Shown here piece after piece: positions 1-64,000 of a DNA stretch of 64,000 bases; position 1 is the first letter of the stretch, and each line of letters begins with the position of its first letter. The position numbers and the translations under genes were made by a program. The notes beneath the pieces are model-generated. The model did not search any database. It saw nothing but the letters and a program-made list of their open reading frames with translations, and was not told the origin of the DNA. The stretch is taken from positions 5,476-69,475 of the forward strand of contig CAZFHZ010000001.1 in the NCBI GenBank assembly GCA_964519015.1, written 5' to 3'. Source of the stretch: an uncultured Gemmatimonadota bacterium. Its GTDB lineage: Bacteria > Blakebacterota > Blakebacteria > Blakebacterales > CAYUVJ01.

Positions 1-386
1 CCATCGTCGGTGCCTACGCCCTGGCCTTCCACGGCCACCCGAGGGCGACCGGCGACCTCGATATCCTCATCCGACCTGAGCGGGAGAACGCCCGTCGTCT
101 CCTGCAGGCGATCCGCACCTTCGGTTTCGGGGACCTGGAACTGACCGAGGAGGACTTCCTCGCTCCCGACCGAATCGTGCAGCTCGGCTATCCTCCCGTC
201 CGGGTGGATCTGATGTCCGGCCTGAGCGGTGTGACCTGGGAGGAGGTGGCCCCGGGCCGGGAGGAGGTCGAATACGGTGGTCTCCCGGTTCTGGTGATCG
301 GCCGGGAGGCCTTCATCCGCAACAAGCGGGCCGCGGGACGTCTGCAGGACCAGGCCGACCTGGAAGCCCTGGGCGAGGTGCCCTGA
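1..386 (+). CDS. Nucleotidyltransferase-fold (MNT-like) protein, 5'-partial; the reading frame enters from the window edge.
   Basis: The ORF is open from base 3 in frame with the 177..386 ORF. Its translation reads ...HGHPRATGDLDILIRPERENARRLLQAIRTFGFGD..., giving a hG-x-DxD Pol-beta-type NTase signature. Confidence 0.4.
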   Translation, partial: IVGAYALAFHGHPRATGDLDILIRPERENARRLLQAIRTFGFGDLELTEEDFLAPDRIVQLGYPPVRVDLMSGLSGVTWEEVAPGREEVEYGGLPVLVIGREAFIRNKRAAGRLQDQADLEALGEVP

Positions 387-389
387 AGG

Positions 390-1502
390 CTAGGGGGAGC
401 GGCTTGTGTCTTGTTCCGCTGCCATCAGATAGCGCCACAACCCGTCCGCCAGCAGCTCGTACCCTTCACCCAGGGGGTGACTGGTATCGGTGTAGAGCGC
501 GGCCGGCAACAGGGGTGCCTCCCAGACGTCCAGCCCCATCTGACGCAGCCCCGACACGGCTTCCTCGAGCAGCCGCAGGTAGGGCCCCCTGCTCTCCAGG
601 TCGAGCAGGTGCTCGTTGAGCGGCCCCGCCATGACGAGGACACGGTTGCCACGCGCCCGAAGCAGATCCACCAGTCTCAGGAAGGCCCGCCACTGCCGGG
701 AAGATCCCAGCTCCACCCAGGGGAGTCTTTGAAGCAGGCGCCCGCCTTCCTCCCGGGGGCGGATGTCGGGATGCCGGTCATCATGAAATCCGCCGGAACC
801 GGGGAGTATCCGGGGGAGCGGCAGGGTATAGGGATGTTCCAGCGTCCAGTGCGGCAGATCGGAGTTCCCGAAGCCGGTACCGCGCAGATGCCGGATCCAC
901 CGCAGCAGCGACATACTCCGCTCCAGCAGCACGCCGACGCGGCTGGACAAGGAGGCCCGGTAGCATGGGATGCGCCCGATGAACTGGGGTACCAGCCGCG
1001 GATGGTTGAACCGCACGACGGTCTCGACCTGCAGATCGGCTTCCGGAGAACTGAGCCAGAGCAGATTCAGATGCAGGATCACGTCCCTTCCCCGGATGCT
1101 CCTGCCGTAGTGGCGGACCAGACCCTCCAGGGCGATCGGATAAGCGCCGTCCAGGCCCAGATTGGCGAACCGCTCCCCGCCCGCCCGTTCGTTCAGGTGG
1201 TGGGCCATCGTCTGGTCGCTGTCCACGAACTGCCCCCATACGAACGAATCTCCGATCAGCAGAACCCGGTCACTCCCACTCACCGAGCGGACGTACCGAT
1301 CGAAGAGCCAGTAGTCTTCGCTCAGGCCGTACGGGATGCGGTAGTCGGGACCGGGCTCGAAGGGCTCGATGCCATTCCCGACGGCCGGCAAGGCGATCGC
1401 GACGGCCACAAGCAAGATCGCGGCGGCCAGCCACTCTCCACCCGACAGGCGGACGGCGTTGCTGGAAAAGGGCTCCTGTTCGGTCACGATCTCGGTGTCC
1501 AT
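390..1502 (-). CDS. SGNH/GDSL hydrolase family protein (AlgJ/DltD/PatB-like) with an N-terminal membrane anchor.
   Basis: The internal start MDTEIVTEQEPF lies 8 nt downstream of the MBOAT stop, with GGAG just upstream. A TM helix WLAAAILLVAVAIALPAV follows. The GDS block is LLIGDSFVWGQF. The longer ORF beginning at 1658 would overlap the upstream gene. Confidence 0.7.
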   Translation of the reverse strand: MDTEIVTEQEPFSSNAVRLSGGEWLAAAILLVAVAIALPAVGNGIEPFEPGPDYRIPYGLSEDYWLFDRYVRSVSGSDRVLLIGDSFVWGQFVDSDQTMAHHLNERAGGERFANLGLDGAYPIALEGLVRHYGRSIRGRDVILHLNLLWLSSPEADLQVETVVRFNHPRLVPQFIGRIPCYRASLSSRVGVLLERSMSLLRWIRHLRGTGFGNSDLPHWTLEHPYTLPLPRILPGSGGFHDDRHPDIRPREEGGRLLQRLPWVELGSSRQWRAFLRLVDLLRARGNRVLVMAGPLNEHLLDLESRGPYLRLLEEAVSGLRQMGLDVWEAPLLPAALYTDTSHPLGEGYELLADGLWRYLMAAEQDTSRSP

Positions 1503-1510
1503 CTCCGGTC

Positions 1511-2887
1511 TCAGAACTGGAAGTAGATGAAGGGTTGTTGGCCCGACTGGGCGAAGAAGGCCAGATAGAGCATCATCCCGACGACCATCGCGACCTTCCC
1601 CGCCGGAGTCTCCAGGAAGGAGCGCAGGCGGGATTCGTAGAAGAACTGGTAGAGCCATACGGTCATGATCAGGGCCGCCATGAGCAACGGGAACCGTGGA
1701 TCACCGAATCCGCCCGTGAAGATCCGCGAGAGGATCAGGCCGGCGTCCCCCAGGTCCGCGGCGCGGAAGAAGATCCAGGCGAAGGTCACGAACGAGAAGA
1801 CGAACATCTGTTTCACGAACCGCGGGACCCTGCTCCGATAGAAGGAGGTGTTCTCCAACTCCCTGGTGACGACCCGCCCCAGGGCGTGCAGCGCCCCCCA
1901 GACGATGAACGTCCAGGCCGCTCCGTGCCATAATCCGGAGACCAGCATGGTCACCACCATGTTACGGTAGGTCTTGAACTTACCGTCCCGATTACCCCCC
2001 AGTGGGATGTAGAGGAAGTCACGGAACCAGGTCGAGAGACTGATATGCCAGCGCTGCCAGAAATCTCCGAGGCTGTCGGCCAGGTAAGGATTGTTGAAAT
2101 TGAGCATGAACCGGTATCCGAGCATCCGGCCGATGCCGCGGGCCATGTCTGTGTAGCCGCTGAAATCGAAGTAGATCTGCCAGCCGAAGGCGAACGTGGC
2201 CAGCAGCAGGGCCGGCGCCTGGTATCGCGCCGGGGCGTCGTAGACGCGGTCGACATACAGGGCCAGGTAATCCGCCAGGGCCACCTTCTTGAACAGGCCC
2301 ACGATGAACAGCGACATCCCGTCGAAGACATCCCCCTTCGAGATGACCGGTCTGACCCCGATCTGGGGCAGCAGGTTGCGCGCCCGCTCGATCGGACCGG
2401 CCACCAGCTGGGGGAAGAGCGATACGAACGTGGCGAAACGGATGAGGCTCCGTTCCCGCGGGATGTTCCCGCGGTAGAAATCGATGGTGTAGCTCATCGA
2501 TTGGAAGGTGTAGAACGAGATCCCGACCGGCAGGAGGACCCCGGGTTCAGGGATCATGCAGGAGACCCCCCACCCCGCCAGCGCGGCGTTCAGATTCTGG
2601 ACGACGAATCCGCCGTACTTGAAGAAACCCAGGAGCAGAAGGTTGTTGAGGATGCTCATGGACAGCCAGAGCCGACGCCGTCCGCTCCGATCCATGAACG
2701 CAACGGCCGCGTAATCGATCAGTGTCGACCAGACGATGAGCAGCAGGTAGAGCGGGTTCCACCAGCCATAGAAGACGTACGAAGAGACCAGGAGCCAGGG
2801 CTCCCGGAACCGCGACTTCCTGGCGAGCTGATAGACCGTGTAGAAGACCAGGAAGAAGAGCAGGAACGTCCAGGTGTGGAACAGCAT
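1511..2887 (-). CDS. MBOAT family membrane-bound O-acyltransferase (AlgI/DltB/PatA-like).
   Basis: The protein is a 458-aa polytopic membrane protein. It carries the conserved MBOAT histidine block WQRWHISLSTWFRDFLYIPLGG. Confidence 0.9.
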   Translation of the reverse strand: MLFHTWTFLLFFLVFYTVYQLARKSRFREPWLLVSSYVFYGWWNPLYLLLIVWSTLIDYAAVAFMDRSGRRRLWLSMSILNNLLLLGFFKYGGFVVQNLNAALAGWGVSCMIPEPGVLLPVGISFYTFQSMSYTIDFYRGNIPRERSLIRFATFVSLFPQLVAGPIERARNLLPQIGVRPVISKGDVFDGMSLFIVGLFKKVALADYLALYVDRVYDAPARYQAPALLLATFAFGWQIYFDFSGYTDMARGIGRMLGYRFMLNFNNPYLADSLGDFWQRWHISLSTWFRDFLYIPLGGNRDGKFKTYRNMVVTMLVSGLWHGAAWTFIVWGALHALGRVVTRELENTSFYRSRVPRFVKQMFVFSFVTFAWIFFRAADLGDAGLILSRIFTGGFGDPRFPLLMAALIMTVWLYQFFYESRLRSFLETPAGKVAMVVGMMLYLAFFAQSGQQPFIYFQF

Positions 2888-2920
2888 GACCGGATGCCTA
2901 TTCCTGATCCTGTACGGGCG

Positions 2921-3832
2921 TCATCGGTCTACCGGCATCCTCCGGACGCAGCGGAAGCCGATCGCGTCGCTCACGAGACACTCGTCGTCCACCGAAAGGC
3001 TGCCCATGCGGGCGGTCGTGCGACAATCATCGGGGCTGGAGTTCCAGGCTCCCCCCCGTACGACCCGCTCCTCTCCCACCGCGGGACCACGCGGATTCTC
3101 ACTTGAGCTGCGCTCGTAGTAATCCGCTGCGAAGTAGTCGTAGCACCATTCCGCCACGTTGCCGTGCAGATCGAAGAGACCCCAGAGATTCGGCCTCCGT
3201 GTCCCGACCTGCTGGGTCTTCCCGGAGGAGTTCGCATCGTGCCAGGCGTAGCGGCCCAGATTCGTCGGATCATCCCCGAAGCAGTACTCCCCCTTCGATC
3301 CGGCCCGGGACGCATACTCCCATTCCGCCTCGGTAGGCAGACGATAGCCGTCGGCTTCGAAGTCGCACTCCCATGTCTCCTCGTCGTAGCACGGGATCAA
3401 GGCCTCACGAAGGGACCGCTCGTTGCAGAAACGGGCGGCATCCACCCACGTGCACCGCTCGACGGGGAGTCCCTCGCCCTGGAAGTGCGATGGGTCCGAG
3501 ATCTCGAACTGGCGGAACCGTTCCTGCGTCACTTCATATCGGTCCATCAGGAAGGCGTCGACCCAGACCCGATGAGCGGGTGTCTCGGAGACACGACCCC
3601 GGTCGGTCCCCATGACCGACCATCCGGCCGGGATCCGTACCATCTCGATCCCCGACGCGGTCGTGATGATCCGGGGGTGTCCGCTACCGGGATCCCCTCC
3701 TCCGTCACCCCCCCCACACCCGCTGAGGAGGAAGAGCAGGGCGAAGACGACGACCGTCACCGCCCGGCGGATGGGATCGGGACCCAGTCGGGTTCCTTGT
3801 TGTGCTGTCCATCGTCCGTGATCTCTGTCCAT
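2921..3832 (-). CDS. Formylglycine-generating-enzyme (FGE/SUMF1)-domain lipoprotein.
   Basis: FGE-sulfatase domain motifs are present (RIPAGWSVMGTD, RLPTEAEWEYASRAG, GNVAEWCYD, VRGGAWNSS). The start was chosen at MDRDHGRW, followed by the lipobox-type signal VVFALLFLLSGC. This start overlaps the upstream gene end by 76 nt, so an alternative GTG start is possible. Confidence 0.7.
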   Translation of the reverse strand: MDRDHGRWTAQQGTRLGPDPIRRAVTVVVFALLFLLSGCGGGDGGGDPGSGHPRIITTASGIEMVRIPAGWSVMGTDRGRVSETPAHRVWVDAFLMDRYEVTQERFRQFEISDPSHFQGEGLPVERCTWVDAARFCNERSLREALIPCYDEETWECDFEADGYRLPTEAEWEYASRAGSKGEYCFGDDPTNLGRYAWHDANSSGKTQQVGTRRPNLWGLFDLHGNVAEWCYDYFAADYYERSSSENPRGPAVGEERVVRGGAWNSSPDDCRTTARMGSLSVDDECLVSDAIGFRCVRRMPVDR

Positions 3833-4851
3833 TTCCCACTCCTCAGATCGTAGATGCAGATGTTCCAGCCCGGGGCTTTCCGGCCCACCGCCTGGTTGCC
3901 TCGCGACGGGCCGTAACTGAACGCCAGGTAGTTGGCGTCGGGTGACCAGTCGACGTGATAGACTTTGAAGTCCCGGGTACAGGCGATCACCGGTCGCTGG
4001 TCCCGCACGTTCTCCGTTCCGGCCGAGAAGTCGATTGCACCGACCGCGATATCCCAATCGCTTCTGCCCCAGGCGATCCGCCCCCCGTCCGGACTGATAT
4101 CCGGACGACAGCCATGGATCGAGAGCGCGATCTCCGTGGTGTTGTCGGCCTGGAAGGCGATGTTGTCGCGGCCGCCCCCCCTCGAGGTGGCGACGAACCA
4201 CCGGCCGTCGGGCGACCAGCAGATGTTGAAGAGCAGGCGCAGTCCATCGTTCGGATGGCTGTGCACCTGACCTGTCGCGACCTCGTAAAAATCCAGGCCC
4301 CGGTTCGACCAGCTGTCACCCCGGTAGCGCGCGAATTCCCCCTTCATATAGGCGATGTAACGGCCGTCCGGGCTCCAGCAGGGCTGGCGGGCATTCTCGG
4401 CGACCCGGGTGCGGCCGGAGCCGTCGATGCCCATGACATAGACGTTCCGGCGCCTGGTCTCGGGACTTTCCCCCTCATCGGCTACGAAGCTGATCCGGGT
4501 CCCATCTGGTGATGCGTGCGGGTAGAACTCGTCGACATCGGGTGTGTTGGTCAAAACTACATTATTGGAACCGTCGGCATCGATCCGGCAGATCTCCCAG
4601 TTCTCCCTTCCCTCCGTCTCGCGGAAGGACTCGTAGACGATCCGGAACGGGATCGCTCCCAGGTCCAACTCGGAACGGGGCAGAGGAGCCCGCTGCGCCG
4701 GCAGGTTCGGATCCTCTCTGGTTCTCGACGCCCTCGCACCGGATCGCTGCTGAGCCGAAGTCTGCCCGGCCGGCGACAGGACCGTCGTCAGGATGATCAG
4801 AGCCGGTAGGATCAGTGTTCCGATGCCCGGTTCGCGACGGCACCCTTTCAT
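3757..4851 (-). CDS. PD40/TolB-like beta-propeller repeat protein, secreted.
   Basis: Repeated WSPDG / SPDG PD40 motifs are present. The signal peptide is MKGCRREPGIGTLILPALIILTTVLSPAGQTSA from the internal start at 4851. Confidence 0.7.
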   Translation of the reverse strand: MKGCRREPGIGTLILPALIILTTVLSPAGQTSAQQRSGARASRTREDPNLPAQRAPLPRSELDLGAIPFRIVYESFRETEGRENWEICRIDADGSNNVVLTNTPDVDEFYPHASPDGTRISFVADEGESPETRRRNVYVMGIDGSGRTRVAENARQPCWSPDGRYIAYMKGEFARYRGDSWSNRGLDFYEVATGQVHSHPNDGLRLLFNICWSPDGRWFVATSRGGGRDNIAFQADNTTEIALSIHGCRPDISPDGGRIAWGRSDWDIAVGAIDFSAGTENVRDQRPVIACTRDFKVYHVDWSPDANYLAFSYGPSRGNQAVGRKAPGWNICIYDLRSGKWTEITDDGQHNKEPDWVPIPSAGR

Positions 4852-5258
4852 ATCCGCCCCTTTCCTGCTTGCCATATCAGGCGCTTTCATCCGTCGTTGA
4901 TGATCATACGCCGGACCGGGGCACGCCACTTTCAGTTCTCTTAAATCGCGTTCAGGTGCGGCGTCTAAGCCACCTGCAGCCAGATGAGGCCGAGGTCATC
5001 CTCGGACGAGGCGTCCTAGTATGCCCGGTGTTACCGGGACCTCCTGATCACCGAGCGGGAGTGAGGAGACGTCCGCTTCGGCCGGTGGCGCCACGGGAGC
5101 AGGCGACAACGGCTGTATAAAGGAGGAGAATAGCCGGCAGGGCGGGCGAGCGGGACATGGTCGACTCCTGCAGAGGTTTGGCAGGCACTGCTCCCTGAGT
5201 GCCCGGTCTCTTTTTCAACGATGAAAGACCGGAATCGGTTTGAGGAAGAGAGGTCGGT

Positions 5259-6896
5259 ATGACCGATAGACTCTGGCTGCGCCGCGATTTCACCAAGACG
5301 ATCCTGGCCGGACTCCCCCTGCTCTCCCTGGACTGGGACGCCTTCCCGACCGGACCGGGCCCGGATCAGGGGGGGGATGCTTACGATGCGGTCATCATCG
5401 GGGCGGGGCTGGGGGGGCTGAGCTGCGCCGCGGCCTTCGCCCGCCAGGGCTTCAAGCCCCTGGTCATCGAGCAGCACATCAAGCCGGGGGGTTACGCCAC
5501 GACCTTCTCCCGGCCGGGGGGATTCGTCTTCGACGTCTCCCTCCATTCGACGGCGGTGGAAGAGCGCGGCGGCCTGGCCAACCTCATCCCCGGCTTCCCC
5601 GAGATCGAGGAAGTGACCTTCGTCCCCCACCCCAACCTGGGCCGGGCGATCTTCCCCGACCACGACCTCCGCATCCCCCAGAAGGACCTCCCGGCCTTCA
5701 TCGACATGTTGTGCGGTCTCTTCCCCCAGGAGCGGGAGGGGATCGTCGGCCTGTTCGAGGATATGACGGGGCTGGTCGGAGACCTCAACCGGTACTCCCA
5801 GGCGCAGGGACGGTTCAATCCGGCCACCTTCCCCCAGGACTTCCCCTATCTCTTCAAGTCCTTCAACAAGACGTGGGGGGGGATGGTGGAGGCCCGCCTG
5901 ACCGATCCCCGGCTCAAAGCCATTGTCTCCTGGCAGTCGGGATACTACGGCCTGCCCCCTTCCCGCCTCTCCTGCTTCTACTACGTCATGCCGGTGATCG
6001 GCTACCTGACCCAGGGCGGCTACTACCCGCGAGGCCGTTCCCAGGCGATCAGCGACGCTCTGGTGCGGTTCATCGAGGCGCGCGGCGGCCGGGTCCTGCT
6101 CGGGACCCGCGTAGAGGGCATCGTGACCGAGGGGCATGCGGCCGTGGGCGTCCGCACCGGCGACGGGACCGTGTTCCGCGGGCGGGTGGTCGTCGCCAAC
6201 GCCAACGCCTGGGACACCTTCCATAGGATGCTGCCGCAGGAACAGGAGTTTCTGCAGGAATACCTGGCCAAGCTGGATACCTATGGAGTGAGTTTCTCCA
6301 TCTTCCAGGTCTTCCTCGGCCTGAAGAGCGACCTGGTCGGCCGGCTCGGTCTCACCGATTCGGAGATCTTCGTCGCGAACGGGTACGACCCGGAACAGGA
6401 ATTCCAGGACCTGACCCGGGCCGACACTCGGACCTGCGGCTACGGGGTGACCCTCTATGACAACCTCTACGCGGGCTACTCCCCGCCGGGCAAGAACACC
6501 ATCACCATCACCGCCGGCCAGAGTTACGATTACTGGGAGCGCTACGAAGCCGACTACCTCCAGGGCAACAAGGAGGCCTACCGGCGGGAGAAGGAACGGA
6601 TGGCCGATGAGCTGGTGCAGCGGGCGGAGGAAGCTCTGCTCCCCGGGCTCTCCGCGACGGTCGAGGTCCGGGAAGTGGCCACCCCGCTGACCAACCTGCG
6701 CTATACGAGCAACTACCGGGGAGCCGTCTACGGCTGGGACCAGACGGTGGACAACTCCGGCGCGAACCGCCTCCCCTGTACCACTCCGATCAAGGGGCTC
6801 TACCTGGCCGGCGCCTGGACCTTCCCCGGCGGCGGCTACGGTGCGGTCATCCCGAGCGGACTGGCCTGCTTCGCCGAGATCATGAAGGGCTGGTGA
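5259..6896 (+). CDS. Phytoene-desaturase-family (CrtI-like) FAD/NAD(P)-dependent oxidoreductase with a Tat signal.
   Basis: An N-terminal twin-arginine motif (LRRDFTKTILAG) is followed by the Rossmann dinucleotide fold DAVIIGAGLGGLSCAAAFARQG. An RBS GAGG lies upstream of the ATG at 5259. Confidence 0.85.
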   Translation: MTDRLWLRRDFTKTILAGLPLLSLDWDAFPTGPGPDQGGDAYDAVIIGAGLGGLSCAAAFARQGFKPLVIEQHIKPGGYATTFSRPGGFVFDVSLHSTAVEERGGLANLIPGFPEIEEVTFVPHPNLGRAIFPDHDLRIPQKDLPAFIDMLCGLFPQEREGIVGLFEDMTGLVGDLNRYSQAQGRFNPATFPQDFPYLFKSFNKTWGGMVEARLTDPRLKAIVSWQSGYYGLPPSRLSCFYYVMPVIGYLTQGGYYPRGRSQAISDALVRFIEARGGRVLLGTRVEGIVTEGHAAVGVRTGDGTVFRGRVVVANANAWDTFHRMLPQEQEFLQEYLAKLDTYGVSFSIFQVFLGLKSDLVGRLGLTDSEIFVANGYDPEQEFQDLTRADTRTCGYGVTLYDNLYAGYSPPGKNTITITAGQSYDYWERYEADYLQGNKEAYRREKERMADELVQRAEEALLPGLSATVEVREVATPLTNLRYTSNYRGAVYGWDQTVDNSGANRLPCTTPIKGLYLAGAWTFPGGGYGAVIPSGLACFAEIMKGW

Positions 6897-6961
6897 GTGC
6901 CGGCGGCGCCGGAGAACCGGTACCCGCCTGTCGGGCGATCGAGAGCGAGCGGATCCTGCGT

Positions 6962-7939
6962 CTATAGCGGCAGGACCTGCCCCAGGCCCTGCCGCACCGC
7001 CCGATCGAAGACCAGGCACGCCACGGCCAGGTCGTTGACGGCCACTCCGAGATTGAACGTGATGATGCGCTCCTGCGGGGACTGCCGCCCTTTCTTCCGG
7101 CCGCTGACCAGATCACCCAGATCCGCATAGACGGGCGGGAAGTCCTGGAAATAGCCCAGTTCCTTGTGCCGCTCGAGTTGGGGGAGGTCGTCGGTGATGA
7201 CCTTGTCGGCCTCTCGCAGCGCCTCCCGGTCCCAGTAGGAATCGTAGTCCAGCGCCGAAGCGAACGCCCCCGGGGAGAGCCAGCCTCGTTTGATCGTGCC
7301 ATGGGGGAGTCGGACGATCGGGCCGGCGGTGACGACCAGGTCGAGGCCCGATACGGCTTCACGCGGTTCACGGGCGAGCGTGACCCGGATCTCCGGGTAG
7401 GTCTCCTGAACCCTGTGCTGATAGCGGGTGAGCTGGTCGGGGTCCACGTCGTAGACACTCAGCCGGTCGATGGGGAAGAGCACCTTGAGCGCTTCCAGAT
7501 TGCTGAAGCCCTGGATGCCGGCTCCCAGGACGCCCAGTGAATGCGCCTCCGCTCGAGCCAGGTAGCGGGCCGCCACCGCCGTGGCCGCACCGGTCCGCTG
7601 GGCGGTGATCCAGGTGCAATCCATCACGGCGATCGGGGCGACCGTCTCCGGATCGTTCAGGATCACCAGCCCGGATATGTAAGGGAGACCTCGCCGCGGA
7701 TTAGCCGGATTGCCGCCCACCCACTTGATCCCGGCCGACCGCGTGGCGCGGAGGAACGCCGGCATGGCATGGAGGAAGGAATCCCCGCCGGGATGAATGC
7801 CCGGCTTGGGCGGCATCTCGACGCCCCCTTCCCCTTTTTCCCGGAACGCCGTCTCGACCGCCTCGATGACCTCGGGCATCGTGAGACCGACCTGCTCTAC
7901 GTCGGTCCGGGAGAGATAAAGGAGTGTCCGCTCAGGCAT
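6962..7939 (-). CDS. Ornithine cyclodeaminase / mu-crystallin family protein.
   Basis: The 325-aa protein shows OCD family architecture (N-terminus MPERTLLYLSRTDVEQVGLTMPEVIEAVETAF). A Rossmann segment SLGVLGAGIQG is present. Confidence 0.85.
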   Translation of the reverse strand: MPERTLLYLSRTDVEQVGLTMPEVIEAVETAFREKGEGGVEMPPKPGIHPGGDSFLHAMPAFLRATRSAGIKWVGGNPANPRRGLPYISGLVILNDPETVAPIAVMDCTWITAQRTGAATAVAARYLARAEAHSLGVLGAGIQGFSNLEALKVLFPIDRLSVYDVDPDQLTRYQHRVQETYPEIRVTLAREPREAVSGLDLVVTAGPIVRLPHGTIKRGWLSPGAFASALDYDSYWDREALREADKVITDDLPQLERHKELGYFQDFPPVYADLGDLVSGRKKGRQSPQERIITFNLGVAVNDLAVACLVFDRAVRQGLGQVLPL

Positions 7940-9506
7940 GATGGTCCTCCGGTGGTCCCTGCCCTGTAGAAGCCGCGGCCAGAGCCAATGCCGAGGGTGT
8001 CACAGCGATCCCCCCGAGGGCCGTGCAGCGCAGTTCCCGCGGCAACGCCTGTCCCACGGCATAGGAGGCATCGATCGTCTCATCGAGACCGATGGGGTTC
8101 TCATATCCGCCCAGGACCAGGTCGGCGACGACGAACGCCTGGGCGGCCGCCGCTGCATTCCGGGTATGGCATGGGATCTCGCAGCCTCCACCCACCGGAT
8201 CGCACACCGACCCCATCGTGTTCTGCAGGGCCACCGCGGCCGCATCAGCCGCCTGGCGGGCCGATCCGCCGAGTACCTCGACCACGGCCGCAGCCGCCAT
8301 CGCACCAGCGACGCCGATCTCCACCTGGCACCCGGCCGTCTCCGCTGCGAAGGTGGCCCGGTAGGCGACGATGAGCCCGACGGCGGAAGCAGCCATCAGG
8401 GCATCGGCGACGAGCCGGCGGTCCAACCCGCGTATCTCCTCCAGGGTGACGAGCACACCGGGCAGCACCCCGGCCGAGCCGCCGGTGGGGGCCGCGCAGA
8501 CCACACCCTTGCTGTTACAGGTGTGCATGACCGCCATGGCTCGGATGGCCGCGGCGGTGTGGGGTCCCCCGATCCCTTCGCCCCGTTCATATGCTGTCAG
8601 GATCCGTGCCGCGCTCGGACGGGTCATGGGCATCGCGACCTCCTGGTCGCGCAGGCCGGCCTCGAGGGAGGCTCTCATCACGTCGTAGCGGTGCAGGCAT
8701 TCCACCTCGACCTCCTCATCGGAGAGGTCGAGGAGCCGGGCTTCGTAATGACGGGCGGCCCGACCGAGCGACCAGCCGTTGGCGGCGGCCATCCGGAGCA
8801 TCTCGTCGGCCGAAGTGAACGATGACATTCCTCCCCGGGGGTGGAAGACCGGCCGGCAGCGGGCACGCACGCACACATCCGGAGCATCGGCGGCCAGGGA
8901 TCCGATCGTCGCCGTCGGATCCTCCGGGGCATCGATCTGCAGGAGCGTGCCCGTACCGGACTCCCGGACGACGACTTCCCCCACCCCGATGGCCCTGAGT
9001 CTCTCTCCGAGTCCCGCATCACCCGGAATGAGCGCCGCCCAGCTCTTACCATCGATCATCAACGGCCAGTCGTCATACCGGTAGACTTCGATCGCACCTC
9101 CGCCGACGGACCTCGCCCAGATCTCATGGTCATCCCCCGATTCGGTCCGGATCCGCAGCCGTACCGCATTGGGGTGGTCGGCGTGTTCGAGGGGCTCGAC
9201 GTCGAAGCGAAGGTCGATCCCGGCCTCCCGCACATCCTGCAGGGAACGGGGATAACGCGGGTCGGTCATCTCCCGGTCCAGGACGGCGCAGGCGATGGCC
9301 AGATCGACTCCCAGTGGCCGGTAGGTGGGAGCGTAGGAGCCTTCGGGATCGAAGCTGCAGCGGGTCACCCGGGGGCGTCCCCCCACCAGATCACAGGCCA
9401 GCCGGGCGATCCGATAGCCGCCGGCGGTATGGGAACTCGAAGGCCCCCGCATGACCGGACCCAGGACATCGTTGAAGATGCTGAGGAAGGGCGGAGGACT
9501 CGTCAT
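7932..9506 (-). CDS. sdaA: L-serine ammonia-lyase (dehydratase), iron-sulfur-dependent, single-chain beta-alpha fusion.
   Basis: A beta-type N-terminal domain (SIFNDVLGPVMRGPSSSHTAGG) and an alpha-type C-terminal domain (CAAPTGGSAGVLPG ... GCQVEIGVAGAMAAAA ... SVCDPVGGGCEIPC) are continuous in one frame. The start was chosen at MTSPPPF (9506). The ORF track extends upstream to 9842 without support. Confidence 0.85.
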   Translation of the reverse strand: MTSPPPFLSIFNDVLGPVMRGPSSSHTAGGYRIARLACDLVGGRPRVTRCSFDPEGSYAPTYRPLGVDLAIACAVLDREMTDPRYPRSLQDVREAGIDLRFDVEPLEHADHPNAVRLRIRTESGDDHEIWARSVGGGAIEVYRYDDWPLMIDGKSWAALIPGDAGLGERLRAIGVGEVVVRESGTGTLLQIDAPEDPTATIGSLAADAPDVCVRARCRPVFHPRGGMSSFTSADEMLRMAAANGWSLGRAARHYEARLLDLSDEEVEVECLHRYDVMRASLEAGLRDQEVAMPMTRPSAARILTAYERGEGIGGPHTAAAIRAMAVMHTCNSKGVVCAAPTGGSAGVLPGVLVTLEEIRGLDRRLVADALMAASAVGLIVAYRATFAAETAGCQVEIGVAGAMAAAAVVEVLGGSARQAADAAAVALQNTMGSVCDPVGGGCEIPCHTRNAAAAAQAFVVADLVLGGYENPIGLDETIDASYAVGQALPRELRCTALGGIAVTPSALALAAASTGQGPPEDHHA

Positions 9507-9736
9507 GGCGGATCTCCCTGTTCGTCCGCACTCCCGGTCGCCCGGGGCCTGACCTTTGCCCGGACCGTGTGACCAAGCGCGATCACCAACCCTATCAGGA
9601 GAAGTATGGGCGGTTCCATGACCAGATTCTGACCTGTCCTGCAACCCGGCGACGGGTAAGGACGTATACATTGTAAGCATCTTGATCTGAGCGGGCTCCG
9701 CCCCGCCGACCACCTTCTGATCCGGGAGAGGAAACG

Positions 9737-10915
9737 ATGCGCTGGACCTCTGATTCCTCCTTCTTCCACCTGCCTCCCTCGCTGCCAGCGGCCGCACTGA
9801 TCGTTTGGGTCGCGGTGCTCTCTGCGAGCGCCACCAGGGCACAACCGCTGCACCGGAGCGAACCGGAGGGTGCGGCTCGGCAGGCCGCAGCCCCCCGCCT
9901 GGTCGAGCGGGCCTCCTTCGTCGACCAGACCGAGGGGGGGAAGGCCATCCTCTACCGGCCCTCCTACTTCATCTTCGATCCGGACGGCAACGCCTACATC
10001 CCCGACCCTGGCGCCCATGCCATCCTGGTCTTCGACCGGGAACTCCGGCTGGTGCGCCGGATCGGCCGGGAAGGTGAAGGGCCGGGCGAGATGAAATGGC
10101 CCTGCGCGGTGCGGATGGCCTCCGATGGTTCGCTGGCGGTGCAGGATCCCGATAACCACCGCGTGAGCTACTTCTCGACCGCGGGAGCGTTCCTGCGCAG
10201 CGAGCGGTTCAGCCAGGGGCAGAGTTACACCCTGACCTCGAACGACGACTACATCCCGGTTCCGGGGGGCGGTTTCCTCAGAGTCGAGTGGATGTACTAT
10301 CAGGAGCGTCGCCGGACCCGGGAATCGGACCGCCCCCTGCTCGAGATCGTGGACCGGGAGGACCGGGTCACCCGGAGCCTGGGGAACCACCGCATGCACG
10401 AGGACAGACGGATCGCCAGCCTCCTGAGCAGTGTCGTCATCACGGTCTCTCCCTCGGCGAAGGTGGTCGCCGCCTTCGAGTACTCGCCGGAGATCCACGT
10501 GTACGACCTCGCCTCCGGTGTCCTTGAGCAGTCGATCATCCGCGAACTCGAGTTCAAACCGGCCGATCCCGCAGTCAAGGAAAGAACCTACCGTTCACCC
10601 GACGGGCTCACGACGAGCCGGCGGATCGAACCGGTGGCCGACACGGTGTCACTGGATGTGGCCATGGACAAGGAGGGACGGATCTGGGTGCTGACCCGAC
10701 GGGTCGATCAGGAGAAAGGGGACACCCTCGAGGCTGAAGAGCGGTTCGGTGAGTTGGTCAAGCTCGAGGTGCTGGGTCCGGACGGTCGACCGATCGCGTC
10801 CTGGCCCCTGGCCGATCCGGCCAGCCGGCTGGCGTTCGATCCGTTCGGGGACCTCTGGCTCATGGACCGCAGCTACAATATGACCATCCGGCGTTACGAG
10901 GTTGTCTGGCCTTGA
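9737..10915 (+). CDS. NHL-repeat / 6-bladed beta-propeller secreted protein.
   Basis: The signal peptide is AAALIVWVAVLSASATRAQ. NHL-like motifs include IFDPDGNAYIPD and GREGEGPGEMKWP. This is a paralog of the 18087..19157 product. Confidence 0.6.
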   Translation: MRWTSDSSFFHLPPSLPAAALIVWVAVLSASATRAQPLHRSEPEGAARQAAAPRLVERASFVDQTEGGKAILYRPSYFIFDPDGNAYIPDPGAHAILVFDRELRLVRRIGREGEGPGEMKWPCAVRMASDGSLAVQDPDNHRVSYFSTAGAFLRSERFSQGQSYTLTSNDDYIPVPGGGFLRVEWMYYQERRRTRESDRPLLEIVDREDRVTRSLGNHRMHEDRRIASLLSSVVITVSPSAKVVAAFEYSPEIHVYDLASGVLEQSIIRELEFKPADPAVKERTYRSPDGLTTSRRIEPVADTVSLDVAMDKEGRIWVLTRRVDQEKGDTLEAEERFGELVKLEVLGPDGRPIASWPLADPASRLAFDPFGDLWLMDRSYNMTIRRYEVVWP

Positions 10916-10972
10916 GCGAAGAAAGCGGTGTACCCGGGAACCATCCGACCGGGAAGGGATCCGGCCGACGAT

Positions 10973-11878
10973 TCACCGGTGTTTGAGGAAGGTCCCTGCC
11001 TGGAACTCGGCGAAGGCCTGCTGCAGCTCCTCCCGAGTGTTCATCACGATCGGTCCGTACCAGGCTACCGGTTCCTTCAGCGGCGCCCCCGATACGAGCA
11101 GGAAACGGATCCCTTCCTCTCCCGCTTCGACCACGACCTCATCACCGTTATCGAAGAGCACCAGCGAGCGGTCGTCCGCCCGCTCGGGGGGAGTGGTGTC
11201 GAGCCAGCCGACGCTCTCGGTCGGCACGGCCAGCGGGCCGGAGGCGTTGCCGAAGGTGCCCGCCCCCTCGAAGACGTAGGCGAAGACGTGGCGGGAGGTC
11301 TCCACCGGCAGGTGCTTGCGCAGGCCGGCCGGAACCCGCACATCGAAATAACGCGGCTCGGCCGCCACGCCGTCGACCGGCCCGCTCCGGCCCCAGAGTT
11401 CGCCGCAGATGACCCGGACGGTGGTCCCGTCGTCGTCCACCACCTCGGGGATGTCGGTAGCCCGGATGTCCTGGTAGCGGGGAGCGGTCATCTTGAGCGC
11501 CGACGGCAGGTTGGCCCAGAGCTGGAAGCCGTGCATCCGGCCGGAGGCGTCTCCTTTGGGCATCTCCTGGTGGATGATGCCGCTGCCAGCGGTCATCCAC
11601 TGCACGTCGCCGCCGGCGATGGTGCCGGCGTTGCCCAGACTGTCCCCATGGTCGACCTCGCCGGCCAGCACGTAGGTGATCGTCTCGATACCCCGGTGGG
11701 GATGCCAGGGGAAGCCGGCCAGGTAGTCCTGCGGCCGCTCATTGCGGAAGTCGTCGAGCAACAGGAAGGGGTCGTAGGACTCCGTGTCGCCGAAACCGAA
11801 AGCCCGGCGCAGGTGGACCCCGGCCCCCTCGAGGGTCGGCCTGGCCTGGATGAGTCGTTTCACGGGACGGATGGACAT
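10973..11878 (-). CDS. Pirin family protein (bicupin).
   Basis: The start MSIRPVKR is preceded by GGAGG. Pirin N-domain metal ligands lie in WHPHRGIETITYVLAGE. The ORF track extends further 5' into GC-rich non-coding sequence. Confidence 0.85.
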   Translation of the reverse strand: MSIRPVKRLIQARPTLEGAGVHLRRAFGFGDTESYDPFLLLDDFRNERPQDYLAGFPWHPHRGIETITYVLAGEVDHGDSLGNAGTIAGGDVQWMTAGSGIIHQEMPKGDASGRMHGFQLWANLPSALKMTAPRYQDIRATDIPEVVDDDGTTVRVICGELWGRSGPVDGVAAEPRYFDVRVPAGLRKHLPVETSRHVFAYVFEGAGTFGNASGPLAVPTESVGWLDTTPPERADDRSLVLFDNGDEVVVEAGEEGIRFLLVSGAPLKEPVAWYGPIVMNTREELQQAFAEFQAGTFLKHR

Positions 11879-11934
11879 GGCGACCTCCTTATCGTTCGTC
11901 CTGGATATTGGACGCCGGAGGTCCGGGATGTGAT

Positions 11935-13539
11935 TCAGTCCCTTCCTTCGGTACCCGTCCGCAGCCGCCGGCGCAGCTCGAAAGGGTCGGCGCCGGGCAG
12001 GCCACGCACCCGGCTGCTGAGGGCGTCGAACAGCTCCTTCAGCCGGCGGTAGGTCTCCCGGTGGGCCGGCTCGGGCCGGCAGCGGCGGGTTTCCTCCGGC
12101 ACCACGAAGGGGGCGCAGACCTCGTCCAGCGAGACCTCCCGTCCCGCCTCCCGCTGCCACACCCAGGCGGCGTGCAGGGCCGCTCCCAGAGCGGCCCCCT
12201 CCCCCGGCACAGGCACGGTCTCCACCTCGAGCAGGTCGGCGATGGCCTGGCACCAGACCGCGGAACGGGAGAGCCCACCGGTCAGGTGGATGACCTCGGG
12301 AGTCACGGGCAGGCGGCGGGAGCCGGCCCAGAGGTTCAGGACATGCCCTTCCAGCACCGCCCGGCAGAGCACCTCGGGGCGCAGGTCCTCGGCCTGGAAT
12401 CCGAACAGGAGGGGAGCGGCCAGGGGCAGGTCGGGCGTGCGCTCACCTCCGTACCAGGGGAGCAGCACCCGGCCGAGGTTACCGGGGGGAGTACGCGCCA
12501 CCGCCGCCTCGAAAGCTTCGTGGTCGAGCCCATATTCGGCCCGGACCGCGGTGTAGCCGTTGGCCATGTTCGAGACACAGAGCAGGGGGAGGTAGCGGCC
12601 GGTGGCGTCGCAGAACGAGGCGATCTCCCCCTCGGGATCCACGAAGGGCTCCTCCAGCACTGTATAGGCGGTGCCGCTGGTACCCAGGCTCACGGTGACG
12701 ATGCCGGGGCGGATGTTCCCGGTCCCGACCGCCCCGTACATGTTGTCGCCGCTGCCGGCGTCGATTCGGCAGGCCGGGTCGAGCCCGAAGCGGGCGGCCA
12801 AGGCCGGTGTGATCACTCCGATGGTACGGTCGGAGGGGCCCACCGGCGGCAGCTTGGCGGCCACCTCGGGGCTTATGGCCGCCAGCACCCGAGGAGACCA
12901 GTCGCGGGTGAGCGGACTCCAGAGCGCGGTGCCGGAGGCATCCCCCGGCTCCATGGCGGCGATCCCGCCGTCCGGGCCGCCGGTCAGGTGCCAGTTGACG
13001 TAGTCGTGCGGGAGCAGCAGGAGGGCCGTCTCGGCCCAGACTTGCGGCTCGTGGCGGCGCAGGTGGAGGATCTTGGGCGCGGTGTAACCGGGACGCTGGG
13101 TGTTGCCGACCTCACGCAACATCGCCTCCCGGCCCCCCACCGCCTCGGTCAGCAGCCGGCACTCCTCGAGCGTGCTGTGGTCGCTCCACAGCTTGGCCCG
13201 GGAGCGGGCCAGCCGGCCCGCGGCATCGAGCGCCACCAGCCCGTGCTGCTGCCCCGAGACCGAGAGGCAGCGGATGCGCCCGGCGGGCACCTCGGACGCC
13301 CTGAGTCGCTCCAACAGGGTCTCGACCGCTTCCAGCCACATCAGCGGGTCTGATTCACAGACCCCCTCCCCCAGCCCCGGCACCACCCCCTCGCGGGTTC
13401 CGTAACTAGCCAGGTCGGAATCGTAGGAGAGGGTGTCGTGGAAGAGGATTGCGCCGGCCGCCGGATCGATGACGACCAGCTTGGTGCTCTGGGTCGAAAC
13501 GTCCAGGCCGGCGAAGAGGTCCGTCCCGGCGGCGTTCAT
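11935..13539 (-). CDS. FGGY-family carbohydrate kinase (xylulokinase-like).
   Basis: The start is MNAAGTDLFAGLDVSTQSTK. FGGY N- and C-domain blocks are present (HGLVALD, GTSGT, HLTGGLSRS). The 980-aa ORF in the track is an artefactual 5' extension overlapping the MFS gene. Confidence 0.8.
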   Translation of the reverse strand: MNAAGTDLFAGLDVSTQSTKLVVIDPAAGAILFHDTLSYDSDLASYGTREGVVPGLGEGVCESDPLMWLEAVETLLERLRASEVPAGRIRCLSVSGQQHGLVALDAAGRLARSRAKLWSDHSTLEECRLLTEAVGGREAMLREVGNTQRPGYTAPKILHLRRHEPQVWAETALLLLPHDYVNWHLTGGPDGGIAAMEPGDASGTALWSPLTRDWSPRVLAAISPEVAAKLPPVGPSDRTIGVITPALAARFGLDPACRIDAGSGDNMYGAVGTGNIRPGIVTVSLGTSGTAYTVLEEPFVDPEGEIASFCDATGRYLPLLCVSNMANGYTAVRAEYGLDHEAFEAAVARTPPGNLGRVLLPWYGGERTPDLPLAAPLLFGFQAEDLRPEVLCRAVLEGHVLNLWAGSRRLPVTPEVIHLTGGLSRSAVWCQAIADLLEVETVPVPGEGAALGAALHAAWVWQREAGREVSLDEVCAPFVVPEETRRCRPEPAHRETYRRLKELFDALSSRVRGLPGADPFELRRRLRTGTEGRD

Positions 13540-14780
13540 ACTCTCCCCCCTTCTCCATTGCCGAGCCGCACCAGCCGGCCGATGGCGGCGATCCCGGCCG
13601 CCGGCCCCAGGGCCAGCACCGGGAAGCTCCAGCGCCAGCCGACACTGGCCACCAGCACCGGGATGAGCTGGATGCTGGCCATGGTCAGCAGAAAACCGAG
13701 CGAGGTCTGCAGGGTCAGGGCGGTGCCCACCGCGTGCCGGGGAGCCACCTCGGTCACGATGGCGCTGAACTGGGCGGAGTCGGCCACCACGAAGAAGCCC
13801 CAGACCCAGGCCAGCGGGGCGAGCACCCAGAGCACGCCCGTCCCGCTGCCCCCGATTCCAAAGAAGAGACCGATCAGCAGGGCACAGACACCGCTGGCCA
13901 TCATCGCCCCGTTGACCAGCCTCTCCCTGCCCACTCGGTCGGCCACCCACCCTCCCCAGACACAGCCCGCCCCGCCGGCGCCGATGGCCCCGAAGGCGAC
14001 CAGGTCGACCAGCCTGCCGGCATCCCCGGCCGGGGTGAGCGTGTGAAGGGCGCTCTCCCCGGCCACAGCCGCGGCCAGGAAGGCGGGCACCCAGGTCCAC
14101 ATGGCGTAGAGTTCCCACATGTGCCCCAGGTAACCCCCCACCGCCAGGCGGGTCGGCCGGTGCCGTATCACCTCCGCGGCCAGGGCCCAGTGGAAAGGGC
14201 GCTGCTCGAAGGGATAGGGACCGTTCCGGTAACCGGTCGCCACCATCAGGGCGGCCGCCACCGCCCCGGCCGAAGCGGTCAGGACCACTCCGCCGAAGCC
14301 CTCCGGGATGAGCGCGCAGACCAGCCAGGGGCCCGCCTTGCCCACCGTGAGCGCCCCCACCACCGTCCCGATGGCCAACCCCCGCGCGGAACGGAACCAG
14401 GTGGCGATCATCTTCATGGCCGGGGGATAGACCCCGGCCAGAAAGAAACCGGTCAGGAAGCGCCAGAGCATGGCCGGGCCGAAACCGGGGACGGCCACCA
14501 GCAGGGCGTTGGCGGCCGCCGCCAGCAGAGCGCAGGCGGCGAAGTAAGCCCGCTCGGGAAGGAGGTCGGCCAGGTTGAGCAGGGCGGCGGTCAGGGTGCC
14601 GGCCACGAAGCCGAGCTGGACCAGGGTGGTCAGCCAGCCGGTCTGGGCCGGGGTCAGCCCCCAGAGTCCCTGGAGCCGCGGGGCCACCGCGCTGGCGGTA
14701 AACCAGAGGGACATACCGAGCAGTACGGCGGCCGAGAGGAGGGCAAGCTGGCGCCAGCGGGCGGGGTGGTCGTCGCGCAT
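13536..14780 (-). CDS. MFS transporter.
   Basis: The predicted structure is a 12-TM MFS. The start MRDDHPARWRQLALL lies at 14780 and overlaps the FGGY start by ATGA. The first 15 codons are duplicated at 19157. Confidence 0.8.
   Translation of the reverse strand: MRDDHPARWRQLALLSAAVLLGMSLWFTASAVAPRLQGLWGLTPAQTGWLTTLVQLGFVAGTLTAALLNLADLLPERAYFAACALLAAAANALLVAVPGFGPAMLWRFLTGFFLAGVYPPAMKMIATWFRSARGLAIGTVVGALTVGKAGPWLVCALIPEGFGGVVLTASAGAVAAALMVATGYRNGPYPFEQRPFHWALAAEVIRHRPTRLAVGGYLGHMWELYAMWTWVPAFLAAAVAGESALHTLTPAGDAGRLVDLVAFGAIGAGGAGCVWGGWVADRVGRERLVNGAMMASGVCALLIGLFFGIGGSGTGVLWVLAPLAWVWGFFVVADSAQFSAIVTEVAPRHAVGTALTLQTSLGFLLTMASIQLIPVLVASVGWRWSFPVLALGPAAGIAAIGRLVRLGNGEGGRV
14736..14780 (-). repeat. 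Copy A of a ~45-bp direct repeat carrying a start codon and N-terminal codons (MFS gene 5' end).
   Basis: The sequence gaggagggcaagctggcgccagcgggcggggtggtcgtcgcgcat matches 19111..19157 with 4 substitutions/indels. Confidence 0.8.
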
Positions 14781-14841
14781 GGGGAGAGGATAGCGCGCCC
14801 GTGGGACACCGTCGCCACCCGGGTGATATTTTAACGACCGC

Positions 14842-14847
14842 TTGACA
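14842..14847 (+). promoter_or_regulatory. Candidate -35 hexamer (TTGACA) in the AT-rich leader upstream of the hydrogenase small subunit.
   Basis: TTGACA lies about 110 nt upstream of the ATG at 14958, in an unusually AT-rich stretch (gggtgatattttaacgaccgcttgacaatccg). I found no convincing -10 at 17±1 nt. Confidence 0.2.
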
Positions 14848-14957
14848 ATCCGCAGCCCGGATAGGAGAGTGTGGCAAATATCACAAGTTCTGCCGGCCAT
14901 CCACCCGTTTTCTACACCTGTGCCTCAACGACGTGCGAGAGGCAAGGAGGCTACTCT

Positions 14958-15911
14958 ATGTCCCGGATCTCCCGGCGGGAGTTCATGGACTGGATCGGAC
15001 GGGCGGGCACATCCGCTGCCCTGCTGGAGGTGCTGCCGCCCGGCATCCTGGAAGCGCTCCAGCAGGCGGTCAAACAGTACCCCCTCATCTGGCTCCAGCT
15101 CTCAAACTGTTCCGGCTGCTCGGTGTCGGCCATCAATACGATCCACCCCAACATCGAGAACGTGCTGCTCGACCAGATCATCCCCAACTACCAGCTCTCG
15201 CTCCGCTTCCAGCAGACCGTGATGTCGGCCTCCGGGGAACTCGCCATGCAGGCCCTCGACGAGACGCACCAGGAATGGAAGGGGAAGTACATCCTCATCG
15301 CCGAGGGAGCCGTTCCGACCAAGGAAAACGGCATCTTCGGACACATGGGGGAAAGTCAGGGGCGTCCGAGGACGCTGGCGGCGCACGTCCGGGAGCTAGC
15401 TCCGGACGCGCTGGCCATCCTGGCGCTCGGCACCTGTGCCTCCTACGGCGGTATCTCCGCCGCGGCACCCAACACAACCGGCTGCGTCGGGGTCGGGGCC
15501 TTTCTCGCCCAGGAGGGCATCACCACACCGTTGATCAACATCCCCGGCTGTCCCGCCCACCCCGACTGGTTCATCGGCACGGTCGCCCACGTTCTTCTGC
15601 TGGGTCTGCCCAAACCCGAGGAGGTCGACCAGCACGGCCGCTTGAAGCTCTTCTACGGATCAACCGTCCACCGGGCGTGCACCAACCGCGACTACATGGA
15701 CGAAGGGATCATGGCCCAGAAGCCCGGCCAGATCGGCTGCCTGCTGGAACTGGGCTGCAAGGGTCCCTTCACCATGGCGGACTGCCCCCGGCGTTCCTGG
15801 AACTCGGGGGTGAACTGGTGCATCGGCTCAGGTGGCCCCTGCCTGGGCTGCACCGAACCGGGATTCCCGGACGAGTTCTGCCCCTTCCTTACGATCAAGC
15901 AGGAGAACTGA
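14958..15911 (+). CDS. [NiFe]-hydrogenase small subunit with a twin-arginine signal, of the soluble periplasmic type (no C-terminal membrane anchor).
   Basis: A Tat motif ISRREFMDWIGRAG sits in the N-terminus. The proximal cluster block is PLIWLQLSNCSGCSVS. C-terminal Cys/His ligand sets are HRAC...C...C and C..GPC. An RBS AGGAGG precedes the ATG at 14958. Confidence 0.9.
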   Translation: MSRISRREFMDWIGRAGTSAALLEVLPPGILEALQQAVKQYPLIWLQLSNCSGCSVSAINTIHPNIENVLLDQIIPNYQLSLRFQQTVMSASGELAMQALDETHQEWKGKYILIAEGAVPTKENGIFGHMGESQGRPRTLAAHVRELAPDALAILALGTCASYGGISAAAPNTTGCVGVGAFLAQEGITTPLINIPGCPAHPDWFIGTVAHVLLLGLPKPEEVDQHGRLKLFYGSTVHRACTNRDYMDEGIMAQKPGQIGCLLELGCKGPFTMADCPRRSWNSGVNWCIGSGGPCLGCTEPGFPDEFCPFLTIKQEN

Positions 15912-15914
15912 GCG

Positions 15915-17405
15915 ATGCCAGCTCCCGTAACCATCAGACTGGATCCGATCACCCGGATCGAAGGACACCTGAGCGTCGAAAGCGTGGTGGACGAGGGAGA
16001 GGTGAAGGAAGCCCACGTCTCGGGCACCCTCTTCCGCGGCTTCGAGAACATGATCCTCGGACACTCGCCGCTCGACGTCATCCAGTTCGCTCAGAGATTC
16101 TGCGGGGTCTGCCCCACCGCCCACGCCATCGCCAGCGCCCAGGCGCTGGACATGGCTCTGGGGATCGTGCCGACCGAGAACGGCCGGGTCATCCGGAACC
16201 TGGTCGGCGGCGCCAACTGGATACAGTCGCACCTGCTCCACTTCTACACGCTCTCGGCCCTCGACTACTTCCCCGGTCCCTACACCCCCCCGTTCATCCC
16301 GCGCTTCGAGGGGGACTACCGGCTCCCCAAGGCCCTCAACGATGATCTTCTCAATCACTACATCCTGGCCCTCTCCATGAGGTTGAAAGCGCACGAACTC
16401 TCGGCGGTCTTCTCCGGGAAGATGCCCCACAGCGCCTCCATCGTCCCCGGCGGCGTCACCATCCAGCCGACGGTGGACAAGGTGACCACCTTCCTGTGGC
16501 GGCTGCGGGAACTGCGCGACTTCATCGACAACTACTACCTGCCCGATGTCATCGCGGTCGCCCGCGTGTACCAGGACATGCTCGAGCAGGGGCGGGGGCC
16601 GGACCGTCTTCTCACCTACGGTTCGTACGACCTCAATACTGAAGCGGACGTGACCCACCGCCGGCGGCTGCTTCAGATGGGCCGCCTGGTCAGCGGACGG
16701 GTGGAGAGCTTCGACCCGGCCAAGATCACCGAGGAGGTCCGGAACAGCTGGTACACCGACTCGGGACCCCGCTCTCCCCGGGAAGGGAGAACGGTCCCCA
16801 TGACGGGCAAGTCGGGCGCCTACAGCTGGGTGAAGGCCCCCCGCTACGAAGGAGAGGTCTACGAGGTCGGCCCGACGGCACGGGTGCTCTGCACCGCGCT
16901 CTCCGGAGAGAGCCCGGCCATGACGGCCATCACCGACCATGTCCTCTCGGAACTCCGGGCCGTCCCCGAGGTATTCCATTCCACCATGGGGCGGCATCTC
17001 GCCCGGGCCATCGAGACGAAATTCGTGGCCGACGCCATGAGCGAATGGATCATGGAGTTCCGGCTGGGCGAGCCGGTCTGCGCCGACTTCAAGATCCCGG
17101 ACCAGGCCTCCGGTATGGGCCTGTGGTGCGCACCGCGGGGAGCACTGGGACACTGGCTCGACATCGAGGAGGGGAAGGTGAGCCGCTACCAGGCGATCGT
17201 GCCGACCACCTGGAATTGTTCCCCCCGCGACGACCAAGGGACGCCCGGTCCGCTGGAGCAGGCGCTGGTGGGAACGCCGGTCAAGGACACCGACAATCCC
17301 ATCGAGGTGCTCCGGGTGGTCCACTCGTTCGATCCCTGCGTCGCCTGCGCGATCCACGTGCTGGACGCCCGGCGGAACGAGCGCCTGGCCTTCCGGGCCT
17401 GCTGA
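15915..17405 (+). CDS. [NiFe]-hydrogenase large subunit, group 1 by L1/L2 motifs.
   Basis: The N-terminal motif is QRFCGVCPTAHAIASAQALD. The C-terminal motif LRVVHSFDPCVACAIH is followed by a 15-aa cleavable extension VLDARRNERLAFRAC. The gene starts 4 nt after the small subunit stop and is preceded by AGGAGA. Confidence 0.9.
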   Translation: MPAPVTIRLDPITRIEGHLSVESVVDEGEVKEAHVSGTLFRGFENMILGHSPLDVIQFAQRFCGVCPTAHAIASAQALDMALGIVPTENGRVIRNLVGGANWIQSHLLHFYTLSALDYFPGPYTPPFIPRFEGDYRLPKALNDDLLNHYILALSMRLKAHELSAVFSGKMPHSASIVPGGVTIQPTVDKVTTFLWRLRELRDFIDNYYLPDVIAVARVYQDMLEQGRGPDRLLTYGSYDLNTEADVTHRRRLLQMGRLVSGRVESFDPAKITEEVRNSWYTDSGPRSPREGRTVPMTGKSGAYSWVKAPRYEGEVYEVGPTARVLCTALSGESPAMTAITDHVLSELRAVPEVFHSTMGRHLARAIETKFVADAMSEWIMEFRLGEPVCADFKIPDQASGMGLWCAPRGALGHWLDIEEGKVSRYQAIVPTTWNCSPRDDQGTPGPLEQALVGTPVKDTDNPIEVLRVVHSFDPCVACAIHVLDARRNERLAFRAC

Positions 17406-17439
17406 GGGAGAAACGGCCGGCGGCCGGGAGCGGGGGGAC

Positions 17440-17910
17440 TCACTCCTCCTGCAGCCGGCGGGCCTCCTCGCGGGCGGCCTGCAGCAGGGCCGGGAGGGCG
17501 CCGGAGACGGGCCGGCTGAGCCGCGACCGGCCCGTCGCGAGCCGGTCCGGCTCCACACCCAGGAGCACCCCGCGCAGGGGACGTCCCAGCAGGCGCGCCT
17601 GCTGCAGCAGGTGGCGCACGCCCAGTTCGTGCACCGAGAGGGGGACCCCGACGGGGTCGCCGATCTCCTCCAGCGGGAGGCGGTGGATCGTACCGGGCGG
17701 GCTCCCGGCCCGGACGGCGTCCAGGAGCACCACCTTCTCCTCCGGTTCCAGGAAGGCCAGCAGGTCGACGCCGAGCGTCCCGGCCTCGAGCAGACGCACC
17801 CCCGGCGGCAGGCCTCCTTCGTCTCTGAGCCCCTCCACGGCCAGCACCCCGACAGCGTCGTCGCCGCCCAGCAGCTGGCCGATCCCGACGACGGCTACCG
17901 ATCTCGGCAT
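17440..17910 (-). CDS. Hydrogenase maturation endopeptidase (HyaD/HybD family), convergent to the structural genes.
   Basis: The start is MPRSVAVVGIGQLLGGDDAVGV..., which resembles the HybD N-terminus. The protein is ~156 aa. Confidence 0.7.
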   Translation of the reverse strand: MPRSVAVVGIGQLLGGDDAVGVLAVEGLRDEGGLPPGVRLLEAGTLGVDLLAFLEPEEKVVLLDAVRAGSPPGTIHRLPLEEIGDPVGVPLSVHELGVRHLLQQARLLGRPLRGVLLGVEPDRLATGRSRLSRPVSGALPALLQAAREEARRLQEE

Positions 17911-18086
17911 CTGCTGCGGGTCAGGCATGCGAAGCCATCCGGGCAGGAGCCCTCTGCTAATGCTGACTCGGTGAACGCGCCACCTCGATCCCGGCATGCA
18001 TGGGAGGGAGGATAACCCCCGGGGGGGACGCCGTCGCCCCTCAGATCAAGCTGCAGATCGCTCAACTCCTGTTCAGAGAGGCGATG

Positions 18087-19157
18087 TCATCTAAAGAAGG
18101 TGGTCGGAAGGTCCAGCCGCGCGATCGAGCCCAAGCGCCGTGAAACGAAGAAAGCCCTGTTCCCGACCACCGTGATGTCTCCGGCTTCCAGTGAAACAGA
18201 GCTATTGACATGAGTGCTCTTGACAATGGTCCCGTCTTGGCGAAGTCGGATGGCTCTCCCGCCCATGGTGACAATGAAACCGTCATCGCATCGGCCAAAA
18301 CTCACTGAGACGTCCTTGGGACCTCTCGCGTTCGTGTATTCCTGTCGCAGAGAGTCGAACGGGTAGGCCTCCTGAGAGGTCAGAATATCCTTGAGGATCC
18401 TTTGCGTCGACTTGTCCGCTCCCACGAATGCTCCCGACCAATCTACCCGTACTTCGGACTTGAGTTGCGAATCGGCGTACACCCGGAGCGTGGACCAGAA
18501 GGTGCTCAGGGCCGCAAAGGTGCTATCATCAATTCTTGCCATTCGCGTGAATCCCGCGATCCGCCACTGACCGCGATTCGGGGTCACGGACTGCCCGAAC
18601 GTGCGGACGATCTCCCCCTCGGCGTTGAGTTCCACGATGTGATAGTCTTCGGAATCCGTAGCCAGCATGATTCTGTCCACTCCGATGATGACCATGTCGA
18701 ATACTTGGTTCACCAAATGAACCTGAGTAATGAGATTGCCGTCGAGGTCGTACAGGACGAGCCTCCCCAGCCCATTGTCAGCGAGGGCCAGCACTCTCGA
18801 TCCGACCGCGATGCAGGAATGGTCACCTCCCCTCTTGTCGAACTCGAACTCACCGGGACCTGAACCCCGACCCAGGCGCTGCCATCGAAAGCTCAAATCC
18901 GCGTTCAGACATATGATTCCAGATAACGCGGCATCCAGTAGGTAGATGTTCCCGAGGCTGTCGTGGTCGATGGAAACCGGAAGCCCGAACGATTCGAACT
19001 TTCCAGAAACGCTGTATCCGTCCAGGTTGGTCGAGCCTATCGCTGCCGTATCTACGCTACCTGCCCTTTCACAACCTGTCGCCAGGATCGGAATAGCGAC
19101 CACGAATACGAGGAGCAGGGCGAGCTGGCGCCAGCGGGCCGGGGGGTCGTCGCGCAT
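18087..19157 (-). CDS. NHL-repeat / beta-propeller putative lipoprotein, compositionally atypical (low GC).
   Basis: The signal is MRDDPPARWRQLALLLVFVVAIPILATGC. The NHL-like motif is GRGSGPGEFEF. The gene body is visibly lower in GC than its neighbours. The first 15 codons duplicate the MFS start. Confidence 0.6.
   Translation of the reverse strand: MRDDPPARWRQLALLLVFVVAIPILATGCERAGSVDTAAIGSTNLDGYSVSGKFESFGLPVSIDHDSLGNIYLLDAALSGIICLNADLSFRWQRLGRGSGPGEFEFDKRGGDHSCIAVGSRVLALADNGLGRLVLYDLDGNLITQVHLVNQVFDMVIIGVDRIMLATDSEDYHIVELNAEGEIVRTFGQSVTPNRGQWRIAGFTRMARIDDSTFAALSTFWSTLRVYADSQLKSEVRVDWSGAFVGADKSTQRILKDILTSQEAYPFDSLRQEYTNARGPKDVSVSFGRCDDGFIVTMGGRAIRLRQDGTIVKSTHVNSSVSLEAGDITVVGNRAFFVSRRLGSIARLDLPTTFFR
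19111..19157 (-). repeat. Copy B of the ~45-bp direct repeat (lipoprotein gene 5' end).
   Basis: The sequence gaggagcagggcgagctggcgccagcgggccggggggtcgtcgcgcat is in the same orientation as copy A, 4.3 kb away. Confidence 0.8.
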
Positions 19158-19161
19158 GCGC

Positions 19162-20544
19162 TCAGGTCCCTGGTCTTAATCCTCTGAGGTAGGCCAGGTA
19201 CCCGCTGTTGAGCGCCTTCCACTTCCGGATGATGGCCTTGGCCTGGAGCTTGACGAAAGCGCTCTCCAGGGAAGGGACCCGGAAGCCCGACAGCAGTGAG
19301 GTGGTCACCCCGCGGGCCGTCTCGAAGACGATGTTGAGGGAGTCGTTCATGACCGCGACCAGGGAGTAGAAGTCCTGGAAGGCCTGCAGCGTCCCCTCCT
19401 GGAGTTCGGAGGGGGTGAAGTTGAGAGGACGGTACACGGCGTGCATGCCGTCGTAGAAGCTCCACATCCGGTGGAGGAGCCGGCCCTCCTTTTCCATCCG
19501 CTTGAAGAACCCGGTCCCCGGCAGGGGGGTCAGGATCATGAACTGGACCGAGCTGAGACGGCTCTTCCGGCAGAAGGCGGCGGTCTCGCGGAAGAGGGCG
19601 GCGTCTTCCTCGTCGCTGCCGAAGATGAACATGCCGTGGATGCTGATCTGATGGGCGTGGAAGACCTCGATCGCCGCCCGGACGTCCTCGGGGGACTGCC
19701 GCTTGTTCATCCCCTCCAGGGTGGCGGGATCGATCGATTCGAAGCCGATGTAGACCCGCAGGCAGCCGGAGCGGCGCATCTTGGCGACCAGTTCGCGGTC
19801 GCGGGTGATATCGGCCCGCACCTGGGCCGTCCACTTGAGTCCCATCTTCCGCCGGATCATCTCGTCCAGCAGGGCGTGGGTCCGCTTCGGGTTGGCCGCG
19901 AAGTTGTCGTCGTAGAAGAAGATCTGGCGGGTCGGGGCCCGCTCCAGGTCCTCGAGCACCCGGGCCGGCGAATGGGTCCGGTAGCCGCGTCCGAACATCT
20001 CGGTCACCGCGCAGAAGTTACAGTCGTAGGGGCAGCCTCGTGAGGTGACCACCGGCGTGATGTTGAGCCGCTCCCGGCCCAGCAGGAGACCGAAGTCGGG
20101 GCTGGGGACCACGTCCAGGTCGCGCAGCCGGGGCCCGGCGACCACCCGCTCGCCGCCGTGCCGGAGCAGGTCGACGATCACCTGCTCCCCTTCCCCGACC
20201 ACCACGTGGTCGGCGCACTCGGCCGCCTCCTCGGGCAGGAAGGAGGGATGGATGCCCCCGATGACGATCTTCCGCCCGGGATACAGGTCGCGGAAGGTAC
20301 GGGCGATTTCGTAGCCTCGCTCGGCGGTCGGGGTGAGCAGACTGAGCAGCAGGAAATCGGTGTCGAGCTCGGCCAGGGTGACGTCGCGGTGCAGCAGGTT
20401 CTCATTGATGATCCGCACCTCGAAACCCGCCTGCTGGAGGATCGTGCCCAGGTAGAGCGGACCCATGAGGGGGAGGTGGAGGTAGTCGGCGAAGACGTTG
20501 GCCTTGACGCCGCGCGGTTCGACGATGAGCACTCGTTTCTTCAT
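19162..20544 (-). CDS. B12-binding-domain radical SAM protein.
   Basis: An N-terminal B12-binding-like domain is followed by the radical SAM CxxxCxxC motif in TSRGCPYDCNFCAV. The gene ends 4 nt before the downstream lipoprotein start. Confidence 0.85.
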   Translation of the reverse strand: MKKRVLIVEPRGVKANVFADYLHLPLMGPLYLGTILQQAGFEVRIINENLLHRDVTLAELDTDFLLLSLLTPTAERGYEIARTFRDLYPGRKIVIGGIHPSFLPEEAAECADHVVVGEGEQVIVDLLRHGGERVVAGPRLRDLDVVPSPDFGLLLGRERLNITPVVTSRGCPYDCNFCAVTEMFGRGYRTHSPARVLEDLERAPTRQIFFYDDNFAANPKRTHALLDEMIRRKMGLKWTAQVRADITRDRELVAKMRRSGCLRVYIGFESIDPATLEGMNKRQSPEDVRAAIEVFHAHQISIHGMFIFGSDEEDAALFRETAAFCRKSRLSSVQFMILTPLPGTGFFKRMEKEGRLLHRMWSFYDGMHAVYRPLNFTPSELQEGTLQAFQDFYSLVAVMNDSLNIVFETARGVTTSLLSGFRVPSLESAFVKLQAKAIIRKWKALNSGYLAYLRGLRPGT

Positions 20545-21026
20545 GACGACTCCTTACGGTCGGGCCGCGCGATCAGGAGCAGGCAGCCGCCGAAGAGGAC
20601 CAGGGAGATGGGCCAGAGACGGGGATCCACGGTGGCTACCAACAGGAACACCCCGCAGATCAGAAGCAGGCCGAGGGCGATGGGGAGGAAGATGCGGCGC
20701 CATCTCCCCCCGAGGACCGGGCCGATGAAGGCCAGCCCCAGGAAGCCGATGAAGAGCGGCCAGAGGTCTCCCAGCAGGGTCCAGGAGGTGTAGTTGAGGA
20801 AGAAGAAGAGGAACGCACAGCAGACCAGATAGATCCCCAGGCCCATCAGGAGCGTGTCCCGGCGGGCCTGGTGGAAGTAGAGCAGGAGGAACCCGGCGCC
20901 CAGGATGAGCGGGAAGAGCGGCCAGAGCCGCCAGAAGCCGTGCACGATCCCGTAGCTCTCCAGGATGAGGATCAGGCCGGAGAGGATGGAGAGGACGGCG
21001 ATCACACCTGTGGCCGGTCGGCTCAT
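20541..21026 (-). CDS. Small polytopic membrane protein, function unknown.
   Basis: The 161-aa protein has 4-5 hydrophobic helices. It overlaps the rSAM start by ATGA, so the two are translationally coupled. Confidence 0.5.
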   Translation of the reverse strand: MSRPATGVIAVLSILSGLILILESYGIVHGFWRLWPLFPLILGAGFLLLYFHQARRDTLLMGLGIYLVCCAFLFFFLNYTSWTLLGDLWPLFIGFLGLAFIGPVLGGRWRRIFLPIALGLLLICGVFLLVATVDPRLWPISLVLFGGCLLLIARPDRKESS

Positions 21027-21199
21027 CGCTCTATTCCTCGGGGGGGCTCCTCGGGAACCCTACCCCCGCCCCGGCAGGGTGTCAAATCCACCAACGGGTC
21101 CCGTTGACCCCCCCCCGGGCGTTCGCTACCTTGCCGTCCGGCCGCGCGGGCCTGTCCCGCCGAGCCCGCATCCACGCACCAGCAAGGAGCCGCGCCCCG

Positions 21200-22393
21200 A
21201 TGGCCCAACGCACCATCGTCGCGATGCCGGGAGACGGCATCGGCAAGATCGTCCTGGCCGAGGCCATCCGTGTCCTGGACGCGGTCGGATTCGACGCCGA
21301 ATACGTCCATGGCGATATCGGCTGGGAGTTCTGGTGCCACGAGGGAGATGCCCTCCCCGAACGCACCATCGAGCTACTCAGGCAGCACAAGATCGGACTC
21401 TTCGGCGCCATCACCTCGAAACCGAAGGACGAGGCGGACGCCGAGCTCGATCCCGCTCTGAAGGGGAAGGGGTATGTCTACTACAGCCCGATCGTGGGAC
21501 TGAGGCAGGTCTTCGACCTGGACGTCTCGGTCCGCCCCTGCATCTCCTTTCCCGGAAACCCGCTCAACTTCGTGCGGCGGAGCCGGGATGGTTCGATCGA
21601 GGAGCCTTTCGTCAACGCGGTCATCTTCCGCCAGAACACCGAAGGGCTCTACAGCGGGGTGGAGTGGACCGACCCGCCGCCGGCCGTACGGGCCGCCCTG
21701 GAAAGCCACCCCAAGTTCAAGCCCTTCCGGGAAGTCCCCGGACCCGACCTGGCCGTCTCCACCCGTATCTTCAGCCGGGGCGCCTGCCGCCGGATTGTCG
21801 AGGCCGCCTTCGCCTATGCCCGCGAGTTCGGCTACCGTTCGGTGACCGTGTGCGAGAAGCCCAACGTGATCCGCGAGACCAGCGGGATGATGGTCAAGGA
21901 GGCCCGCCGGGTCGCCCAGCGCTATCCCGGCATCGCCCTCTGGGAGACCAACATCGACGCCCAGACGATGTGGCTGACCAAGAACCCGGAGGACTACGGA
22001 GTGATCGTGGCCGGCAACATGTTCGGCGACATCATCTCGGACGCCTTCGCCGGCCTGGTCGGCGGGCTTGGCTTCGCCGCCTCCTCGAACGAGGGGCAGG
22101 AAGTGGCGGTGTTCGAACCGACCCACGGCTCGGCCCCCAAGTACGCCGAGCTGGAGCCCAGCATCGTCAACCCGATCGCCATGTTCCTGTCGGCCGCCCT
22201 GATGCTCGACCGGCTCGGGGAGCGGGAGAAGGCCGACCGGGTGCGCCGGGCCATCGCCAGGGTGGTGAAGGAAGGGCGGGTCCGGACCTACGATATGATG
22301 AAGATCGCCGGGGGACCGAAAGCGATCGCACAGGGGGCGGCTTCGACCGAACAGATGACCGAGGCCGTGATCGCGGCCCTGGGCCGCGACTGA
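21200..22393 (+). CDS. Isocitrate/isopropylmalate dehydrogenase family protein (beta-decarboxylating dehydrogenase).
   Basis: The start MAQRTIVAMPGDGIGKIV is preceded by AAGGAG. Family blocks include LRQVFDLDVSVRP and GNMFGDIISDAFAGLVGGLG. Confidence 0.85.
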   Translation: MAQRTIVAMPGDGIGKIVLAEAIRVLDAVGFDAEYVHGDIGWEFWCHEGDALPERTIELLRQHKIGLFGAITSKPKDEADAELDPALKGKGYVYYSPIVGLRQVFDLDVSVRPCISFPGNPLNFVRRSRDGSIEEPFVNAVIFRQNTEGLYSGVEWTDPPPAVRAALESHPKFKPFREVPGPDLAVSTRIFSRGACRRIVEAAFAYAREFGYRSVTVCEKPNVIRETSGMMVKEARRVAQRYPGIALWETNIDAQTMWLTKNPEDYGVIVAGNMFGDIISDAFAGLVGGLGFAASSNEGQEVAVFEPTHGSAPKYAELEPSIVNPIAMFLSAALMLDRLGEREKADRVRRAIARVVKEGRVRTYDMMKIAGGPKAIAQGAASTEQMTEAVIAALGRD

Positions 22394-22424
22394 GCCGACC
22401 CGGCCGACGAAGGAGGAGAACGGG

Positions 22425-23003
22425 ATGATCGATGCCGCGAGGGTGCAGGAGCGCTTCGCCGACCTGCTGGAGATGATCGGGGACGAGCGTCTGCGCGGGC
22501 AGGTCGTGGAGGCGTGGCTGCTCGCCTGTGCCGAAGGGGGCTGGACCGACCTCGAACAGGTCGAGCGGATGCCCTTCTCCCTGCTGACCGACTGCGGCGG
22601 TCTGGGCTTTTTGGAGCACACCGAGGCGGTCACCCGCGGGGCGCTCGGACTGGCCCAGGCCCAGGTGGACGCCTACGAGGAGATGCCCTACCGGATCAAC
22701 TTCGACCGGTTGATCGCCGGGGGCCTGCTCCACGACGTGGGCAAGCTGCTGGAGATCGAACCGGACGGCACTGGGGGCTACCGGATGAGCCGGCACGGAC
22801 GCTCCACCCGCCACCCGATCAGCGGCACGGTGATCGCCGCGAGGGTCGGCCTGCCGGTGGAGGTCCAGAACATCATCGCCTGTCATTCCAAGGAAGGAGA
22901 GGGTCAACCGCGCACGGTCGAGACGATCCTGATCCACCAGGCCGACTTCGCCACCTTCGACCCCTTCACGATGCGGGCCGCGGGCAGGCTGATCGAGGAC
23001 TGA
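22425..23003 (+). CDS. HD-domain (HDIG-type) metal-dependent phosphohydrolase.
   Basis: The HD motif LLHDVGK is present. Downstream His/Asp ligands are IIACHSKEG and HQAD. Confidence 0.7.
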   Translation: MIDAARVQERFADLLEMIGDERLRGQVVEAWLLACAEGGWTDLEQVERMPFSLLTDCGGLGFLEHTEAVTRGALGLAQAQVDAYEEMPYRINFDRLIAGGLLHDVGKLLEIEPDGTGGYRMSRHGRSTRHPISGTVIAARVGLPVEVQNIIACHSKEGEGQPRTVETILIHQADFATFDPFTMRAAGRLIED

Positions 23004-23007
23004 GCGC

Positions 23008-24837
23008 GTGGGCCGGACCCTGATCGAGCAGATCATCGCCGCCCATACCGGCGATGCGGTCGCCCCCGGGGCCACCGTGGAGATGCGGGTGGACCTGCGG
23101 GCGGCCCGCGACTTCGGCGGCGCCAACGTGATCGGGCACCTGGAGGAGCACGGCCTGGGGGTGGCCGACCCCGGACGGACCCTCTTCACCTTCGACTGCA
23201 ATCCGACCGGCTCCGACCAGGGGTACGCGGCCAACCAGCACCGCTGCCGGCTCTTCGCCCGCCGCCACGGCCTGAGGGTCTACGACATCGACCGGGGGAT
23301 CGGCACCCACCTGGTCATCGAGGAGGGGCTGGTCGGCCCGGGGGAGACCTTCGTCTCCACCGACTCCCATGCCAACATCCTGGGGGCGGTCGGCGCCTTC
23401 GGGCAGGGGATGGGGGACCTCGATATCGCCAGTGCCTTCGCCCGCGGTTCGGTCTGGTTCCAGGTCCCCGAGACCGTGCACGTGCACCTGACCGGCGTCC
23501 CTTCGGCCACTGCTACCGCCAAGGACCTGACCCTGGCGCTGGTGCGCCACTTCGGCGCCAAGGGGTTGCTCGGTTGTGCGGTCGAGGTGACCGGGGAGGC
23601 GATCCAGGCACTCGACCTGGCCGGACGCCTCACCCTGGCCTCGATGGCCACCGAGATGGGCGCCATCATCCTCTTCCCCGAGCCCTCGGAGCGGGTGGCG
23701 GCCGAGTACACCCGCCTGACCGGCCGGGATCGGGAGTGGCCGTGGTCCGACCCGGATGCGACCCGGCAGCGGGAGGAGGTCGTGGACATCGACGGGCTGG
23801 AGCCGCTGGTCAGCCGCCCGGGCCGTCCCGAGGACGTGGTGGCGCTGGCCGGGCTGACCGGGACCCCGATCGATTCCGCCTTCCTCGGCTCCTGCACGAA
23901 CGGCCGGCTCGAGGACCTGGCGGCGGCCGCCCGGATCCTGCAGGACCGCCGGGTGGCCGAAGGGGTAGTGCTCAAAGTCGTCCCGGCCACCGACCGGGTC
24001 TGGATCGAGGCGCTGCGGGCCGGACTGCTCGGGATCTTCAAGGAGGCCGGAGCGCTGGTCTCGAACGCCGGCTGCGCAGGCTGCGCGGCCGGACAGGTCG
24101 GACAGACCGGACCCGACGAGACCACCGTCTCGAGCGGCAACCGCAACTTCCCCGGCAAGCAGGGTCTGGGCGAGGTCTTCCTGGCCTCCCCGGAGACGGT
24201 GGCCGCCTCGGCGGTCACCGGGATGCTCACTCCGGCCGATGGGATCGACCGGGCGCCCCCCCGTCCCCGGCGGCTGGTCGTGCTACCGGCAGCCCTCCCC
24301 GATCCGACCCGTCCGGCGGAAGCCCCCGCTCCGCCGCCGGCCGAAGAGCGCCCCACCCTCCTGGAGGGGCGTGTCTGGGTGCTCGACCGCGATTCGGTCG
24401 ACACCGACATGATCTTCCACAACCGGCACCTGGCCCTCACCGACCTCGCGGCCATGGGCCGGCACGCCCTGGGCAACATCCCGGGGTGGGAGGACTTCCC
24501 GGAGCGGGTCCGGCCGGGGGACTTCCTGGTCACCGGAGCCAACTTCGGGGCGGGTTCCAGCCGCCAGCAGGCGGTCGACTGCTTCCGGGCGCTCGGCCTG
24601 AGCGGGGTAATCGCCCCCTCCTTCGGAGCCATCTACGAACGGAACGCGATCAACGCGGGCTTCCCGGTGCTGCACGGTGAGTTGCGGGGGGTGTTGCAGG
24701 AGGGGGAGCGCATCCGGGTGGACCTGGAGACGGGTGCCGGGCAGCGGCTCGAGGAGGGGACCGACTTCCAGGTCGCACCCCTGTCCCCGGTGCCGTTGCG
24801 TATCTACCGGCGCGGCGGCCTGCTGGCCGGGCACTGA
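23008..24837 (+). CDS. Aconitase-family hydro-lyase, LeuC-like large domain fused to LeuD-like small domain through a Pro/Ala-rich linker.
   Basis: The GTG start is at 23008. LeuC-type Fe-S ligands are GSCTNGR and NAGCAGCAAGQ. The linker APPRPRRLVVLPAALPDPTRPAEAPAPPPA leads into a LeuD-like swivel domain (GANFGAGSSRQQAVDCFRALG). Confidence 0.85.
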   Translation: MGRTLIEQIIAAHTGDAVAPGATVEMRVDLRAARDFGGANVIGHLEEHGLGVADPGRTLFTFDCNPTGSDQGYAANQHRCRLFARRHGLRVYDIDRGIGTHLVIEEGLVGPGETFVSTDSHANILGAVGAFGQGMGDLDIASAFARGSVWFQVPETVHVHLTGVPSATATAKDLTLALVRHFGAKGLLGCAVEVTGEAIQALDLAGRLTLASMATEMGAIILFPEPSERVAAEYTRLTGRDREWPWSDPDATRQREEVVDIDGLEPLVSRPGRPEDVVALAGLTGTPIDSAFLGSCTNGRLEDLAAAARILQDRRVAEGVVLKVVPATDRVWIEALRAGLLGIFKEAGALVSNAGCAGCAAGQVGQTGPDETTVSSGNRNFPGKQGLGEVFLASPETVAASAVTGMLTPADGIDRAPPRPRRLVVLPAALPDPTRPAEAPAPPPAEERPTLLEGRVWVLDRDSVDTDMIFHNRHLALTDLAAMGRHALGNIPGWEDFPERVRPGDFLVTGANFGAGSSRQQAVDCFRALGLSGVIAPSFGAIYERNAINAGFPVLHGELRGVLQEGERIRVDLETGAGQRLEEGTDFQVAPLSPVPLRIYRRGGLLAGH

Positions 24838-24851
24838 GGGAGGAGAGAAGC

Positions 24852-26132
24852 GTGGGCACCTTCGCCCAGAACGTGCTGGCCTACGCCGCCGGGCTCGAGA
24901 GCGTGAGCATCGGGCAGATCGTGACGGTGCATCCCCGCCGCCTTCTCACCCACGACAACACGGCCGCCATCATCGAAAAGATCGCCCCGGAACTGGAACG
25001 GTACGGGGTGGCCGACCCCGACCAGCCGGTCATCGTGCTCGACCACGTGGTCCCGGCGGTGGACACCACCACCGCCGACGGACACCGGCGCATCCGCGCG
25101 TTCGTGGCCCGTCACGCTCTGGTGCACTTCTACGATGTCGGCGAGGGGATCTGCCACCAGATCGTGCTGGAACGGGGGCTGGCGTTGCCCGGCCAGGTGA
25201 TCGTGGGGAGCGATTCCCACACCTGCTCCTACGGTGCGGTGGGGACCTTTGCCACCGGCATCGACCGGACCGAGGCGGCCGCCCTGCTGCTGACCGGGGA
25301 GACCTGGCTGCGGGTGCCCGCCTCGATCCGGGTGGTCATGAGCGGGCGGCTTCCGGCCCTGACCTCCGCCAAGGACCTGGTGCTCAGCCTGATCGGCCGG
25401 CTGGGGGCCGACGGGGCCGCCTACCGGAGTGTCGAGTTCCATGGCGAAGTGTCCGCCCTCAGCCTCGAGGAGCGGATCACGATCGCCAACATGGGGGTGG
25501 AGATGGGGGCCAAGACGGCCGTCTTCCCGGTCGATGAGCAGACCCGGGCCTTCCTGGAGTTGGCCGCCCCCGACTGGGACGGCCAGGGGGCGGTCTGGGC
25601 GGACCCGGATGCGGAATACGAGCAGGAGATCCCCCTCGATCTCTCCGCACTGGAACCGGTGGTCGCCCGTCCCGGTGCGGTGGACGCGGTGGTGCCGGTG
25701 GGCGCGGCGGCCGGGGTGCGGGTCCACCAGGTCCTGCTGGGCACCTGCACGAACGGACGGTTGAGCGACCTGCGGGAGGCGGCCGCCCTGCTGGCCGGCC
25801 GGAAGATCCACCCCGGGGTGCGGCTGCTGGTCACCCCGGCCAGCCGCCGGGTCTTCGATGCCGCCCTGGCCGACGGTACCATCGCCGAGTTGAGCCGGGC
25901 AGGGGCGACCATCCTGCCGGCCGGCTGCGGCCCCTGCCTGGGCGCCCATCTGGGTATCCTGGCCCCGGGGGAAGTCTGCCTCTCCACCTCCAACCGCAAC
26001 TTCAAGGGACGGATGGGCACCCCCGACTCCGAGATCTATCTGGGCAGCCCGCTCACGGCCGCCGCCAGCGCCCTGACCGGGGTGATCACCGACCCGCGGG
26101 AGGTGGCGGCCGTCGGAGGAGGAGCCCGATGA
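24852..26132 (+). CDS. Aconitase-family hydro-lyase large subunit (LeuC-like), stand-alone.
   Basis: Family blocks are GSDSHT, LGTCTNGR and LPAGCGPCLG. The GTG start is at 24852. Confidence 0.85.
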   Translation: MGTFAQNVLAYAAGLESVSIGQIVTVHPRRLLTHDNTAAIIEKIAPELERYGVADPDQPVIVLDHVVPAVDTTTADGHRRIRAFVARHALVHFYDVGEGICHQIVLERGLALPGQVIVGSDSHTCSYGAVGTFATGIDRTEAAALLLTGETWLRVPASIRVVMSGRLPALTSAKDLVLSLIGRLGADGAAYRSVEFHGEVSALSLEERITIANMGVEMGAKTAVFPVDEQTRAFLELAAPDWDGQGAVWADPDAEYEQEIPLDLSALEPVVARPGAVDAVVPVGAAAGVRVHQVLLGTCTNGRLSDLREAAALLAGRKIHPGVRLLVTPASRRVFDAALADGTIAELSRAGATILPAGCGPCLGAHLGILAPGEVCLSTSNRNFKGRMGTPDSEIYLGSPLTAAASALTGVITDPREVAAVGGGAR

Positions 26133-26650
26133 GGGTCTGGCGCTACGGTGACGACGTGAACACCGACCAGCTCTTCCCGGGCAAGTACACCTACACCTGC
26201 AGCCGGCCCGAGGAGATCGTCCCCCACCTGCTGGAGGACCTCGATCCCGCCTTCGCCGCCGGGGTGACGCCGGGCGATGTGGTGCTGGCCGGGCGCAACT
26301 TCGGCTGCGGATCCAGCCGGGAGCAACCGGCGGTGGGCCTGCGGACGGCCGGGATCGCCGCGGTGGTGGCCGTCTCGTTCGCCCGCATCTTCTACCGGGC
26401 GGCCATCAACCAGGGACTGCTGCTGGTCGAGTCCCCCGAGGCGGTCGCCGCCTGGCGGGAGGGGGAGGAGATCCAGCTCGACCCGGCGGCCGGCCGGATC
26501 ATGGTGGGCGGGCGCACCTTCCTCATCCCCCCCCTCCCCCCCCTGCTCCTCCAGATCCAGGAGGCCGGGGGGCTGCTTCCCGCCGTACGCCGCCGCCTGG
26601 CCGCCCGAGACGCTGAACCGGGAACCCGGTTTCAGGAGGAGACCCGATGA
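26129..26650 (+). CDS. Aconitase-family hydro-lyase small subunit (LeuD-like).
   Basis: The block AGRNFGCGSSREQP is present. The gene overlaps the upstream LeuC-like gene by ATGA. Confidence 0.8.
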   Translation: MRVWRYGDDVNTDQLFPGKYTYTCSRPEEIVPHLLEDLDPAFAAGVTPGDVVLAGRNFGCGSSREQPAVGLRTAGIAAVVAVSFARIFYRAAINQGLLLVESPEAVAAWREGEEIQLDPAAGRIMVGGRTFLIPPLPPLLLQIQEAGGLLPAVRRRLAARDAEPGTRFQEETR

Positions 26651-27927
26651 GTCCCCGAACGCAGGAGCGGAAGCGGAACGGACCGGCCGCGGCCGAAGCA
26701 GGCCACCGGGGTCCCGAGGTGCGGAGCGACTGCTGGGTGCGGGTCGATCCGGCCGGCCCGTCCGGGCTGGCGATCACCAGCAAGGTGGCCGACCTCTACG
26801 GGACCAGCCTCCGGGAATTGCTCGAGGCCGGCGTGCACGGGCTCGGTCTGGAAGAGGCGGCGGTGACCGTGGAGGACCAGGGGGCCCTCCCCTGGGTGAT
26901 CCTCGCCCGTCTGGAGGCGGCCGCCCGGGCGGCCTGCCCGGACCTGACGGCCCGACTGGAACCCCCCGGTCCACCGGTGGTCCGACGACCGGTACGGGAT
27001 CGACTGCGCCGCTCCCGGCTCTACCTGCCGGGGAACACGCCGAAGTTCATGCTCAACGCCGCCCGGCATGTGCCCGACGGCGTGATCCTGGATCTGGAGG
27101 ACTCGGTCGCCCCTCCCCGCAAGGCCGAGGCCCGTCTGCTGGTCCGTAACGCCCTGCGCTGCGGCGAGTGGGGGGAGTGCGAGTTGATGGTGCGGATCAA
27201 CCAGCTCCCGGCCGGGTTGGAGGACCTGGCCGAGATCCTCCCCGAGAGTCCCGAGGTGATCCTGATACCCAAGGTGGAGGACCCCGGTCAGGTGGTCGAA
27301 GTGGAGCGGGCCTGCACCTCGCTGCTGCGGGGTCGGGAGGTGCCGCCGCCGCTGCTCATGCCGATCGTGGAGAGCGCCCGGGGTGTCCTTCAGGCCTTCC
27401 CGATCGCCTCGGCCAGCCCGCAAGTGGTCGCTCTGACCATCGGACTGGAGGACTATACCGCCGACCTGGGTGTGGAACGCACCGTAGAGGGACGTGAGTC
27501 GTTCTGGGCCCGGGCCATGCTGGTCACCGCTGCCCGGGCCGCGGGCGTCCAGCCGATCGACACCGTCTTCAGTGACGTCGAGGACCTGGTCGGGCTCGAG
27601 GCCGCCGTGCTTGAGGCGAAGGGGCTGGGTTTCGTGGGCAAGGGGTGCATCCATCCCCGCCAGATCCCGACCGTCCACAATGCCTTCGCCCCCACCTCCG
27701 GGGAGATCGAGAAGGCCACCGCCATCGTGGCCGCGTACGAACAGGCCCGCGTGCGTGGAGACGGGGTGGTCGCCCTGGGGAGCAAGATGATCGATCCCCC
27801 GGTGGTGGAGCGGGCGCTGCAGACAGTCGAAGCGGCCTTGCGGCTCGACCTGCTTGACCCCGACTGGCGCGAGCAGGAGCCCCCTCCCCCAGCTACGACC
27901 GCCCCCCCCTCCGAGGGGGGGGAGTAG
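26647..27927 (+). CDS. Citrate-lyase-like acyl-carrier (gamma, CitD) fused to beta subunit (CitE, HpcH/HpaI aldolase fold).
   Basis: The N-terminal ~95 aa align to CitD (EVRSDCWVRVDP ~ E. coli ESGDVMIRI, with the prosthetic-group Ser conserved; DQGALPWVILARLEAA ~ DDKGALDCILRARLEAL). The remainder carries CitE/HpcH blocks (SRLYLPGNTPKFM, DLEDSV, GKGCIHPRQI). Confidence 0.75.
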   Translation: MSPRTQERKRNGPAAAEAGHRGPEVRSDCWVRVDPAGPSGLAITSKVADLYGTSLRELLEAGVHGLGLEEAAVTVEDQGALPWVILARLEAAARAACPDLTARLEPPGPPVVRRPVRDRLRRSRLYLPGNTPKFMLNAARHVPDGVILDLEDSVAPPRKAEARLLVRNALRCGEWGECELMVRINQLPAGLEDLAEILPESPEVILIPKVEDPGQVVEVERACTSLLRGREVPPPLLMPIVESARGVLQAFPIASASPQVVALTIGLEDYTADLGVERTVEGRESFWARAMLVTAARAAGVQPIDTVFSDVEDLVGLEAAVLEAKGLGFVGKGCIHPRQIPTVHNAFAPTSGEIEKATAIVAAYEQARVRGDGVVALGSKMIDPPVVERALQTVEAALRLDLLDPDWREQEPPPPATTAPPSEGGE

Positions 27928-27949
27928 GCCCAGAAAGGACGGCCGCGTC

Positions 27950-29512
27950 ATGCCGGAACCGGGCATACCTCGGGTCACGAACGCCTCGGGCCGACCGGTC
28001 CCCGAACGGGTCAACGGGGTCCCCCAGGTCCCCTTCGCCGGAGTCGGCGTCCATCGGCCCGACGGGCGGAAGGTCGCCCCCCCCATCCGTTCCTGCGCCG
28101 ACTATCCCCCCGACGGGGACAAACGGCTCCCTTCCCTGAAGGCCGCCCTGGAAGCGTGCGGGGTGGAAGACGGGATGACCATCAGCACCCACCACCACCT
28201 GCGCGACGGCGACCAGGTGGCGGTCGCCCTCTTCGACGCGGCGGCCGAGATGGGACTGCGCGAGCTGGTCTGGTTCCCCAGCGCCGCCTTCCCCTGTCAC
28301 GCCCCCCTCATCCGCCATCTCGACTCGGGGGTCATCCATCACATCGAGGGGAGCCTGAACGGCCCGCTCGGGGAATACTGCTCGCGGGGGCGGATGAAGG
28401 GCACCCACATCCTCCGCTCCCACGGTGGGCGCTGGCAGGCCATCCAGGACGGCGAGGTGCACATCGACCTGGCCGTGATCGCCGCACCCAACGCCGACCC
28501 CTTCGGGAACGCCAACGGGCTGGAGGGTCCCGCCGCAACCGGAGGACTCGGCTTCGCCCTGGCCGACTCCCGCTTCGCCGACCGGGTCGTGGTGGTCACC
28601 GACCACCTGGTGCCCTTCCCCGCCGTCCCCTGGCAGATCCAGGGTAACGATGTCGACTTCGTGGTCGTGGTGCCCAGCCTGGGGGACGCCTCGAAGATCG
28701 TCTCGGGGACCACCCGAATCACCCGCAGCCCCGACCGCATGCTGATCGCCGAGCTGGCCGCCCGCTTCACCGCCGAAGCGGGTATCCTGCGCGACGGTTT
28801 CTCCTTCCAGGCGGGCGCGGGGGGGACCGCCCTGGCCTACGCCCTCTACCTGAAGGAGATGATGAAGCGGGCCGGGGTGAAGGCGCGCTTCATCCGCGGC
28901 GGGACCACCCGCTATCTGGTGGAGATGCTCGAGGAGGGATTGACCGACTACCTGCTCGACGGTCAGACCTTCGACCTGGACGCGGTACGCTCCATGGGAC
29001 GCAACCCCGGTCACGTCATGACCAGTCCCTTCACCTCCTACAATTACCACGGCAAGGGGAACTTCGCCTCGCTGGTGGACGTGGTCGTGCTGGGGGCCAC
29101 CGAGGTCGACCTGGCCTTCAACGGCAACGTGGTGACCCACTCCGACGGGCGGCTCCTCCACGGCATCGGCGGCTGGCAGAACTGCCTGTTCGGCCGGTGT
29201 GTCATCCTGGCCGTGCCGGCGGTGCGCGACCGCATCCCGGTGATCGTGGACGAGGTGACCACCCTGTGCGGGCCGGGGGAGCTCATCGATGTGGTGGTGA
29301 CCGAGCGCGGGATCGCCGTCAATCCCCGCCGCGGCGACCTGCTCGAGGCGGTGAAGGGTTCCCCCCTGCCGATCCGGCCGCTGGAGGAGATCAAGGCCGA
29401 GCTCGACCGGGTCTGCGGGGTGCCGGAGAGGCCCTCCCGGAGCGGGGAGGTTGTTTCGGTGGTCAAGTGGGTCGACGGCACCCTCCTCGACTGCATCCAC
29501 CGGGTGGACTGA
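27950..29512 (+). CDS. citF: Citrate lyase alpha subunit (citrate CoA-transferase, CitF family).
   Basis: The ~520-aa protein starts at MPEPGIPRV. Its length and blocks are CitF-like (HHHLRDGD, GTTRITRSPDRMLIAELAA). Confidence 0.8.
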   Translation: MPEPGIPRVTNASGRPVPERVNGVPQVPFAGVGVHRPDGRKVAPPIRSCADYPPDGDKRLPSLKAALEACGVEDGMTISTHHHLRDGDQVAVALFDAAAEMGLRELVWFPSAAFPCHAPLIRHLDSGVIHHIEGSLNGPLGEYCSRGRMKGTHILRSHGGRWQAIQDGEVHIDLAVIAAPNADPFGNANGLEGPAATGGLGFALADSRFADRVVVVTDHLVPFPAVPWQIQGNDVDFVVVVPSLGDASKIVSGTTRITRSPDRMLIAELAARFTAEAGILRDGFSFQAGAGGTALAYALYLKEMMKRAGVKARFIRGGTTRYLVEMLEEGLTDYLLDGQTFDLDAVRSMGRNPGHVMTSPFTSYNYHGKGNFASLVDVVVLGATEVDLAFNGNVVTHSDGRLLHGIGGWQNCLFGRCVILAVPAVRDRIPVIVDEVTTLCGPGELIDVVVTERGIAVNPRRGDLLEAVKGSPLPIRPLEEIKAELDRVCGVPERPSRSGEVVSVVKWVDGTLLDCIHRVD

Positions 29513-29597
29513 TCGCTCCCGACGACCTCTTCCCGGCCGCGGTTCCTGCACCCGTCCACCCACCCTCGATCCCACATCAGGCTACCGGAACGAGAAC

Positions 29598-29649
29598 GGC
29601 ACCCGGAGGTGTGACGCCACCGGGTGCCGCCGGTCACCTACTGGTGACC
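29598..29649. terminator. Two adjacent GC-rich hairpins between convergent genes, a likely bidirectional terminator region.
   Basis: GGCACCCGG-13nt-CCGGGTGCC is a 9-bp perfect stem, followed by GGTCACC-tact-GGTGACC. Both sit in the 158-nt gap between the citF end and the lipoprotein end. Confidence 0.4.
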
Positions 29650-29670
29650 GCGCTCAAGCAGTTTTCCCGC

Positions 29671-30804
29671 TCACCGGGGAGTGACGGGTATGGACGGCGG
29701 GAGGGGCAGGACCATGGTGGGATGGGCTGGGCTGAGCATATACCCCTTGGTCCGATCCGATCCGATCTTCATCGGGGGGGTGTGGGCTTTCAGGGTGTTG
29801 CTCATGGGTGCCCAGGAGAAGACCACGATGCCCAGCACCTCGTGGGGGGGCGAACCCTGGTTGGAGGCGACCAGCGCGTCGAAGAAGATCCGGTCGCCGC
29901 TCTGGGTGGGCCACCACAAGCAGCCGATCGGGAAGGCGTGCCGGACCGGGGAGGTCTCCTCCCCGGGATGGGTCGGACCGGTGAGCGGGCTGCCCACCAA
30001 CTCGTAGCCCATCGCGCTCAGGTCGGCGAGAAAAGCCGCTTGTTCACGGACGTGATCGAACCGGCCGACCGAACCGTCGGCGATGTAGTAGCTGGTGAAA
30101 TCGCCCGGCACGAAAACCTGCGAACTGTCCGGGCTGAAGACCGCATAGGTGGGCAGTTCGGTAGTGGTGATGGGGAGCTGCTCGGCCCCCGAGCCGTCCG
30201 GATGCGCCCGCCAGAGCTGGGCGTCCGCTCCCGTGGTCCCGGTGACCTTGGCGAAGAGGACCCAGCTCCCCCCCTGCGTGAAAGCGGGGGTCCAGTAGGA
30301 GAGGGAAGCGGAGGCGTCGCTGGTGATCATCGTGGGGGAGCCCTCCGGACCCGTCTGCACGATGATGTTATAGCCATCCGTGTCCGAACCGTCCATGTAG
30401 GCGAAACGCAGCTTGTGGGAGGGATCGATGGCGGGCGCCATCTGGTAGGTCCCCACCCCGATCACGTCGGTGAACTCGAGCAGGACGGTGTGCATGAAGG
30501 TGAGCTTGTCGTAGCCGAAGATGATGTGGTAGTGGTAGTTGGTGTCGAGGGTGAGGGTCGGTCCGAAGTAGTCGTTGTCCCCCCGGCGGTAGCCGTACCG
30601 CGTGCTGTTGGTGGACGGTACAAAGAGGGTGTAGAGTCCCAACATCTGCTCGGGGTCCTCGGTCAGGTGCCCGCTTATCAGGATGCGTCCGGCCACCAGC
30701 ACGTTCGAGCGGTAGTAGACGTCGTTCGGTCCGACGGTGTCGCAGCCACTGCCCAACAGCAGGACGAAGGAGAATGGGACCAGACACATTGAGCGCAAAC
30801 GCCG
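29671..30804 (-). CDS. Hypothetical lipoprotein (moderately low GC).
   Basis: The signal plus lipobox is MRRLRSMCLVPFSFVLLLGSGC. I recognised no catalytic motifs. An SPDSS/HPDGSG beta-propeller-like segment is present. Confidence 0.45.
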   Translation of the reverse strand, partial: RRLRSMCLVPFSFVLLLGSGCDTVGPNDVYYRSNVLVAGRILISGHLTEDPEQMLGLYTLFVPSTNSTRYGYRRGDNDYFGPTLTLDTNYHYHIIFGYDKLTFMHTVLLEFTDVIGVGTYQMAPAIDPSHKLRFAYMDGSDTDGYNIIVQTGPEGSPTMITSDASASLSYWTPAFTQGGSWVLFAKVTGTTGADAQLWRAHPDGSGAEQLPITTTELPTYAVFSPDSSQVFVPGDFTSYYIADGSVGRFDHVREQAAFLADLSAMGYELVGSPLTGPTHPGEETSPVRHAFPIGCLWWPTQSGDRIFFDALVASNQGSPPHEVLGIVVFSWAPMSNTLKAHTPPMKIGSDRTKGYMLSPAHPTMVLPLPPSIPVTPR

Positions 30805-31012
30805 CATTACAGTATCCCTCACGCTAAGAGGCTCAGGTCGCCTGCCGGTCCGGAGAGGATAATAGATTTCCCGAAGTTCGGGAAGTCCTCCTCACTCTTG
30901 AAGAGGGCCCGGTGCTCGGTCGCTACTACCGTCACCCCCGCGGATTCCTTCTAGTGTCCCGAGTCGGAAATCGGACTTCCGGCAGACGACCCTTGACGTC
31001 CTCATTGTACTA

Positions 31013-31034
31013 TTGTACTAATATATTAGTACAA
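31013..31034. promoter_or_regulatory. Perfect 22-bp palindrome TTGTACTAATATATTAGTACAA (GntR-type GT-N-AC operator), preceded by an extra TTGTACTA direct half-repeat.
   Basis: The palindrome sits 29 nt upstream of the GntR gene ATG. A TTGACG -35-like hexamer lies at 30993..30998. The region is AT-rich in a 70% GC background. Confidence 0.6.
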
Positions 31035-31062
31035 TAATCCCTCACCCGCAGGGGAGGCTCGC

Positions 31063-31440
31063 ATGGAGTTCCTGATCGATTACACCAGCGGGATCCCGAT
31101 CTACCGTCAGATCATCGAGCAGGTCCGCTACCGCGTAGCCCGGGGGGAACTGGTTACCGGGGACCGCCTGCCCACCGTGCGCCAACTCGCCGTCGACCTC
31201 TCGATCAACCCCAATACGGTCGCCCGGGCGTACCGCGAACTCGAGTTCGAGGGGGTCCTCGACACCCAGCAGGGCTCGGGGACCTTCGTCGGACGTCGGG
31301 TCCCCGCGATCGACCCGATCGAGCGGCAGCGCCGGCTCGATCAGATCCTCACCGAGCTGCTCACCCGGGCAGCCGCCTACGGTCTCACCCTCGAGGAGCT
31401 GCAGGCCGGGCTCCGGATCCGCCAGGAGGCCTCGTCATGA
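31063..31440 (+). CDS. GntR-family transcriptional regulator, short YtrA-like subtype.
   Basis: The 125-aa protein has the wHTH block LPTVRQLAVDLSINPNTVARAYRELEFEGV. It has no large effector domain. Confidence 0.85.
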   Translation: MEFLIDYTSGIPIYRQIIEQVRYRVARGELVTGDRLPTVRQLAVDLSINPNTVARAYRELEFEGVLDTQQGSGTFVGRRVPAIDPIERQRRLDQILTELLTRAAAYGLTLEELQAGLRIRQEASS

Positions 31441-32564
31441 GCCAGACCCAGAAGTCATCCCCCGTCGCCGGGTTGCTGACCCTGCTGAACCCCGATCGCT
31501 TCGCGATCTCGCTCCGGGCCGATTTCCGCTTCGCCCCGATCAACGTGCTCATACTGCTGGTCGTCTTCGTGCTCGGGTTAGCCATCCACCTGGGCCTGCA
31601 CGGCTTCAGTGTGGCCGCGGTGGGTTTCAGCCTTGGTACCGCCGCCCTCTTCGCGCTTATCCTGCGGCTCCACCAGATCTGGGAGACCGCCCTCATCGCC
31701 GGTACCCTGGTCTGCCTGGCCATCTACCTCCAGCTGCGGCCCGACAGCGAGGTCCTGCTGACCGCCGCCGTAGTGGCGTTGCTCCTCGCCCCGAGTGTCC
31801 AGATCGCCTACCAGTGGGAGCAAGCCGTGCTGCTGCGGTTCGGCCGCTTCAAGGGACTGCGGCGCTCCGGGCTCTTCCTGCTCCTGCCGGTGGTCGACAA
31901 GGTGGCCCAGTTCGTCGACCAGCGTATCCGGGTGAGCGACTTCAGCGCCGAGACCACCCTGACCAGTGACACCGTACCGGTGAACGTGGACGCCATCGCC
32001 TTCTGGATGGTCTGGGACCCGCAGAAGGCGGTGCTGGAGGTGGAGCAGTTCGAGACAGCGGTCATCCTCTCGGCCCAGACCGCCCTGCGGAACGCCATCG
32101 GCAAGCACGAGTTGGCCACCCTGTTGAGCGAGCGGGACCAGCTGGGAGGGGAGATCCAGAAGGTGCTGGACGATAAGACCAGCGCCTGGGGGATCACTAC
32201 CCAGGCGGTCGAGATCCGCGACATCATCATCCCGCAGGCCCTTGAGGATGCGATGTCCCGGCAGGCCCAGGCGGAACGGGAGCGGCAGAGCCGGATCATC
32301 CTGGGTACGGCCGAGACCGAGATCGCCGAGAAGTTCGCCAAGGCCTCCGAGCACTACAAGAACAACCCTGTGGCGCTCCACCTGCGGGCGATGAACATGG
32401 TCTACGAGGGGCTGCGCAAGAAGGGCTCGATGATCATCGTCCCCTCCACCGCGGTGGAGACGATGGGACTGGGCGCGCTGGGCGGGCTGACCTCGTTCGA
32501 CCGCACGCTCGGTGCGGCGCTGGAGTCCGCGGAGGAGGGGGAATCGGAGCGCGGCACCTCCTGA
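31437..32564 (+). CDS. SPFH/band-7 (stomatin/prohibitin-like) domain membrane protein.
   Basis: N-terminal TM helices precede the SPFH core (YQWEQAVLLRFGRFKGLRRSGLFLLLPVVDKV...). The gene overlaps the GntR gene by ATGA. Confidence 0.75.
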   Translation: MSQTQKSSPVAGLLTLLNPDRFAISLRADFRFAPINVLILLVVFVLGLAIHLGLHGFSVAAVGFSLGTAALFALILRLHQIWETALIAGTLVCLAIYLQLRPDSEVLLTAAVVALLLAPSVQIAYQWEQAVLLRFGRFKGLRRSGLFLLLPVVDKVAQFVDQRIRVSDFSAETTLTSDTVPVNVDAIAFWMVWDPQKAVLEVEQFETAVILSAQTALRNAIGKHELATLLSERDQLGGEIQKVLDDKTSAWGITTQAVEIRDIIIPQALEDAMSRQAQAERERQSRIILGTAETEIAEKFAKASEHYKNNPVALHLRAMNMVYEGLRKKGSMIIVPSTAVETMGLGALGGLTSFDRTLGAALESAEEGESERGTS

Positions 32565-32574
32565 AGGCAGGCAC

Positions 32575-32922
32575 TCAGCCGCAGAGCCGGCTCCGGTCGG
32601 CCGTGCGAGCCCGGCGGGCGTCCTCCCTGAGCCGGCGGTCGGGGGGAAGCCGGTCCCTGAGCAGTGCCAGCACGGGGGAGAGGAGCCCGGGATCGGCCTG
32701 CGGGTTGAGCTGATAGTCCACCCACCTGCCCTCCTTGCGATCCGTGATCAGGCCGGCCTGGCGCAGCACGGCCAGGTGCCGGGAGACGGTCGAGGTGGCC
32801 AGCCCCAGGATGTCGGTGATCTCGCAGACGCAGAGCGGACGCACCTCGAGCATCTTCAGGATGCGGATCCGGTTCGGTTCGGCCAGGGCCTTGAAGACCC
32901 GGCTCGCGGTGTCGAGGGTCAT
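32575..32922 (-). CDS. arsR: ArsR/SmtB-family metalloregulator.
   Basis: The HTH block is LAEPNRIRILKMLEVRPLCVCEITDILGLATSTVSRHLAVLRQAGL, with the CVC metal site. The start was chosen at MTLDTASR. Confidence 0.8.
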   Translation of the reverse strand: MTLDTASRVFKALAEPNRIRILKMLEVRPLCVCEITDILGLATSTVSRHLAVLRQAGLITDRKEGRWVDYQLNPQADPGLLSPVLALLRDRLPPDRRLREDARRARTADRSRLCG

Positions 32923-33419
32923 CACTGCGCTCCCGTCGCACCCTGCCGCAGCCACTCCCGCAGTTGTTCCTCCGTCGGCACCCGGCCGGCGGCGACCAGC
33001 CGACCGTTGATGACCAGCCCCGGGGTAGGGAGCGGACCGTAGGCGGCAATGGCCTCCAGGTCCCGCACGTGGACGACATCGCCGGCCAGCCCCTCCCGGG
33101 CGAGCACATCCCTCACTGCTTGTTCGAGCCGCTTACAGGTGGGGCAGCCGGGGCCGAGCACACGCACCACCAGGCCGGCGACCGGTTCGGGCGCGGTCTC
33201 CTGGCCGAGAAAGCGCCGGTATTCCCGCAGCAGGCTCTCCGCGTACGCCTCCCGGGCGTCCTCCGGCACATAGTTGTCCTGCCCGATCAACTGGAGCAGC
33301 CGGGCCGCTCCGGCGGCGTCGGCGCACACCCCTTCTTCGGCGGCCCGGGCAAGGACCTCCTTGAAACCGATGAGACCGACCGTCATCCCGGCCACCCGGA
33401 TCTGCATGATGCCGCTCAC
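32922..33419 (-). CDS. Thioredoxin-family redox protein (CPTC active site) with an N-terminal extension.
   Basis: VVRVLGPGCPTCKRLEQAV is a redox-active-disulfide-protein-2-like fold. The protein sits between arsC and arsR. Confidence 0.6.
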   Translation of the reverse strand: MSGIMQIRVAGMTVGLIGFKEVLARAAEEGVCADAAGAARLLQLIGQDNYVPEDAREAYAESLLREYRRFLGQETAPEPVAGLVVRVLGPGCPTCKRLEQAVRDVLAREGLAGDVVHVRDLEAIAAYGPLPTPGLVINGRLVAAGRVPTEEQLREWLRQGATGAQ

Positions 33420-33850
33420 GGAGTCCTCCCTCTCTGGAAAGTGGACCGGTACCAGTCCCCGAACCGCTCCCGGATCTCGTCCCGGACCCGGCGGAACACG
33501 TCGAGTACCTCCTCCGGCGGACCGGTCGCGGCGGCCGGGTCCTCGAAGCCGAGATGGAGCCGGTGGCCGACCTCGCCGGTGAAGATCGGACAGCTCTCCC
33601 GGGCCCCGTCGCAGACGGTAATGAGGTGGTCGAACGGGTCCTCCAGGAACTCCTCGACCGACCGGGGGCGCTCACCGGAGAGGTCGAGACCGACCTCCCG
33701 CATGACGTCGACCGCGAGCGGGTGGATCCACTCGGCCGGACGGGTGCCGGCCGAGTGGACCTCCAGTCCGGGATCGAGCGCCCTCAGGAAGGCAGCCGCC
33801 ATCTGGCTGCGGCAGGAGTTCCCGGTGCAGAGGATGAAGATGCGGCTCAC
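33416..33850 (-). CDS. arsC: Arsenate reductase, LMW-PTPase (thioredoxin-coupled) family.
   Basis: The P-loop is ILCTGNSCRSQMA. The protein is ~144 aa. Confidence 0.85.
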   Translation of the reverse strand: MSRIFILCTGNSCRSQMAAAFLRALDPGLEVHSAGTRPAEWIHPLAVDVMREVGLDLSGERPRSVEEFLEDPFDHLITVCDGARESCPIFTGEVGHRLHLGFEDPAAATGPPEEVLDVFRRVRDEIRERFGDWYRSTFQRGRTP

Positions 33851-33868
33851 GAGATCCCCTTCCCACGC

Positions 33869-35173
33869 TCAGAAGAGCGCACCATAGAGCAGACCGGTGA
33901 GGGTGGCCATGACCACCACCAGTCCGACGAAAGCCAGGGTCTTGCGCGTCCCGATCACGCTGCGGATGACCAGCATGTTGGGCAGGCTCAGCGCCGGACC
34001 GGCCAGCAGCAGCGCCAGCGCCGGTCCCTTCCCCATCCCGCTCGAGAGCAGTCCCTGCACGATCGGCACTTCGGTCAGCGTCGCGAAGTACATGAAGGCG
34101 CCGGCCAGCGACGCGGCCAGGTTGGCCCCGAAGGAATTGCCCCCCACCAGACCGGCGATCCAGGCGTTCGGGATGATCCCCCGGCTCCCCGGCTCCGGAC
34201 CACCCAGGAGAAGGCCGGCCACCAGCACGCCGGCCGCGAGCAGCGGCAGGATCTGCCGGGCGAAGCCCCAGCTCGAGGCCAGCCACTCCCGGGGCTCACC
34301 CCCGGTGACCGCCAGCAGCACGCTCAGGAGCACGACCGCGAGCGTGAACGGGACGGCGGGATGGGCCGGGAAGAGGAGGGCGGCGGCGGCCACGACGACC
34401 GCAGCTACGGTGACCGGCAGCGGCCTGAGGCCGAGCATCCGGACCAGGGAGAGGGCCAGGAGCAGGCCGAAGAGAGCCGTGATGAGCCACTTGGAGTGGA
34501 AGAGGACCCACCAGAGACCGGAAGTCGTCACCGGCCGTCCCCAGTTGGCGAAGACCAGGATGGCCACCAGGATGAAGAAGTGTCCGGCGGTCATCCAGAG
34601 GGGACGGGGCTCCTCCAGGACGGGTACCGCCACCTGGGCGGCCGCCCGTTCCTTTTCCTCCTTCCGGAAGAGGAACTGCATGGCCAGGCCGATGATGATG
34701 CTGAAGCCCACCGCCCCGACCACCCGGGCGATCCCCAGTTCCGGACCGAGGATACGGGCGGTCAGGATGATGGCCAGGATGTTGATCGCCGGTCCCGAGT
34801 AGAGGAAGGCGATGGCCGGGCCCAGGCCGGCCCCCCGCTTGTGGATGCTGGAGAAGAGCGGCAGCACGGTGCAGGAGCAGACCGCCAGGATGGTGCCGGA
34901 GACCGAGGCCACCAGGTAGGCCAGCCACTTCTTGGCATCCGAGCCGAAGTACCTGACCACGGCTGCCTGGCTGACGAAGACCGCGATCGTGCCGGCGATG
35001 AAGAAGGCCGGCACCAGGCAGAGCAGGACATGCTCCCGGGCGTACCACCGGACCAGGGCCAGGGCCTCACCGACCGCCCGATCGAAGACCGGTTGGCCGA
35101 CCGGCAGGAAATAGGCCAGCAGGAAGAACCCGAGGATCCAGAGCAGGCTCCCGCGTTCTTCTTTCCAGCTCAT
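33869..35173 (-). CDS. Two-domain permease of the ArsP-like (DUF318) family; putative organoarsenical efflux.
   Basis: The polytopic protein carries a CSC motif in a TM helix (ILAVCSCTVLPLF), comparable to the ArsP TPFCSCS motif. It is the first gene of the ars operon. Confidence 0.6.
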   Translation of the reverse strand: MSWKEERGSLLWILGFFLLAYFLPVGQPVFDRAVGEALALVRWYAREHVLLCLVPAFFIAGTIAVFVSQAAVVRYFGSDAKKWLAYLVASVSGTILAVCSCTVLPLFSSIHKRGAGLGPAIAFLYSGPAINILAIILTARILGPELGIARVVGAVGFSIIIGLAMQFLFRKEEKERAAAQVAVPVLEEPRPLWMTAGHFFILVAILVFANWGRPVTTSGLWWVLFHSKWLITALFGLLLALSLVRMLGLRPLPVTVAAVVVAAAALLFPAHPAVPFTLAVVLLSVLLAVTGGEPREWLASSWGFARQILPLLAAGVLVAGLLLGGPEPGSRGIIPNAWIAGLVGGNSFGANLAASLAGAFMYFATLTEVPIVQGLLSSGMGKGPALALLLAGPALSLPNMLVIRSVIGTRKTLAFVGLVVVMATLTGLLYGALF

Positions 35174-35223
35174 GACGGCGACCGGGGACCGAAGACCGGG
35201 AGGCGGATCACACGTAGAACCTC

Positions 35224-35255
35224 CATTTCGTCATTTCGTCATTTCGTCATTTCGT
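35224..35255. repeat. Four perfect tandem copies of the octamer CATTTCGT (TGACGAAA on the transcribed strand) in the ars operon promoter region.
   Basis: The repeat catttcgtcatttcgtcatttcgtcatttcgt lies 51-82 nt upstream of the arsP-like start. On the minus strand it begins gTTGACGaaa (-35-like). Confidence 0.85.
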
Positions 35256-35261
35256 CAACCG

Positions 35262-35292
35262 TGCAAATATATGCCCCCTCTCTTCCAGGGGG
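35262..35292 (-). terminator. Candidate intrinsic terminator downstream of brnQ.
   Basis: On the minus strand the sequence reads CCCCCUGGAAGAGAGGGGG followed by CAUAUAUUUG. It lies 47 nt after the brnQ stop. Confidence 0.35.
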
Positions 35293-35338
35293 CAATCCTA
35301 GATTCGGCAAGGCAGGAAGCTGGGACCGGGGCGCGGCC

Positions 35339-36673
35339 TCAGTCGTCGGTCGGCGGGTGGGCCTCCACCGCGGCCGGTTCGAGGATGGGGGAGCCGATCC
35401 CGCGGGCGGCCAGAACCAGCCCCACCAGCGCTCCGGCCACCGCCGGTACGATCCAGGGGAATCCGGCCGCGGCGAAGGGGATGCGGGCGATGGCCGCGTT
35501 GGCGAAGGGGACCGGCAATCCGGCTGCGGTGAGCGCATCGAAGACGCTGGTGGCCAGGGCTCCCGTCACCGCCCCCGCGTAGACGGCCCGCTTCCGCACC
35601 GACCGCCCCAGCATGGTCAGCACGATCAGGCAGATGGCCACCGGGTAGACGGTGACCAGCAGCGGGACCGCGATATTGACGATGGTGGTCACCCCCACAG
35701 TGGCGAAAACGCCGCTGAAGACGACCGTGCCGATGCAGATGGCCTTGTAGCCCACCCGGCCTTTCGAGAGTTCACTGAAGTAATCTCCCACGGTGGCCGT
35801 GAGCCCGATGGAGGTGGTCAGGCAGGCCAGCCCCACCGCCAGGCCGAGGGCGACCTTGCCGGTGCCCCCCATCAGTCCCTGAGCGATGGCGATGAGCAGG
35901 TCGGTCCGTTCGATGGTCGGCGGGTAGAGCGAGCCGGCGGTCGCCCCGATATACATCAGGCCGCCGTAGACCAGCCCCAATCCGGTGGCCGCGATCAGTC
36001 CGGCCAGTGAGGTCATCTTCACCTGGTCCGATACCCCGGAATAGCCCTTGAAGACCAGGGCCCCGATCACGATCTCGGCGAAGACGATCGAGGCCATGGC
36101 ATCCATGGTCTGGTAGCCCTCGCGGAAACCGCGTCCGAACGGGGTGGCCAGGCCGGTCTCGACCAGCGAACCGAGGGGGGTGAAGACCCCCTTCAGGATG
36201 ATCCAGGCCAGGGTCAGGAGCAGGAAGGGAGTCAGGTACTTCCCGATCCGGTCGATGACGGCGGTCCTCTTGAGGGCGAAGAAGAGGGTGACCGTGAAAT
36301 AGAGCACCGAGAAGAGGGCCACCGGGAAGCCGGGGAAGGAAGGCCGCAGACCCATCTCGAAGGCGGTGGCGCAGGTCCGCGGGATGGCCAGCAGCGGCCC
36401 GATGGCCAGGATGACCAGGATGCTCATTACCCGTCCGAAGAGCGGGCTGACCCGGCTCCCCAGGTGCTCCACCGTCCCCCCGGCCCGGGCGGCGGCCATG
36501 ATGCCGAGCAGGGGCATCCCGATCCCGGTGATCAGGAACCCGAGCAGGGCCACCGACCAGACATCGCCGGCCAGCAGACCCATGAAGGGGGGGAAGATCA
36601 GGTTGCCGGCGCCGAAGAACATCGCGAACAGGGCGACACCCACCACCAGCACGTCGTTGGTCTTACGGCTCAT
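35339..36673 (-). CDS. brnQ: Branched-chain amino acid transport system II carrier (BrnQ/LIVCS family).
   Basis: The start MSRKTNDVLVVGVALFAMFFGAGNLIFPPFMG is the conserved BrnQ N-terminus, preceded by GGGAGG. Confidence 0.8.
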   Translation of the reverse strand: MSRKTNDVLVVGVALFAMFFGAGNLIFPPFMGLLAGDVWSVALLGFLITGIGMPLLGIMAAARAGGTVEHLGSRVSPLFGRVMSILVILAIGPLLAIPRTCATAFEMGLRPSFPGFPVALFSVLYFTVTLFFALKRTAVIDRIGKYLTPFLLLTLAWIILKGVFTPLGSLVETGLATPFGRGFREGYQTMDAMASIVFAEIVIGALVFKGYSGVSDQVKMTSLAGLIAATGLGLVYGGLMYIGATAGSLYPPTIERTDLLIAIAQGLMGGTGKVALGLAVGLACLTTSIGLTATVGDYFSELSKGRVGYKAICIGTVVFSGVFATVGVTTIVNIAVPLLVTVYPVAICLIVLTMLGRSVRKRAVYAGAVTGALATSVFDALTAAGLPVPFANAAIARIPFAAAGFPWIVPAVAGALVGLVLAARGIGSPILEPAAVEAHPPTDD

Positions 36674-36911
36674 CGGAAGGCCTCCCGGGGATTCGACTCG
36701 GGTCACGCTCTCGGAGTTATACCACCTCGGGCGACATTTCCCTCACCCGCTCCATGACGGCACACGCCCCGCCCGGTTCGATCGCTTGCCGCCCTCGGAG
36801 ATCGTCCGGACCACTGCTACGGCCTTGACGCGGTGCGCCGCCGTAGTTGAATGTACAGGAGCCCACCAGACCGGGTCCTCGTGACCCTCTCACCGGACTG
36901 CGTACGGGAGA

Positions 36912-37760
36912 ATGCAGCATATGCGAAAAGTCCCAGCCGAGCGACTCACCGAAGCGGTCCGCGAGATCTCCGTGACCGCCAACTACGACCTGCCCGAGGA
37001 TGTGATGAAGGCGCTGGAGGACGCCCGGGGGACCGAGGTCTCGCCGGTCGGACTCGAGATCCTCGACCAGATCATCGAGAACGCGAAGATCGCCGCCGCC
37101 GACCGGGTCCCGATCTGTCAGGATACCGGGTTCGCGGTCATCTACCTGGAGATCGGGACCGAGGTCTGCATCGAAGGGGATGTGATCGCCGCGATCAACG
37201 AGGGGGTGCGTCAGGGGTACCAGGAGGGCTACCTCCGTAAATCGATCGTAAGCGACCCCCTGCGCCGCACCAACACCGGGGACAACACCCCGGCCGCGAT
37301 CAGCGTGGATTTCGTGCCCGGGGACAAGGTCACCGTCACGATCGCCCCCAAGGGCGGGGGGAGCGAGAACATGAGCGAGGCGCGCCTCTACGCCCCGGCG
37401 GCCGGCCGGGAGGGGGTGGTCAACTTCGTGGTCGACCGGGTCGCCCGCTCGGGTTCCAACCCCTGCCCTCCGGTCATCGTCGGAGTCGGCATCGGCGGGA
37501 CCTTCGACCTGTGCGCGAAGATCGCCAAGAAGGCGCTGCTCAAGGAGGTCGGTGAGCGGCACCCCGACCCCTACTACGCCGAGATGGAGCTGGAGATCCT
37601 GGAGAAGGTCAACAAGCTGGGGATCGGACCCCAGGGCCTGGGCGGCCGGACCACGGCGCTCGACGTCCACATCGAGGTCCATCCCTGTCACATCGCGAGC
37701 CTGCCGGTGGCGGTGAACATGCAGTGTCACGCCGCCCGCCACAAGAGCATGGTCATCTGA
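36912..37760 (+). CDS. Class-I (Fe-S) fumarate hydratase / tartrate dehydratase alpha subunit.
   Basis: Family blocks are VPICQDTGFAVIYLEIG, GGGSENMS and GPQGLGG. Confidence 0.8.
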   Translation: MQHMRKVPAERLTEAVREISVTANYDLPEDVMKALEDARGTEVSPVGLEILDQIIENAKIAAADRVPICQDTGFAVIYLEIGTEVCIEGDVIAAINEGVRQGYQEGYLRKSIVSDPLRRTNTGDNTPAAISVDFVPGDKVTVTIAPKGGGSENMSEARLYAPAAGREGVVNFVVDRVARSGSNPCPPVIVGVGIGGTFDLCAKIAKKALLKEVGERHPDPYYAEMELEILEKVNKLGIGPQGLGGRTTALDVHIEVHPCHIASLPVAVNMQCHAARHKSMVI

Positions 37761-37779
37761 GGACCCGGAGGGAACGAAC

Positions 37780-38337
37780 ATGGAAGAGCGCAAGCGTGTC
37801 CAGCTCCCCCTGACGGCTGAGGCCGTCACCGACCTGAAGGCGGGTGACCGGGTGTTCCTCAGCGGTCCCATGCTCACGGGCCGGGACGCCGCCCACAAGC
37901 GACTGGTGGAACTGGTCGACAAAGGGGAGTCCCTGCCGGTCGAGTTGACCGGCCAGACCATCTATTTCGTCGGCCCCTCCCCGGCCAAACCCGACCAGGT
38001 GATCGGCTCCTGCGGCCCGACCACCTCCTACCGGATGGACCCTTACAGCCCGAAGCTGATCGCGCTGGGCCTGCGGGGGATGGTCGGCAAGGGGGAGCGA
38101 GGCCCCGAGGTGGTGGCGGCGATGAAGCAGTACGGGGCGGTCTACTTCGCGGCGGTGGGCGGGGCGGCCGCCCTCATCGCCCGCAGCGTGAAATCGACCG
38201 AGGTGGTCGCCTACGAGGATCTGGGGCCGGAGGCGATCCGGCTCATGGAGGTGGAGGACTTCCCGGTCATCGTGGCCCAGGACGCCCACGGTGGCAACCT
38301 CTACCGGGAAGGGGTGGAGCAGTACGCAATCGGGTGA
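37780..38337 (+). CDS. Class-I fumarate hydratase / tartrate dehydratase beta subunit.
   Basis: Family blocks are LSGPMLTGRDAAHKRL, IYFVGPSPAKP and YGAVYFAAVGGAAAL. Confidence 0.8.
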   Translation: MEERKRVQLPLTAEAVTDLKAGDRVFLSGPMLTGRDAAHKRLVELVDKGESLPVELTGQTIYFVGPSPAKPDQVIGSCGPTTSYRMDPYSPKLIALGLRGMVGKGERGPEVVAAMKQYGAVYFAAVGGAAALIARSVKSTEVVAYEDLGPEAIRLMEVEDFPVIVAQDAHGGNLYREGVEQYAIG

Positions 38338-38368
38338 GGGGACGCCCTCCAGACATAGGGGTATAGCC

Positions 38369-40534
38369 ATGCTGAAGCGACTGACCGTGGTGGGAGCCGC
38401 CCTGCTGGCGGTGGCCGCCGGAGCCCATTTCGCGCTCACCGACGAGGGGCAGTGGACCCCCGACCAGATCGACCGGCTCGATCTGCGCCGGGCGGGGCTG
38501 CGCATCCCCGTCAGCCAGGTCTTCAATCCCGGCGGGGCCGGTATCCACGAGGCGGTGATCCTGCTCGGCGGAGGTACGGCCGAGTTCGTCAGCCCCGAGG
38601 GGCTCATCATGACGAACCACCACGTGGCCTTCGGGGCGGTCGCCCGTATCGCCACCGCCGAGGAGGACTACATCACCGACGGCTACCTGGCCCGCACCCC
38701 GGCCGAGGAGATCCGGGCCCAGGGCTATACGGCCAGCATCGTCCAGTTCTACGAGGACGTCACACCCAGGGTGCTCCAGGGGGTGGGACTTGAACTGACC
38801 TGGGAGGAGCGGCAGGAGGCCATCCGCCGGAACACCTCGGCGGTGCTCGAGGAAGCGCGACGGGCCCATCCCGACCTGCGGATGGAGGTCTCGACCCTCT
38901 CCTACGGGAACGCCTTCAAGCTGATGGGCTTCTTGATCATCCCCGACATCCGGATCGTCTACGTCCCCCCATTCGCGATCGGCAACTTCGGGGCCGAGAC
39001 CGACAACTGGATGTTCCCCCGCCATACCGGGGATTTCTCCTTCATGCGTGCCTACGTCGGCCCCGACGGCAAGCCCGCCCCCTACAGCGAGTCGAACGTC
39101 CCCTACCGGCCCCGGACCTGGCTCAAGACGGCCCGGACGGGACCTAAGGAGGGGGACTTCGCCTTCCTGCTGGGCTTCCCGGGCACTACCATGCGCTACC
39201 GGGACTCCTACTTCCTGGATTACGAGTACACCTCCCGCCTCCCCTACGAGATCATGATCCGCGGTGAGCGGATCGACGTCATGAACCGGGCGGCCGAAGG
39301 GGACCGTGCCCTCCAGATCCGCTTCGCCGAGACCGTCAAGGGCCTGGCCAACACCTACAAGAACTACCAGGGGAAGGTGGTCGGGATGGCGCGGGCCGAC
39401 CTGCCGGCCCTCCGGCGGGCCGAGGAGGCGGAATGGACGCGCTGGTACCGCGGCCGGCCTGAACTGCAACGGCGTTACGACGGTGTGCTGGAGGAGCTGG
39501 AAGGGCTTTTCGCCGAGGCCCGCCGGGACGATCCGCTCGCCCGCACGATCGGTGAGCTGACCTGGTCCCCGGTGCAGCAGCTGGCCGTGGATGTCTACGA
39601 GTGCCTGGTGCAGGCCGCCCTCCCCGAGGCCGAGCGTGCCCCAGCCTGGCGCGGGGCCGGCCTGGAGCGCCAGAAGAACCGGCTGCTGGCGGGACCGAGG
39701 GAGGTCTATCTCCCGGTGGACCGTGAACTCTACCGCCGGGCGGCCATTCGCGCGCTGGGTCTGCCGCCGGGGGAACGTCCGGCGACCTTCGCGGCGATCG
39801 TCGAGGGCCAGGAACTGCGGGGTTACGCCCCGGTCCTGGAGGCGGCGATCGAAGAAGCCTACGCCTCCTCCCCGCTGCTGCAGGCCACCGGCCGCGAGGA
39901 ACTGCTCGGGCTCAGCCCCGAGGAGGGGGTCCGCCGCGGCGGGCTCTTCCTCCGGGTGGCGGCCGAGATCCACGAGAGCTCCCAACGGCTCGGGGAGCGG
40001 CAGCGCGCCCGCTCGGCCGAGCAGACCCGGCTCTGGCAGCGCTACGCGGAAGGGATCATGGCCTTCCGGGAGAGCCGTGGAAAGACCCTCTACCCCGACG
40101 CCAACCGCTCTCTGCGTTTCTCCTACGGGACCGTGCTGGGTTACGATCCGAAGGATGCCGTCCATATCAGGCCCTTCACCCACCTGACGGGAGTGATCGA
40201 GAAGGAGACCGGAGAAGGTGAGTTCATCGTGCCCGCCGCGCTCGAGGAGGCTTGGCGGCAGAAGCGGTTCGGCCCCTGGAAGGACGACTCCGGGGATGTC
40301 CCGGTGGACTTTCTGACCACCTGCGACACCACCGGCGGCAACTCGGGCAGCCCGGTGATGAACGCCCGCGGTGAACTGATCGGGATCAACTTCGACCGGG
40401 TCTGGGAGGCCACGGTCAACGACTACAACTTCGACCCCGACTTCGGTCGCAACATCAGTGTCGACATGCGCTACATCCTGCTGGTCTGCGCCACCTTCGG
40501 CGCCGACCGGGTGGTGAAGGAACTGGGCTGGTAA
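38369..40534 (+). CDS. S46-family serine peptidase (dipeptidyl-peptidase 7/11-like), secreted.
   Basis: The signal is MLKRLTVVGAALLAVAAGA. His/Asp/Ser blocks are LIMTNHHVAF and TTCDTTGGNSGSPVMNARGELIGINFD. Confidence 0.8.
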   Translation: MLKRLTVVGAALLAVAAGAHFALTDEGQWTPDQIDRLDLRRAGLRIPVSQVFNPGGAGIHEAVILLGGGTAEFVSPEGLIMTNHHVAFGAVARIATAEEDYITDGYLARTPAEEIRAQGYTASIVQFYEDVTPRVLQGVGLELTWEERQEAIRRNTSAVLEEARRAHPDLRMEVSTLSYGNAFKLMGFLIIPDIRIVYVPPFAIGNFGAETDNWMFPRHTGDFSFMRAYVGPDGKPAPYSESNVPYRPRTWLKTARTGPKEGDFAFLLGFPGTTMRYRDSYFLDYEYTSRLPYEIMIRGERIDVMNRAAEGDRALQIRFAETVKGLANTYKNYQGKVVGMARADLPALRRAEEAEWTRWYRGRPELQRRYDGVLEELEGLFAEARRDDPLARTIGELTWSPVQQLAVDVYECLVQAALPEAERAPAWRGAGLERQKNRLLAGPREVYLPVDRELYRRAAIRALGLPPGERPATFAAIVEGQELRGYAPVLEAAIEEAYASSPLLQATGREELLGLSPEEGVRRGGLFLRVAAEIHESSQRLGERQRARSAEQTRLWQRYAEGIMAFRESRGKTLYPDANRSLRFSYGTVLGYDPKDAVHIRPFTHLTGVIEKETGEGEFIVPAALEEAWRQKRFGPWKDDSGDVPVDFLTTCDTTGGNSGSPVMNARGELIGINFDRVWEATVNDYNFDPDFGRNISVDMRYILLVCATFGADRVVKELGW

Positions 40535-40545
40535 GGAGCGCCCGC

Positions 40546-41928
40546 GTGCTGGAACGGCTCTTCGCACTGGAGCGTCACGGGACCACGGTCTCCACCGAGG
40601 TGCGGGCCGGGATCGTGACCTTCATGACGATGAGCTACATCCTCTTCGTGCAGCGCGGGCTGCTCGGTTCCCCTCCCCCGGCCGGGGCGGGGATGGATCC
40701 GGGGGCGGTGGTGGTGGCCGCCTGCCTGGCCTCCGCAGCCGCCTGCCTGGTGATGGGTCTGGGGGCCAACTACCCGGTGGCACTGGCGCCGGGTATGGGA
40801 GAGAACTTCTTCTTCGTCACCGTGGCCGGCTTGAGTATCGGCGGGACCGTGCTGGGCTGGCGGGTGGCCATGACCGCCACCTTCCTGGCCGGCGCCCTCT
40901 TCCTGGTTCTCTCCCTCTTCCGGGTCCGCGAACGGGTCTTCCAGGCGGTCCCGGAAGGACTCAAGTACGCCATCGCGGTGGGCATCGGGGTGCTGATCGC
41001 CTTCTTCGGCCTGCAGAAGGCAGGGATCGTGGTGGGGGAACCCTTCGCCCAGGTCTCGATCGGGCGGTTCGACCGTCCCGAGACCCAGCTAGCCCTCTTC
41101 GGCCTGCTGGTCACCACCATCCTCTGGGTGCGCCGGGTGCGGGGGGCCTTCCTGCTCGGGATCGTGGTCACCACCCTGGTCGGTTGGGCCTTCGGGCTGG
41201 TCCGCTACCACGGGCTCTTCTCCCTCCCCCCCTCCCCGGCCCCGGTGGCCCTCCACTTCGATTTCGCCCGGACACTGACAGTGGGGATGGTCCCGATTCT
41301 GATCGTCTTCCTCTTCCTCGACCTCTTCGACACGATCGGCACGCTCATCGCCGTCGGGGAGCAGGCCGGCCTGATGAAGGAGGGGCGGCTGGAGAACGCC
41401 GGGCGGGCGTTGCTGGCGGATGCGGTCGGCACCGTGGTGGGAGCCTCCCTCGGCTCCTCGACCGTGACCAGCTACGTGGAGAGCACGGCCGGGGTGGCCG
41501 AGGGGGGTCGCACCGGCCTGACGGCGGTGGTGGTCGGCCTCTGCTTCCTGCTCGCCCTCTTCTGCTATCCGCTGGTGGAGATGGTCGGCGGAGGGGTGAC
41601 CGTGACCCAGGTGCTGGCGGTCGGTCCCAACCGCCTCGAGGTCCCCTTCCTGCTCATCCCGACGGTGGCCCCGGTCCTGATCCTGGTGGGCTGCCTGATG
41701 ATGCGGGGGGTGACCCGGATCGACTGGCACGACCCCACCGAAGCGCTGCCGGCCTTCCTGGTCATCCTCGGGATCCCGCTCGCCTTCAATATCGCCACCG
41801 GGATCGCCCTCGGATTCATCGCCTGGGCGGTCACCAAGACCGCTGCCGGGCGGGCCCGGGAGGTCTCCCCCCTGCTCTATGCGCTGGCCCTGCTCTTCCT
41901 CGCCTTCTTCCTCTTCGTGCGCCCCTGA
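40546..41928 (+). CDS. NCS2-family purine (guanine/hypoxanthine, AzgA/PbuG-like) permease.
   Basis: The GTG start gives MLERLFALERHGTTVSTEVRAGIVTFMTMSYILFV, the characteristic AzgA-type N-terminus. The protein is polytopic. Confidence 0.8.
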   Translation: MLERLFALERHGTTVSTEVRAGIVTFMTMSYILFVQRGLLGSPPPAGAGMDPGAVVVAACLASAAACLVMGLGANYPVALAPGMGENFFFVTVAGLSIGGTVLGWRVAMTATFLAGALFLVLSLFRVRERVFQAVPEGLKYAIAVGIGVLIAFFGLQKAGIVVGEPFAQVSIGRFDRPETQLALFGLLVTTILWVRRVRGAFLLGIVVTTLVGWAFGLVRYHGLFSLPPSPAPVALHFDFARTLTVGMVPILIVFLFLDLFDTIGTLIAVGEQAGLMKEGRLENAGRALLADAVGTVVGASLGSSTVTSYVESTAGVAEGGRTGLTAVVVGLCFLLALFCYPLVEMVGGGVTVTQVLAVGPNRLEVPFLLIPTVAPVLILVGCLMMRGVTRIDWHDPTEALPAFLVILGIPLAFNIATGIALGFIAWAVTKTAAGRAREVSPLLYALALLFLAFFLFVRP

Positions 41929-41998
41929 AGGCCCTCTTCTATAATGGCCCCGGACCCTCCGGGGTGAGGACGCCCCACCCGGCCAGGAAGGTGTCCCG

Positions 41999-43330
41999 AT
42001 GAAGGTGGTCATCGTCGGCGGTGGAGCAGTCGCCTACCAGATCGCGCGCGAGCTGGATGAACGGCTCGACATCGTGGTCATCGAGGAGGATCCGGAGGCG
42101 GCCACCCGCTTCGACCGGCTCGACGTACAGGTCGTCCGGGGCACCCCCACCGATCCGGTCCTGTTGCGCGGGCTCGCTCTCGGGGAGAACGACCATCTCA
42201 TAGCCTGCAGCGAATCGGACGAGTACAACTTGGTCGTCTCACTGGCCGCCAAGGCCCACTGCGGCGTCAAGACCGCCTGTTTCATCACGCGGGATGATTT
42301 CTACCGCTCCCTGGTGCATCCGGAGAGCGGGCAACCGGTCCTGGCCATCGACCGGTTGATCAGCCCGCCCAGTCTGCTGGCCGAGGAGATCGCCCGGATC
42401 GTGCTGGTCCCCCGGGCGATCGACGTCAACACCTTCCTGGGCGGGCGTATCTGGCTGCAGGAGTACCGGGTCCCCCCCCGCACCCCGCTGGTAGGTCCTC
42501 CCCTCCATCGGCTCGGGCTCCCCCCCGAGGTCCTGGCGGTCGCCGTAGCCCGCGAGGAGGGCCTGCTGATCCCGGATGGAGGGACGGTGCTGCGCCCGGG
42601 CGACAAGGTGGTCTTCATGGGCACCCAGCGGGCGCTGCGCACCCTCGAGCGCCGCTTCTTCCACGAAGTGGTGGAACGGGTCGGCTTCGTGACCATCATC
42701 GGCGGCGGGGAGGTCGGACTGGCCCTGGCCCGCCGGCTCGAGGAAGAGGGGGACCTCGAGCTCAAGCTGATCGAGCGCTCCGCCGAGCGGTGCGAATATC
42801 TCGCCACGGTGCTCGACCGCTGCCTGGTGTTGAACGGGGACGGGACCGACCTGGAACTGCTCGACCTGGAGCAGGTCTTCCGGGCCGATGTGCTGGTCTC
42901 GGTCACCAGCGACGACGAGAAGAACCTGCTCTGCTCCCTGATCGCCCGGGAGATGGAGATCCCCAAGATCATCACCCGGGTGGACAACCCGGCCAACCTC
43001 CACCTCTTCGAGAGCGTGCGGGTCGACGTGCCGCTCAACCTCCGGGCCACCGCCATCAAGTCGGTGCTCGATTCCCTCCAGAGCACGCGCCTGCCGCTGC
43101 TGGCGTCCGTGGAGCGGGGAAAGGGGAGCGTGCTGGAGATCACGGTGGGTCCCGGCTTCCCCCCCACTCCGGTCCGGAGCATCCCCGACATCGACGATAT
43201 GATCATCGGGGCGGTGGTACGCGACTTCGCCACAGTGGTGCCCCGCGGGGACGAGCTCATCCGCCCCGGGGACCGACTGCTCATCTTCACCCTGCAGGAA
43301 TCGGCGGCTTCGATCCCCGGACGGTTCTAG
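41999..43330 (+). CDS. trkA: Trk potassium uptake regulatory protein TrkA (tandem RCK domains).
   Basis: Two Rossmann RCK-N domains are present (MKVVIVGGGAVAYQIAREL and FVTIIGGGEVGLALARRL), each followed by an RCK-C domain. Confidence 0.85.
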   Translation: MKVVIVGGGAVAYQIARELDERLDIVVIEEDPEAATRFDRLDVQVVRGTPTDPVLLRGLALGENDHLIACSESDEYNLVVSLAAKAHCGVKTACFITRDDFYRSLVHPESGQPVLAIDRLISPPSLLAEEIARIVLVPRAIDVNTFLGGRIWLQEYRVPPRTPLVGPPLHRLGLPPEVLAVAVAREEGLLIPDGGTVLRPGDKVVFMGTQRALRTLERRFFHEVVERVGFVTIIGGGEVGLALARRLEEEGDLELKLIERSAERCEYLATVLDRCLVLNGDGTDLELLDLEQVFRADVLVSVTSDDEKNLLCSLIAREMEIPKIITRVDNPANLHLFESVRVDVPLNLRATAIKSVLDSLQSTRLPLLASVERGKGSVLEITVGPGFPPTPVRSIPDIDDMIIGAVVRDFATVVPRGDELIRPGDRLLIFTLQESAASIPGRF

Positions 43331-43364
43331 CGAAATGATGCGAATTCCGGACTCGGGACGCTAG

Positions 43365-44933
43365 ATGCGCCTCTCCGTCGTCTTCCAGACCGTCGGTCAG
43401 GTCCTCCGCTACTTCGCCCTGATCATGCTCCTCCCCCTGCTGGTGGATTGGCTCTACGGGGGATGGTTCGAGTCGCTCGGGTTCCTGATCGCCGGGATCT
43501 CGGCCGCCCTGGCCGGTGAACTGCTGCGGCGTATCCGGATACGGAAGGGAGAACTGGCCCGGGTGGAGGGACTGGCCGTGGTCGCCCTGGTCTGGCTGGT
43601 GGTGGCGATCTTCGGGGCCATCCCCTACCTCTGGGCCCGACTGGGACCGGTAGACGCCCTGTTCGAGTCGATGAGCGGCTTCACCACCACCGGGGCAACG
43701 GTCTTCACCGACTTCAGCCGCTACTCGCGGGGGCTCTTCTTCTGGCGGGGACTGACCCAGTGGCTGGGGGGTATGGGGGTGCTCGCGCTCTTCATCGCGG
43801 TCCTCCCCGCCCTGGCCGTGGCCGGGCGCCAACTATTCTTCGCCGAGGCCCCCGGACCCTCCGAGGAGCGGCTCACCCCCCGGATCCGCAACACCGCCAT
43901 CGCCCTCTGGAGCCTCTACGCCGGGCTCTCCGCCCTCGAGGTCCTGGCCCTGCGGCTGACCGGGCTGCCCCTCTACGACGCGGTCTGCAACACCTTCACG
44001 ACCATGGCCGCCGGAGGGTTCTCCCCCAACCCCTACAGTATCGGCGGCTACGCCAACCCGGCCGCCGAGTGGGTGATCATCCTCTTCATGTTCCTGGCCG
44101 GGGCCAACTACTCTTTGCAGTTCCAGGCGGTGCGCGGTCGCCCCGGGGCCCTGCTGAAGGACGAGGAGTTTCGCGTCTACACCGGCCTGGTGGTGACGGC
44201 CGCCCTGGTGCTCTTCCTGGTCCTGCTGCGGTTCGCCGCCCGGCTCCCCTCCGACTATCTGGCCTCGGAGAGCGGTGCAGGGGCACTCACCGGCGCCTCC
44301 CCCCCCGATGTGGTGCGGCACGCCCTCTTCCAGGTCCTGACCATCATCACCACCACCGGGTTCGCCACCGACGACTTCAACCTCTGGAGCGAACCGGCCC
44401 GTCTGATCCTGCTGGTGCTGATGTTCATCGGCGGTTGTGCCGGATCGGCGGCCGGGGGACCGAAGGTGGTGCGGCACCTGCTCACCGGCAAGCACGCCCT
44501 GCGCGAACTGCTGCGAGCCCTCCATCCCCGGGTGGTGCGGCCGATCCGGCTCGGCCCACGGGTGGTCCCCCCCGAGGTGATCCACTCCATCACCGCCTTC
44601 ATGCTCCTCTACATGATCATCTTCACGTTGAGCACCCTGGTGGTGGTCGTGCTGGGCGCGGACATCCTGACCGGGCTGACGGCGAGTATCGCCACCCTCG
44701 GCAACATCGGGCCCGGCTTCGGAGGGGTCGGACCGATGGCCAGTTACGCCTGGCTCCACCCCATCTCGAAAGTGGTGCTGACCATCAACATGTGGGTGGG
44801 CCGGCTGGAGGTCATGACCGTGCTGGTGCTGCTCCAGCCCGAGGTGTGGCGTTCGATGCAGTGGAGCGATCCGCGTCACCGTCGCCGGGAGGTGCCCGCC
44901 GGCACCCTCCCGGAGCGAGCGGTCGAGTCATGA
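43365..44933 (+). CDS. trkH: TrkH-family potassium transporter.
   Basis: The 522-aa polytopic protein carries TrkH selectivity-filter-like repeats (SGFTTTGATV, TTTGFAT, GNIGPGFGGVGP). Confidence 0.85.
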   Translation: MRLSVVFQTVGQVLRYFALIMLLPLLVDWLYGGWFESLGFLIAGISAALAGELLRRIRIRKGELARVEGLAVVALVWLVVAIFGAIPYLWARLGPVDALFESMSGFTTTGATVFTDFSRYSRGLFFWRGLTQWLGGMGVLALFIAVLPALAVAGRQLFFAEAPGPSEERLTPRIRNTAIALWSLYAGLSALEVLALRLTGLPLYDAVCNTFTTMAAGGFSPNPYSIGGYANPAAEWVIILFMFLAGANYSLQFQAVRGRPGALLKDEEFRVYTGLVVTAALVLFLVLLRFAARLPSDYLASESGAGALTGASPPDVVRHALFQVLTIITTTGFATDDFNLWSEPARLILLVLMFIGGCAGSAAGGPKVVRHLLTGKHALRELLRALHPRVVRPIRLGPRVVPPEVIHSITAFMLLYMIIFTLSTLVVVVLGADILTGLTASIATLGNIGPGFGGVGPMASYAWLHPISKVVLTINMWVGRLEVMTVLVLLQPEVWRSMQWSDPRHRRREVPAGTLPERAVES

Positions 44934-46049
44934 CCGGGGGGTGGTCCTCCTCCGGGCTCGTTCCTCCCACGGGCGGATCATCGAGACGAAGAGGTCCACC
45001 AGTTCGGGATCGAAGTTGCTCCCCTTCCCTTTGAGCAGGATGTCGATGATGACGTCGGGCGGGAGCGGGTCCTGGAAGGGACGTTTGGTCCGCATCGCAT
45101 CGTAGGCATCGCACAGATGCACGAGCTGGCTGACCCGGTGGGGGGGACGCTTGAACTTCAGGTCGGGATAGCCACCCCCGTCCCAGCGCAGGTGGTGTTC
45201 GTAGGCGGCCACCGCGGCGACTTCCAATCCCTGCCCGGAGTCGAGCAGGATGCGGGCGCCTTCGGCCGGGTGCCGTATGATCTCCTGCCACTCCCGGTCG
45301 TCCAGTTTCCCCGGCTTGTTGAGGATATCCTGGGACACCACCACCTTGCCCACATCGTGGAGCAGGGCGGCCTCACCCACCACGCGTACCTCGGGACCGG
45401 AGAGGTGCATGAACTCCCCCAGGGCGATGGCCAGTACCGAGGTGTTCATGGAGTGGACGGTGGTGTACTGATCGGTCTGCTTGAGGGGGACCAGGGGGAG
45501 GAAGAGCTTACTCTCCCGGCGCATGGCCGAGGTGAGCGTATCCACTACCGAGCGGGCCACCTCGACCGTGATCCGCCCGCGCCGCTTGGCTTCTTCGTGG
45601 AACTCCTCGACTTTGCCGAGTTCACGCCCGGCCTCGAAGGAGGTCTCATTCTGGTCGGTGCCGAGCAGCCCGAACTGGATGTGCCGGAAGCGCATGGGGT
45701 CGAGCGGATCCACCGTACGACCGGCGGTGGTCCGGACCGCCACAATCTCGAGGAAATCATCGAACTCACGGCGGGACAGTCCCACGGTGAACTCCATGCG
45801 CTCGACTCCGGCCTGGATGAAGCGGCGGGCCGGCGCCCATCCTTTCATCTCACGCAGGGGGGCATCACCGTAGACCACCTCGCCCTCCAGGAAGCTGAAC
45901 CGGACGTGCCGGTCCACCTCCAACAGGGCGGAGAGCAGTTGGAAAGCCTCACCGAGCGGCCGCTCACGGGCCGGGTGTCCGGAAGCATAGAGTCCCATCG
46001 CCGAGAAGGCCTGACCGAGGGCGGTGAGAAGCCGGACCGGGGAACTCAC
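44928..46049 (-). CDS. HD-GYP domain protein, putative cyclic-di-GMP phosphodiesterase.
   Basis: The HD block is AALLHDVGK. The GYP signature is HHLRWDGGGYPD. Confidence 0.85.
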   Translation of the reverse strand: MSSPVRLLTALGQAFSAMGLYASGHPARERPLGEAFQLLSALLEVDRHVRFSFLEGEVVYGDAPLREMKGWAPARRFIQAGVERMEFTVGLSRREFDDFLEIVAVRTTAGRTVDPLDPMRFRHIQFGLLGTDQNETSFEAGRELGKVEEFHEEAKRRGRITVEVARSVVDTLTSAMRRESKLFLPLVPLKQTDQYTTVHSMNTSVLAIALGEFMHLSGPEVRVVGEAALLHDVGKVVVSQDILNKPGKLDDREWQEIIRHPAEGARILLDSGQGLEVAAVAAYEHHLRWDGGGYPDLKFKRPPHRVSQLVHLCDAYDAMRTKRPFQDPLPPDVIIDILLKGKGSNFDPELVDLFVSMIRPWEERARRRTTPRS

Positions 46050-48064
46050 AGGGTGCCTTTACGGGTGCGGACCACGGCCCGGATCTGGGGGTCGCGGGAT
46101 CGCTCGGCCGCCTGGATCACGCGCCGGCTGACCGGATCGTCCGGCCAGTTCCGGTGCAGCGCCGAGAGGGATTCCAGCATCTCCGCGGATTTGGGAGCCA
46201 GGGCCCGAGCGAGGATGAAGCGACGCCGCCAGGCCAGTCGGAGGAGTGTCTGTCTGGCTTCGGTGGTGCCCGATCGGGCGAGCGCGCGGATCCCGGTCAA
46301 TCGCAACGGGGCGGCCGACCCGGTGCTCAGGACCAGGTTGCGGATGAGCGGGACGAGGGTGGCCGGGCAGAAGATCTCCGCGGCGTTGAGACCTAGGGCG
46401 ACGATCTGATCGTCCGTGTCGCTGATGGCGGCAGCGATCGGGACTTCCCGGTCCTCCATGCTGGCCAGCGCGATCCGGAAGGCCTCCCGCCGCACCCCCG
46501 CGTCGGGATCGACCAGCCACGGTTCCGGGGAGAAGTCCGGCGGGAGGGCGGGCAGGACGGCCAGCACCGCCATGAGGTCCCGACGGATCGGTGTAGAGGC
46601 CCCTTCGAGACGGATGGCCACCAGAGGGCCGGCTGCCAGACCGAGTGCCACCAGACGTTCGGCCAGCCCCTGCCGCAGGCGGGCGGCCTCGGCCGCTTCC
46701 AGGGCGTCGAGGATCGCTTCGATCCCTTCCGGTTTCAGATGGGGGAGCAACCGGTCGAGCAGGCCCAGGTCGGGCGGCCGGCCGGCCAGCACCCGCCGGA
46801 CGGTCTCCGGCCGGGCCACATCGGGCCAGAGGGCCGCGGCCGCCCGCGAGTCCTCACCGGTCGCATCGAGCAGTCCCAGCAGCGTCGCCAGCTCCCCCGA
46901 GCCCAGCATCGAGGCGACCGCATCGAAGGTGATCCGCCCCGCCTCGTCCAGTTCCAGGCTCATCTGGACGATCCGGACCGGTTCCGGTTCCTCCAGCCAG
47001 AAGGGTTCGGCGGAGAGGATCGGGGACTGTCGGCTGAACTCCCGCAGCGCCCGGCCGTAATCCTCCGGATTGGGGTCGTCGATCTGCCACTCCGCTCCCA
47101 GCTCGCGGACCATCTCACCCAGCTCCTGCCCGCCCGGACCCGGGTCCGCCGAGGGATCCTCCCCTTCTCCTTCCCCCGGTGGGGGGGTATCGGTCTGCGT
47201 GCCCAACTTAGTCAGGATACGCAGGAAGCTGGCGCCCGGTCCCTCCTGCTCCCCCCCGGCCCGCTCGACCAGGTCGGCGACCGCGGAGGTGAGGGAATCA
47301 GCTCCTTCGGCGGCCGAGTCGACCAGACCCGGCACCGCCCTGATCAGCCGGCCGAGGGTCTTCGGAGGGGTCTTCAGGATCAGGCGGGCGATCTCCTGGC
47401 GGAAGGTGACCGGATCGTCCGGTGGCTCACCGCGCATGACCCGGGTGAGTTGCGGGTACTCGGTCGCTGAGAACCCGGGGTCCTTCCCCTCCTGGGGAGC
47501 ACCGGATCCGGTCTCCTCCGCCACGCCGGACGCTTCGTCCGATCCACCCGCCTCCCCGGTCTCGGAAGCACCCTCCACCGGCAGCGGGCCCATCCCCGGC
47601 GGCGACTCCCGGGCGATGGCCAGGCTCTCGTAGGCGACCGGCTCCAGCCGGATGTGGGGCCACTGCTGCAACGCCTGAGCTCCGGAGGCCCCCAGGGGGA
47701 CCCCCGAGCGGCCCAGCGGCTGGGCGACGGCGGTGAGCAGTCCCTCCATCTCCTGGGCCCCCACCCCCCGGCCCAGGAGCAGGCTGTGGAGCTGGTGCTG
47801 GTTGAGGCGCAGGGCGAGACCGGCGTAAAGGGGGTTGGCCGGATCACTCTCACCACTGCTGAGCACCAGGCGGTCCTTGCGGACGATGATCTCCAGGCCC
47901 TCGCGTTCCCCGACCAGGAGTGCCTCCAGCCGGTCGGCCAGTAACTGGGCCGTGGCGCCGCGGGAGGGATGCCCCGGCGGGTACATCGCATAGCGCTGTA
48001 CCCCCCGGGCGAGTTCGGTGACCACTGCGAGGTGCTCCGGGATCATCCGGTACTCACTGGACAT
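46046..48064 (-). CDS. Large hypothetical protein (~672 aa) with C-terminal HEAT/PBS-lyase-like repeats, co-transcribed with the HD-GYP gene.
   Basis: The start was chosen at MSSEYRMIPEHL (48064). The C-terminal third shows repeated D-x-D-x-x-VRxxA...AL helices. There is a 4-nt overlap with the HD-GYP start. Confidence 0.5.
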   Translation of the reverse strand: MSSEYRMIPEHLAVVTELARGVQRYAMYPPGHPSRGATAQLLADRLEALLVGEREGLEIIVRKDRLVLSSGESDPANPLYAGLALRLNQHQLHSLLLGRGVGAQEMEGLLTAVAQPLGRSGVPLGASGAQALQQWPHIRLEPVAYESLAIARESPPGMGPLPVEGASETGEAGGSDEASGVAEETGSGAPQEGKDPGFSATEYPQLTRVMRGEPPDDPVTFRQEIARLILKTPPKTLGRLIRAVPGLVDSAAEGADSLTSAVADLVERAGGEQEGPGASFLRILTKLGTQTDTPPPGEGEGEDPSADPGPGGQELGEMVRELGAEWQIDDPNPEDYGRALREFSRQSPILSAEPFWLEEPEPVRIVQMSLELDEAGRITFDAVASMLGSGELATLLGLLDATGEDSRAAAALWPDVARPETVRRVLAGRPPDLGLLDRLLPHLKPEGIEAILDALEAAEAARLRQGLAERLVALGLAAGPLVAIRLEGASTPIRRDLMAVLAVLPALPPDFSPEPWLVDPDAGVRREAFRIALASMEDREVPIAAAISDTDDQIVALGLNAAEIFCPATLVPLIRNLVLSTGSAAPLRLTGIRALARSGTTEARQTLLRLAWRRRFILARALAPKSAEMLESLSALHRNWPDDPVSRRVIQAAERSRDPQIRAVVRTRKGTL

Positions 48065-48290
48065 GCGCCGCGGGTGGCCGGTCGCCGCGGAGCCGGGTGT
48101 GGTGGTCGTTCCTGCCACGGTGGTCGCTCGGCCGGACCGGGCACAATCTGTTTATAGTGCTCTCCTCCGACGGAGCGCAAACAGGACTCCGAAGCGTCCC
48201 CACCCTCCCGGGTGTCCCCGCCCGTCGGGGACCCGAATATCTTATACCCAGAGGACTCTGCGATTCAGAGCAATAGCCGGGAGGGACGCG

Positions 48291-48635
48291 TTGCCGGGAT
48301 CCGACCGAATCGAAGAACACCTACGGGCGGCCGTACGGGCCCGTCTGGAGGCTCTGGACCGGCTGCTGGAGCACCGGGTGCGCCTGACCGTGGCGGTCCT
48401 GCTGGCGCCTGGCCGGCAGCTCTCTTTCGCCGCCCTGAAGGGAGTGACCGGGGAGAGTGACGGCAGCCTGGGAGCCCATCTCAAGCGCCTGAGCGAAGCG
48501 GGCTACCTGGCCATCGAGCGCGGATTCGTGGCCGGCCGGCCGCTCTCCCGATATGCGCTCACGCCCCGCGGCCTGGCCGCCCTGGAGCGCCATCTGGACG
48601 CCCTGGAGGGTCTGCTGACCGAGACCCTGGCCTGA
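48291..48635 (+). CDS. Small winged-helix (HTH_34-like) transcriptional regulator.
   Basis: The TTG start is preceded by GGGAGGG. The wHTH block is LTVAVLLAPGRQLSFAALKGVTGESDGSLGAHLKRLSEAGYLAIERG. The ORF-track N-terminal extension back to 48018 overlaps the upstream gene. Confidence 0.5.
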   Translation: MPGSDRIEEHLRAAVRARLEALDRLLEHRVRLTVAVLLAPGRQLSFAALKGVTGESDGSLGAHLKRLSEAGYLAIERGFVAGRPLSRYALTPRGLAALERHLDALEGLLTETLA

Positions 48636-48729
48636 AGAATGCAGGAACCCTCAGCGGGACTCCGGAGTCGATAGGGGGAACCCGGAATCGGCCGCCCGGG
48701 AAACCGGCCGCGCCGCCAGGAATGGATCG

Positions 48730-49125
48730 ATGACCCGACGCCGCAGCCCAGCCGTACTCCTGACCGCCCTGCTCCTGCTCGGCCCGGGGGAATGGGTGTG
48801 GGCATATCCGTGGGACTGTCCCGCCACCGGGTCAGCGAGCGCAAGCTGCGGTTGCTGCTGCCAGACGCCGGATCGGCCGATCCACGGAGCCGCCCTGACC
48901 GCGACCGGATGCTGCCGGACCGAGGTCGGACCCGCCGACGGACCCGAGACGGAATACCTCCCGGGCGGAGAAGCGTGGACACCCCGCCCGCCCACCGGCC
49001 CCCCCCTCGTTCTTCTCCCCGGACCGGCGGCCGCTTCACCCCCCGGGACACCCCCGCTTCCGGTGGTGGTCTCCCGGGCGCACGCTCCTCCCTGCTACAC
49101 CCTCTTCTGCAGCCGGCTGAACTGA
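48730..49125 (+). CDS. Candidate small secreted Cys-rich protein upstream of the heavy-metal efflux operon; weakly supported.
   Basis: The signal-like N-terminus is MTRRRSPAVLLTALLLLGPGEWVWA. Cys clusters are CGCCC and TGCC. The C-terminal half is Pro-rich low complexity and may not be coding. Confidence 0.2.
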   Translation: MTRRRSPAVLLTALLLLGPGEWVWAYPWDCPATGSASASCGCCCQTPDRPIHGAALTATGCCRTEVGPADGPETEYLPGGEAWTPRPPTGPPLVLLPGPAAASPPGTPPLPVVVSRAHAPPCYTLFCSRLN

Positions 49126-49214
49126 TCCCCGCCTGAGGGGACGCCCCGCCCGACCGGAGGCCCGCCCCTCCACGCTGAGTTGCCTGCGCCGTTCTCGGTA
49201 CCCCTGTCCGTGGA

Positions 49215-50570
49215 GTGTCCATGATGATGTCCCGATCCCGGGAGGCGTCTGCCTCCCTCATGATCCTGTTCCTGCCCCTGTTGGTGGGCGGCTGCGCTGC
49301 GGGTTCCCACCGGGTCTTCCCGGGGGCCGACCGGGCGGCCATCGCCGAACCATCCGGACCGGCGCTCCCGGCGGATGAAGCGCTGGAGCCGGAAGCCCTG
49401 GTCGAGGCGGTGCTCGCCCGCAATCCGTCGCTGGAATCCGCCCGCCAGCGGTGGCGCGCCGCCGCCGCCCTCCGGCCGCAGGTCACCGCTCTCCCCGACC
49501 CCGGACTCTCCGCCACCCTCTCACCGGGAAGCGCCCTCGATCCCGGGGCCCGGACGATCGGTGAGGTGATGCTGGCCCAGAGCTTCCCCTGGCCGGGCCG
49601 GCTCCGTCTGGCCGGGGAGCAGGCCGACCAGCTCGCCGGGGCCGCGGCCTCCGATCACCAGGCGCTGCAGCGGATGCTTGCCGCCACGGCCCTCCGGGCC
49701 TACTACGACCTCTGGGAGACCGAGCGGCACCTCGAACTGAATCTAGCCCACGAGCGCCTGCTGTCGGAACTGCACGACAGCGCAGGTTCCGCCTGGGCGA
49801 GCGGTCGGGGCTCCCCGCAGGATGTGCTCCAGGTCGAGCTGGAAACGGCCCGGCTAGCCCGGGAGCGGCTCATGCTGGAGCGGATGCGCACCCGGCTGCA
49901 GGCCGCTCTCAATGCGCTGTTGGGAGCGTCCCCGGAGGCGCCGCTCCCCTCCCCACCGCGGGCGCTCGAGCTCCCCGGCCGGCCGCTGCCGGAGCGGGGG
50001 ACGGTCTCAACCGAGGCGCTCTCTGCCCACCCGGAGCTCGAGGCCGCGGCCCGTCGGAGCGAAGCCGCCCGGGTCGGGCTGCGCCTGGCCCGGCTCCGCT
50101 ACTACCCCGATCTGACACCGATGGTGGGTTACAACTCCATGCTGGAGCGGCCCGCCTGGCGCCCCGTGGTCGGGCTCGCCCTCGCGCTCCCGCTCCGGCT
50201 CGGGAGCCGGGATGCCGCCACCGAACAGGCCGCGGCGGCCCTTCAGGCGGCCGAGTACGAAGAGGCCGGCCGGCGGGACTGGATCCGGCTCGAGGCGGAC
50301 ACCCGGCTCCAGGAAGCCCTCGAGGCGGACAGCACCCTCGCCCTCTACCGGGAGCGGCTGCTGCCGACCGTACGCAGACAATTGGAAGCGGCCCGGACGG
50401 GTTACCGGACCGGGCGGAATGATTTCTCCGCCGTCATCCAGGCGGAGCGGGAACTGCTCACCATCGAACGGGAAGATGCCACCGCGCTGGCGGCGGTCTG
50501 GCGGACGCGCGCTGCGCTCGAAGAAGCGCTCGGCCGGATCCCCGGCCGGCAACCGAAAGGAACCCTCTGA
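49215..50570 (+). CDS. TolC-family outer membrane efflux protein (CusC/CzcC-like), lipoprotein.
   Basis: The lipobox signal is LMILFLPLLVGGC. OEP repeat character is evident. This is the first gene of the efflux operon. Confidence 0.8.
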   Translation: MSMMMSRSREASASLMILFLPLLVGGCAAGSHRVFPGADRAAIAEPSGPALPADEALEPEALVEAVLARNPSLESARQRWRAAAALRPQVTALPDPGLSATLSPGSALDPGARTIGEVMLAQSFPWPGRLRLAGEQADQLAGAAASDHQALQRMLAATALRAYYDLWETERHLELNLAHERLLSELHDSAGSAWASGRGSPQDVLQVELETARLARERLMLERMRTRLQAALNALLGASPEAPLPSPPRALELPGRPLPERGTVSTEALSAHPELEAAARRSEAARVGLRLARLRYYPDLTPMVGYNSMLERPAWRPVVGLALALPLRLGSRDAATEQAAAALQAAEYEEAGRRDWIRLEADTRLQEALEADSTLALYRERLLPTVRRQLEAARTGYRTGRNDFSAVIQAERELLTIEREDATALAAVWRTRAALEEALGRIPGRQPKGTL

Positions 50571-52309
50571 TGCCACGGAACGAAGAGAAGAGAAGGGACC
50601 GGCGGTGGCTGGTCGCGGTGCTGCTCCCGGTGAGTCTACTCCTGGTGCTCGCCGCCTCGGGCGCCTTCGCCCGCTCCTCCGGGATCGCAACAGCTGCGCG
50701 TCAGGAAGGCCCCTATGCCTTCACACCCGGAGCGCTCGGCCGATTGGAGGCCGCCTTCGACAGCTACGAGAAGATCCGGAGCGGTCTCTCCTCCGACTCT
50801 GTCACCGGTCTCGCCGGGGAAGCCGCCGCCGTGGCCACCCGGCTGGAGGAAGCCGTCCGGGAAGTGCCCGCCTCGGCCCCCCGGATGCGGTCTCTGCTGA
50901 CCGCTGCGACCGCCGCCGCCCGTACCCTGGGCACCCGTGAGGAGATCGAGGCGGCCCGGCACGACTTCGGCGAGCTCTCCCGGCTGCTGATCGCGCTCGC
51001 CCAGGCGGATGCCCGCCTCACCCGCGGGCGCTGGGTCTTCTACTGCCCGATGACCCCCACCTACCCGAAGTGGTTCCAGAAGGTGGAGACGCTGGCCAAC
51101 CCCTACTACGGCTCGAAGATGCTCACCTGCGGGAGCGCCAGCACCTGGGAGGCGGAGATCCCCCCCGGACTCCTGAGCACCGGGGAGGCACCGGTGCCGG
51201 CCGATCCGGATACGATCGCCTACTACACCTGTCCGATGCATCCCTCGATCCACGCCTCGCAGCCGGGGGCCTGCCCGATCTGCGGGATGGACCTGGTGCC
51301 GGTGCGGCAACAGGAGCTGGAGAGCGGGGTCGTGCTGGTGGATCCGGTCCGGCAGCAGAAGATCGGGGTCCGGATCGAACCGGCACAGCATGAGCCCATG
51401 ATCCTCCAGGTCCGGGCCGTGGGTCGCCTCACCTGGGACGATGGACGGCTCACCGACGTCAGCCTGAAGGTGGGAGGTTGGATCGAGGACCTCTTCGTCA
51501 GCGACCTCTCCCACCGGGTGGAAGAGGGGGAGCCTCTCTTCACGCTCTACAGCCCCGAACTCTACGCGGCCCAGCGCGACTACCTCCAGCTGGTCCGGGA
51601 CGGCGGCGCATCCGGCCCCCTGGTGGAGACCGCCCGGGAGCGCCTCCTGCTCGCCGACATGACGGCCGGGCAGATCGAGACCATCACCCGCACCGGGCAG
51701 CCGATGCTCCACGTACCCGTACTCTCCCCCGCCGGCGGGTTCGTGGTGGCCCGGGAGGTGGTCCGCGGCGCCTCGGTCAGGCCGGGGGAGCGGCTCTACC
51801 GGATCGCCGACCTCGGGCGGATCTGGGTGGAGGCCGAGGTCTACGAGTCCGATCTGGCGCTGCTGCGGACCGGACAGCAGGCCCGCGTCCGGCTCTCCTA
51901 CCTCCCCGACCGCTCCTTTTCGGCCGAGATCACCCGCATCTATCCCTACCTGGAGGGGGCGACCCGCACCGGACGGGTCCGCCTGGAACTGGATAATCCC
52001 GCGCTGGAACTCAAGCCCGATATGTATGCCGACGTCGACCTGGAGGTGGACCTGGGCCGCCCGCTCCAGGTCCCGGCCTCGGCGGTCATCTACACCGGCC
52101 CGCGCCGGATCGTCATGGTCGAAGTGGGGGAGGGACGCTTCCAGCCGCGCGAGATCCAGACCGGACGCCGGACCGAGGAGCGGATCGAGGTCCTCTCCGG
52201 TCTGCAGGCGGGAGAGCGGGTGGTCTCCTCGGGCACCTTCCTGATCGCCGCCGAGAGTCGCCTGCGGTCGGCCGCCGGCTACTGGGAGGGCGGACATGCC
52301 GGTCACTGA
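50570..52309 (+). CDS. RND efflux periplasmic adaptor (CusB/CzcB family) with an N-terminal heavy-metal-binding domain.
   Basis: Duplicated CPM/CPxCGM motifs are present (WVFYCPMTPTYPKWF, YYTCPMHPSIHASQPGACPICGMDL). A membrane-fusion beta-barrel / lipoyl-like core follows. Confidence 0.85.
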   Translation: MPRNEEKRRDRRWLVAVLLPVSLLLVLAASGAFARSSGIATAARQEGPYAFTPGALGRLEAAFDSYEKIRSGLSSDSVTGLAGEAAAVATRLEEAVREVPASAPRMRSLLTAATAAARTLGTREEIEAARHDFGELSRLLIALAQADARLTRGRWVFYCPMTPTYPKWFQKVETLANPYYGSKMLTCGSASTWEAEIPPGLLSTGEAPVPADPDTIAYYTCPMHPSIHASQPGACPICGMDLVPVRQQELESGVVLVDPVRQQKIGVRIEPAQHEPMILQVRAVGRLTWDDGRLTDVSLKVGGWIEDLFVSDLSHRVEEGEPLFTLYSPELYAAQRDYLQLVRDGGASGPLVETARERLLLADMTAGQIETITRTGQPMLHVPVLSPAGGFVVAREVVRGASVRPGERLYRIADLGRIWVEAEVYESDLALLRTGQQARVRLSYLPDRSFSAEITRIYPYLEGATRTGRVRLELDNPALELKPDMYADVDLEVDLGRPLQVPASAVIYTGPRRIVMVEVGEGRFQPREIQTGRRTEERIEVLSGLQAGERVVSSGTFLIAAESRLRSAAGYWEGGHAGH

Positions 52310-55300
52310 GGGGAGCGGCCTTAGAGGGACCGGACTGCTCGGCCGGTTGATCGCCGGCAGCGCCCGCAATCCATGGCTCACCGTGGCCCTGGCCGCCGGC
52401 CTGGGGCTCTGGGGCTGGTGGGCCATGCGCGCGGCGCCACTCGATGCCATCCCCGACCTCTCCGACGTGCAGGTGATCATCCAGACCGAATGGGGGGGAC
52501 GGAGTCCCGACCTGGTCGAGGACCAGATCACCTACCCGATCACCTCCCGACTGGTCGCCGCCCCCCGGGTGCGCTTCGTGCGAGGGCAGAGCTTCTTCGG
52601 GGTCTCGTTCGTCTATGTCGTCTTCGAGGATGGCACGGATATCTACTGGGCGCGCAGCCGGGTCCTGGAGTACCTGAACACGGTCCAGGCCGATCTCCCG
52701 GCAGGGGTCGCCCCCACCCTGGGTCCCGACGCGACCGGAGTGGGCTGGGTCTTCCAGTACGCCCTGCTCGACCGGACGGGAGGGCACGACCTCCAGCAGC
52801 TCCGCTCGATCCAGGACTGGAACGTCCGCTTCGCACTGGAGAGCGTCGAGGGGGTGGCCGAGGTCGGTTCCATCGGCGGCTTCGTCAAGGAGTACCAGGT
52901 CCTGCTCGACCCGGTCCGGCTGCTCGGTCACAGCATCACCCTCTCCGAAGTCATCCGGGCGGTGCGCGCCTCCAATGAGGACGCCGGCGGACACACCATC
53001 GAGATCGCCGGTCACGAGCACATGATCCGGGGACGCGGCTATCTCCGCGGCCTGGACGACCTGGGGGGTATCCCGCTCCGGGCCACTCCGGACGGCACGC
53101 CGGTCCGCCTGCGCGATGTGGCCGAGGTCGAGATCGGACCGGCCAGCCGCCGCGGGATCGCCGAGCTGGACGGTCAGGGGGAGGTCGCGGGGGGGATCGT
53201 CATCATGCGCTACGGCGAGAACGCCCTGCGGGTGATCGACCGGGTGAAGGCACGGCTCGAGGAGGTGCGCCGGAGCCTCCCCGAGGGGGTGGAGCTGGTG
53301 GTCACCTACGACCGCTCCGAGCTCATCAAGGCCTCGATCGAGACCCTGAAGCGCACCCTGCTCGAAGAGATGGTGATCGTCAGCCTGGTCATCTTCCTCT
53401 TCCTGATGCATGCCCGCAGCGCCCTGGTCCCGGTCATCGCCCTGCCCCTGGCCGTCCTGGCCGCGTTCGTGCCGATGTTCTATCAGGGGCTGACCGCCAA
53501 CATCATGTCCCTGGGCGGCATCGCGGTCGCCCTCGGCGCCATGGTGGACGCCTCGATCATCATCATCGAGAACATCCATCAGCGGCTCTCGGAGTGGGAG
53601 GAGCGGGGACGGGTCGAACCCCGCCTGGAGGTCCTCATCGGCGCCATGCAGGAGGTCGGACCCTCGATCTTCTTCTCCCTGCTGGTGATCACGGTCTCCT
53701 TCCTGCCCGTCTTCACCCTCCAGGCGACCGAAGGGCGGCTCTTCCGCCCGCTCGCCTTCACCAAGACCTATTCGATGGGTTTCGCGGCCATCCTGGCCGT
53801 GACCCTGACCCCCGCCCTGGCGGCTCTGCTCATCCGGGGACGGCTCCGGCGGGAGGAGCACGATGTGCTCAACCGCTGGCTGGTCAGGCTCTACGAGCCG
53901 GTGGTCCGTATCGTGATCCGTTGGCGCTGGGTGGTCATCGCCGGCGCCCTGCTGCTGGTCACCGCCACCATCCCCGTCTTCCTGCGTCTCAAGAGCGAGT
54001 TCATGCCCCCCCTCAACGAGGGGGCGATTCTCTATATGCCGACCTCCCCCCCGGGCATGTCGGCGACCGAGGCGGCCAACGCCCTCCAGCTACTCGACCG
54101 GGAGTTGCGCCGCTTCCCGGAGGTCGAGCGGGTCTTCGGGAAGATGGGACGGGCGCAGACCGCCACCGATCCCGCTCCGCTCGACATGGCCGAGATCACC
54201 GTGGTCCTGAAGCCCCGCGACCAGTGGCGCCAGGGACTGACCTGGGACGACCTGGTGCGGGAGATGGACGAGGAGGTCCGCATCCCCGGGATGCCGAACG
54301 TCTGGTGGATGCCGATCCAGACCCGGACCGAGATGCTGGCCACCGGGATCCGCAGCCCGCTCGGGATCAAGGTGTACGGGGACGACCTGGAGACGATCGA
54401 GCGGGCCGCGCGGTCGGTGGAGGATGCCCTGGCCGATGTGCCCGGCACCCGCAGCGCCTATGCGGAACGGTCCACCGGCGGGAACTACCTCGATTTCGAC
54501 ATCGACCGTGAGGCCGCCGCCCGTTTCGGGCTCTCGGTGGCCGACATCAACGAAGTGATCATGACGGCGGTGGGGGGCATGAGCGTCACCCAGACCGTCG
54601 AGGGACGGGAGCGCTATCCGGTCAGCATCCGCTATGCTCGTGAATGGCGGGACGAGCCCGACCAGCTGGAGCGCATCCTGGTCCCGACCCCGACGGGAGT
54701 GCAGATCCCGATCTCCCAGGTGGCCCGGATCGTGCATCGCACCGGCCCTCCCATGATCCGCAGCGAGGACGGGAAACTGCTCGGATTCGTCTTCGTGGAC
54801 ATCGCCGACCGGCCCATCGCCGACTACGTCCACCAGGCCCGCAGGGTGGTCGCCCGGGACCTCACCCTGCCGCCGGGGGTGCGCCTGGAGTGGGCCGGCC
54901 AGTTCACCTACCTGGAACGGGCCAAGCAGCGGCTCCGCCTGATCGTGCCCATCACCCTGGCCCTGGTGCTCTTCCTGCTCTATGCCAACACCCGCTCGGT
55001 GACCGAGGCAGGGATTGTGCTGCTGGCCGTCCCCTTCTCCCTGGTCGGGGCCTTCTGGCTCCTCTTCCTGCTGGGCTACCACCTGAGCGTGGCCGTCTGG
55101 GTGGGCCTCATCGCACTGGCCGGATTGGACGCGGAGACGGGGGTGGTCATGCTGCTCTATCTGAAACTGGCCCACCGGCGCCGGAGAGAGGAGGGAAGAC
55201 TGGCTACGACCGCCGACCTGACCGAAGCGATCGTGGAGGGATCGGCCCGGCGGATCCGGCCCAAACTGATGACCGTGCTGACGACCATGATCGCCCTGCT

Positions 55301-55454
55301 CCCGATCATGTGGAGCGCGGGGACGGGTGCCGACGTGATGCGCCGGATCGCGGCCCCGATGATCGGCGGGCTGGTCACCTCCTTCCTGCTCGAGCTGACC
55401 GTCTACCCCGCTATCTTCGCCGTCTGGAAGCGCCGCGGACTGCCGGCCGGCTGA
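52296..55454 (+). CDS. Heavy-metal-efflux RND permease (CusA/CzcA family).
   Basis: The 1052-aa protein has 12-TM RND architecture. It overlaps the adaptor gene end. Confidence 0.9.
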   Translation: MPVTEGSGLRGTGLLGRLIAGSARNPWLTVALAAGLGLWGWWAMRAAPLDAIPDLSDVQVIIQTEWGGRSPDLVEDQITYPITSRLVAAPRVRFVRGQSFFGVSFVYVVFEDGTDIYWARSRVLEYLNTVQADLPAGVAPTLGPDATGVGWVFQYALLDRTGGHDLQQLRSIQDWNVRFALESVEGVAEVGSIGGFVKEYQVLLDPVRLLGHSITLSEVIRAVRASNEDAGGHTIEIAGHEHMIRGRGYLRGLDDLGGIPLRATPDGTPVRLRDVAEVEIGPASRRGIAELDGQGEVAGGIVIMRYGENALRVIDRVKARLEEVRRSLPEGVELVVTYDRSELIKASIETLKRTLLEEMVIVSLVIFLFLMHARSALVPVIALPLAVLAAFVPMFYQGLTANIMSLGGIAVALGAMVDASIIIIENIHQRLSEWEERGRVEPRLEVLIGAMQEVGPSIFFSLLVITVSFLPVFTLQATEGRLFRPLAFTKTYSMGFAAILAVTLTPALAALLIRGRLRREEHDVLNRWLVRLYEPVVRIVIRWRWVVIAGALLLVTATIPVFLRLKSEFMPPLNEGAILYMPTSPPGMSATEAANALQLLDRELRRFPEVERVFGKMGRAQTATDPAPLDMAEITVVLKPRDQWRQGLTWDDLVREMDEEVRIPGMPNVWWMPIQTRTEMLATGIRSPLGIKVYGDDLETIERAARSVEDALADVPGTRSAYAERSTGGNYLDFDIDREAAARFGLSVADINEVIMTAVGGMSVTQTVEGRERYPVSIRYAREWRDEPDQLERILVPTPTGVQIPISQVARIVHRTGPPMIRSEDGKLLGFVFVDIADRPIADYVHQARRVVARDLTLPPGVRLEWAGQFTYLERAKQRLRLIVPITLALVLFLLYANTRSVTEAGIVLLAVPFSLVGAFWLLFLLGYHLSVAVWVGLIALAGLDAETGVVMLLYLKLAHRRRREEGRLATTADLTEAIVEGSARRIRPKLMTVLTTMIALLPIMWSAGTGADVMRRIAAPMIGGLVTSFLLELTVYPAIFAVWKRRGLPAG

Positions 55455-55555
55455 GCCCCTGGCCCGGATGGGGATACCAAGCGAAGGGCCCCCGGTCAGT
55501 CGACCGGGGGCCCTTCTCATGATCCGCCTGTCGGTGTGAGCCGATGGCTCATCCG

Positions 55556-57253
55556 TCAGGGCCGGATGGCGATCCCCGCGTTCTCCTCCAGCATGTAGGC
55601 GCTGGGTACGTCGGTCCCCATCAGCGTCTTGTACGACTGCTGGAGCAGCTGGATCGTGAAGACGGCGTTGTGAACCCCGTAGCTGTGGTCGTAGGAGACC
55701 GAAGCCAGGTTCCAGCCCGCCGCACGGATGGCCGCCAGGGGGTAGGTGGTGAGGTTCACCCCCGCCCAGGTGGCCGTGCTGTCGGTGGACCAGCCGGCGG
55801 CGATGAGGATGTCGTTGTCGGTCCCGGTGGTGTCCAGCCCGGTGGCGTAGAGCGCGTCCTCGAGCAGGGTCATCAGGCCGTGGACCTCGCTCTGCACCCC
55901 TTCGATCGCCCCGCTGCCGTCGAAGTCCTGCTTGGCGATGACATCGTCGAAGTCCGTCAGGACGCCGTGGCAGGGCTCACAGGCCTCCAGGCTCGGCTCG
56001 TACTTGTGCGAGCTGAAGCCGTTGGTGGCCGGCGGCTGGACCCCCTCGCCGTGCATGTGGCAGGTGGCGCAGGAGTCCTCGATGAGCAGGTGGTTCGAGG
56101 AGGAGAAGGTGAAGGTACCGCCGCTCGGATCGGCGTAGACGGCCGGGTAGAGGAAGGCGCCCTGGTTCCCGTGGTGCGGCCCGAAGTGCTCGCTGCCGCT
56201 GACCAGGGTTCCGGCGACCTGGCTGTCCGTACGGCGCCCGGTGTGGCAGTTCATGCAGATCGTGCCCAATCCGCCGTCGGTGATCACGACCCCGTTCGGA
56301 TTGGTGGCCGAGGCCACGCGCACCTGGTGGGTGTTGGCGGCGCTGTGCGGGTCGTGGCAGACCGAGCAACCGATAGGCTGGGCCGGGTTGGACGTGACAC
56401 TCACACCGTCGGCCTTCTGGACGAAGCCCGCCCCGTTGTGGCAGGCGGCGCATGAAGTGCTTCCGCCGTCACCCGGGTAGCCGACGACGGTCTCACCGGC
56501 GGCGTGCCCGGAGGCCGCCCAGTCGGTCCAGAAGGAAGTGCGGGTGCTGGTGTGGCAGGGCTCGCACACACTCGCATCCAGGGTGGCCGCGATCTGCGGG
56601 TCGTTGGCCTTGTCGGTGCTGGCCAGGTGGGCGCTGGCCGGACCGTGGCAGCTCTCACACTGGATGTTCTGAAGAGCTGCGATCGGGTTCTCGTCGTAGC
56701 CGCCGTTGTCGATCGTGGTGTCGTAGCCGACCGTGTGGCACTCCAGACAGTAGTCCGCGTGGAAGTCCTCATGCTTTCGATCGAACGCGTCGGAGTGCAT
56801 GGTGGTCATCCAGGCGGTGGTGGTCGCCGAATGACAGCCCGAGCACTGGGCCGCGCCCACGTAGTAGGGCTGGACCGTCGGGACGTAAACGCCGATCCCG
56901 ATGTCGATGCTGCCCGTGGTGATGTTCACGTCGTCGTCGACGCGGAGGGCGATCGAGACGATCCCTTCCGCTTCCGGTGCGGTCCAGACCACGGTGTCAT
57001 TGTCGGTGGTGCTGAACGACCCGCTGGGAGCGCTCCACTGGAAGTTGAGCCCATCCCCCTCGGGGTCGCTGGCGACCACGATCAGGGTGACCTGCTGGTT
57101 CTTGGTGGTGGTGGTCGTGCTTGCGGAGATCGAGGCGATGACCGGAGCCTCGTTGGTCGGGCCGCTCTCCTTCTTCTCGCAGCCCGTCAGACCCAGCGTC
57201 GCGATCGCCAGGGTCAGTACTCCCGCCGAGAGGAAACGGTACCGGTGATGCAT
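55556..57253 (-). CDS. Nonaheme c-type cytochrome lipoprotein with an N-terminal Ig/PKD-like domain.
   Basis: The lipobox is LTLAIATLGLTGC. Nine CxxCH motifs are present: CSGCH, CLECH, CESCH, CEPCH, CAACH, CSVCH, CMNCH, CATCH, CEPCH. Confidence 0.85.
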   Translation of the reverse strand: MHHRYRFLSAGVLTLAIATLGLTGCEKKESGPTNEAPVIASISASTTTTTKNQQVTLIVVASDPEGDGLNFQWSAPSGSFSTTDNDTVVWTAPEAEGIVSIALRVDDDVNITTGSIDIGIGVYVPTVQPYYVGAAQCSGCHSATTTAWMTTMHSDAFDRKHEDFHADYCLECHTVGYDTTIDNGGYDENPIAALQNIQCESCHGPASAHLASTDKANDPQIAATLDASVCEPCHTSTRTSFWTDWAASGHAAGETVVGYPGDGGSTSCAACHNGAGFVQKADGVSVTSNPAQPIGCSVCHDPHSAANTHQVRVASATNPNGVVITDGGLGTICMNCHTGRRTDSQVAGTLVSGSEHFGPHHGNQGAFLYPAVYADPSGGTFTFSSSNHLLIEDSCATCHMHGEGVQPPATNGFSSHKYEPSLEACEPCHGVLTDFDDVIAKQDFDGSGAIEGVQSEVHGLMTLLEDALYATGLDTTGTDNDILIAAGWSTDSTATWAGVNLTTYPLAAIRAAGWNLASVSYDHSYGVHNAVFTIQLLQQSYKTLMGTDVPSAYMLEENAGIAIRP

Positions 57254-57693
57254 ACGGGCCTCTTCAGGAATCGGGCGAGATCGCCGTTTGTCCGATCGGT
57301 TCCGCCTTCCCGGCGGCGGCGGCTCGCCTGTAGTGGAGCGCGCCGGTGGATGCCGGCCCCACCAGGGGAGCCGGACGGGAGGCGGTGTAGAACGAGGGCA
57401 CCATGGTACGCCCCACCCGAGGGGGCAAGAGTAAATTCAGTTAAGTCGGTCGCGTTATCCGATTATGGATCAGGGGCACCTCGTATCTACAGTAGGTTCG
57501 TTTGTTAGGATACCGTAATTCATTGTGTGGCAACGTCATACGCGGATTCTTAGCAAACCTAAGTACTGGAGTCTGTAGTCTTAATATGCCGTATTTAAGA
57601 GCGCTTTCCCATGTTTCGGGCCGCAGCGTCGACTCTTCCGAAGAGAGCAACCCGGAGCGAGCAACCCCGGGGCAGGTCGCGGAGAAAGCCCCC

Positions 57694-58815
57694 TCAGCGC
57701 GCCTGTTTGTGGAACCGCAGAGCGGCCAGCATCAGGGCCAGTGGACCGAGCACGAGCAGCCCGGCCGTCTCCACCGGGAAGGCCTCCAGGCCGCTCCCCT
57801 TGAGGAAGAGCTCCCGCACCACGGCCAGGAAATAGCGCACCGGGTTGAGCAGGGTGAGTTTCTGCAAGGCCGACGGCATGTTCGCGATCGGGAAGAAGAA
57901 GCCCGACATGATGATGGCGAACACGTTCACGAACCAGGCCATGAAGAGGGCCTGCTGCTGGGAGTGGGCCATGGTGGAGATGAGCAGCCCCAGGCTGAGC
58001 GTGTTGAGCAGGAAGAGGAGCGAGAAGGCGATCAGCAGGGCCCAGGAGCCGCGCATGGGTACCCGGTACCAGAGGAGCGCGACCGAGAGGGCCAGGGTCA
58101 GTACGAAGAAGGCGATGACCACGAAGGGGAGGGTCTTGCCGATCATGAGCTGCCAGGAACGGATCGGAGTGACCGAGAGCTGTTCCAGGGTCCCCTTCTC
58201 CCGTTCCCGCACCAGGCCCAGGCTGGTCAGCAGACTGGTGAGCATGGTCAGCAACATGACCACGATGCCCGGGACCATGTAGAAGCGGCTTTTCAACTCC
58301 GGGTTGTAATAGACCTGCACCCGGGGGATCAGGTCGGGCAGCGGCTGACCCTGGAGGCGTTCCCGTACCTGGTCGAGGGTGAAGTCCTCGACGATGCCGC
58401 GGGCGTGGGCGTAGGCGATGAGGGCGGCGTTGGAGTCCACCCCGTCCAGCAGGATCTGGACCCGGACCGGTTCCCAGCGGCCGAGGGCTCTCCCGAAGCC
58501 GGCCGGCACCACCAGCACCGCCGTCGCCGTCCCGGCATCCAGTTCGGCCCGCACCTGACCCGGCCCGGCGGCCACTCCTTCCAGATCGAAGGTCTCGTGG
58601 AAACGGAAACGCTCGATCAGCTGCCGGCTCTCCGGAGAATGGTCGTAGTCGAGCACCCGCAGGGGCAGATGCTTGACGTCCACGGTGACCGCGTAACCCA
58701 GCAGCAGGAGCATGAGGACCGGCATCAGCAGGATGATCCGGACCATCTGGTGGTCCCGCAGGACCTGCAGGAACTCCTTGCGGACCACGTGGCCGATGAC
58801 GCGGAGGGCGTTCAT
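57694..58815 (-). CDS. ABC-2 type transporter permease.
   Basis: The polytopic protein starts MNALRVIGHVVRKEFLQVLRDHQM, a typical ABC-2 N-terminus. Confidence 0.8.
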   Translation of the reverse strand: MNALRVIGHVVRKEFLQVLRDHQMVRIILLMPVLMLLLLGYAVTVDVKHLPLRVLDYDHSPESRQLIERFRFHETFDLEGVAAGPGQVRAELDAGTATAVLVVPAGFGRALGRWEPVRVQILLDGVDSNAALIAYAHARGIVEDFTLDQVRERLQGQPLPDLIPRVQVYYNPELKSRFYMVPGIVVMLLTMLTSLLTSLGLVREREKGTLEQLSVTPIRSWQLMIGKTLPFVVIAFFVLTLALSVALLWYRVPMRGSWALLIAFSLLFLLNTLSLGLLISTMAHSQQQALFMAWFVNVFAIIMSGFFFPIANMPSALQKLTLLNPVRYFLAVVRELFLKGSGLEAFPVETAGLLVLGPLALMLAALRFHKQAR

Positions 58816-58816
58816 C

Positions 58817-59929
58817 TCAGTCGAGCCGCGGGCGGAAGCGGATGATGCTGGCCAGGGTGAGCAGCACGGCGAAGCCGGCCAGGTAGATGCCGTACGACCA
58901 GAGGATGTCCGCCCCCAGTCCCTTCAGCAGCACCCCCCTCACGATGGGGATGAAATAGCGGGCGGGGACCGCGTGGCTGATCAGCTGGAGCAGCGGCGGC
59001 ATGCTCCGCAGCGGGAAGATGAAGTTGGAGAGCATGAAGGAGGGGAGCACGGTCACCAGCATGGCCACCAGCATGGCCAGCTGCTGCTGGCGGACCAGGG
59101 TGGAGATGAGCAGACCGATGGTCAGCGCCGCCAGCACGTAGAGGGTGGTGAAGCCCAGCAGCACCCAGAGACTGCCGCGCACCGGGACCCCGAACAGGAG
59201 CGCCCCGAAGATCAGGATGAAGGCGCCGTCGGCCAGCCCGAGCACCCCGTAGGGGAGCACCTTGCCGACCATGAGCTCACCTGAGCGGACCGGGCTGACC
59301 AGGAGCTGCTCCAGCGTACCGCTCTCCTTCTCCCGCACCACGGTCACGCTGGTGAGCATGGCCGCGGCCATCATCATGATGACCGCGATCAGGCCCGGCA
59401 CGATGAAGTGGCTGCTCTTCAGTTCGGGGTTGTACCAGTAGCGCGGTTCGAGTTCGACGGGGAGTTCCCCCCCCAGCCGCGCCAGCAGGATCCCACGGAT
59501 GCGTCGGGCCAGGATCCCCTGGGCGTACCCGAGGGCGACCGAAGCGGTGTTGCCGTTGGAGCCGTCCACCAGGAGCTGGACCGGCAGCGGGTCGGGCGTG
59601 TCCTCCCGCTCCCCGTAGCCGAGGGGGACCACCAGAGTGATGACCGTTTCCCTCCGCCGCATCCCCAGTTCGGCCTCCTCACCGTCGGGATAGCGCGCGA
59701 CCAGGATGAACTGGCCCGATTCGAGGAAGGCCTCGACCAGCTGCCGCGACTCGGGGGAGGCGTCGTGGTCCACCAGCCCGAAGGGGATGTCCTTGATGTC
59801 GAGGTTGATGGCGTAGCCGTAGAGGAAGGTCATGATGATGGGCATGACCAGGACGATGGCCAGGCTGCGGGGGTCCCGGAGGATGTGCCGGAACTCCTTG
59901 CCCATGACCGCCGCGATCCGCCCGAACAT
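58817..59929 (-). CDS. ABC-2 type transporter permease (second paralog).
   Basis: The internal start is MFGRIAAVMGKEFRHILRDPRS. The ORF-track 5' extension overlaps the ATPase gene. Confidence 0.8.
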   Translation of the reverse strand: MFGRIAAVMGKEFRHILRDPRSLAIVLVMPIIMTFLYGYAINLDIKDIPFGLVDHDASPESRQLVEAFLESGQFILVARYPDGEEAELGMRRRETVITLVVPLGYGEREDTPDPLPVQLLVDGSNGNTASVALGYAQGILARRIRGILLARLGGELPVELEPRYWYNPELKSSHFIVPGLIAVIMMMAAAMLTSVTVVREKESGTLEQLLVSPVRSGELMVGKVLPYGVLGLADGAFILIFGALLFGVPVRGSLWVLLGFTTLYVLAALTIGLLISTLVRQQQLAMLVAMLVTVLPSFMLSNFIFPLRSMPPLLQLISHAVPARYFIPIVRGVLLKGLGADILWSYGIYLAGFAVLLTLASIIRFRPRLD

Positions 59930-60669
59930 CACGCCCCCTCCCCGACCAGAGCCAGGAAGACCGCCTGCATGGATTCGACCTTGTGGCGCGCGCGCAGCTC
60001 GGCCGGAGGACCGACCCCCACGATCCGTCCCTCCCGCATTACGGCCACCCGGTGGCAGTATTCCGCCTCGTCCATGTAGTGGGTGGTCACCAGGACGGTG
60101 GTCCCCTCCTCGGCCAGACCACCGATGACCCGCCAGAAGGTCCGGCGGGCCACCGGGTCGACCGAAGCGGTCGCCTCGTCCAGGAAGAGGAGCGGCGGCC
60201 GGTGGACCAGGGCGCAGGCCAGCGCCAGGCGCTGGCGGTGACCGGCCGGCAGGGAGCCGGTCAATCGGCCCGCCATCTCCTCCAGACCGAACAGGCCGAG
60301 CAGTTCCTCCCTCCGCCGGGCCAGCGCCCGGCCGGCCAGCCCGTAGACCCCGCCGAAGAAGGTCAGGTTCTCCCGCACCGTGAGGTCCTCGTAGAGCGAG
60401 AACTTCTGCGACATGTAGCCCAGCCGCGGCTTGACCCGCTCGGGATAACGGTGGACCGGGACCCCCACCACCCACCCCTCCCCGGAGGTCGGCCGCAGCA
60501 GGCCGGTGAGCATCCGGATGATGGTCGTCTTCCCCGCCCCGTTGGCCCCCAGCAGCCCGAAGACCTCCCCCCGTCCGACCTCGAAGTCGACCGCGTCCAC
60601 GGCGGTGAAGCGTCCGAACCGCCGGGTCAGGGCGACGGCCCGGATGGCCGTCTCGGCCGGGGAGTTCAT
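59929..60669 (-). CDS. ABC transporter ATP-binding protein.
   Basis: The Walker A is GANGAGKTT. The signature is LSGGMKQ-like (LPAGHRQRLALA). The Walker B is LLFLDEAT. Confidence 0.85.
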   Translation of the reverse strand: MNSPAETAIRAVALTRRFGRFTAVDAVDFEVGRGEVFGLLGANGAGKTTIIRMLTGLLRPTSGEGWVVGVPVHRYPERVKPRLGYMSQKFSLYEDLTVRENLTFFGGVYGLAGRALARRREELLGLFGLEEMAGRLTGSLPAGHRQRLALACALVHRPPLLFLDEATASVDPVARRTFWRVIGGLAEEGTTVLVTTHYMDEAEYCHRVAVMREGRIVGVGPPAELRARHKVESMQAVFLALVGEGA

Positions 60670-61580
60670 GCGTCTTCCCCGGCGGTGGCGAGGGTGATGA
60701 AGATGTCTTCCAGCGAGGGGGGGACCGGCCGCAGACCGGTCACCGGCAGGCCGTGGGCACGCACCGCGGCGCCGATCTCCTCCGGGGAGGGAGCCCGGGC
60801 GGTCAGGGTGACGTGGAGCCGGGTCCCGAAGGGGACGACGTCCCGGACCCACGGCTGCCCGGTGAGCGCCTCCCGGACCCGGGCCAGCTCCGGCGTGTCC
60901 ACCTCCACCACCCGCAGCCCGCAGCGGGCCCGCAGCTCGGCGGGGGTCCCGCGGTCGAGCACCCGCCCCTCCCGGAGGAAGACGATCCGGTCGCAGCGGT
61001 CCGCCTCATCCATATAGGGCGTGCTCACCAGCAGGGCGGAACCCTCCCCTCTCAGGCTCATCAGGATCTCCCAGAACTCCGCCCGGGAGACCGGATCCAC
61101 CCCGGTCGTGGGTTCATCGAGCAGCAGGAAGCGGGGAGCGTGGACCAGGGTGCAGGCCAGAGCGAGTTTCTGCTTCATCCCCCCCGAGAGGGCGGCCGCC
61201 CGGCGCCGGCGGAAGGGCTCGAGCCGGGCGAAGTCGAGCAGCCGGGCGGTGCGCTCGCGGCGCAGCGCGCCCCGCACCCCGAAGAGGTGGGCGTAGAAGC
61301 GGAGGTTCTCATCGACGCTGAGGTCGGGATAGAGGCTGAAACGCTGCGGCATGTAGCCGATCCGTCCCCCGGTCGGCCGGCGCGCGGTCGTCTCCTCCGA
61401 GTCGATGAAGACCCGCCCGGAATCGGGTCGGAGCAGTCCGGTCAGCAACCGCATGACGGTGGTCTTGCCCGCTCCGTCCGGTCCGATCAGCCCGGTGATC
61501 TCCCCCTCGGGAACCCGGAGGTCGAGCCCGTGGAGGGCCCGCTCCCGGCCGTAGCTCTTGACGAGGGCCTCGGTGACGAG
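60666..61580 (-). CDS. ABC transporter ATP-binding protein (second ATPase).
   Basis: The Walker A is GPDGAGKTT. The signature is LSGGMKQKLALA. The Walker B is LLLDEPT. The GTG start was chosen just after the HlyD gene stop. Confidence 0.75.
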   Translation of the reverse strand, partial: LVTEALVKSYGRERALHGLDLRVPEGEITGLIGPDGAGKTTVMRLLTGLLRPDSGRVFIDSEETTARRPTGGRIGYMPQRFSLYPDLSVDENLRFYAHLFGVRGALRRERTARLLDFARLEPFRRRRAAALSGGMKQKLALACTLVHAPRFLLLDEPTTGVDPVSRAEFWEILMSLRGEGSALLVSTPYMDEADRCDRIVFLREGRVLDRGTPAELRARCGLRVVEVDTPELARVREALTGQPWVRDVVPFGTRLHVTLTARAPSPEEIGAAVRAHGLPVTGLRPVPPSLEDIFITLATAGEDA

Positions 61581-61587
61581 CACCGGC

Positions 61588-62520
61588 TCAACCTTCCGGG
61601 ACGATCTCGGGCAGGTCCACGTCGGCCGGCAGACCGATCTTGAGCAGCCCCTCCGGGTTGGCCAGGTGCACCTTGACCGCGTAGACCAGGTCCGCCCTCG
61701 CTTCGGCGGTCTGGACGTTCTTGGGGGTGAACTCCGCCTCCTCGGCGATGTGGACCACGGTTCCCTCGAAGGTTCGTCCCGGGTAGGCATCCACCCGGAT
61801 CGTGGCGGCCCCCCCCAGGCGGACCCGGCCGACCCGGTCGGCCGGCACGTAGACCCGCACGAACACCTCCGTCAGGTCGGCGATCCGGAGGATCCCCCTG
61901 CCCGGCGCGGCGACCTCACCCGCCTCCATATAGGTGGTCAGGACGGTACCGTCGCGGGGTGCCGTCACCCGGCACTCCCCGATCTGGCGCTGCAGGGAGG
62001 CGAGCTGGAGACCGATCTGCCGCTCCTGGACACGCAGGGCATCGAAAGCGGTCTCGGCCGCCGTCACCTGCTGCTGCGCCAGGGCCAGGGCGGTCTCCGC
62101 CTCGTCCAGCTGCGCCTGGGCGACGGCCTGGCTGGAACGGAGGGCGGCCAGCCGGTCGCGGTTGCGTAGCGCCTGCTCCCGCCGCTCGCCGGCCGAGGCC
62201 AGCGCCGTCTCGGCCTGACGGCGCTGCACGGCCACCCCGTCGAGGCCGGCCCGGGTCAGCGCCCGCGCCTCCACCAGCGCCGTCGAGTCGATCAGGGCCA
62301 GCACCTGCCCGGTGCGCACCCGGTCCCCCTCGGCCACCGGGCGGGCCAGCAGCCGGCCGCCGATGGTGGGGGCGATGACGACCTCATCGGCCTCGAGGGT
62401 GCCCGAGCCCCAGAGCAGCTGGGGAGCCGGCGGCGTGCAGCCGGCCAGGAAGAGGATCAGGAGGGCGGCGGCCGCGGCACCGGTGTTCGACCGGCGGGCA
62501 AGGGTCGGGATACGCATCAC
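61588..62520 (-). CDS. HlyD-family periplasmic adaptor / secretion protein.
   Basis: A signal/anchor is followed by a long coiled-coil (QAQLDEAETALALAQQQVTAAETA). A C-terminal beta-domain follows. Confidence 0.8.
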   Translation of the reverse strand: MMRIPTLARRSNTGAAAAALLILFLAGCTPPAPQLLWGSGTLEADEVVIAPTIGGRLLARPVAEGDRVRTGQVLALIDSTALVEARALTRAGLDGVAVQRRQAETALASAGERREQALRNRDRLAALRSSQAVAQAQLDEAETALALAQQQVTAAETAFDALRVQERQIGLQLASLQRQIGECRVTAPRDGTVLTTYMEAGEVAAPGRGILRIADLTEVFVRVYVPADRVGRVRLGGAATIRVDAYPGRTFEGTVVHIAEEAEFTPKNVQTAEARADLVYAVKVHLANPEGLLKIGLPADVDLPEIVPEG

Positions 62521-63161
62521 GAGACCTCCGTGGTAAGCAGACCGTGTTCGAGCAGGCGGGCCACCGCCGCCGGCCGCTCGTCCAGCAACCGGTCCATCTC
62601 GTCGGGGGAGAGTTCGGCCAGGTAGGCGACCAGCGGCCGGGCGATATGGGGGAAGAGGGCCAGGGAGATCAGGTGGAGGAAGACCTGGCGGGGATCCTCC
62701 TCCCGGATCTGTCCCCGTGCCATCATCTCCAGCAGCCCACTCAGTAATGCCCGGGGGTCCAGCGCCGGGACCTCGCGGCGGATATCCGTGACCACCGCGA
62801 TCACTTCCCGGGCGCCGGTGGCCATCTCGCGCAGCATGAGCGCTCGCATGTGGGGATGGTCGCGCAGGAAGCGGGAGTAGGCCCGGACGATCTCCATCAC
62901 CCGTTCCCGGGGCTCGCGGGTCGCGTCGGTGAAGGAGGGGATGACCTGGAGGATGATCTCCAGGAAGTGACTCTTGAGGGTCTCCCGGTAGAGGTGCCGC
63001 TTATCGCGGAAGTGGTAGTAGAGCATCGCTTTGTTGACCCCGGCGTCATCGGCGATGGCCTGGGTGCGGGCCCCGTCGTAGCCGCGCTCGGCGAAGTGCT
63101 CGGTGGCCGCCTTCAGGATCCGCTGGCGGGTGTCCCCTTCGCTTTTCGGGCTGTGCCCCAT
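62517..63161 (-). CDS. TetR/AcrR-family transcriptional regulator.
   Basis: The HTH block is TRQRILKAATEHFAERGYDGARTQAIADDAGVNKAMLYYHFRDK. Confidence 0.85.
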   Translation of the reverse strand: MGHSPKSEGDTRQRILKAATEHFAERGYDGARTQAIADDAGVNKAMLYYHFRDKRHLYRETLKSHFLEIILQVIPSFTDATREPRERVMEIVRAYSRFLRDHPHMRALMLREMATGAREVIAVVTDIRREVPALDPRALLSGLLEMMARGQIREEDPRQVFLHLISLALFPHIARPLVAYLAELSPDEMDRLLDERPAAVARLLEHGLLTTEVS

Positions 63162-63187
63162 GGCGGTCCTCCCGCTCCACAGTGGTC

Positions 63188-63207
63188 GTTTTCCATATTA
63201 ACTAACC
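63188..63207. promoter_or_regulatory. Near-perfect palindrome TTAACTAACCGGTTAGTCAA, candidate TetR operator.
   Basis: The palindrome lies 27 nt upstream of the TetR start. Its 10-bp perfect core is TAACCGGTTA. Confidence 0.5.
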
Positions 63208-63263
63208 GGTTAGTCAATATCCGTCAAGGCCTTTCTCCCCGGGGGTATCCGGCCCGGTCGCGT

Positions 63264-64000
63264 TCAACGGTCGTCCGGGTATCCGGGCCTGGACCGGGCC
63301 CAGACCTGGAGGAAGGGGGGACTCAGGTAGAGGTTGCCCCCTACCCGGCCGATCAGGAAGGCCACGGCGGCCAGGGTGGCGCCGCTCAGTTCGAACCGGC
63401 CGATCCCTACGAGGAGCACCGCGACGATCCCCCCCAGTTCGATCAGGGTGGCCTGGGTGATGGGTCCGGTCCGCCTGGCGTGCACGAGCAGCCCCCGCTG
63501 GGTCGAGAGGAGTACCGCCAGGGCCGGCAACACGGCCAGGACCCGGGCCGGGGGGCGGGCGAAGGCGGCCAGGGCCGGGCTCAGGCCGGAGAGTCCTTCG
63601 AACCAGAAGCCGACCAGCGGGGTCATGACTACCGCGACGTAGGCGGCGGTGGCCGCCAGACCGAGCCAGAGGGCGAACCGGATCAGTTCACGGGTGTGCT
63701 CCCCCCGCCGTCCCGGTAAAGCGACCATGACCTCCTGGTAGCTCAGGCCGAGGCTGCGGAAGAGGAAGGTGAAAGCGTTGATCACCGGCAGGACGGCCAG
63801 GGAGGCCACCGGGTCGCGCGCTTTCCCCATGAAGAAGGCAACGATGGGATGGGCGGCCAGGCTGATCACCGAGGTCAGAGCCAACGGGTAGTAGAAGTTG
63901 GCTATCCGGCCGAAGCTGAGGGGGAAGTCGCCGGTAGTGAGGTCCCCCTCCCCCGCCAGCAGCCGCCGGACGCTCCCCCGCACCATGATACGGGTGAAGA
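63264..64000 (-). CDS. Polytopic membrane protein, possibly 5'-truncated by the window end.
   Basis: Multiple TM helices are present (FYYPLALTSVISLAAHPIVAFFMG ...). The ORF is open to the window boundary. Confidence 0.35.
   Translation of the reverse strand, partial: FTRIMVRGSVRRLLAGEGDLTTGDFPLSFGRIANFYYPLALTSVISLAAHPIVAFFMGKARDPVASLAVLPVINAFTFLFRSLGLSYQEVMVALPGRRGEHTRELIRFALWLGLAATAAYVAVVMTPLVGFWFEGLSGLSPALAAFARPPARVLAVLPALAVLLSTQRGLLVHARRTGPITQATLIELGGIVAVLLVGIGRFELSGATLAAVAFLIGRVGGNLYLSPPFLQVWARSRPGYPDDR

Follow-up and report, generated by a model that had tools for sequence, protein, structure and literature searches.

Introduction

Integrative elements that target dusA or prfC bring a promoter and N-terminal coding sequence with them, thereby restoring the target gene. 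The locus described here resembles such 5'-end-targeting elements in several ways: cargo lies in a housekeeping-type gene, at its 5' end and between direct repeats of that end, the gene-proximal copy has a promoter and start and the target gene stays functional, and relatives have an unoccupied single-copy site. However, it carries no tyrosine recombinase, excisionase or transfer genes, the segment is just 4.3 kb and appears composite, its repeat is 45 nt long and 9% diverged rather than a short identical core, and the promoter-distal copy has been reused as the start of a cargo gene instead of being left as dead DNA.

Integron arrays also place promoterless cargo behind resident expression signals, with a short recurrent sequence after each unit and with cargo that varies among related genomes at one fixed site, as is seen here. 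Unlike the arrays, our locus yielded no IntI, attI or attC; its recurrent sequence consists of a promoter and the start of a resident gene, its junction positions vary, and its hydrogenase unit comprises three genes plus a presumed divergent promoter region of its own.

Homology-facilitated illegitimate recombination is known from naturally competent bacteria and from conjugation in E. coli (PMC3240628). As in that process, the locus would have one homologous joint (U/MFS) and one illegitimate joint (MFS nt 45-lipoprotein h-region), mobile-element genes are unnecessary, and the flanking sequences correspond to a closely related strain. It differs in that the process is read here from its end product, and in that the illegitimate joint would have to lie inside the anchor gene, which would result in a duplication.

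Here we analyse a 64-kb stretch of DNA, referred to as the window, from an uncultured high-GC lineage. We put at roughly 75% the probability that the locus is an insertion built by recombination at the 5' end of an MFS transporter gene, in which the MFS start was duplicated and a lipoprotein gene was fused to the start copy.

Results

The start of the MFS gene is duplicated

The relatives used for comparison were contigs of about 90% nucleotide identity, L010 and L001-L004. The repeat involves the following features.

13536-14780, minus strand: MFS transporter gene, 414 aa, intact and with its own U in front (translation, homologs)
14736-14781, minus strand: S_right, the downstream repeat copy and native MFS gene start (same start in insert-free relatives)
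19113-19158, minus strand: S_left, the upstream repeat copy (repeat search, 41-mer search, sequence)

A preliminary description of this DNA had reported a direct repeat of ~45 nt in the 5' ends of the MFS and lipoprotein genes, enclosing HydS, HydL, HycI and the body of the lipoprotein gene. Our repeat search of the window bore out both the repeat and this gene content: positions 14736-14781 and 19113-19158 form a 46-nt direct repeat with 42/46 identical positions (91%), a start-to-start distance of 4377 nt and 4331 nt enclosed. A scan for further copies with a degenerate 41-mer, allowing up to 3 mismatches, returned S_left and S_right as the sole matches in the 64 kb and 0 matches in 100 dinucleotide-preserving shuffles. 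Both copies lie on the minus strand and consist of 1 nt, the ATG and 14 codons; the MFS copy is MRDDHPARWRQLALL and the lipoprotein copy is MRDDPPARWRQLALL. Three of the 4 mismatches are synonymous and the other is H5P, and the longest exact stretches common to the two copies are 17 and 14 nt. S_left, which has two private substitutions, differs from the MFS start of L001 at 3 positions and from that of L010 at 5. The gene calls of the NCBI record, retrieved by exact look-up, agree on both starts (proteins of 414 and 356 aa).

The N-terminal motif is native to the MFS family. All orthologs at 65-91% identity have ...PARWRxLALLS, and ...(D/H)PxRWRxLALLS is kept in orthologs down to ~50% identity. 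The motif is conserved as part of TM1 and was seen on this MFS family only, which disposes of the idea that it is a leader widespread on many genes. The repeat arose by genuine segmental duplication: the opening 45 nt of the transporter gene were copied.

A hydrogenase module lies between the copies

14827-14957, unstranded: 131 nt, unique, separating U from the HydS start (sequence comparison)
14958-15911, plus strand: HydS, [NiFe]-hydrogenase small subunit (PF14720, PF01058)
15915-17405, plus strand: HydL, [NiFe]-hydrogenase large subunit (PF00374)
17440-17997, minus strand: HycI-type maturation protease ORF (PF01750)

HydS and HydL converge on HycI, and together they make up a group 1-type periplasmic [NiFe]-hydrogenase module, with a twin-arginine small subunit (an SRREFM Tat-like motif is present at the HydS N-terminus), a large subunit and an endopeptidase. 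NCBIfam scores exceeded the cutoffs for NF033181 (618.7; cutoff 600) and TIGR00391 (240.8; cutoff 179.5). The genes scanned in the window included no hyp accessory genes. The HycI ORF does not reach its conserved VAVVGIGQ until residue 34, and the real start is therefore probably at 17928 or 17910; HycI homologs are 156-176 aa long. The 131-nt stretch, which has no homolog in any of the loci retrieved for comparison, presumably holds the hydrogenase promoter and 5' UTR.

The GC3 of the hydrogenase genes (0.87-0.88) is host-like. The module is 72-76% identical at the nucleotide level to modules on other contigs, where the proteins are labelled Gemmatimonadota, Palauibacterales or Eisenbacteria, and where the neighbours are varied and never include the lipoprotein or MFS gene.

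The lipoprotein gene is chimeric

18087-19157, minus strand: chimeric lipoprotein gene, 356 aa (translation, 116 remote homologs, AF2, Foldseek)
18087-19112, minus strand: compositionally foreign lipoprotein body (GC, GC3)
19158-19164, minus strand: rSAM stop TGA (19162-19164) and 4-nt spacer GCGC before the lipoprotein ATG (sequence)
19162-20544, minus strand: B12-binding radical SAM (rSAM) gene, upstream operon
20541-21026, minus strand: LiaF-TM-like gene, upstream operon

A homolog search covering 1.84 billion representative proteins gave 116 remote homologs of the lipoprotein, the best at 30% identity. These have their own, unrelated M-(K/R)-hydrophobic-Cys signal peptides, whose lipobox Cys aligns with C30 of the window protein. 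In the latter, residues 1-15 are MFS-derived, residues 16-30 are the remainder of the signal peptide with the lipobox LATGC, and the rest is a predicted NHL-type 6-bladed beta-propeller. S_left now supplies the signal peptide with its n-region and four initial h-region residues, as well as the gene's start codon. The resulting layout, MRDDPPARWRQ / LALLLVFVVAIPI / LATG-C30, has a charged n-region, a hydrophobic h-region and a lipobox-like motif, and the protein is a predicted Sec/SPase II substrate. Minus the 15 borrowed residues, it keeps just LVFVVAIPILATGC ahead of the lipobox Cys. Together with the separate signal peptides of the homologs, this upholds the earlier proposal that the lipoprotein borrows the duplicated start.

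DUF5128/NHL propeller lipoproteins form a family of ~340-370 aa proteins with a signal peptide, a lipobox Cys and a GxGPGEF motif. The AF2 model of the window protein (pLDDT 79.7) has a helix at residues 7-26 and a low-confidence stretch at 25-55, and its best Foldseek matches are NHL domains (Thin, Brat, TRIM71, TRIM2) with probability 1.0 and a TM of about 0.7, target-normalised. Among the aligned family members, PF17170 was found in 10/12 and PF01436 in 5/12; the window protein itself has no Pfam or NCBIfam match, its Pfam score being below threshold. By its predicted fold and its family motifs it is an NHL/DUF5128 6-bladed propeller. It shares the predicted fold with the family, but differs in its ≤30% identity, the lack of a profile match and the origin of its first 15 residues in the MFS protein.

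The lipoprotein gene has a GC of 0.58 and a GC3 of 0.69, versus a GC3 of 0.87-0.91 for its neighbours, the hydrogenase genes included. Its foreign body, the lowest-GC kilobase of the window, is flanked by S_left and by U', the second copy of a promoter-like element (see below). On its upstream side, the gene is now spliced into the LiaF-TM-like/rSAM operon. The spacing at the rSAM-lipoprotein junction would suit translational coupling: since the ATG lies 4 nt past the rSAM stop, the gene would be transcribed with the rSAM operon and translated by termination-reinitiation.

A promoter-like element brackets the hydrogenase module

14781-14826, minus strand: U, 46 nt abutting the MFS ATG, promoter-like (sequence, relatives)
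17998-18038, minus strand: U', second U copy (sequence, pattern search, alignment to U)

The U/U' pair is a second repeat, new relative to the preliminary description. U has a TATCCT box 6 nt before the MFS ATG, a layout of the leaderless promoter type. U', located between the lipoprotein stop and HycI, reads GGCGACGGCGTC-N12-TATCCT-CCCTCCC-ATGC, so that the two elements bracket HydS-HydL-HycI. The composite pattern occurs twice in the window (0 expected), and the local alignment of U with U' is significant (p<=0.001) at about 80% identity. The match falls mainly in two blocks, GGGCGACGGCGTC and TATCCTCCC, while the 12-nt spacer matches poorly, and U' could be a convergent promoter instead of a duplicate.

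U is common to the window and L001-L004, diverged in locus L022 and absent from L010. Among distant MFS orthologs, 14/75 have a TANNNT box 5-8 nt before the start, versus 0-8 in displaced control windows. On this evidence, U looks like a native MFS promoter element, although a putative one.

With S_left, U' and U followed by S_right, the locus holds three partial copies of a U-S unit in one orientation, as might be left by tandem amplification of promoter, start and MFS gene, the redundant upstream copies having been mostly deleted or replaced by the arriving lipoprotein and then the hydrogenase module. S_left would be one surviving 5' stub, and U' with its ATGC another. Genes are commonly duplicated in tandem, and an insertion into a spare copy would be neutral, thereby accounting for the intact MFS gene. 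However, there is no trace of MFS coding sequence past nt 45 of S_left or past the ATGC after U' (p=0.89 for a decayed MFS start), and tandem MFS copies occur in none of the relatives examined. Such an amplification also leaves unexplained why S_left, lacking a U of its own, lies exactly 4 nt past the rSAM stop, as the MFS start does in L010. We consider it unlikely.

Relatives carry other alleles at the same site

Neither the hydrogenase nor the lipoprotein is present in L010 or L001-L004. The rSAM gene of L010 is 92% identical to that of the window at the nucleotide level, and the sequence continues ...GGGACC TGA GGGC GTGCGCGACGACC..., that is, rSAM stop, 4 nt and MFS start. This junction (TGA GGGC GTG) has the same layout as that between rSAM and the lipoprotein gene in the window. 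L010 is colinear with window positions 20828-19113 and then 14779-13570; on L010 these alignments share 44 nt, which are the repeat. Thus, the rSAM-MFS junction that had been predicted for a relative without the hydrogenase was found, with a 4-nt gap. The synteny of L010, the restriction of the motif to one family and the homologs' own signal peptides support the original proposal of an insertion or recombination that duplicated the MFS start.

In L001-L004, the slot is occupied by a DJ-1/PfpI gene, and the MFS gene is preceded by U. The DJ-1 start in L001, ATGCGC-TCAT-GACGACC, corresponds to nt 1-13 of the MFS gene interrupted by 4 inserted nt, a pattern unique in the 748 kb searched on both strands. 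In L022, a diverged U precedes the MFS gene, and nothing in the 565 nt upstream resembles rSAM.

Because U is found in the window, L001-L004 and L022 but not in L010, the junction of rSAM with the start is probably derived. The incoming DNA must have carried U and the MFS start, and thus the window is not L010 plus purely foreign DNA. With U resembling a native promoter of the MFS gene, L010 may have arisen by secondary deletion across the repeats rather than preserve the ancestral site untouched; its single-copy allele reflects either the state of the recipient or subsequent recombination of the two start copies. L010 is 93-94% identical to L001 versus 89-92% to the window, and a simple tree therefore conflicts with the junction shared by L010 and the window, unless the lineages recombine.

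The comparison with relatives also bears on whether the repeat is an artefact, either a contig chimera or a chance or convergent similarity of two hydrophobic leaders. The assembly is of metagenome type, the NCBI contig is 82 kb long, both proteins are single-member, and the junctions of the lipoprotein gene with S_left (after nt 45) and with U' are known from this one assembly only. Nevertheless, the similarity is at the DNA level and includes most third positions, shuffled sequences did not reproduce it, and S_left has its two private substitutions. The exact shared runs would be too short to mislead a k-mer assembler into a collapse or chimera at the repeat. Each flank junction appears in independent assemblies of other samples, rSAM with the start in L010 and U with the start in L001-L004, and even a chimera within the repeat would still require a real molecule in which the start is fused to the lipoprotein. 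An artefact is therefore very improbable.

No mobility genes were found in the segment

No integrase, excisionase or transposase domain was detected in the 4.3-kb segment or in the candidate genes Pfam-scanned across the 64-kb window; no tRNA gene was found in the window, and the annotated 21 kb of L001 include no integrase, excisionase or transposase. A transposon or IS is rejected, since no inverted repeat pairs the segment ends, the scanned genes include no transposase, and the duplication is 45-46 nt instead of 2-15 bp. An integron cassette array is likewise rejected, as no IntI was detected among the scanned genes, no attI or, short of detailed folding, attC was found, and what recurs is a promoter-like sequence together with a gene start.

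The segment might instead be a site-specific integrative element in remnant form, or a cis-mobilizable cassette, targeting the MFS 5' end, with the start copies as attL and attR. The element would have supplied U and N-terminal coding sequence to restore its target, its recombinase having been lost or acting in trans. Indeed, the cargo is flanked by direct repeats derived from the target (46 nt, 42/46), the downstream copy has a promoter-like element and start codon, and a single-copy site occurs in a relative, although that site, in L010, may instead be a secondary deletion. Another cargo, DJ-1, occupies the same slot in relatives, and its start is the unique modified copy of the first 13 nt of the MFS gene. 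Against this, no recombinase lies in or next to the segment, as judged from the Pfam-scanned candidate genes and the L001 annotation. There is also no fixed crossover in a conserved core: the apparent junctions fall after MFS nt 45 (lipoprotein), nt 4 (U'-ATGC with HycI) and nt 13 (DJ-1 in L001), and a site-specific recombinase would not produce such different points. Furthermore, U seems to belong to the MFS gene and not to an element, the repeats have already diverged by 9%, and no other genome was found with the same cargo here. Thus, an integrative element has little probability in our view.

Discussion

Read on the minus strand, the locus runs rSAM - 4 nt - (MFS 1-45 :: lipoprotein body) - U' - (HycI, HydL, HydS) - U - (MFS start with whole MFS gene). 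Because U and U' bracket the hydrogenase module and the low-GC body lies between S_left and U', the 4.3-kb segment seems to be composite, the product of at least two separate insertions. In the older event, the HydS-HydL-HycI module would have been placed beside the MFS promoter and U duplicated, an order suggested by the ~80% identity of U and U' and the host-like codon composition of the module. In the younger, the low-GC lipoprotein body would have been joined in frame to an MFS start directly behind rSAM, consistent with start copies that are 91% identical and a composition that is still foreign.

For the route, we favor recombination with DNA of a related strain, in which one end was anchored by homology in U/MFS and the other was joined illegitimately; this would amount to homology-facilitated illegitimate recombination, or to a circle integrating in an equivalent way via the short homology. 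The architecture fits, with U/MFS as anchor and the joint at MFS nt 45 with the lipoprotein, although a crossover would have had only 45-50 nt of homology to work with and the donor haplotype was not found among the loci compared. The order of events, the route, the translational coupling and the promoter activity are all inferred.

As the locus now stands, the lipoprotein gene, with no start codon or n-region of its own, would be translated from the duplicated MFS ATG, yielding a chimeric signal peptide that consists of MRDDPPARWRQLALL from MFS helix 1 followed by LVFVVAIPILATGC from the lipoprotein family. U would drive the intact transporter gene, and U' is positioned to be able to drive HycI.

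A broader interpretation is that the U-S unit, the MFS promoter plus start, is a recurrent, integron-like cargo-capture site without a known integrase in a Gemmatimonadota-like lineage. On arrival, each cargo gene would fuse to the resident start, with promoter and start being regenerated anew ahead of the transporter, the three cargos being the lipoprotein after nt 45, HycI/hydrogenase after nt 4 and, in relatives, DJ-1/PfpI after nt 13. We regard this generalisation as doubtful.

The locus reveals no new molecular machine, and we view it as a well-documented, fairly ordinary case of genome rearrangement, whose value is that of a clean natural example of gene-start capture. One chromosomal site, a variable slot between conserved genes, has three alleles: empty, DJ-1, and hydrogenase plus lipoprotein. 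The junction sequences are specific markers for the presence or absence of the hydrogenase among close populations in metagenomes. In this uncultured high-GC lineage, the locus illustrates how a foreign lipoprotein gene and a compact periplasmic [NiFe]-hydrogenase module came to be wired into an existing operon. An acquired gene without a start can become expressible by inheriting a start codon, coupling and half a signal peptide from the first helix of a transporter, while duplication of promoter and start preserves the transporter itself.

Two unrelated genes with the same start

A repeat search of positions 14000-20000 identified a direct repeat of 46 nt (14736-14781 and 19113-19158), identical at 42 of 46 positions and with a spacing of 4377 nt. 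Both copies lie on the minus strand, where a single base precedes an ATG and 14 more codons; they open a 414-aa MFS ORF (13536-14780) and a 356-aa ORF (18087-19157), here called the lipoprotein gene. The encoded N-terminal peptides are MRDDHPARWRQLALL and MRDDPPARWRQLALL, and only one of the four nucleotide differences changes the encoded residue. The gene calls of the public record use exactly the same two starts. A degenerate 41-mer derived from both copies, allowing up to 3 mismatches, matched only these two sites in the 64-kb window and gave 0 matches in 100 dinucleotide-preserving shuffles, confirming the repeat reported in the preliminary description. The copies have at most 17 and 14 nt of uninterrupted identity, and so short a repeat would not be expected to mislead an assembler. 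Each copy also contains a perfect 12-nt palindrome, GCTGGCGCCAGC (14751-14762 and 19128-19139), which encodes part of RWRQ and is absent from orthologs having RWRI.

Pfam searches agreed with the gene content already assigned to the locus:

13536-14780, minus strand, MFS_1 transporter, with an FGGY kinase beside it
14958-15911, plus strand, [NiFe]-hydrogenase small subunit (HydS)
15915-17405, plus strand, hydrogenase large subunit (HydL)
17440-17997, minus strand, HycI-type maturation protease
19162-20544, minus strand, B12-binding radical SAM protein (rSAM)
20541-21026, minus strand, LiaF-TM-like protein

The rSAM stop codon is 4 nt from the second ATG, that of the lipoprotein gene. An exact-sequence contig look-up of the lipoprotein, MFS and HydL gave 0 matches; these proteins do occur in the clustered collection. 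A degenerate 45-mer scan of genome and metagenome contig collections also gave 0 matches, a result that is uninformative about further copies in the source genome. The MFS start of L001, a contig from a relative, fits the 45-mer pattern yet was not returned, so the scanned collections lack the samples holding close relatives.

Ownership of the start sequence

In L001 the MFS gene begins with ATGCGCGACGACCACCCCGCCCGCTGGCGTCAGCTCGCCCTGCTC, the same nucleotides as in the window; in L010, another related contig, the start is the L001 sequence with GTG and three changes. The motif (D/H)PxRWRxLALLS.AELLGMSLWF, the beginning of the transporter's first transmembrane helix, is kept in MFS orthologs at 65-91% identity and in 75 more distant metagenomic loci. 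Judged by sequence, the start repeat belongs to the MFS family. Among 80 distant metagenomic MFS loci, two have a radical SAM gene upstream (28-29% identical), and hydrogenase, lipoprotein, DJ-1 and FGGY genes were absent from the neighbourhood of all 80.

Element U, the 46-nt stretch preceding the full MFS copy (14781-14826, minus strand), is common to the related contigs L001-L004, in which it lies 20 nt after the stop codon of a DJ-1/PfpI gene; L010 lacks it. U consists of GGCGACGGYGTC, 12 nt, TATCCT, six C-rich nt and ATG, and its -10-like box, six bases before the start codon, corresponds to a leaderless-type promoter layout. A diverged U, GGCCGGCGTC-N12-TATCAT-N6-GTG, precedes the MFS gene (an 85% ortholog) of contig L022, where the 565 nt upstream of the gene have no similarity to rSAM. 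In addition, a TANNNT box lies 5-8 nt before an in-frame start in 14 of 75 distant MFS orthologs, compared with 0-8 in displaced control windows. The diverged U and the boxes of the distant orthologs give moderate support to U as the native promoter of the transporter, which would stay complete behind it. U was rejected as a general promoter motif, its composite pattern occurring only at two window sites and once per locus in L001-L004, and its 12-mer alone, with one mismatch allowed, had a chance-level frequency. A sigma-70 promoter and terminator consensus scan of 14600-19400 returned 0 sites. L022 carries a perfect 24-nt tandem duplication, CGGCGGTCGACCGGATCCCGGGGC (about 497-545), immediately before its MFS promoter region; the ~450 nt ahead of the duplication, up to the contig end, are of lower GC and apparently non-coding.

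Arrangement of the locus in relatives

Relatives of the rSAM protein at 90% identity or above are present in JGI metagenomes (related samples 3300062531, 3300062532, 3300062769, 3300062816 and 3300063170); the closest species-level genome with the gene is an uncultured Gemmatimonadota MAG (70% identity). L001-L004 share the order LiaF-TM, rSAM, DJ-1/PfpI, MFS, RND efflux operon, HEPN/nucleotidyltransferase and FGGY, and the hydrogenase and lipoprotein genes are absent from all four. In L010, rSAM directly precedes MFS (...GGGACC TGA GGGC GTGCGCGACGACC...), which is the junction that had been predicted for a locus without the 4.3-kb segment. By BLAST, L010 is colinear with window 20828-19113 (91.6%) and 14779-13570 (89.3%). 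On L010 the two alignments share 44 nt, which are the start repeat; relative to L010, therefore, one copy and the 4331 nt separating it from the other constitute an indel. Overall identities (L010-L001, 93-94%; L010-window, 89-92%; L001-window, 89-91%) are nearly star-like.

The DJ-1/PfpI gene of L001 starts within the sequence ATGCGC-TCAT-GACGACC (11513-11529), as it does in L002, L003 and L004. The sequence matches the opening 13 nt of the MFS gene interrupted by 4 inserted nt, which create the DJ-1 ATG, and may represent a further vestige of the MFS start; the pattern, a post-hoc observation, has no other occurrence in the 748 kb (both strands) searched. BLAST homology of L004 runs on to window 19122. 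The spacer after the rSAM stop in this DJ-1 haplotype (L004 5917-5969) contains CCCCCCGGTACCGGTGGGGCC, which we compared with window 19122-19163. It resembles only the lipoprotein-side start copy (19113-19158), via the two private substitutions of that copy, and this resemblance is probably due to chance. A decayed start copy after rSAM in L001-L004 was rejected as not significant (shuffle p=0.01-0.05, against the lipoprotein-side copy only), and the L004 spacer did not resemble real MFS starts (p about 0.4-0.99).

The opposite flank of the MFS gene (window 13536-13570) forms a second variable slot. The window shows an overlap of the MFS stop with the FGGY start (GTATGA); there, the terminal ~11 codons of MFS are unlike those of the relatives, and the final codons traverse the FGGY ribosome-binding region. 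The slot holds an RND efflux operon in L001 (13362-20482), L004 and L010 (2881-9189). HEPN and nucleotidyltransferase genes also precede FGGY in L001 and L004, ~7 kb altogether, and in L022 (1847-9662) the slot contains two PadR-MacB pairs and a GH172 gene.

A lipoprotein with a borrowed start

The product of the 356-aa ORF is a divergent lipoprotein with an NHL-type six-bladed beta-propeller. It has 0 Pfam and 0 NCBIfam matches, and a word-indexed search of 5.8 billion proteins found no close homolog, the sole match being the protein itself. Searching all fetched loci by tblastn gave neither a close homolog nor a donor context. An exhaustive HMMER search recovered 116 remote relatives (top identity 30%); PF17170 is matched by 10 of 12 aligned family members and PF01436 by 5 of 12. 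The AlphaFold model (pLDDT 79.7, pTM 0.78) consists of an N-terminal helix (7-26), a low-confidence stretch (25-55) and then the propeller, and its top PDB matches are NHL domains.

Aligned relatives of similar size (339-373 aa) carry individual short leaders of the form M-(K/R/S/T)...hydrophobic...Cys, and their lipobox cysteine coincides with C30 of the window protein. Without the 15 borrowed residues, this cysteine is preceded by LVFVVAIPILATGC alone, with no start codon and no charged n-region; the sole internal start candidate, a GTG at codon 19, leaves ten residues. The lipoprotein thus depends on the duplicated MFS start, which supports the earlier proposal that it borrows this sequence. 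Its signal peptide would be a chimera of the beginning of MFS helix 1 and the h-region and lipobox of the lipoprotein family. The gene would have been spliced into the LiaF-TM-rSAM operon, with initiation at the ATG 4 nt past the rSAM stop. Because this geometry is that of the MFS gene in L010, termination-reinitiation coupling has plausibly been inherited.

A further DUF5128-type beta-propeller gene, of host-like composition, is present at window 9737-10915 (plus strand). In the 70%-related Gemmatimonadota MAG (locus L011), two ORFs, at 3102-4304 (plus) and 8058-9332 (minus), flank the LiaF-TM-rSAM pair; both carry a GPGEF/GPGPQEF motif, and one has a lipoprotein-like N-terminus. The DUF5128-type propeller family may be recurrently linked to this operon.

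A second repeat and the hydrogenase module

The composite pattern of U recurs once elsewhere in the window (0 expected), on the same strand at 17998-18038. This element, U', sits between the lipoprotein stop and HycI and is followed by ATGC. Local alignment of U' with U gave p≤0.001, with agreement at 29-30 of 37 positions, mostly within the two boxes. U and U' form a second direct repeat, additional to the one in the preliminary description, that brackets the HydS-HydL-HycI module only. Together with the start repeat, this recurrence means that one promoter-start unit is present in the locus as three partial copies:

19113-19158, minus strand, start nucleotides 1-45
17998-18038, minus strand, U' plus ATGC
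13536-14826, minus strand, U (14781-14826) followed by the complete MFS gene

The lipoprotein body lies exactly between the first copy and U', and the hydrogenase module exactly between U' and U. A decayed MFS start after U' (p=0.89) and a U-like sequence in the L001 rSAM-DJ-1 spacer (p=0.73) were both rejected. Composition separates the two cargoes: GC3 is 0.69 for the lipoprotein gene, which falls within the lowest-GC kilobase of the window, 0.87-0.88 for HydS, HydL and HycI, and 0.89-0.91 for host genes.

The module comprises structural genes and the protease only. No hyp maturation genes were present among the genes scanned in window 1-64000, so the hydrogenase accessory genes must lie elsewhere. 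The three-gene module recurs in other contigs at 72-76% nucleotide identity with unrelated neighbours, and neither the lipoprotein nor the flanking repeats were found around it there. The nearest large subunits (78-88% identity) are labelled Gemmatimonadota, Palauibacterales and Eisenbacteria. U' points toward HycI, whose longest ORF starts at 17997, directly after it; an ATG at 18001 opens a 14-codon frame only. Because the conserved core VAVVGIGQ begins at residue 34 of this ORF (homologs are 156-176 aa), the real HycI start is probably the ATG at 17928 or 17910. In L007, a hydrogenase contig whose large subunit is labelled Palauibacterales, an 82-83-nt unit stands in tandem (3942-4125, 96-98% identical) upstream of the small-subunit gene. 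The window also contains a multihaem cytochrome gene at 55556-57253.

Origin of the arrangement

The hydrogenase event looks older, since U' and U have diverged more than the orthologous U elements of the window and L001, and the hydrogenase genes match the host in composition. The lipoprotein event looks younger, since the 4 differences in 45 positions between the start copies are close to the divergence of orthologs, and the gene's composition is foreign.

The genes scanned in the window included no integrase or transposase, no tRNA was detected in the window, and the repeat search of 14000-20000 revealed no inverted repeats pairing the ends of the 4.3-kb segment. The apparent junctions within the MFS start vary: one follows nt 45, another nt 4 and, in L001-L004, a third possibly nt 13. 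Together these results argue against a site-specific recombinase. An Rfam scan of 13400-21200 gave nothing meaningful. The locus does resemble integrative elements that target gene 5' ends, such as the dusA-specific elements (PMC8409611) and SXT/R391 in prfC (PMC2791158), in its flanking repeats, its single-copy site in relatives and the promoter and start at the gene-proximal end. However, unlike these, it has neither a recombinase nor a fixed crossover position, and on these grounds we do not class it as a site-specific integrative element. The locus likewise did not pass as a transposon, given the missing transposase and terminal inverted repeats, or as an integron. The varying junctions and the missing mobility genes favour recombination of related haplotypes, in which one joint was homologous and the other illegitimate. 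Such joints are those of homology-facilitated illegitimate recombination (PMC3240628), which could have acted here; circle integration via short homology could also have done so.

Since U appears to be native and is missing from L010, we regard the rSAM-start junction as probably derived. The window has both this junction and U. L010 may have arisen when the two start copies of a window-like arrangement recombined; alternatively, the window may be a recombinant of L010-like and U-bearing haplotypes. The nearly star-like identities favour neither of the two.

The interpretation in the preliminary description, an insertion or recombination that duplicated the MFS start, is therefore supported, and is refined by the U/U' repeat with its composite insert and by the probably derived junction of L010. 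The most fitting description of the locus is a composite islet, built by recombination in a variable slot with conserved genes on either side, in which an incoming gene captured a resident start. That the MFS promoter-start unit is a recurrent site of cargo capture seems to us quite unlikely. The locus reveals no new mechanism. It is a clean and instructive case that offers three alleles as well as useful population markers for hydrogenase gain or loss.

Follow-up and report, generated by a model that had tools for sequence, protein, structure and literature searches.

Introduction

In fungi, the isomerisation of homocitrate to homoisocitrate takes two aconitase-family enzymes (PMC3556520). 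Two fates of 2-oxoadipate are known, namely conversion to glutaryl-CoA by the OADH complex and to D-2-hydroxyglutarate by HglS (PMC7286885; bioRxiv 10.1101/450254). A separate Hcs occurs with LysWXZYJ in Caldithrix abyssi, whose other homologues of the alpha-aminoadipate (AAA) pathway were placed "in TCA cycle loci" (PMC5317091). In Ignavibacterium album, IALB_1146/1147 were named "ATP-independent citrate lyase" (Liu et al. 2012, PMC3362086); the parts of that account considered here also report a complete TCA cycle and the absence of lysC, asd, dapABD and all leu genes.

Here we analyse an operon at positions 21200-29512 of a 64-kb stretch of DNA (the window, meaning the whole stretch). It is one copy of a self-contained, widespread gene module and no oddity of its source genome. 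We tentatively propose, with slightly less than even confidence, that the module interconverts 2-oxoglutarate plus acetate and 2-oxoadipate plus CO2 via the homocitrate series. A description of such a lyase-based homocitrate route was not found in the literature.

Organization of the operon

Seven linked, co-directional genes were found on the + strand, essentially where the preliminary description had placed them and with the gene content it had claimed. They overlap at ATGA or are separated by gaps of 4-31 nt, the successive distances being 31, 4, 14, -4 (ATGA), -4 (ATGA) and 22 nt.

21200..22393, + strand: putative NADP-type beta-decarboxylating dehydrogenase, homoisocitrate-dehydrogenase-like, 397 aa (Pfam Iso_dh, 4.7e-73)
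22425..23003, + strand: HD-domain metal-dependent hydrolase, 192 aa, a fixed module member
23008..24837, + strand: class-2 hydro-lyase, LeuC-LeuD fusion, 609 aa (Pfam Aconitase and Aconitase_C)
24852..26132, + strand: class-1 hydro-lyase large subunit LeuC, 426 aa, GTG start (TIGR01343, TIGR02086)
26129..26650, + strand: class-1 hydro-lyase small subunit LeuD, 173 aa (TIGR02087)
26647..27927, + strand: CitD(ACP)-CitE fusion, CitDE (Pfam ACP, 2.2e-13; HpcH_HpaI, 2.4e-46)
27950..29512, + strand: CitF-type acetyl-ACP:tricarboxylate ACP-transferase, 520 aa from ATG (Pfam CitF, 1.5e-129)
29597..29629, + strand: GC-rich strong hairpin, about 85 nt past the citF stop (RNAfold, -27.7 kcal/mol for a 50-nt stretch)

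The dehydrogenase gene (21200-22393) has an ATG start and an AAGGAG ribosome-binding site; a longer ORF at 20965-22428 is its out-of-frame shadow and has no family match. The LeuC-LeuD fusion has a GTG start and a linker rich in Pro/Ala (about aa 410-450). The hairpin possibly closes the transcription unit; it lacks a downstream T-run, and a consensus terminator scan did not detect it. Upstream of the operon no Rfam elements, lysine riboswitch included, were found. A BrnQ-type branched-chain amino-acid carrier is encoded 6 kb downstream. The window also contains a class I fumarase, which recurs near the module in another locus (L001), there with a CoA-ligase gene.

Conservation of the gene module

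We compared 163 loci, 83 from genomes (anchored on CitDE) and 80 from metagenomes (anchored on the dehydrogenase). Around CitDE the only recurrent neighbours were CitF, the hydro-lyases, the dehydrogenase, the HD protein and a PrpD-like protein; from the dehydrogenase the same six families recur, with no other recurrent neighbour. The HD protein is a member of the module, which is present in more than 10 bacterial phyla and in several gene orders. Recurrence of this gene set in 163 loci of many phyla is far more than chance would produce. The pairing of a fused and a split hydro-lyase in one operon had first been called unusual; the operon is a widespread module whose lyase had already been noted in the I. 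album account (PMC3362086).

LeuA/homocitrate synthase, CitC, CitX and CitG were found neither in the window nor in any of the 163 loci, which bears out the claim that this is neither a leucine operon nor classical citCDEFXG citrate fermentation. Moreover, E. coli LeuA, CitC, CitX, CitG and CitT used as tblastn queries revealed no homologue across the 64-kb window, and ilv or leu genes are linked to the module in no locus. The search for citC, citX and citG that had been suggested covered the window together with the flanking regions of related loci, and found none.

It is hardly credible, and already contradicted by our data, that leucine/lysine-type and citrate-lyase gene sets came to lie together by chance, with no shared function. 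Such an origin would agree with the roughly one quarter of CitDE loci with full flanks in which CitDE-CitF stands without other module genes within 10 kb, and with some dehydrogenase-HD-hydro-lyase triads that have no lyase nearby. Against it, both anchors retrieve the association, across many phyla and several gene orders, and LeuD and CitDE are translationally coupled in the window (ATGA overlap). Additionally, leuA, leuB and citCXG do not lie nearby. The preliminary description had allowed for an ordinary juxtaposed leu + cit region, which these results speak against.

The dehydrogenase

Among NCBIfam models, the dehydrogenase matched the AksF2/AksF homoisocitrate dehydrogenases best (252/246 bits), and it scored under every equivalog cut-off, leuB/LEU2 included. 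Its substrate helix, 'YYSPIVGLRQ', matches that of the S. pombe HICDH 3TY3 ('YSSPIVALRK'), and S-P-I-V-x-[LM]-R is invariant in the full-length orthologues examined. True IDHs (E. coli and the PDB IDHs examined) carry S-x-N at this helix, where the Asn pairs with Ser113 in binding the gamma-carboxylate of isocitrate; in every full-length orthologue examined, Ile replaces this Asn. The segment 'HGSAPKYA' aligns to K344/Y345 of E. coli Icd, positions that we take to indicate NADP(H) use; LeuB and the NAD enzymes have 'APDIA'. The 'APKY' signature, invariant among orthologues, therefore indicates an NADP(H)-dependent enzyme, and NADP(H) fits a reductive step. The designation "IDH/IPMDH-type" can be narrowed: the enzyme is homoisocitrate-dehydrogenase-like and has a cofactor signature of the NADP type.

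Some features of the enzyme speak against a homocitrate pathway. Its architecture (an insertion after the EGxY motif, and the NADP signature) is like that of E. coli-type IDH, T. thermophilus HICDH carries the NAD-type 'APDIA' signature, and known HICDHs generally use NAD. The Ile/Val at two helix positions, which we take to be those of IPMDH Leu90/Leu91, have hydrophobic counterparts in IPMDH too.

The Icd-like 'APKY' signature and insertion would suit a TCA-type module, in which ATP-independent citrate lyase, aconitases and NADP-isocitrate dehydrogenase interconvert 2-oxoglutarate plus CO2 and oxaloacetate plus acetate, be it as the "unconventional reverse TCA" of I. album, as a branch of citrate/glutamate fermentation or as an oxidative branch independent of citrate synthase. 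Family-level annotation agrees with it, as do the class I fumarase in the window and the fumarase and CoA-ligase gene near the L001 cluster. The I. album account, in the parts considered here, names a citrate lyase beside a complete TCA cycle without leu genes, and the dehydrogenase and hydro-lyase of that cluster may have been counted there as Icd and Acn (PMC3362086). We nevertheless consider a TCA-type module unlikely, first because of the replacement of the S-x-N Asn by Ile.

The two hydro-lyases

The class-1 LeuC passes the subfamily models TIGR01343 hacA_fam (490 vs 385.7) and TIGR02086 and keeps the canonical 'THDNT', 'CHQ', 'DSH' and 'NRNFKGRMG' motifs. LeuD scores 160 on TIGR02087 (cut-off 109) and stays under the leud equivalog cut-off; for both subunits only subfamily models were passed, and no homoaconitase or other equivalog. 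The specificity loop of LeuD, 'PGKYTYT', is kept in split and in Ignavibacteria-type fused orthologues, and may be compared with 'ARYLVYT' in the IPMI MJ1277, 'GRYNLTK' in PH1724 and 'GPYLRTT' in the homoaconitase MJ1271. The enzyme that occupies the class-1 position in Melioribacter roseus and in Phycisphaerales is fused and passes the homoaconitase equivalog TIGR00139 (877/765 vs 530 bits). The fused enzymes of this slot, from Ignavibacteria/Planctomycetota, failed the aconitase equivalogs, which argues against a TCA-type module. The window LeuD has the PGKYTY loop in common with the M. roseus/Ignavibacteria-type enzyme; the loop of the Phycisphaerales type is a variant. Based on these comparisons, we propose that the class-1 LeuC/LeuD may be a homoaconitase.

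The class-2 fusion falls below all NCBIfam large-subunit cut-offs. Aligned to MJ0499, it retains the three Fe-S Cys, with 'VHDITG' changed to 'ARDFGG', 'GVCHQV' to 'GIGTHL' and 'NRNFRGRQG' to 'NRNFPGKQG'; the altered motifs are conserved across 22 orthologues, and the loop of the small domain is 'DTDMIFHNRHLALTD'. We propose it as a candidate (de)hydratase for homocitrate <-> cis-homoaconitate.

The partner of the class-1 enzyme is class 2 in 19 loci, a PrpD-like protein in 19 loci and both in one: these two are nearly mutually exclusive, and one of them almost always accompanies class 1. The PrpD-like proteins score 91-98 bits, against cut-offs of 575-950. Such a pairing recalls the fungal two-enzyme isomerisation of homocitrate. 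The two hydro-lyases first noted in this operon do form one conserved unit, but they do not appear to be simple paralogues with the same job, the fused one having altered catalytic motifs and a PrpD-like replacement. One aconitase would be enough for citrate, yet the second dehydratase is nearly always there, again at odds with a TCA-type module.

Hydro-lyases of the LeuCD type could also belong to a reversed or alternative isoleucine/leucine-type 2-oxoacid pathway for a small or hydrophobic 2-alkylmalate (citramalate, 2-isopropylmalate or similar) with a citramalate-lyase-like complex, and clostridial citramalate lyase is an ACP-dependent relative of citrate lyase. The helix Ile/Val and the BrnQ-type carrier would fit as well. 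We judge such a pathway very unlikely: the LeuD loop is polar ('YTYT', vs 'YLVY' in the M. jannaschii IPM/citramalate isomerase), the fused orthologue is a homoaconitase equivalog, leuB/LEU2/leud equivalog cut-offs were not reached, and ilv/leu genes are never linked. Additionally, the second dehydratase would be unexplained, since a single LeuCD does both half-reactions.

The citrate-lyase-like complex

In CitDE, an acyl carrier domain of the citrate-lyase type (aa ~20-98) is joined to an acyl-ACP C-C lyase of the CitE type (aa ~119-400). Ser27 ('VRSDCW'), aligned to the prosthetic-group Ser14 of CitD, is invariant. CitDE has at least 8000 homologues, and the fusion is present in all of the best 120. 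CitF is slightly under the citF equivalog cut-off (474.8 vs 501.45), shows 40% identity to E. coli CitF and matches PDB 2HJ0 at 3.5e-115; the lyase subunits share 37-40% identity with E. coli CitE/CitF.

CitF comes near the cut-off of the citrate-lyase equivalog (475 vs 501). This score and the identities agree with a TCA-type module, and the score also counts against homocitrate, as does the failure to find the enzymes for the lyase prosthetic group and for initial acetylation, both required. On the other side, CitDE is far under its equivalog cut-offs (citE 240 vs 443, citD 42 vs 63.5) and citC/X/G/T are never linked. Citrate is probably not the substrate.

The proposed pathway

In the homocitrate reading, the ACP-dependent citrate-lyase-type complex most likely replaces acetyl-CoA-dependent homocitrate synthase, and the chemistry would be that of the upper AAA pathway. 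The dehydrogenase would interconvert 2-oxoadipate, CO2 and NADPH with homoisocitrate; the class-1 homoaconitase, homoisocitrate and cis-homoaconitate; and the class-2 fusion, or the PrpD-like protein in other phyla, cis-homoaconitate and homocitrate. Loading of homocitrate on the acetyl-ACP domain by CitF would then set acetate free, and the CitE domain would split homocitryl-ACP into 2-oxoglutarate and acetyl-ACP. We infer the substrate, the direction and the assignment of enzymes to half-reactions from sequence comparisons. The preliminary description had pointed to a substituted malate or tricarboxylate: its homocitrate-like option is the best supported, and citramalate and methylmalate now seem unlikely. 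Its observation is confirmed and its interpretation partly supported.

An ALDH that adjoins the module in Prolixibacter denitrificans, a Bacteroidales MAG and two Eisenbacteria-type MAGs passes the L-piperideine-6-carboxylate (P6C) dehydrogenase equivalog (about 800 vs 730), and in the first two a lysine-ketoglutarate reductase (LKR) homologue comes next (human AASS domain, PDB 8E8T, 1e-40). Both enzymes are lysine-catabolic, yielding 2-aminoadipate. This linkage counts in favour of a homocitrate pathway; that it occurs in only 4 of the 163 loci, and not in the window, counts against one. We favour the catabolic direction, from 2-oxoadipate to 2-oxoglutarate plus acetate, which would complete lysine/2-aminoadipate breakdown independently of O2, CoA and ATP.

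Alternatively, the lyase may run in reverse, making homocitrate from acetate and 2-oxoglutarate without CoA or ATP, pulled by oxidative decarboxylation, and so, in lineages without the diaminopimelate route, feed 2-oxoadipate into AAA-type lysine synthesis. We find this decidedly doubtful. At physiological concentrations, equilibria of the citrate-lyase type lie towards cleavage. The biosynthetic HICDHs that are known depend on NAD and the NADP-type signature is unlike the aligned T. thermophilus HICDH, the extra linked genes (P6C dehydrogenase, LKR) are catabolic, and neither a lysine riboswitch nor any further Rfam element was found upstream. In its favour, the lyase is the sole candidate C-C enzyme, because HCS/LeuA homologues are absent from all 163 loci, and the balance of two substrates to two products plus NAD(P)H appears thermodynamically not forbidden. 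The lysine and leucine genes reported missing from I. album would also fit (PMC3362086, in the parts considered). C. abyssi bears on both sides: its LysWXZYJ and the AAA homologues "in TCA cycle loci" would fit, but Hcs is already present there. With that Hcs beside LysWXZYJ, the dehydrogenase and hydro-lyases could in some hosts serve lysine biosynthesis, which counts against the favoured reading (PMC5317091).

Comparison with known systems

The module resembles the upper AAA pathway (fungal Lys20/21, Aco2 + Lys4 and Lys12; Thermus Hcs, LysT/LysU and Hicdh) in its IPMDH-family dehydrogenase with the fungal HICDH helix, in its putative Lys4-type or LysT/U-type homoaconitase and, as in fungi, in a second dehydratase for the homocitrate half-reaction (PMC3556520). 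It differs in having the ACP-dependent CitDE/CitF complex instead of homocitrate synthase, an NADP-type signature in the dehydrogenase, an HD protein, a second dehydratase that is a new LeuCD-fusion subfamily or PrpD-like rather than an aconitase, and a direction that is likely reversed.

With the citCDEFXG systems of Klebsiella, E. coli and Leuconostoc it shares the ACP, the CitE lyase and the CitF transferase, with the prosthetic-group serine kept. Unlike them, it has ACP and CitE fused, with scores far under the NCBIfam citE/citD equivalogs, lacks linkage, in the window and all 163 loci alike, to CitC ligase, CitX, CitG or a citrate carrier, and embeds the lyase, whose substrate is probably not citrate, among AAA-type enzymes. 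IALB_1146/1147 of I. album are the same CitE-CitD fusion plus CitF, and the Ignavibacteria loci compared have the whole module; the I. album account, in the parts considered here, deals with the two lyase genes and speculates on an unconventional reverse TCA cycle; neither the genes linked to them (dehydrogenase, HD, homoaconitase-type, PrpD-like) nor homocitrate as a substrate come up there (PMC3362086).

As in the 2-methylcitrate cycle (PrpC, PrpD, AcnB, PrpB), a PrpD-family dehydratase and an aconitase-family enzyme would take one half-reaction each, but PrpB and PrpC are missing and the PrpD-like scores are far lower (91-98 vs 575-950). 2-Methylisocitrate is excluded as the dehydrogenase substrate because it is a tertiary alcohol. 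The 2-oxoacid elongation of methanogen coenzyme B synthesis (AksA, AksD/E, AksF) is similar in that AksF2/AksF top the dehydrogenase matches and the hydro-lyases are archaeal-type; the module differs in scoring about half the equivalog cut-offs, lacking AksA, having bacterial hosts and including a lyase. Finally, like the OADH and HglS routes, the module would connect lysine-derived 2-oxoadipate to central metabolism, but through a different chemistry, made up of carboxylation, isomerisation and C-C cleavage and independent of O2 and CoA.

Organization of the operon and its surroundings

ORF listing, translation, and Pfam and NCBIfam scans confirmed seven co-directional genes at 21200-29512, as the preliminary description had proposed, in a window that is GC-rich (~0.61-0.72). 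The successive spacings between the genes are 31, 4, 14, -4, -4 and 22 nt, and a hairpin of -27.7 kcal/mol lies 85 nt past citF.

Genes of the operon
21200-22393, +: dehydrogenase (Pfam Iso_dh 4.7e-73)
22425-23003, +: HD protein
23008-24837, +: LeuC-LeuD fusion of 609 aa, here class 2 hydro-lyase (Aconitase and Aconitase_C, Pro/Ala linker)
24852-26132, +: LeuC, of the split class 1 hydro-lyase
26129-26650, +: LeuD, of the split class 1 hydro-lyase
26647-27927, +: CitD-CitE fusion, here CitDE (ACP and HpcH_HpaI)
27950-29512, +: CitF

The true reading frame of the dehydrogenase is 21104/21200-22393. A 487-aa ORF with an ATG start at 20965-22428 (+) was rejected as the dehydrogenase gene, as it has no family match and is an out-of-frame shadow covering nearly the whole of it. 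Such shadows are typical of high-GC DNA and could mislead gene callers.

E. coli LeuA, CitC, CitX, CitG and CitT had no tblastn match across the 64-kb window, and its annotated ORFs included no accessory genes of the leu, lys or cit type. Scanned against Rfam, the window and four loci showed no riboswitch, and a consensus promoter and terminator scan was uninformative.

Other features of the window
6962-7939, -: ornithine-cyclodeaminase (OCD)/mu-crystallin family protein
14871-15911 and 15915-17405: [NiFe] hydrogenase small and large subunits
17440-17997, strand opposite to the hydrogenase genes: HycI-type maturation protease
18087-19157, 29671-30822, 32402-33109 and 46046-48118, -: sizeable ORFs without Pfam match
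19162-21026, -: B12-binding radical SAM protein and 161-aa membrane protein
35339-36706, -: BrnQ/LIVCS branched-chain amino-acid carrier (passes TIGR00796)
36912-40534, 7 kb downstream of the operon: split class I fumarase (alpha, beta), then an S46 dipeptidyl-peptidase
41999-44933: Trk potassium-uptake genes
44928-46049, -: second HD protein (HD and HD_5, HD-GYP-like, 373 aa), adjoining Trk and unrelated to the HD protein of the operon
49215-55454: OEP, CusB-like adaptor and CusA/CzcA RND heavy-metal efflux system
55556-57253, strand opposite to the RND system: weak multihaem cytochrome/UshA-like matches

The ORFs at 18087-19157 and 29671-30822 have no NCBIfam match either; the latter is convergent with the operon end, and its probable shadow is an ORF at 29197-30792 (+). 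Of the two proteins encoded divergently upstream of the operon, the radical SAM protein has BchE, the ladderane-lipid rSAM and HpnR as best models, all below cut-off, and the membrane protein matches LiaF-TM weakly; neither recurs beside the module in other loci. The OCD protein and BrnQ have no demonstrable tie to the operon. The genes for the OCD/mu-crystallin protein and an FAD oxidase (5.2-7.9 kb) were rejected as a link from lysine to pipecolate, because the oxidase belongs to the CrtI family and the closest match of the OCD protein, below cut-off, is archaeal alanine dehydrogenase.

Conservation of the module across phyla

The CitD-CitE fusion has thousands of homologues (55-68% identity) in MAGs from many phyla, and the exact CitDE sequence of the window had no match among public assemblies. 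According to precomputed Pfam labels, one related locus (L001) holds the same seven genes. There the fumarase alpha/beta and S46 peptidase trio lies immediately upstream of the module (881-4550), so that synteny has been rearranged between relatives. A Calditrichota chromosome (L003) carries five of the seven genes, without split LeuC/LeuD. A CitDE-alignment scan of one genome per species yielded 80 loci from Gemmatimonadota, Acidobacteriota, Myxococcota, Planctomycetota/Phycisphaerae, Ignavibacteria (including Melioribacter roseus), Bacteroidota (including Prolixibacter denitrificans DSM 27267), KSB1, Krumholzibacteriota, Eisenbacteria, WOR-3, Aminicenantes, Fimbriimonadales and Anaerolineales.

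Recurrent families were defined by tblastn mapping and all-against-all clustering of every ORF in 83 genome loci and the window. They were CitDE (84 loci, that is, the 83 and the window), CitF (74), hydro-lyases (53), the dehydrogenase (37), the HD protein (36) and a PrpD/MmgE-like protein (23); among the 35 loci whose flanks were complete, 26 had at least one partner gene. Reciprocally, with the dehydrogenase as anchor in metagenome contigs (80 loci), nearly all contigs of at least 9 kb held HD, a hydro-lyase, PrpD-like or class 2, and CitDE-CitF, frequently in the order HD-PrpD-hydro-lyase-dehydrogenase-CitDE-CitF, and no further recurrent family was found beside the module. Conservation of the neighbourhood thus holds from both anchors and in many phyla. 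Gene order changes across phyla while gene content stays, which argues for functional coupling.

No member of the LeuA/homocitrate synthase family was found in the 163 loci or the window. With E. coli proteins as queries, tblastn found no CitC, CitX or CitG in the window and the 83 genome loci (E<=0.01), nor in the 80 further loci (1e-8). These results uphold the view that the operon serves neither leucine biosynthesis nor classical citrate fermentation.

CitDE without CitF detected nearby occurs in L011, L014, L029, L037, L051 and L078, mostly from Planctomycetota, and in L006 CitDE is followed by dehydrogenase-HD-class 2, without CitF. Either CitF is encoded elsewhere or a different transferase is used in some lineages. 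At the M. roseus locus (L055), a gene for a DUF559 (endonuclease-like) protein lies at 7760-8158, between the homoaconitase-type and PrpD-like genes, and resembles a small insertion of mobile or selfish DNA within the module. Other flanks of the module include peptidases S46, M1, M16 and M20 and, in Ignavibacteria, acetyl-CoA synthetase, a setting compatible with amino-acid catabolism yielding acetate.

The dehydrogenase

None of the NCBIfam equivalog cut-offs was reached by the dehydrogenase. It scored best with AksF2 and AksF, the homoisocitrate dehydrogenases (HICDHs) of methanogens (252 against a cut-off of 540 and 246 against 500). The IDH equivalogs (best, PRK08997, 225 against 510; prok_nadp_idh, 154 against 567) and those of the leucine pathway (leuB, 148 against 353; LEU2, 413 against 611) were missed as well. 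Among PDB entries the best relatives were the NAD-IDH 6LKY and Thermus HICDH, with similar scores.

By annotation, the module would by default be read as citrate lyase, aconitase and IDH, a TCA-type explanation that we regard as rather doubtful. In its favour is the APKY signature of the cofactor motif, HGSAPKYA, which is like that of E. coli Icd; LeuB, Thermus HICDH and NAD-IDHs have APDIA. Residues K344 and Y345 of E. coli Icd are established NADP determinants, and K314 and Y315 of the dehydrogenase are invariant. The fumarase genes nearby also fit a TCA-type role. Against it stands the helix that reads the gamma-moiety of the substrate. IDHs carry S-x-N at this site (RSVNVTLRQ in 6LKY, SSINVAMRR in 6LTF, RSLNVALRQ in E. 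coli), a pair that in E. coli (S113/N115) contacts the gamma-carboxylate of isocitrate. The helix of the dehydrogenase, Y-Y-S-P-I-V-G-L-R-Q, retains the Ser, but all full-length orthologues examined have Ile in place of the Asn. It differs from the Thermus HICDH helix (GAIRYLRR) and matches that of Schizosaccharomyces pombe HICDH (3TY3, Y-S-S-P-I-V-A-L-R-K), which was recovered by a fragment search; S-P-I-V-x-[LM]-R occurs in every full-length orthologue examined. These motifs give the protein the appearance of a dehydrogenase of NADP type whose substrate helix resembles that of fungal HICDH, a suggestive reading rather than proof, since isopropylmalate dehydrogenase is also hydrophobic at two of the helix positions.

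Two hydro-lyases and a PrpD-like protein

The class 1 hydro-lyase is split in the window, fused (~660 aa) in Ignavibacteria and Planctomycetota and fused (~595 aa) in Bacteroidota. All canonical aconitase-family motifs are retained, and the small-domain loop NTDxLFPGKYTYT is found in the split form and in the fused forms of Ignavibacteria and Bacteroidota, with a variant in Planctomycetota, including the Phycisphaerales locus L060. The fused proteins of M. roseus and L060 passed the TIGR00139 homoaconitase equivalog (877 and 765 against 530) and failed every aconitase and LeuC equivalog, a result that weighs against a TCA-type role for the orthologous enzymes. The split form of the window passed subfamily models only, namely IPMI_arch and TIGR01343 (hacA_fam, 490 against 385.7), the latter also covering isopropylmalate isomerases. 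Its LeuC/LeuD fell below the cut-offs of HacA_Meth (403 against 550), TIGR00139 (291 against 530) and PRK14023 (140 against 229), and below those of the leucine-type leuC (206 against 560) and leud (141 against 246). Compared with solved small subunits (ARYLVY in Methanocaldococcus jannaschii isopropylmalate/citramalate isomerase, GRYNLT in Pyrococcus horikoshii, GPYLRT in M. jannaschii homoaconitase), the GKYTYT loop of the window LeuD has a polar sequence, like the homoaconitase types.

Class 2 retains the three cysteines of the Fe-S cluster and carries motif swaps kept in 22 orthologues: VHDITG to ARDFGG, CHQ to THL and NRNFRGRQG to NRNFPGKQG. These swaps lie in catalytic motifs, with the His of the HD pair replaced by Arg and GRxG by GKQG. 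Among 52 loci with partner genes, class 1 occurs with class 2 in 19 and with the PrpD-like protein in another 19, and all three are found together once, so that class 2 and the PrpD-like protein behave as alternatives. It is conceivable, at odds we would put well below even, that the two are analogous homocitrate (de)hydratases.

There are two known examples of a pathway with a dehydratase separate from its aconitase-family hydratase, the methylcitrate cycle and the fungal isomerisation of homocitrate to homoisocitrate. In the latter, aconitase plus homoaconitase are required (PMC3556520). The need for two hydro-lyases is a further argument against the TCA-type explanation. A pathway of the 2-methylcitrate type was rejected on chemistry, since 2-methylisocitrate, as a tertiary alcohol, is not open to oxidation by a dehydrogenase, and on the scores of the PrpD-like proteins, which lie far below PrpD cut-offs. 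To our knowledge, no enzyme has been identified for the homocitrate (de)hydratase of the bacterial alpha-aminoadipate (AAA) pathway.

The lyase complex and the HD protein

The lyase subunits share 37-40% identity with E. coli CitE and CitF and missed the NCBIfam equivalogs citE (240 against 443), citD (42 against 63.5) and citF (474.8 against 501.45); the near-threshold score of CitF favours the TCA-type explanation. In CitDE (Pfam ACP 2.2e-13), Ser27 (VRSD) aligns with the prosthetic-group Ser14 of CitD and is invariant in 21 fusions; it may carry 2'-(5''-phosphoribosyl)-3'-dephospho-CoA. The neighbouring Cys29 (RSDCW) was considered as a direct thioester carrier operating without a prosthetic group; the idea was dropped because some orthologues read RSDL. 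Neither CitDE nor CitF had sequence relatives in the PDB that hint at the substrate. The carrier domain would have to receive its cofactor and first acetyl group without linked CitX, CitG and CitC.

The HD protein has the H...HD...H...H...D metal ligands and the HD fold, and its gene mostly lies directly after that of the dehydrogenase. A specific tie to the lyase cofactor is weakened by dehydrogenase-HD-hydro-lyase triads with no lyase within 10 kb (L087, L154, L157 and L163) and by a stand-alone archaeal copy. The latter, 58% identical to that of the window, is found on an archaeal contig (L086, 10001-10576) beside a GAPDH gene, in a context of ribosomal S28e/L7Ae and TiaS and with a CitMHS carrier 3 kb away, so that the family is not strictly confined to the module. 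As part of the shortening pathway proposed below, this YhaM-like protein might tentatively be seen as a new accessory factor, for example in maturation or turnover of the carrier cofactor or in regulation of the dehydrogenase.

Links to lysine and the proposed pathway

Directly after the series CitDE-CitF-dehydrogenase-HD-class 2-class 1 in P. denitrificans (L062) and a Bacteroidales MAG (L066) come two further genes. The first encodes an aldehyde dehydrogenase that passes the L-piperidine-6-carboxylate dehydrogenase equivalog NF050084 (796-801 against 730); the same enzyme adjoins the module in the Eisenbacteria-type MAGs L018 and L064. The next encodes an AlaDh_PNT protein that aligns end to end with the lysine-ketoglutarate reductase (LKR) domain of human AASS (8E8T, 1e-40). 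LKR and P6C/AASA dehydrogenase act in the saccharopine route from lysine to 2-aminoadipate, from which a single transamination leads to 2-oxoadipate. Linkage of this kind is uncommon (4 of the 163 loci) and does not occur in the window; it is specific and fits the homocitrate reading.

From the gene content, conservation, motifs and family scores observed here, we infer the substrates and direction of the module as follows. The dehydrogenase would reversibly convert 2-oxoadipate, CO2 and NADPH into homoisocitrate, class 1 would interconvert homoisocitrate and cis-homoaconitate, and class 2 or the PrpD-like protein would interconvert cis-homoaconitate and homocitrate. CitF would then exchange the acetate on acetyl-ACP for homocitrate, and CitE would cleave homocitryl-ACP into 2-oxoglutarate and acetyl-ACP. 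Together, these steps would form an unrecognised reverse 2-oxoacid elongation, shortening 2-oxoadipate to 2-oxoglutarate with acetate released at each turn, a possibility that we put forward tentatively. Its chemistry, to be held with the same reserve, would comprise reductive carboxylation, a two-enzyme isomerisation and an ACP-bound homocitrate lyase, with no CoA, ATP or O2. Should the citrate series also be accepted by the second hydro-lyase and by a promiscuous dehydrogenase and lyase, 2-oxoglutarate might be shortened further to oxaloacetate.

Citrate-lyase-type equilibria favour cleavage. For this reason, and given the NADP-type signature and the catabolic nature of the only extra linked genes, we favour the direction from 2-oxoadipate to 2-oxoglutarate and acetate. 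The same chemistry run biosynthetically is a serious rival of low probability: the overall reaction is balanced, and the DAP pathway is apparently missing in some hosts. The genome paper of Ignavibacterium album reports the absence of all leu/ilv genes, lysC, asd and dapABD; it also describes IALB_1146/1147, CitF together with a fused CitE-CitD, as an ATP-independent citrate lyase and speculates on an unconventional reverse TCA cycle (PMC3362086). The literature searched contained no description of the module, of a homocitrate lyase or of a combination of homoaconitase, HICDH and citrate lyase, and in the M. roseus publications Acn and Icd carry no locus tags. Known routes from 2-oxoadipate run through the OADH complex and HglS (PMC7286885; bioRxiv 10.1101/450254). 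The possibly undescribed tricarboxylate route suggested in the preliminary description is largely borne out, now sharpened to the homocitrate/2-oxoadipate series and generalised across phyla.

Implications and comparison with known systems

If the catabolic proposal is true, lysine-derived 2-oxoadipate would be joined to 2-oxoglutarate and acetate by a route missing from current pathway maps, independent of CoA and a 2-oxoacid dehydrogenase complex and, unlike HglS, of oxygen. Its hosts would be widespread, mostly uncultured peptide degraders, among them Gemmatimonadota, Acidobacteriota, Ignavibacteria, Bacteroidota, Planctomycetota, Calditrichota and KSB1. Thousands of genes currently labelled citrate lyase, isopropylmalate isomerase or isocitrate/isopropylmalate dehydrogenase would receive new assignments, and reconstructions that count module genes as TCA or reverse TCA, such as the unconventional cycle of I. 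album, would change. The module would also offer candidates to fill the homocitrate dehydratase step in AAA pathways of bacteria. Run in reverse, it would elongate 2-oxoacids in an acetate-driven and thioester-free manner, which would be of interest for metabolic engineering. As M. roseus and P. denitrificans are cultured carriers, the hypothesis is directly testable.

Every protein of the module belongs to a known superfamily, and the module as a whole is akin to citrate-lyase-type complexes and AAA-type enzymes; the pathway as assembled appears undescribed. Compared with the leucine pathway (LeuABCD), no LeuA was found with the module and its proteins score below the LeuB, LeuC and LeuD equivalogs. 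In contrast to classical citrate lyase (CitCDEFXG), to which a citrate carrier is usually linked as well, no linked CitC, CitX or CitG was found and its subunits lie under the equivalog cut-offs, while the ACP subunit with its predicted prosthetic-group serine is alike. As for HICDHs, the dehydrogenase is below the AksF/AksF2 scores and without the NAD-type signature, and it carries the HICDH substrate-helix motif.

Follow-up and report, generated by a model that had tools for sequence, protein, structure and literature searches.

The gene citDE, at positions 26647..27927 (+ strand) of a 64-kb stretch of DNA from an uncultured Gemmatimonadota bacterium (64,000 nucleotides, hereafter the window), probably encodes a subunit of an ATP-independent citrate lyase of the CitDEF type in which beta and gamma are fused, and the genes for its maturation presumably lie elsewhere in the genome. 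The gene is one uninterrupted frame of 426 aa, its GC3 of 0.87 is similar to that of the adjacent genes, and its ATG shares bases with the stop TGA of the gene before it (ATGA) and lies 5 nt after a Shine-Dalgarno-like AGGAGGAG (26635..26642, + strand). The only homopolymer tracts in citDE are a C8 and a G8, both at the 3' end and past the CitE domain. A long antisense ORF (26632-28086) has the codon-position GC of a shadow frame.

Pfam places an acyl-carrier family (PF06857, aa 27-95, 50.7 bits, E 2.2e-13, gathering cut-off 25.1) and the HpcH_HpaI family (PF03328, aa 122-337, 158 bits, E 2.4e-46) on the same protein. With the single frame, this bears out the in-frame fusion of CitD to CitE that the earlier note had proposed, and the CitD similarity that it had seen in the N-terminal region is significant by HMM. 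The top NCBIfam models are likewise citE and citD, each under its equivalog cut-off (TIGR01588 citE, 240.2 vs 443.4 bits; TIGR01608 citD, 42 vs 63.5 bits; NF009726, 42.7 vs 65 bits). An AF2 model of the protein (pLDDT 89, pTM 0.86) separates the two domains by a Pro-rich linker without regular secondary structure (aa 97-118, 26935..27000, + strand; columns 101-145 of alignment A1), which varies in length among homologues and is conserved in position.

The carrier domain is of CitD/MdcC type (aa ~14-96, 26686..26934, + strand) and adopts a beta-beta-beta-alpha-beta-alpha fold over aa 16-96 in the AF2 model. An HMM built from five canonical CitD/MdcC sequences matched the fused ORFs of 88 sources, and a sequence search of the domain against the PDB gave no match at E up to 10. 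Against 1.84 billion representative proteins the domain had 250 matches; because the short ones inspected were mostly truncated or frameshifted fusions, these give no clean count of stand-alone carriers. The codons for Arg26-Ser27-Asp28 (26722..26730, + strand) stand out in the alignment of fused sequences, with Arg-Ser-Asp invariant in all 205 full-length members and followed by Cys in 202 and by Ala in 3. The motif of the fused family is RSDC[WYF], and that of canonical carriers is ES[GS]D or GSG[DN]. Gapless phmmer, HMM and MAFFT alignments all pair Asp28 with E. coli Asp16, so that Arg26 falls on the modified Ser14 and Ser27 on Gly15. The earlier note had aligned the serine with the modified serine of CitD; an invariant serine is indeed present, but offset downstream by one residue from the canonical site, in the same loop, which directly precedes strand 29-34 in the AF2 model. 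Since Arg-Ser-Asp is invariant across the 205 sequences, Ser27 is the presumed candidate for the attachment site of the prosthetic group and, by analogy with CitD, may bear phosphoribosyl-dephospho-CoA. We also considered Cys29 as an acyl-carrying thiol that would need no prosthetic group, an idea weakened by the three sequences with Ala at this position and by the invariance of Ser27.

The remainder of the protein is a CitE-type acyl-thioester lyase TIM barrel (aa 119-400, 27001..27846, + strand) with the HpcH/CitE fold and family match. Residues R183, E242 and D269 do not vary among 18 fused sequences and also occur in E. coli CitE (alignment A1). Matched by motif, not by structural superposition, they correspond to the Arg, Glu and Asp of M. 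tuberculosis CitE (1Z6K) that bind oxaloacetate and Mg2+. Both this domain and CitF have 38-40% identity to the E. coli and Enterococcus subunits (39-40% for CitF).

CitF, an alpha subunit of the citrate:acetyl-ACP transferase type, is encoded 22 nt downstream of citDE (27950..29512, + strand), its start probably being ATG 27950 and not TTG 27854. It is identified by PF04223 (433 bits), by TIGR01584 (474.8 bits, slightly below the cut-off of 501.45) and by a match to the PDB entries 2hj0 and 1xr4, putative CitF structures, at E 1e-115. Because citF adjoins citDE here and accompanies the fusion at 75 of 86 loci, the system predicted from these genes is an alpha plus fused beta-gamma complex of citrate-lyase type. 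Hence, the single-polypeptide ACP-lyase variant suggested in the earlier note stands as a distinct CitD-CitE subfamily with no citC, citX or citG nearby, but not as a self-sufficient enzyme, given the adjacent CitF.

In canonical citrate lyase an acetyl group is held on the carrier thiol, CitF carries out the acyl exchange and CitE the cleavage. By the same scheme, a thiol prosthetic group linked to Ser27 of the N-terminal carrier domain would hold an acetyl thioester, CitF would swap this acetyl for citrate or a close analogue with release of acetate, and the CitE domain of the same chain would cleave the resulting citryl-S-carrier to oxaloacetate (or the matching 2-oxo acid) and regenerate the acetyl-S-carrier. 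The fusion would thereby keep the carrier attached to one of the two catalytic units that it serves, and maturation would fall to enzymes with genes in other parts of the genome. Several observations run against the citrate-lyase reading: the NCBIfam equivalog scores (citE 240 vs 443, citD 42 vs 63.5, citF 475 vs 501), the displacement of the serine by one from the ES[GS]D site, the failure to find citC, citX, citG or mdcG beside any of 88 fused loci, an operon dehydrogenase without Asn115, and two sets of isomerases, which plain interconversion of citrate and isocitrate does not need.

The two lyase genes end a tight operon of seven genes, which overlap by up to 4 nt or stand up to 31 nt apart; a scan for the operon's promoter and terminator was uninformative. 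The first gene encodes an isocitrate/homoisocitrate-dehydrogenase-like protein (21104..22393, + strand, PF00180; the true start is likely an ATG at about 21200). It is followed by genes for a small HD/HDIG hydrolase of 192 aa (22425..23003, + strand, PF01966), a hydro-lyase of 609 aa in which the large and small aconitase-family parts are fused (23008..24837, + strand; PF00330 and PF00694, with NCBIfam support), a LeuC/HacA-type large subunit (24852..26132, + strand; above cut-off on both NF001614, 510.9 bits, and TIGR01343, 490 bits) and a LeuD/HacB-type small subunit (26129..26650, + strand; TIGR02087, 160 bits, above cut-off), whose stop is the one that overlaps the citDE start. The nearest PDB entries to the dehydrogenase-like protein are an NAD-IDH and Thermus HICDH, and its top NCBIfam models are homoisocitrate dehydrogenases. 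Like E. coli IDH, it has the catalytic Arg, Tyr, Lys and Asp, Ser113 and the determinants for NADP. Asn115 of the E. coli enzyme binds the gamma-carboxylate of isocitrate; here the equivalent position is an invariant Ile, the position of Thermus HICDH Arg85 is a Val, and an 18-aa insertion lies ahead of the Asn115-equivalent loop.

Judged by gene content, the most likely role of the operon is to connect a 2-oxo acid (for example 2-oxoglutarate) with acetate and oxaloacetate by way of isocitrate and citrate. The flow would run from 2-oxoglutarate, CO2 and NADPH to isocitrate, on to citrate, and then to acetate and oxaloacetate, and together with glutamate dehydrogenase it would amount to a redox-neutral fermentation of glutamate. 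Genes for S46, M1 and M20 peptidases and a large GDH were seen beside several fused loci. Operons of the window's type recur in Gemmatimonadota, Acidobacteriota, WOR-3, Calditrichota, Myxococcota and Fimbriimonadales. Ignavibacteria (including Ignavibacterium album), Melioribacter, Bacteroidota and Planctomycetota have a PrpD-family dehydratase in place of the LeuCD-like pair, an M20 peptidase gene precedes citDE-citF in Krumholzibacteria, Eisenbacteria and Fibrobacteres, and at more than 20 loci citDE-citF occurs with none of the other operon genes.

The operon also allows the same chemistry on a different physiological substrate, an analogue of citrate (homocitrate, 2-isopropylmalate or citramalate, for example), which we regard as less likely but as the main alternative. 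The genes would then form a 'reverse 2-oxo-acid elongation' operon, in which a 2-oxo acid is reductively carboxylated, isomerised and cleaved by the lyase to acetate and a shorter 2-oxo acid. The Ile and Val of the dehydrogenase resemble the Leu-Leu of LeuB and its insertion is unique, its best NCBIfam models point the same way, the large and small isomerase subunits (AcnL and AcnS) pass archaeal LeuCD/HacAB subfamily cut-offs, and a second isomerase is always added, either the LeuCD-like pair or, in the Ignavibacteria-type operon, PrpD; the lyase subunits, moreover, stay below the citrate-lyase equivalog cut-offs. However, citE, citD and citF remain their top models, the dehydrogenase still has Ser113 and the determinants for NADP, and PrpD-family enzymes are known for tricarboxylates. 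In the literature we found no such lyase acting on homocitrate or isopropylmalate. Many loci have CitDE-CitF without a dedicated isomerase or dehydrogenase, as would fit a central metabolite as the substrate.

Pfam found no CitC, CitX or CitG among the 47 genes called in the window, and six-frame phmmer and HMM searches agree, so that the earlier note's observation that the window lacks maturation genes holds. We extended the search to the window plus 87 other fused loci, with about 1.3 Mb of flanking DNA in total and at least 5 kb on both sides at 48 of the 88 loci. The first queries were E. coli CitG, CitX and CitC, and the second were profiles of CitG/MdcB (five sequences), CitX (three), CitC (two) and MdcG (two). 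In the flanks of these 88 loci, six-frame phmmer and HMM searches detected no CitG/MdcB, CitX, CitC or MdcG above noise. The positive control was the E. coli CitG query, which recovered CitG/MdcB from Firmicutes and from alpha- and beta-proteobacterial replicons at E values of 1e-14 to 1e-40, and at the canonical control loci of E. coli and Enterococcus citC, citX and citG lie within 5 kb of citD. As far as the flanks of the fused type go, the difference from the canonical locus in maturation genes is thus real.

It is nevertheless improbable that the fused carrier is matured without CitG/CitX (or MdcB/MdcG) and CitC, or that it bears a different thiol cofactor. Absence of these genes from the flanks, the working CitG control and canonical locus order, and the change of motif to RSDC[WYF] with its serine shifted by +1 from ES[GS]D speak for such a route. 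However, the search covered flanks, not whole genomes, and in some bacteria maturation genes lie away from citDEF, as does citX in Klebsiella. The HD protein, the sole conserved unknown of the operon, offers little help to such a route. It is present at 34 of 86 fused loci and missing from many others, its 1,737 homologues have about 60% identity, and one at 58% identity occurs in an archaeal locus beside GAPDH without cit genes. Its AF2 model (pLDDT 93) matches generic HD hydrolases only, with YhaM best at a TM of 0.66, and gave no AcpH-like match. Because of the archaeal occurrence, the many fused loci with full flanks that lack it and the generic fold, we do not regard it as a maturation enzyme and reject it as the missing holo-carrier synthase or phosphodiesterase.

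Substrate and maturation could also depart from the canonical type together, with CitDE-CitF acting as the terminal C-C lyase of a widespread 'reverse 2-oxo-acid elongation' operon on a citrate analogue and the carrier being loaded without CitG/CitX. We give this combination a small chance. The operon so understood comprises an NADP dehydrogenase with the Asn115-to-Ile change, the HD hydrolase, and LeuCD/HacAB-like or PrpD dehydratases.

Far less credible is a carrier domain that survives as a structural relic while CitF and the CitE domain use free acetyl-CoA and citryl-CoA. The lack of maturation genes in the flanks would suit it, and the nearest solved relatives of the CitE domain are lyases of free CoA esters, such as malyl-CoA lyase and CLYBL. 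However, the carrier domain is strongly conserved, with an invariant RSD and at least 15 invariant positions across phyla, and is kept in all of more than 200 homologues.

The fused architecture is common. All 120 of the best homologues among 5.8 billion proteins combine the ACP and HpcH domains, under JGI and NCBI labels such as citrate lyase beta, aldolase/citrate lyase family and citrate lyase ACP. When one genome per GTDB species was scanned, relatives appeared in at least 582 species-level genomes, and the carrier region is present in all of the best 80 of them (80/80). The hosts of these best 80 relatives include Gemmatimonadota, Acidobacteriota, Planctomycetota, Ignavibacteria, Melioribacter, Bacteroidota and KSB1, as well as WOR-3, Krumholzibacteria, Eisenbacteria, Myxococcota and others. 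CitDE itself shares 93% identity with a metagenome protein and about 54-65% with proteins of named MAGs, and in a plasmid collection none of the 261 matching records spans the fused architecture. With the frame continuous, identical architecture in more than 200 independent assemblies and a linker conserved in position, we reject the idea that a sequencing frameshift, assembly artefact or missed stop between separate citD and citE created the fusion, the chance of which is negligible.

The earlier note overstated the novelty of the fusion, which is widespread, annotated by both NCBI and JGI, and was described in 2012, when IALB_1147 of I. album was reported as a CitE-CitD fusion adjoining CitF (Liu et al., PMC3362086). 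With its ACP and HpcH domains, RSD motif and downstream citF, CitDE has the features of the IALB_1147-type subfamily and is a further example of this known and widespread group. The same paper raises, as speculation, the possibility that I. album ferments citrate or runs a reverse TCA cycle of an unconventional kind (PMC3362086). In our literature search no paper on the biochemistry of the fused type came up, nor any statement on citX or citG for lineages with the fusion. Many phyla that have been little studied, among them Gemmatimonadota, Acidobacteriota, Ignavibacteria, Planctomycetota, KSB1 and WOR-3, seem to have the fused type as their main ATP-independent citrate lyase. In metabolic reconstructions this type is commonly taken as 'citrate lyase', at times in support of a reverse TCA cycle, and knowledge of its substrate and maturation would strengthen or overturn those reconstructions.

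Among described systems, I. album IALB_1147 with its CitF, IALB_1146, has the same two-domain architecture, the adjacent CitF and the RSDC motif of the window. An I. album locus (IsoDH-HD-Acn-PrpD-CitDE-CitF) resembles the window's operon, but the identity is about 54% and a PrpD-family dehydratase stands where the window has the LeuCD/HacAB-like pair. The canonical CitDEF of E. coli, Klebsiella and Enterococcus consists of the same three protein families and works by a two-step chemistry of acyl exchange and cleavage that is presumably common to the window's enzyme. In contrast, the window's CitD is fused to CitE and has its carrier serine shifted by one in a different motif. The canonical citCDEFXG locus also holds citC, citX and citG, which were not found in the window or the flanks of the 88 fused loci, and the canonical lyase sits with a citrate carrier and oxaloacetate decarboxylase, whereas the window's lies in a dehydrogenase/isomerase operon. 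Malonate decarboxylase has in MdcC a carrier of the same Pfam family (PF06857) as the window's carrier domain, but the partners here are CitE and CitF, and neither Mdc catalytic subunits nor MdcB/MdcG accompany them. The citramalate lyase of Clostridium tetanomorphum is homologous to citrate lyase, with three subunits and a carrier of the same kind. It is the same type of enzyme as the one predicted here, and the peptidase and glutamate dehydrogenase neighbours would be in keeping with a role in the fermentation of amino acids.

The gene that encodes the fused carrier and lyase of citrate lyase (citDE, 26647-27927, +) ends in a variable C-terminal tail, located 3' of the lyase domain, that holds a run of eight cytosines and one of eight guanines (window 27901-27925). 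Homopolymer runs of this kind are prone to sequencing slippage; the fusion itself is unaffected by the two runs of the tail. Elsewhere, Krumholzibacteria, Eisenbacteria and Fibrobacteres MAGs carry an M20 (PepD-like) peptidase gene directly upstream of the pair formed by citDE and the alpha subunit gene citF, where it replaces the dehydrogenase and aconitase genes (compared loci L004, L019, L020, L030, L032, L033, L043, L045, L072 and L081). A further unusual variant lies on plasmid p330 of Clostridium felsineum (L092, 5833-9581), where a CitE-like protein of 300 aa is encoded together with a 380-aa hypothetical protein, CitG, CitX and a carrier-like protein of 91 aa that bears an ASYD motif; CitF is absent from this locus.

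Approximately 3 kb upstream of the operon are genes for the small and large subunits of a NiFe hydrogenase (+) and a HycI-type maturation protease (-), together spanning 14871-17997, and a B12-binding radical SAM gene is found at 19162-20544 (-). Downstream, separate genes for the two subunits of a class I fumarate hydratase (alpha at 36912-37760, beta at 37780-38337) are followed by a peptidase S46 (whole set 36912-40534, +), and in another Gemmatimonadota locus (L005) an S46 peptidase lies immediately ahead of the same operon. A multihaem cytochrome c that combines MtrC/MtrF-like with Ig-like domains (55556-57253, -) adjoins ABC-2 transporter and RND efflux genes. Four ORFs of 240 to 690 aa in the window that are well supported by GC3 (390-1658, 29671-30822, 46046-48118 and 63264-63986, all -) matched none of the Pfam families with an E-value of 0.001 or lower.

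Within the operon, the 192-aa HD/HDIG protein (22425-23003, +) belongs to a strongly conserved family without a name (1737 matches, nearly always 191 aa); members from various bacterial phyla share approximately 60% identity with it, and an archaeal copy shares 58%. Its predicted fold is that of a generic HD hydrolase. In 34 loci the gene has the dehydrogenase gene on one side and the aconitase genes on the other, while the archaeal copy has GAPDH as a neighbour instead.

Two aconitase-family isomerase sets follow (23008-26650, +), namely a 609-aa protein that fuses the large and small subunits and a LeuCD/HacAB-like pair of separate subunits. Operons of the Ignavibacteria type have a PrpD/MmgE-family dehydratase in place of the split pair, and this swap suggests dehydration and hydration by two enzymes. 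The comparison covers the window and, among others, loci L037, L046, L051 from Ignavibacterium album, and L063. The isocitrate-dehydrogenase-like enzyme of the operon (21104-22393, +) may act on a substrate other than isocitrate. Its NADP determinants are IDH-type, an 18-aa insertion (KDEADAELDPALKGKGYVYY) precedes the substrate loop, the position of HICDH Arg85 is Val, and that of E. coli Icd Asn115 is an invariant Ile.
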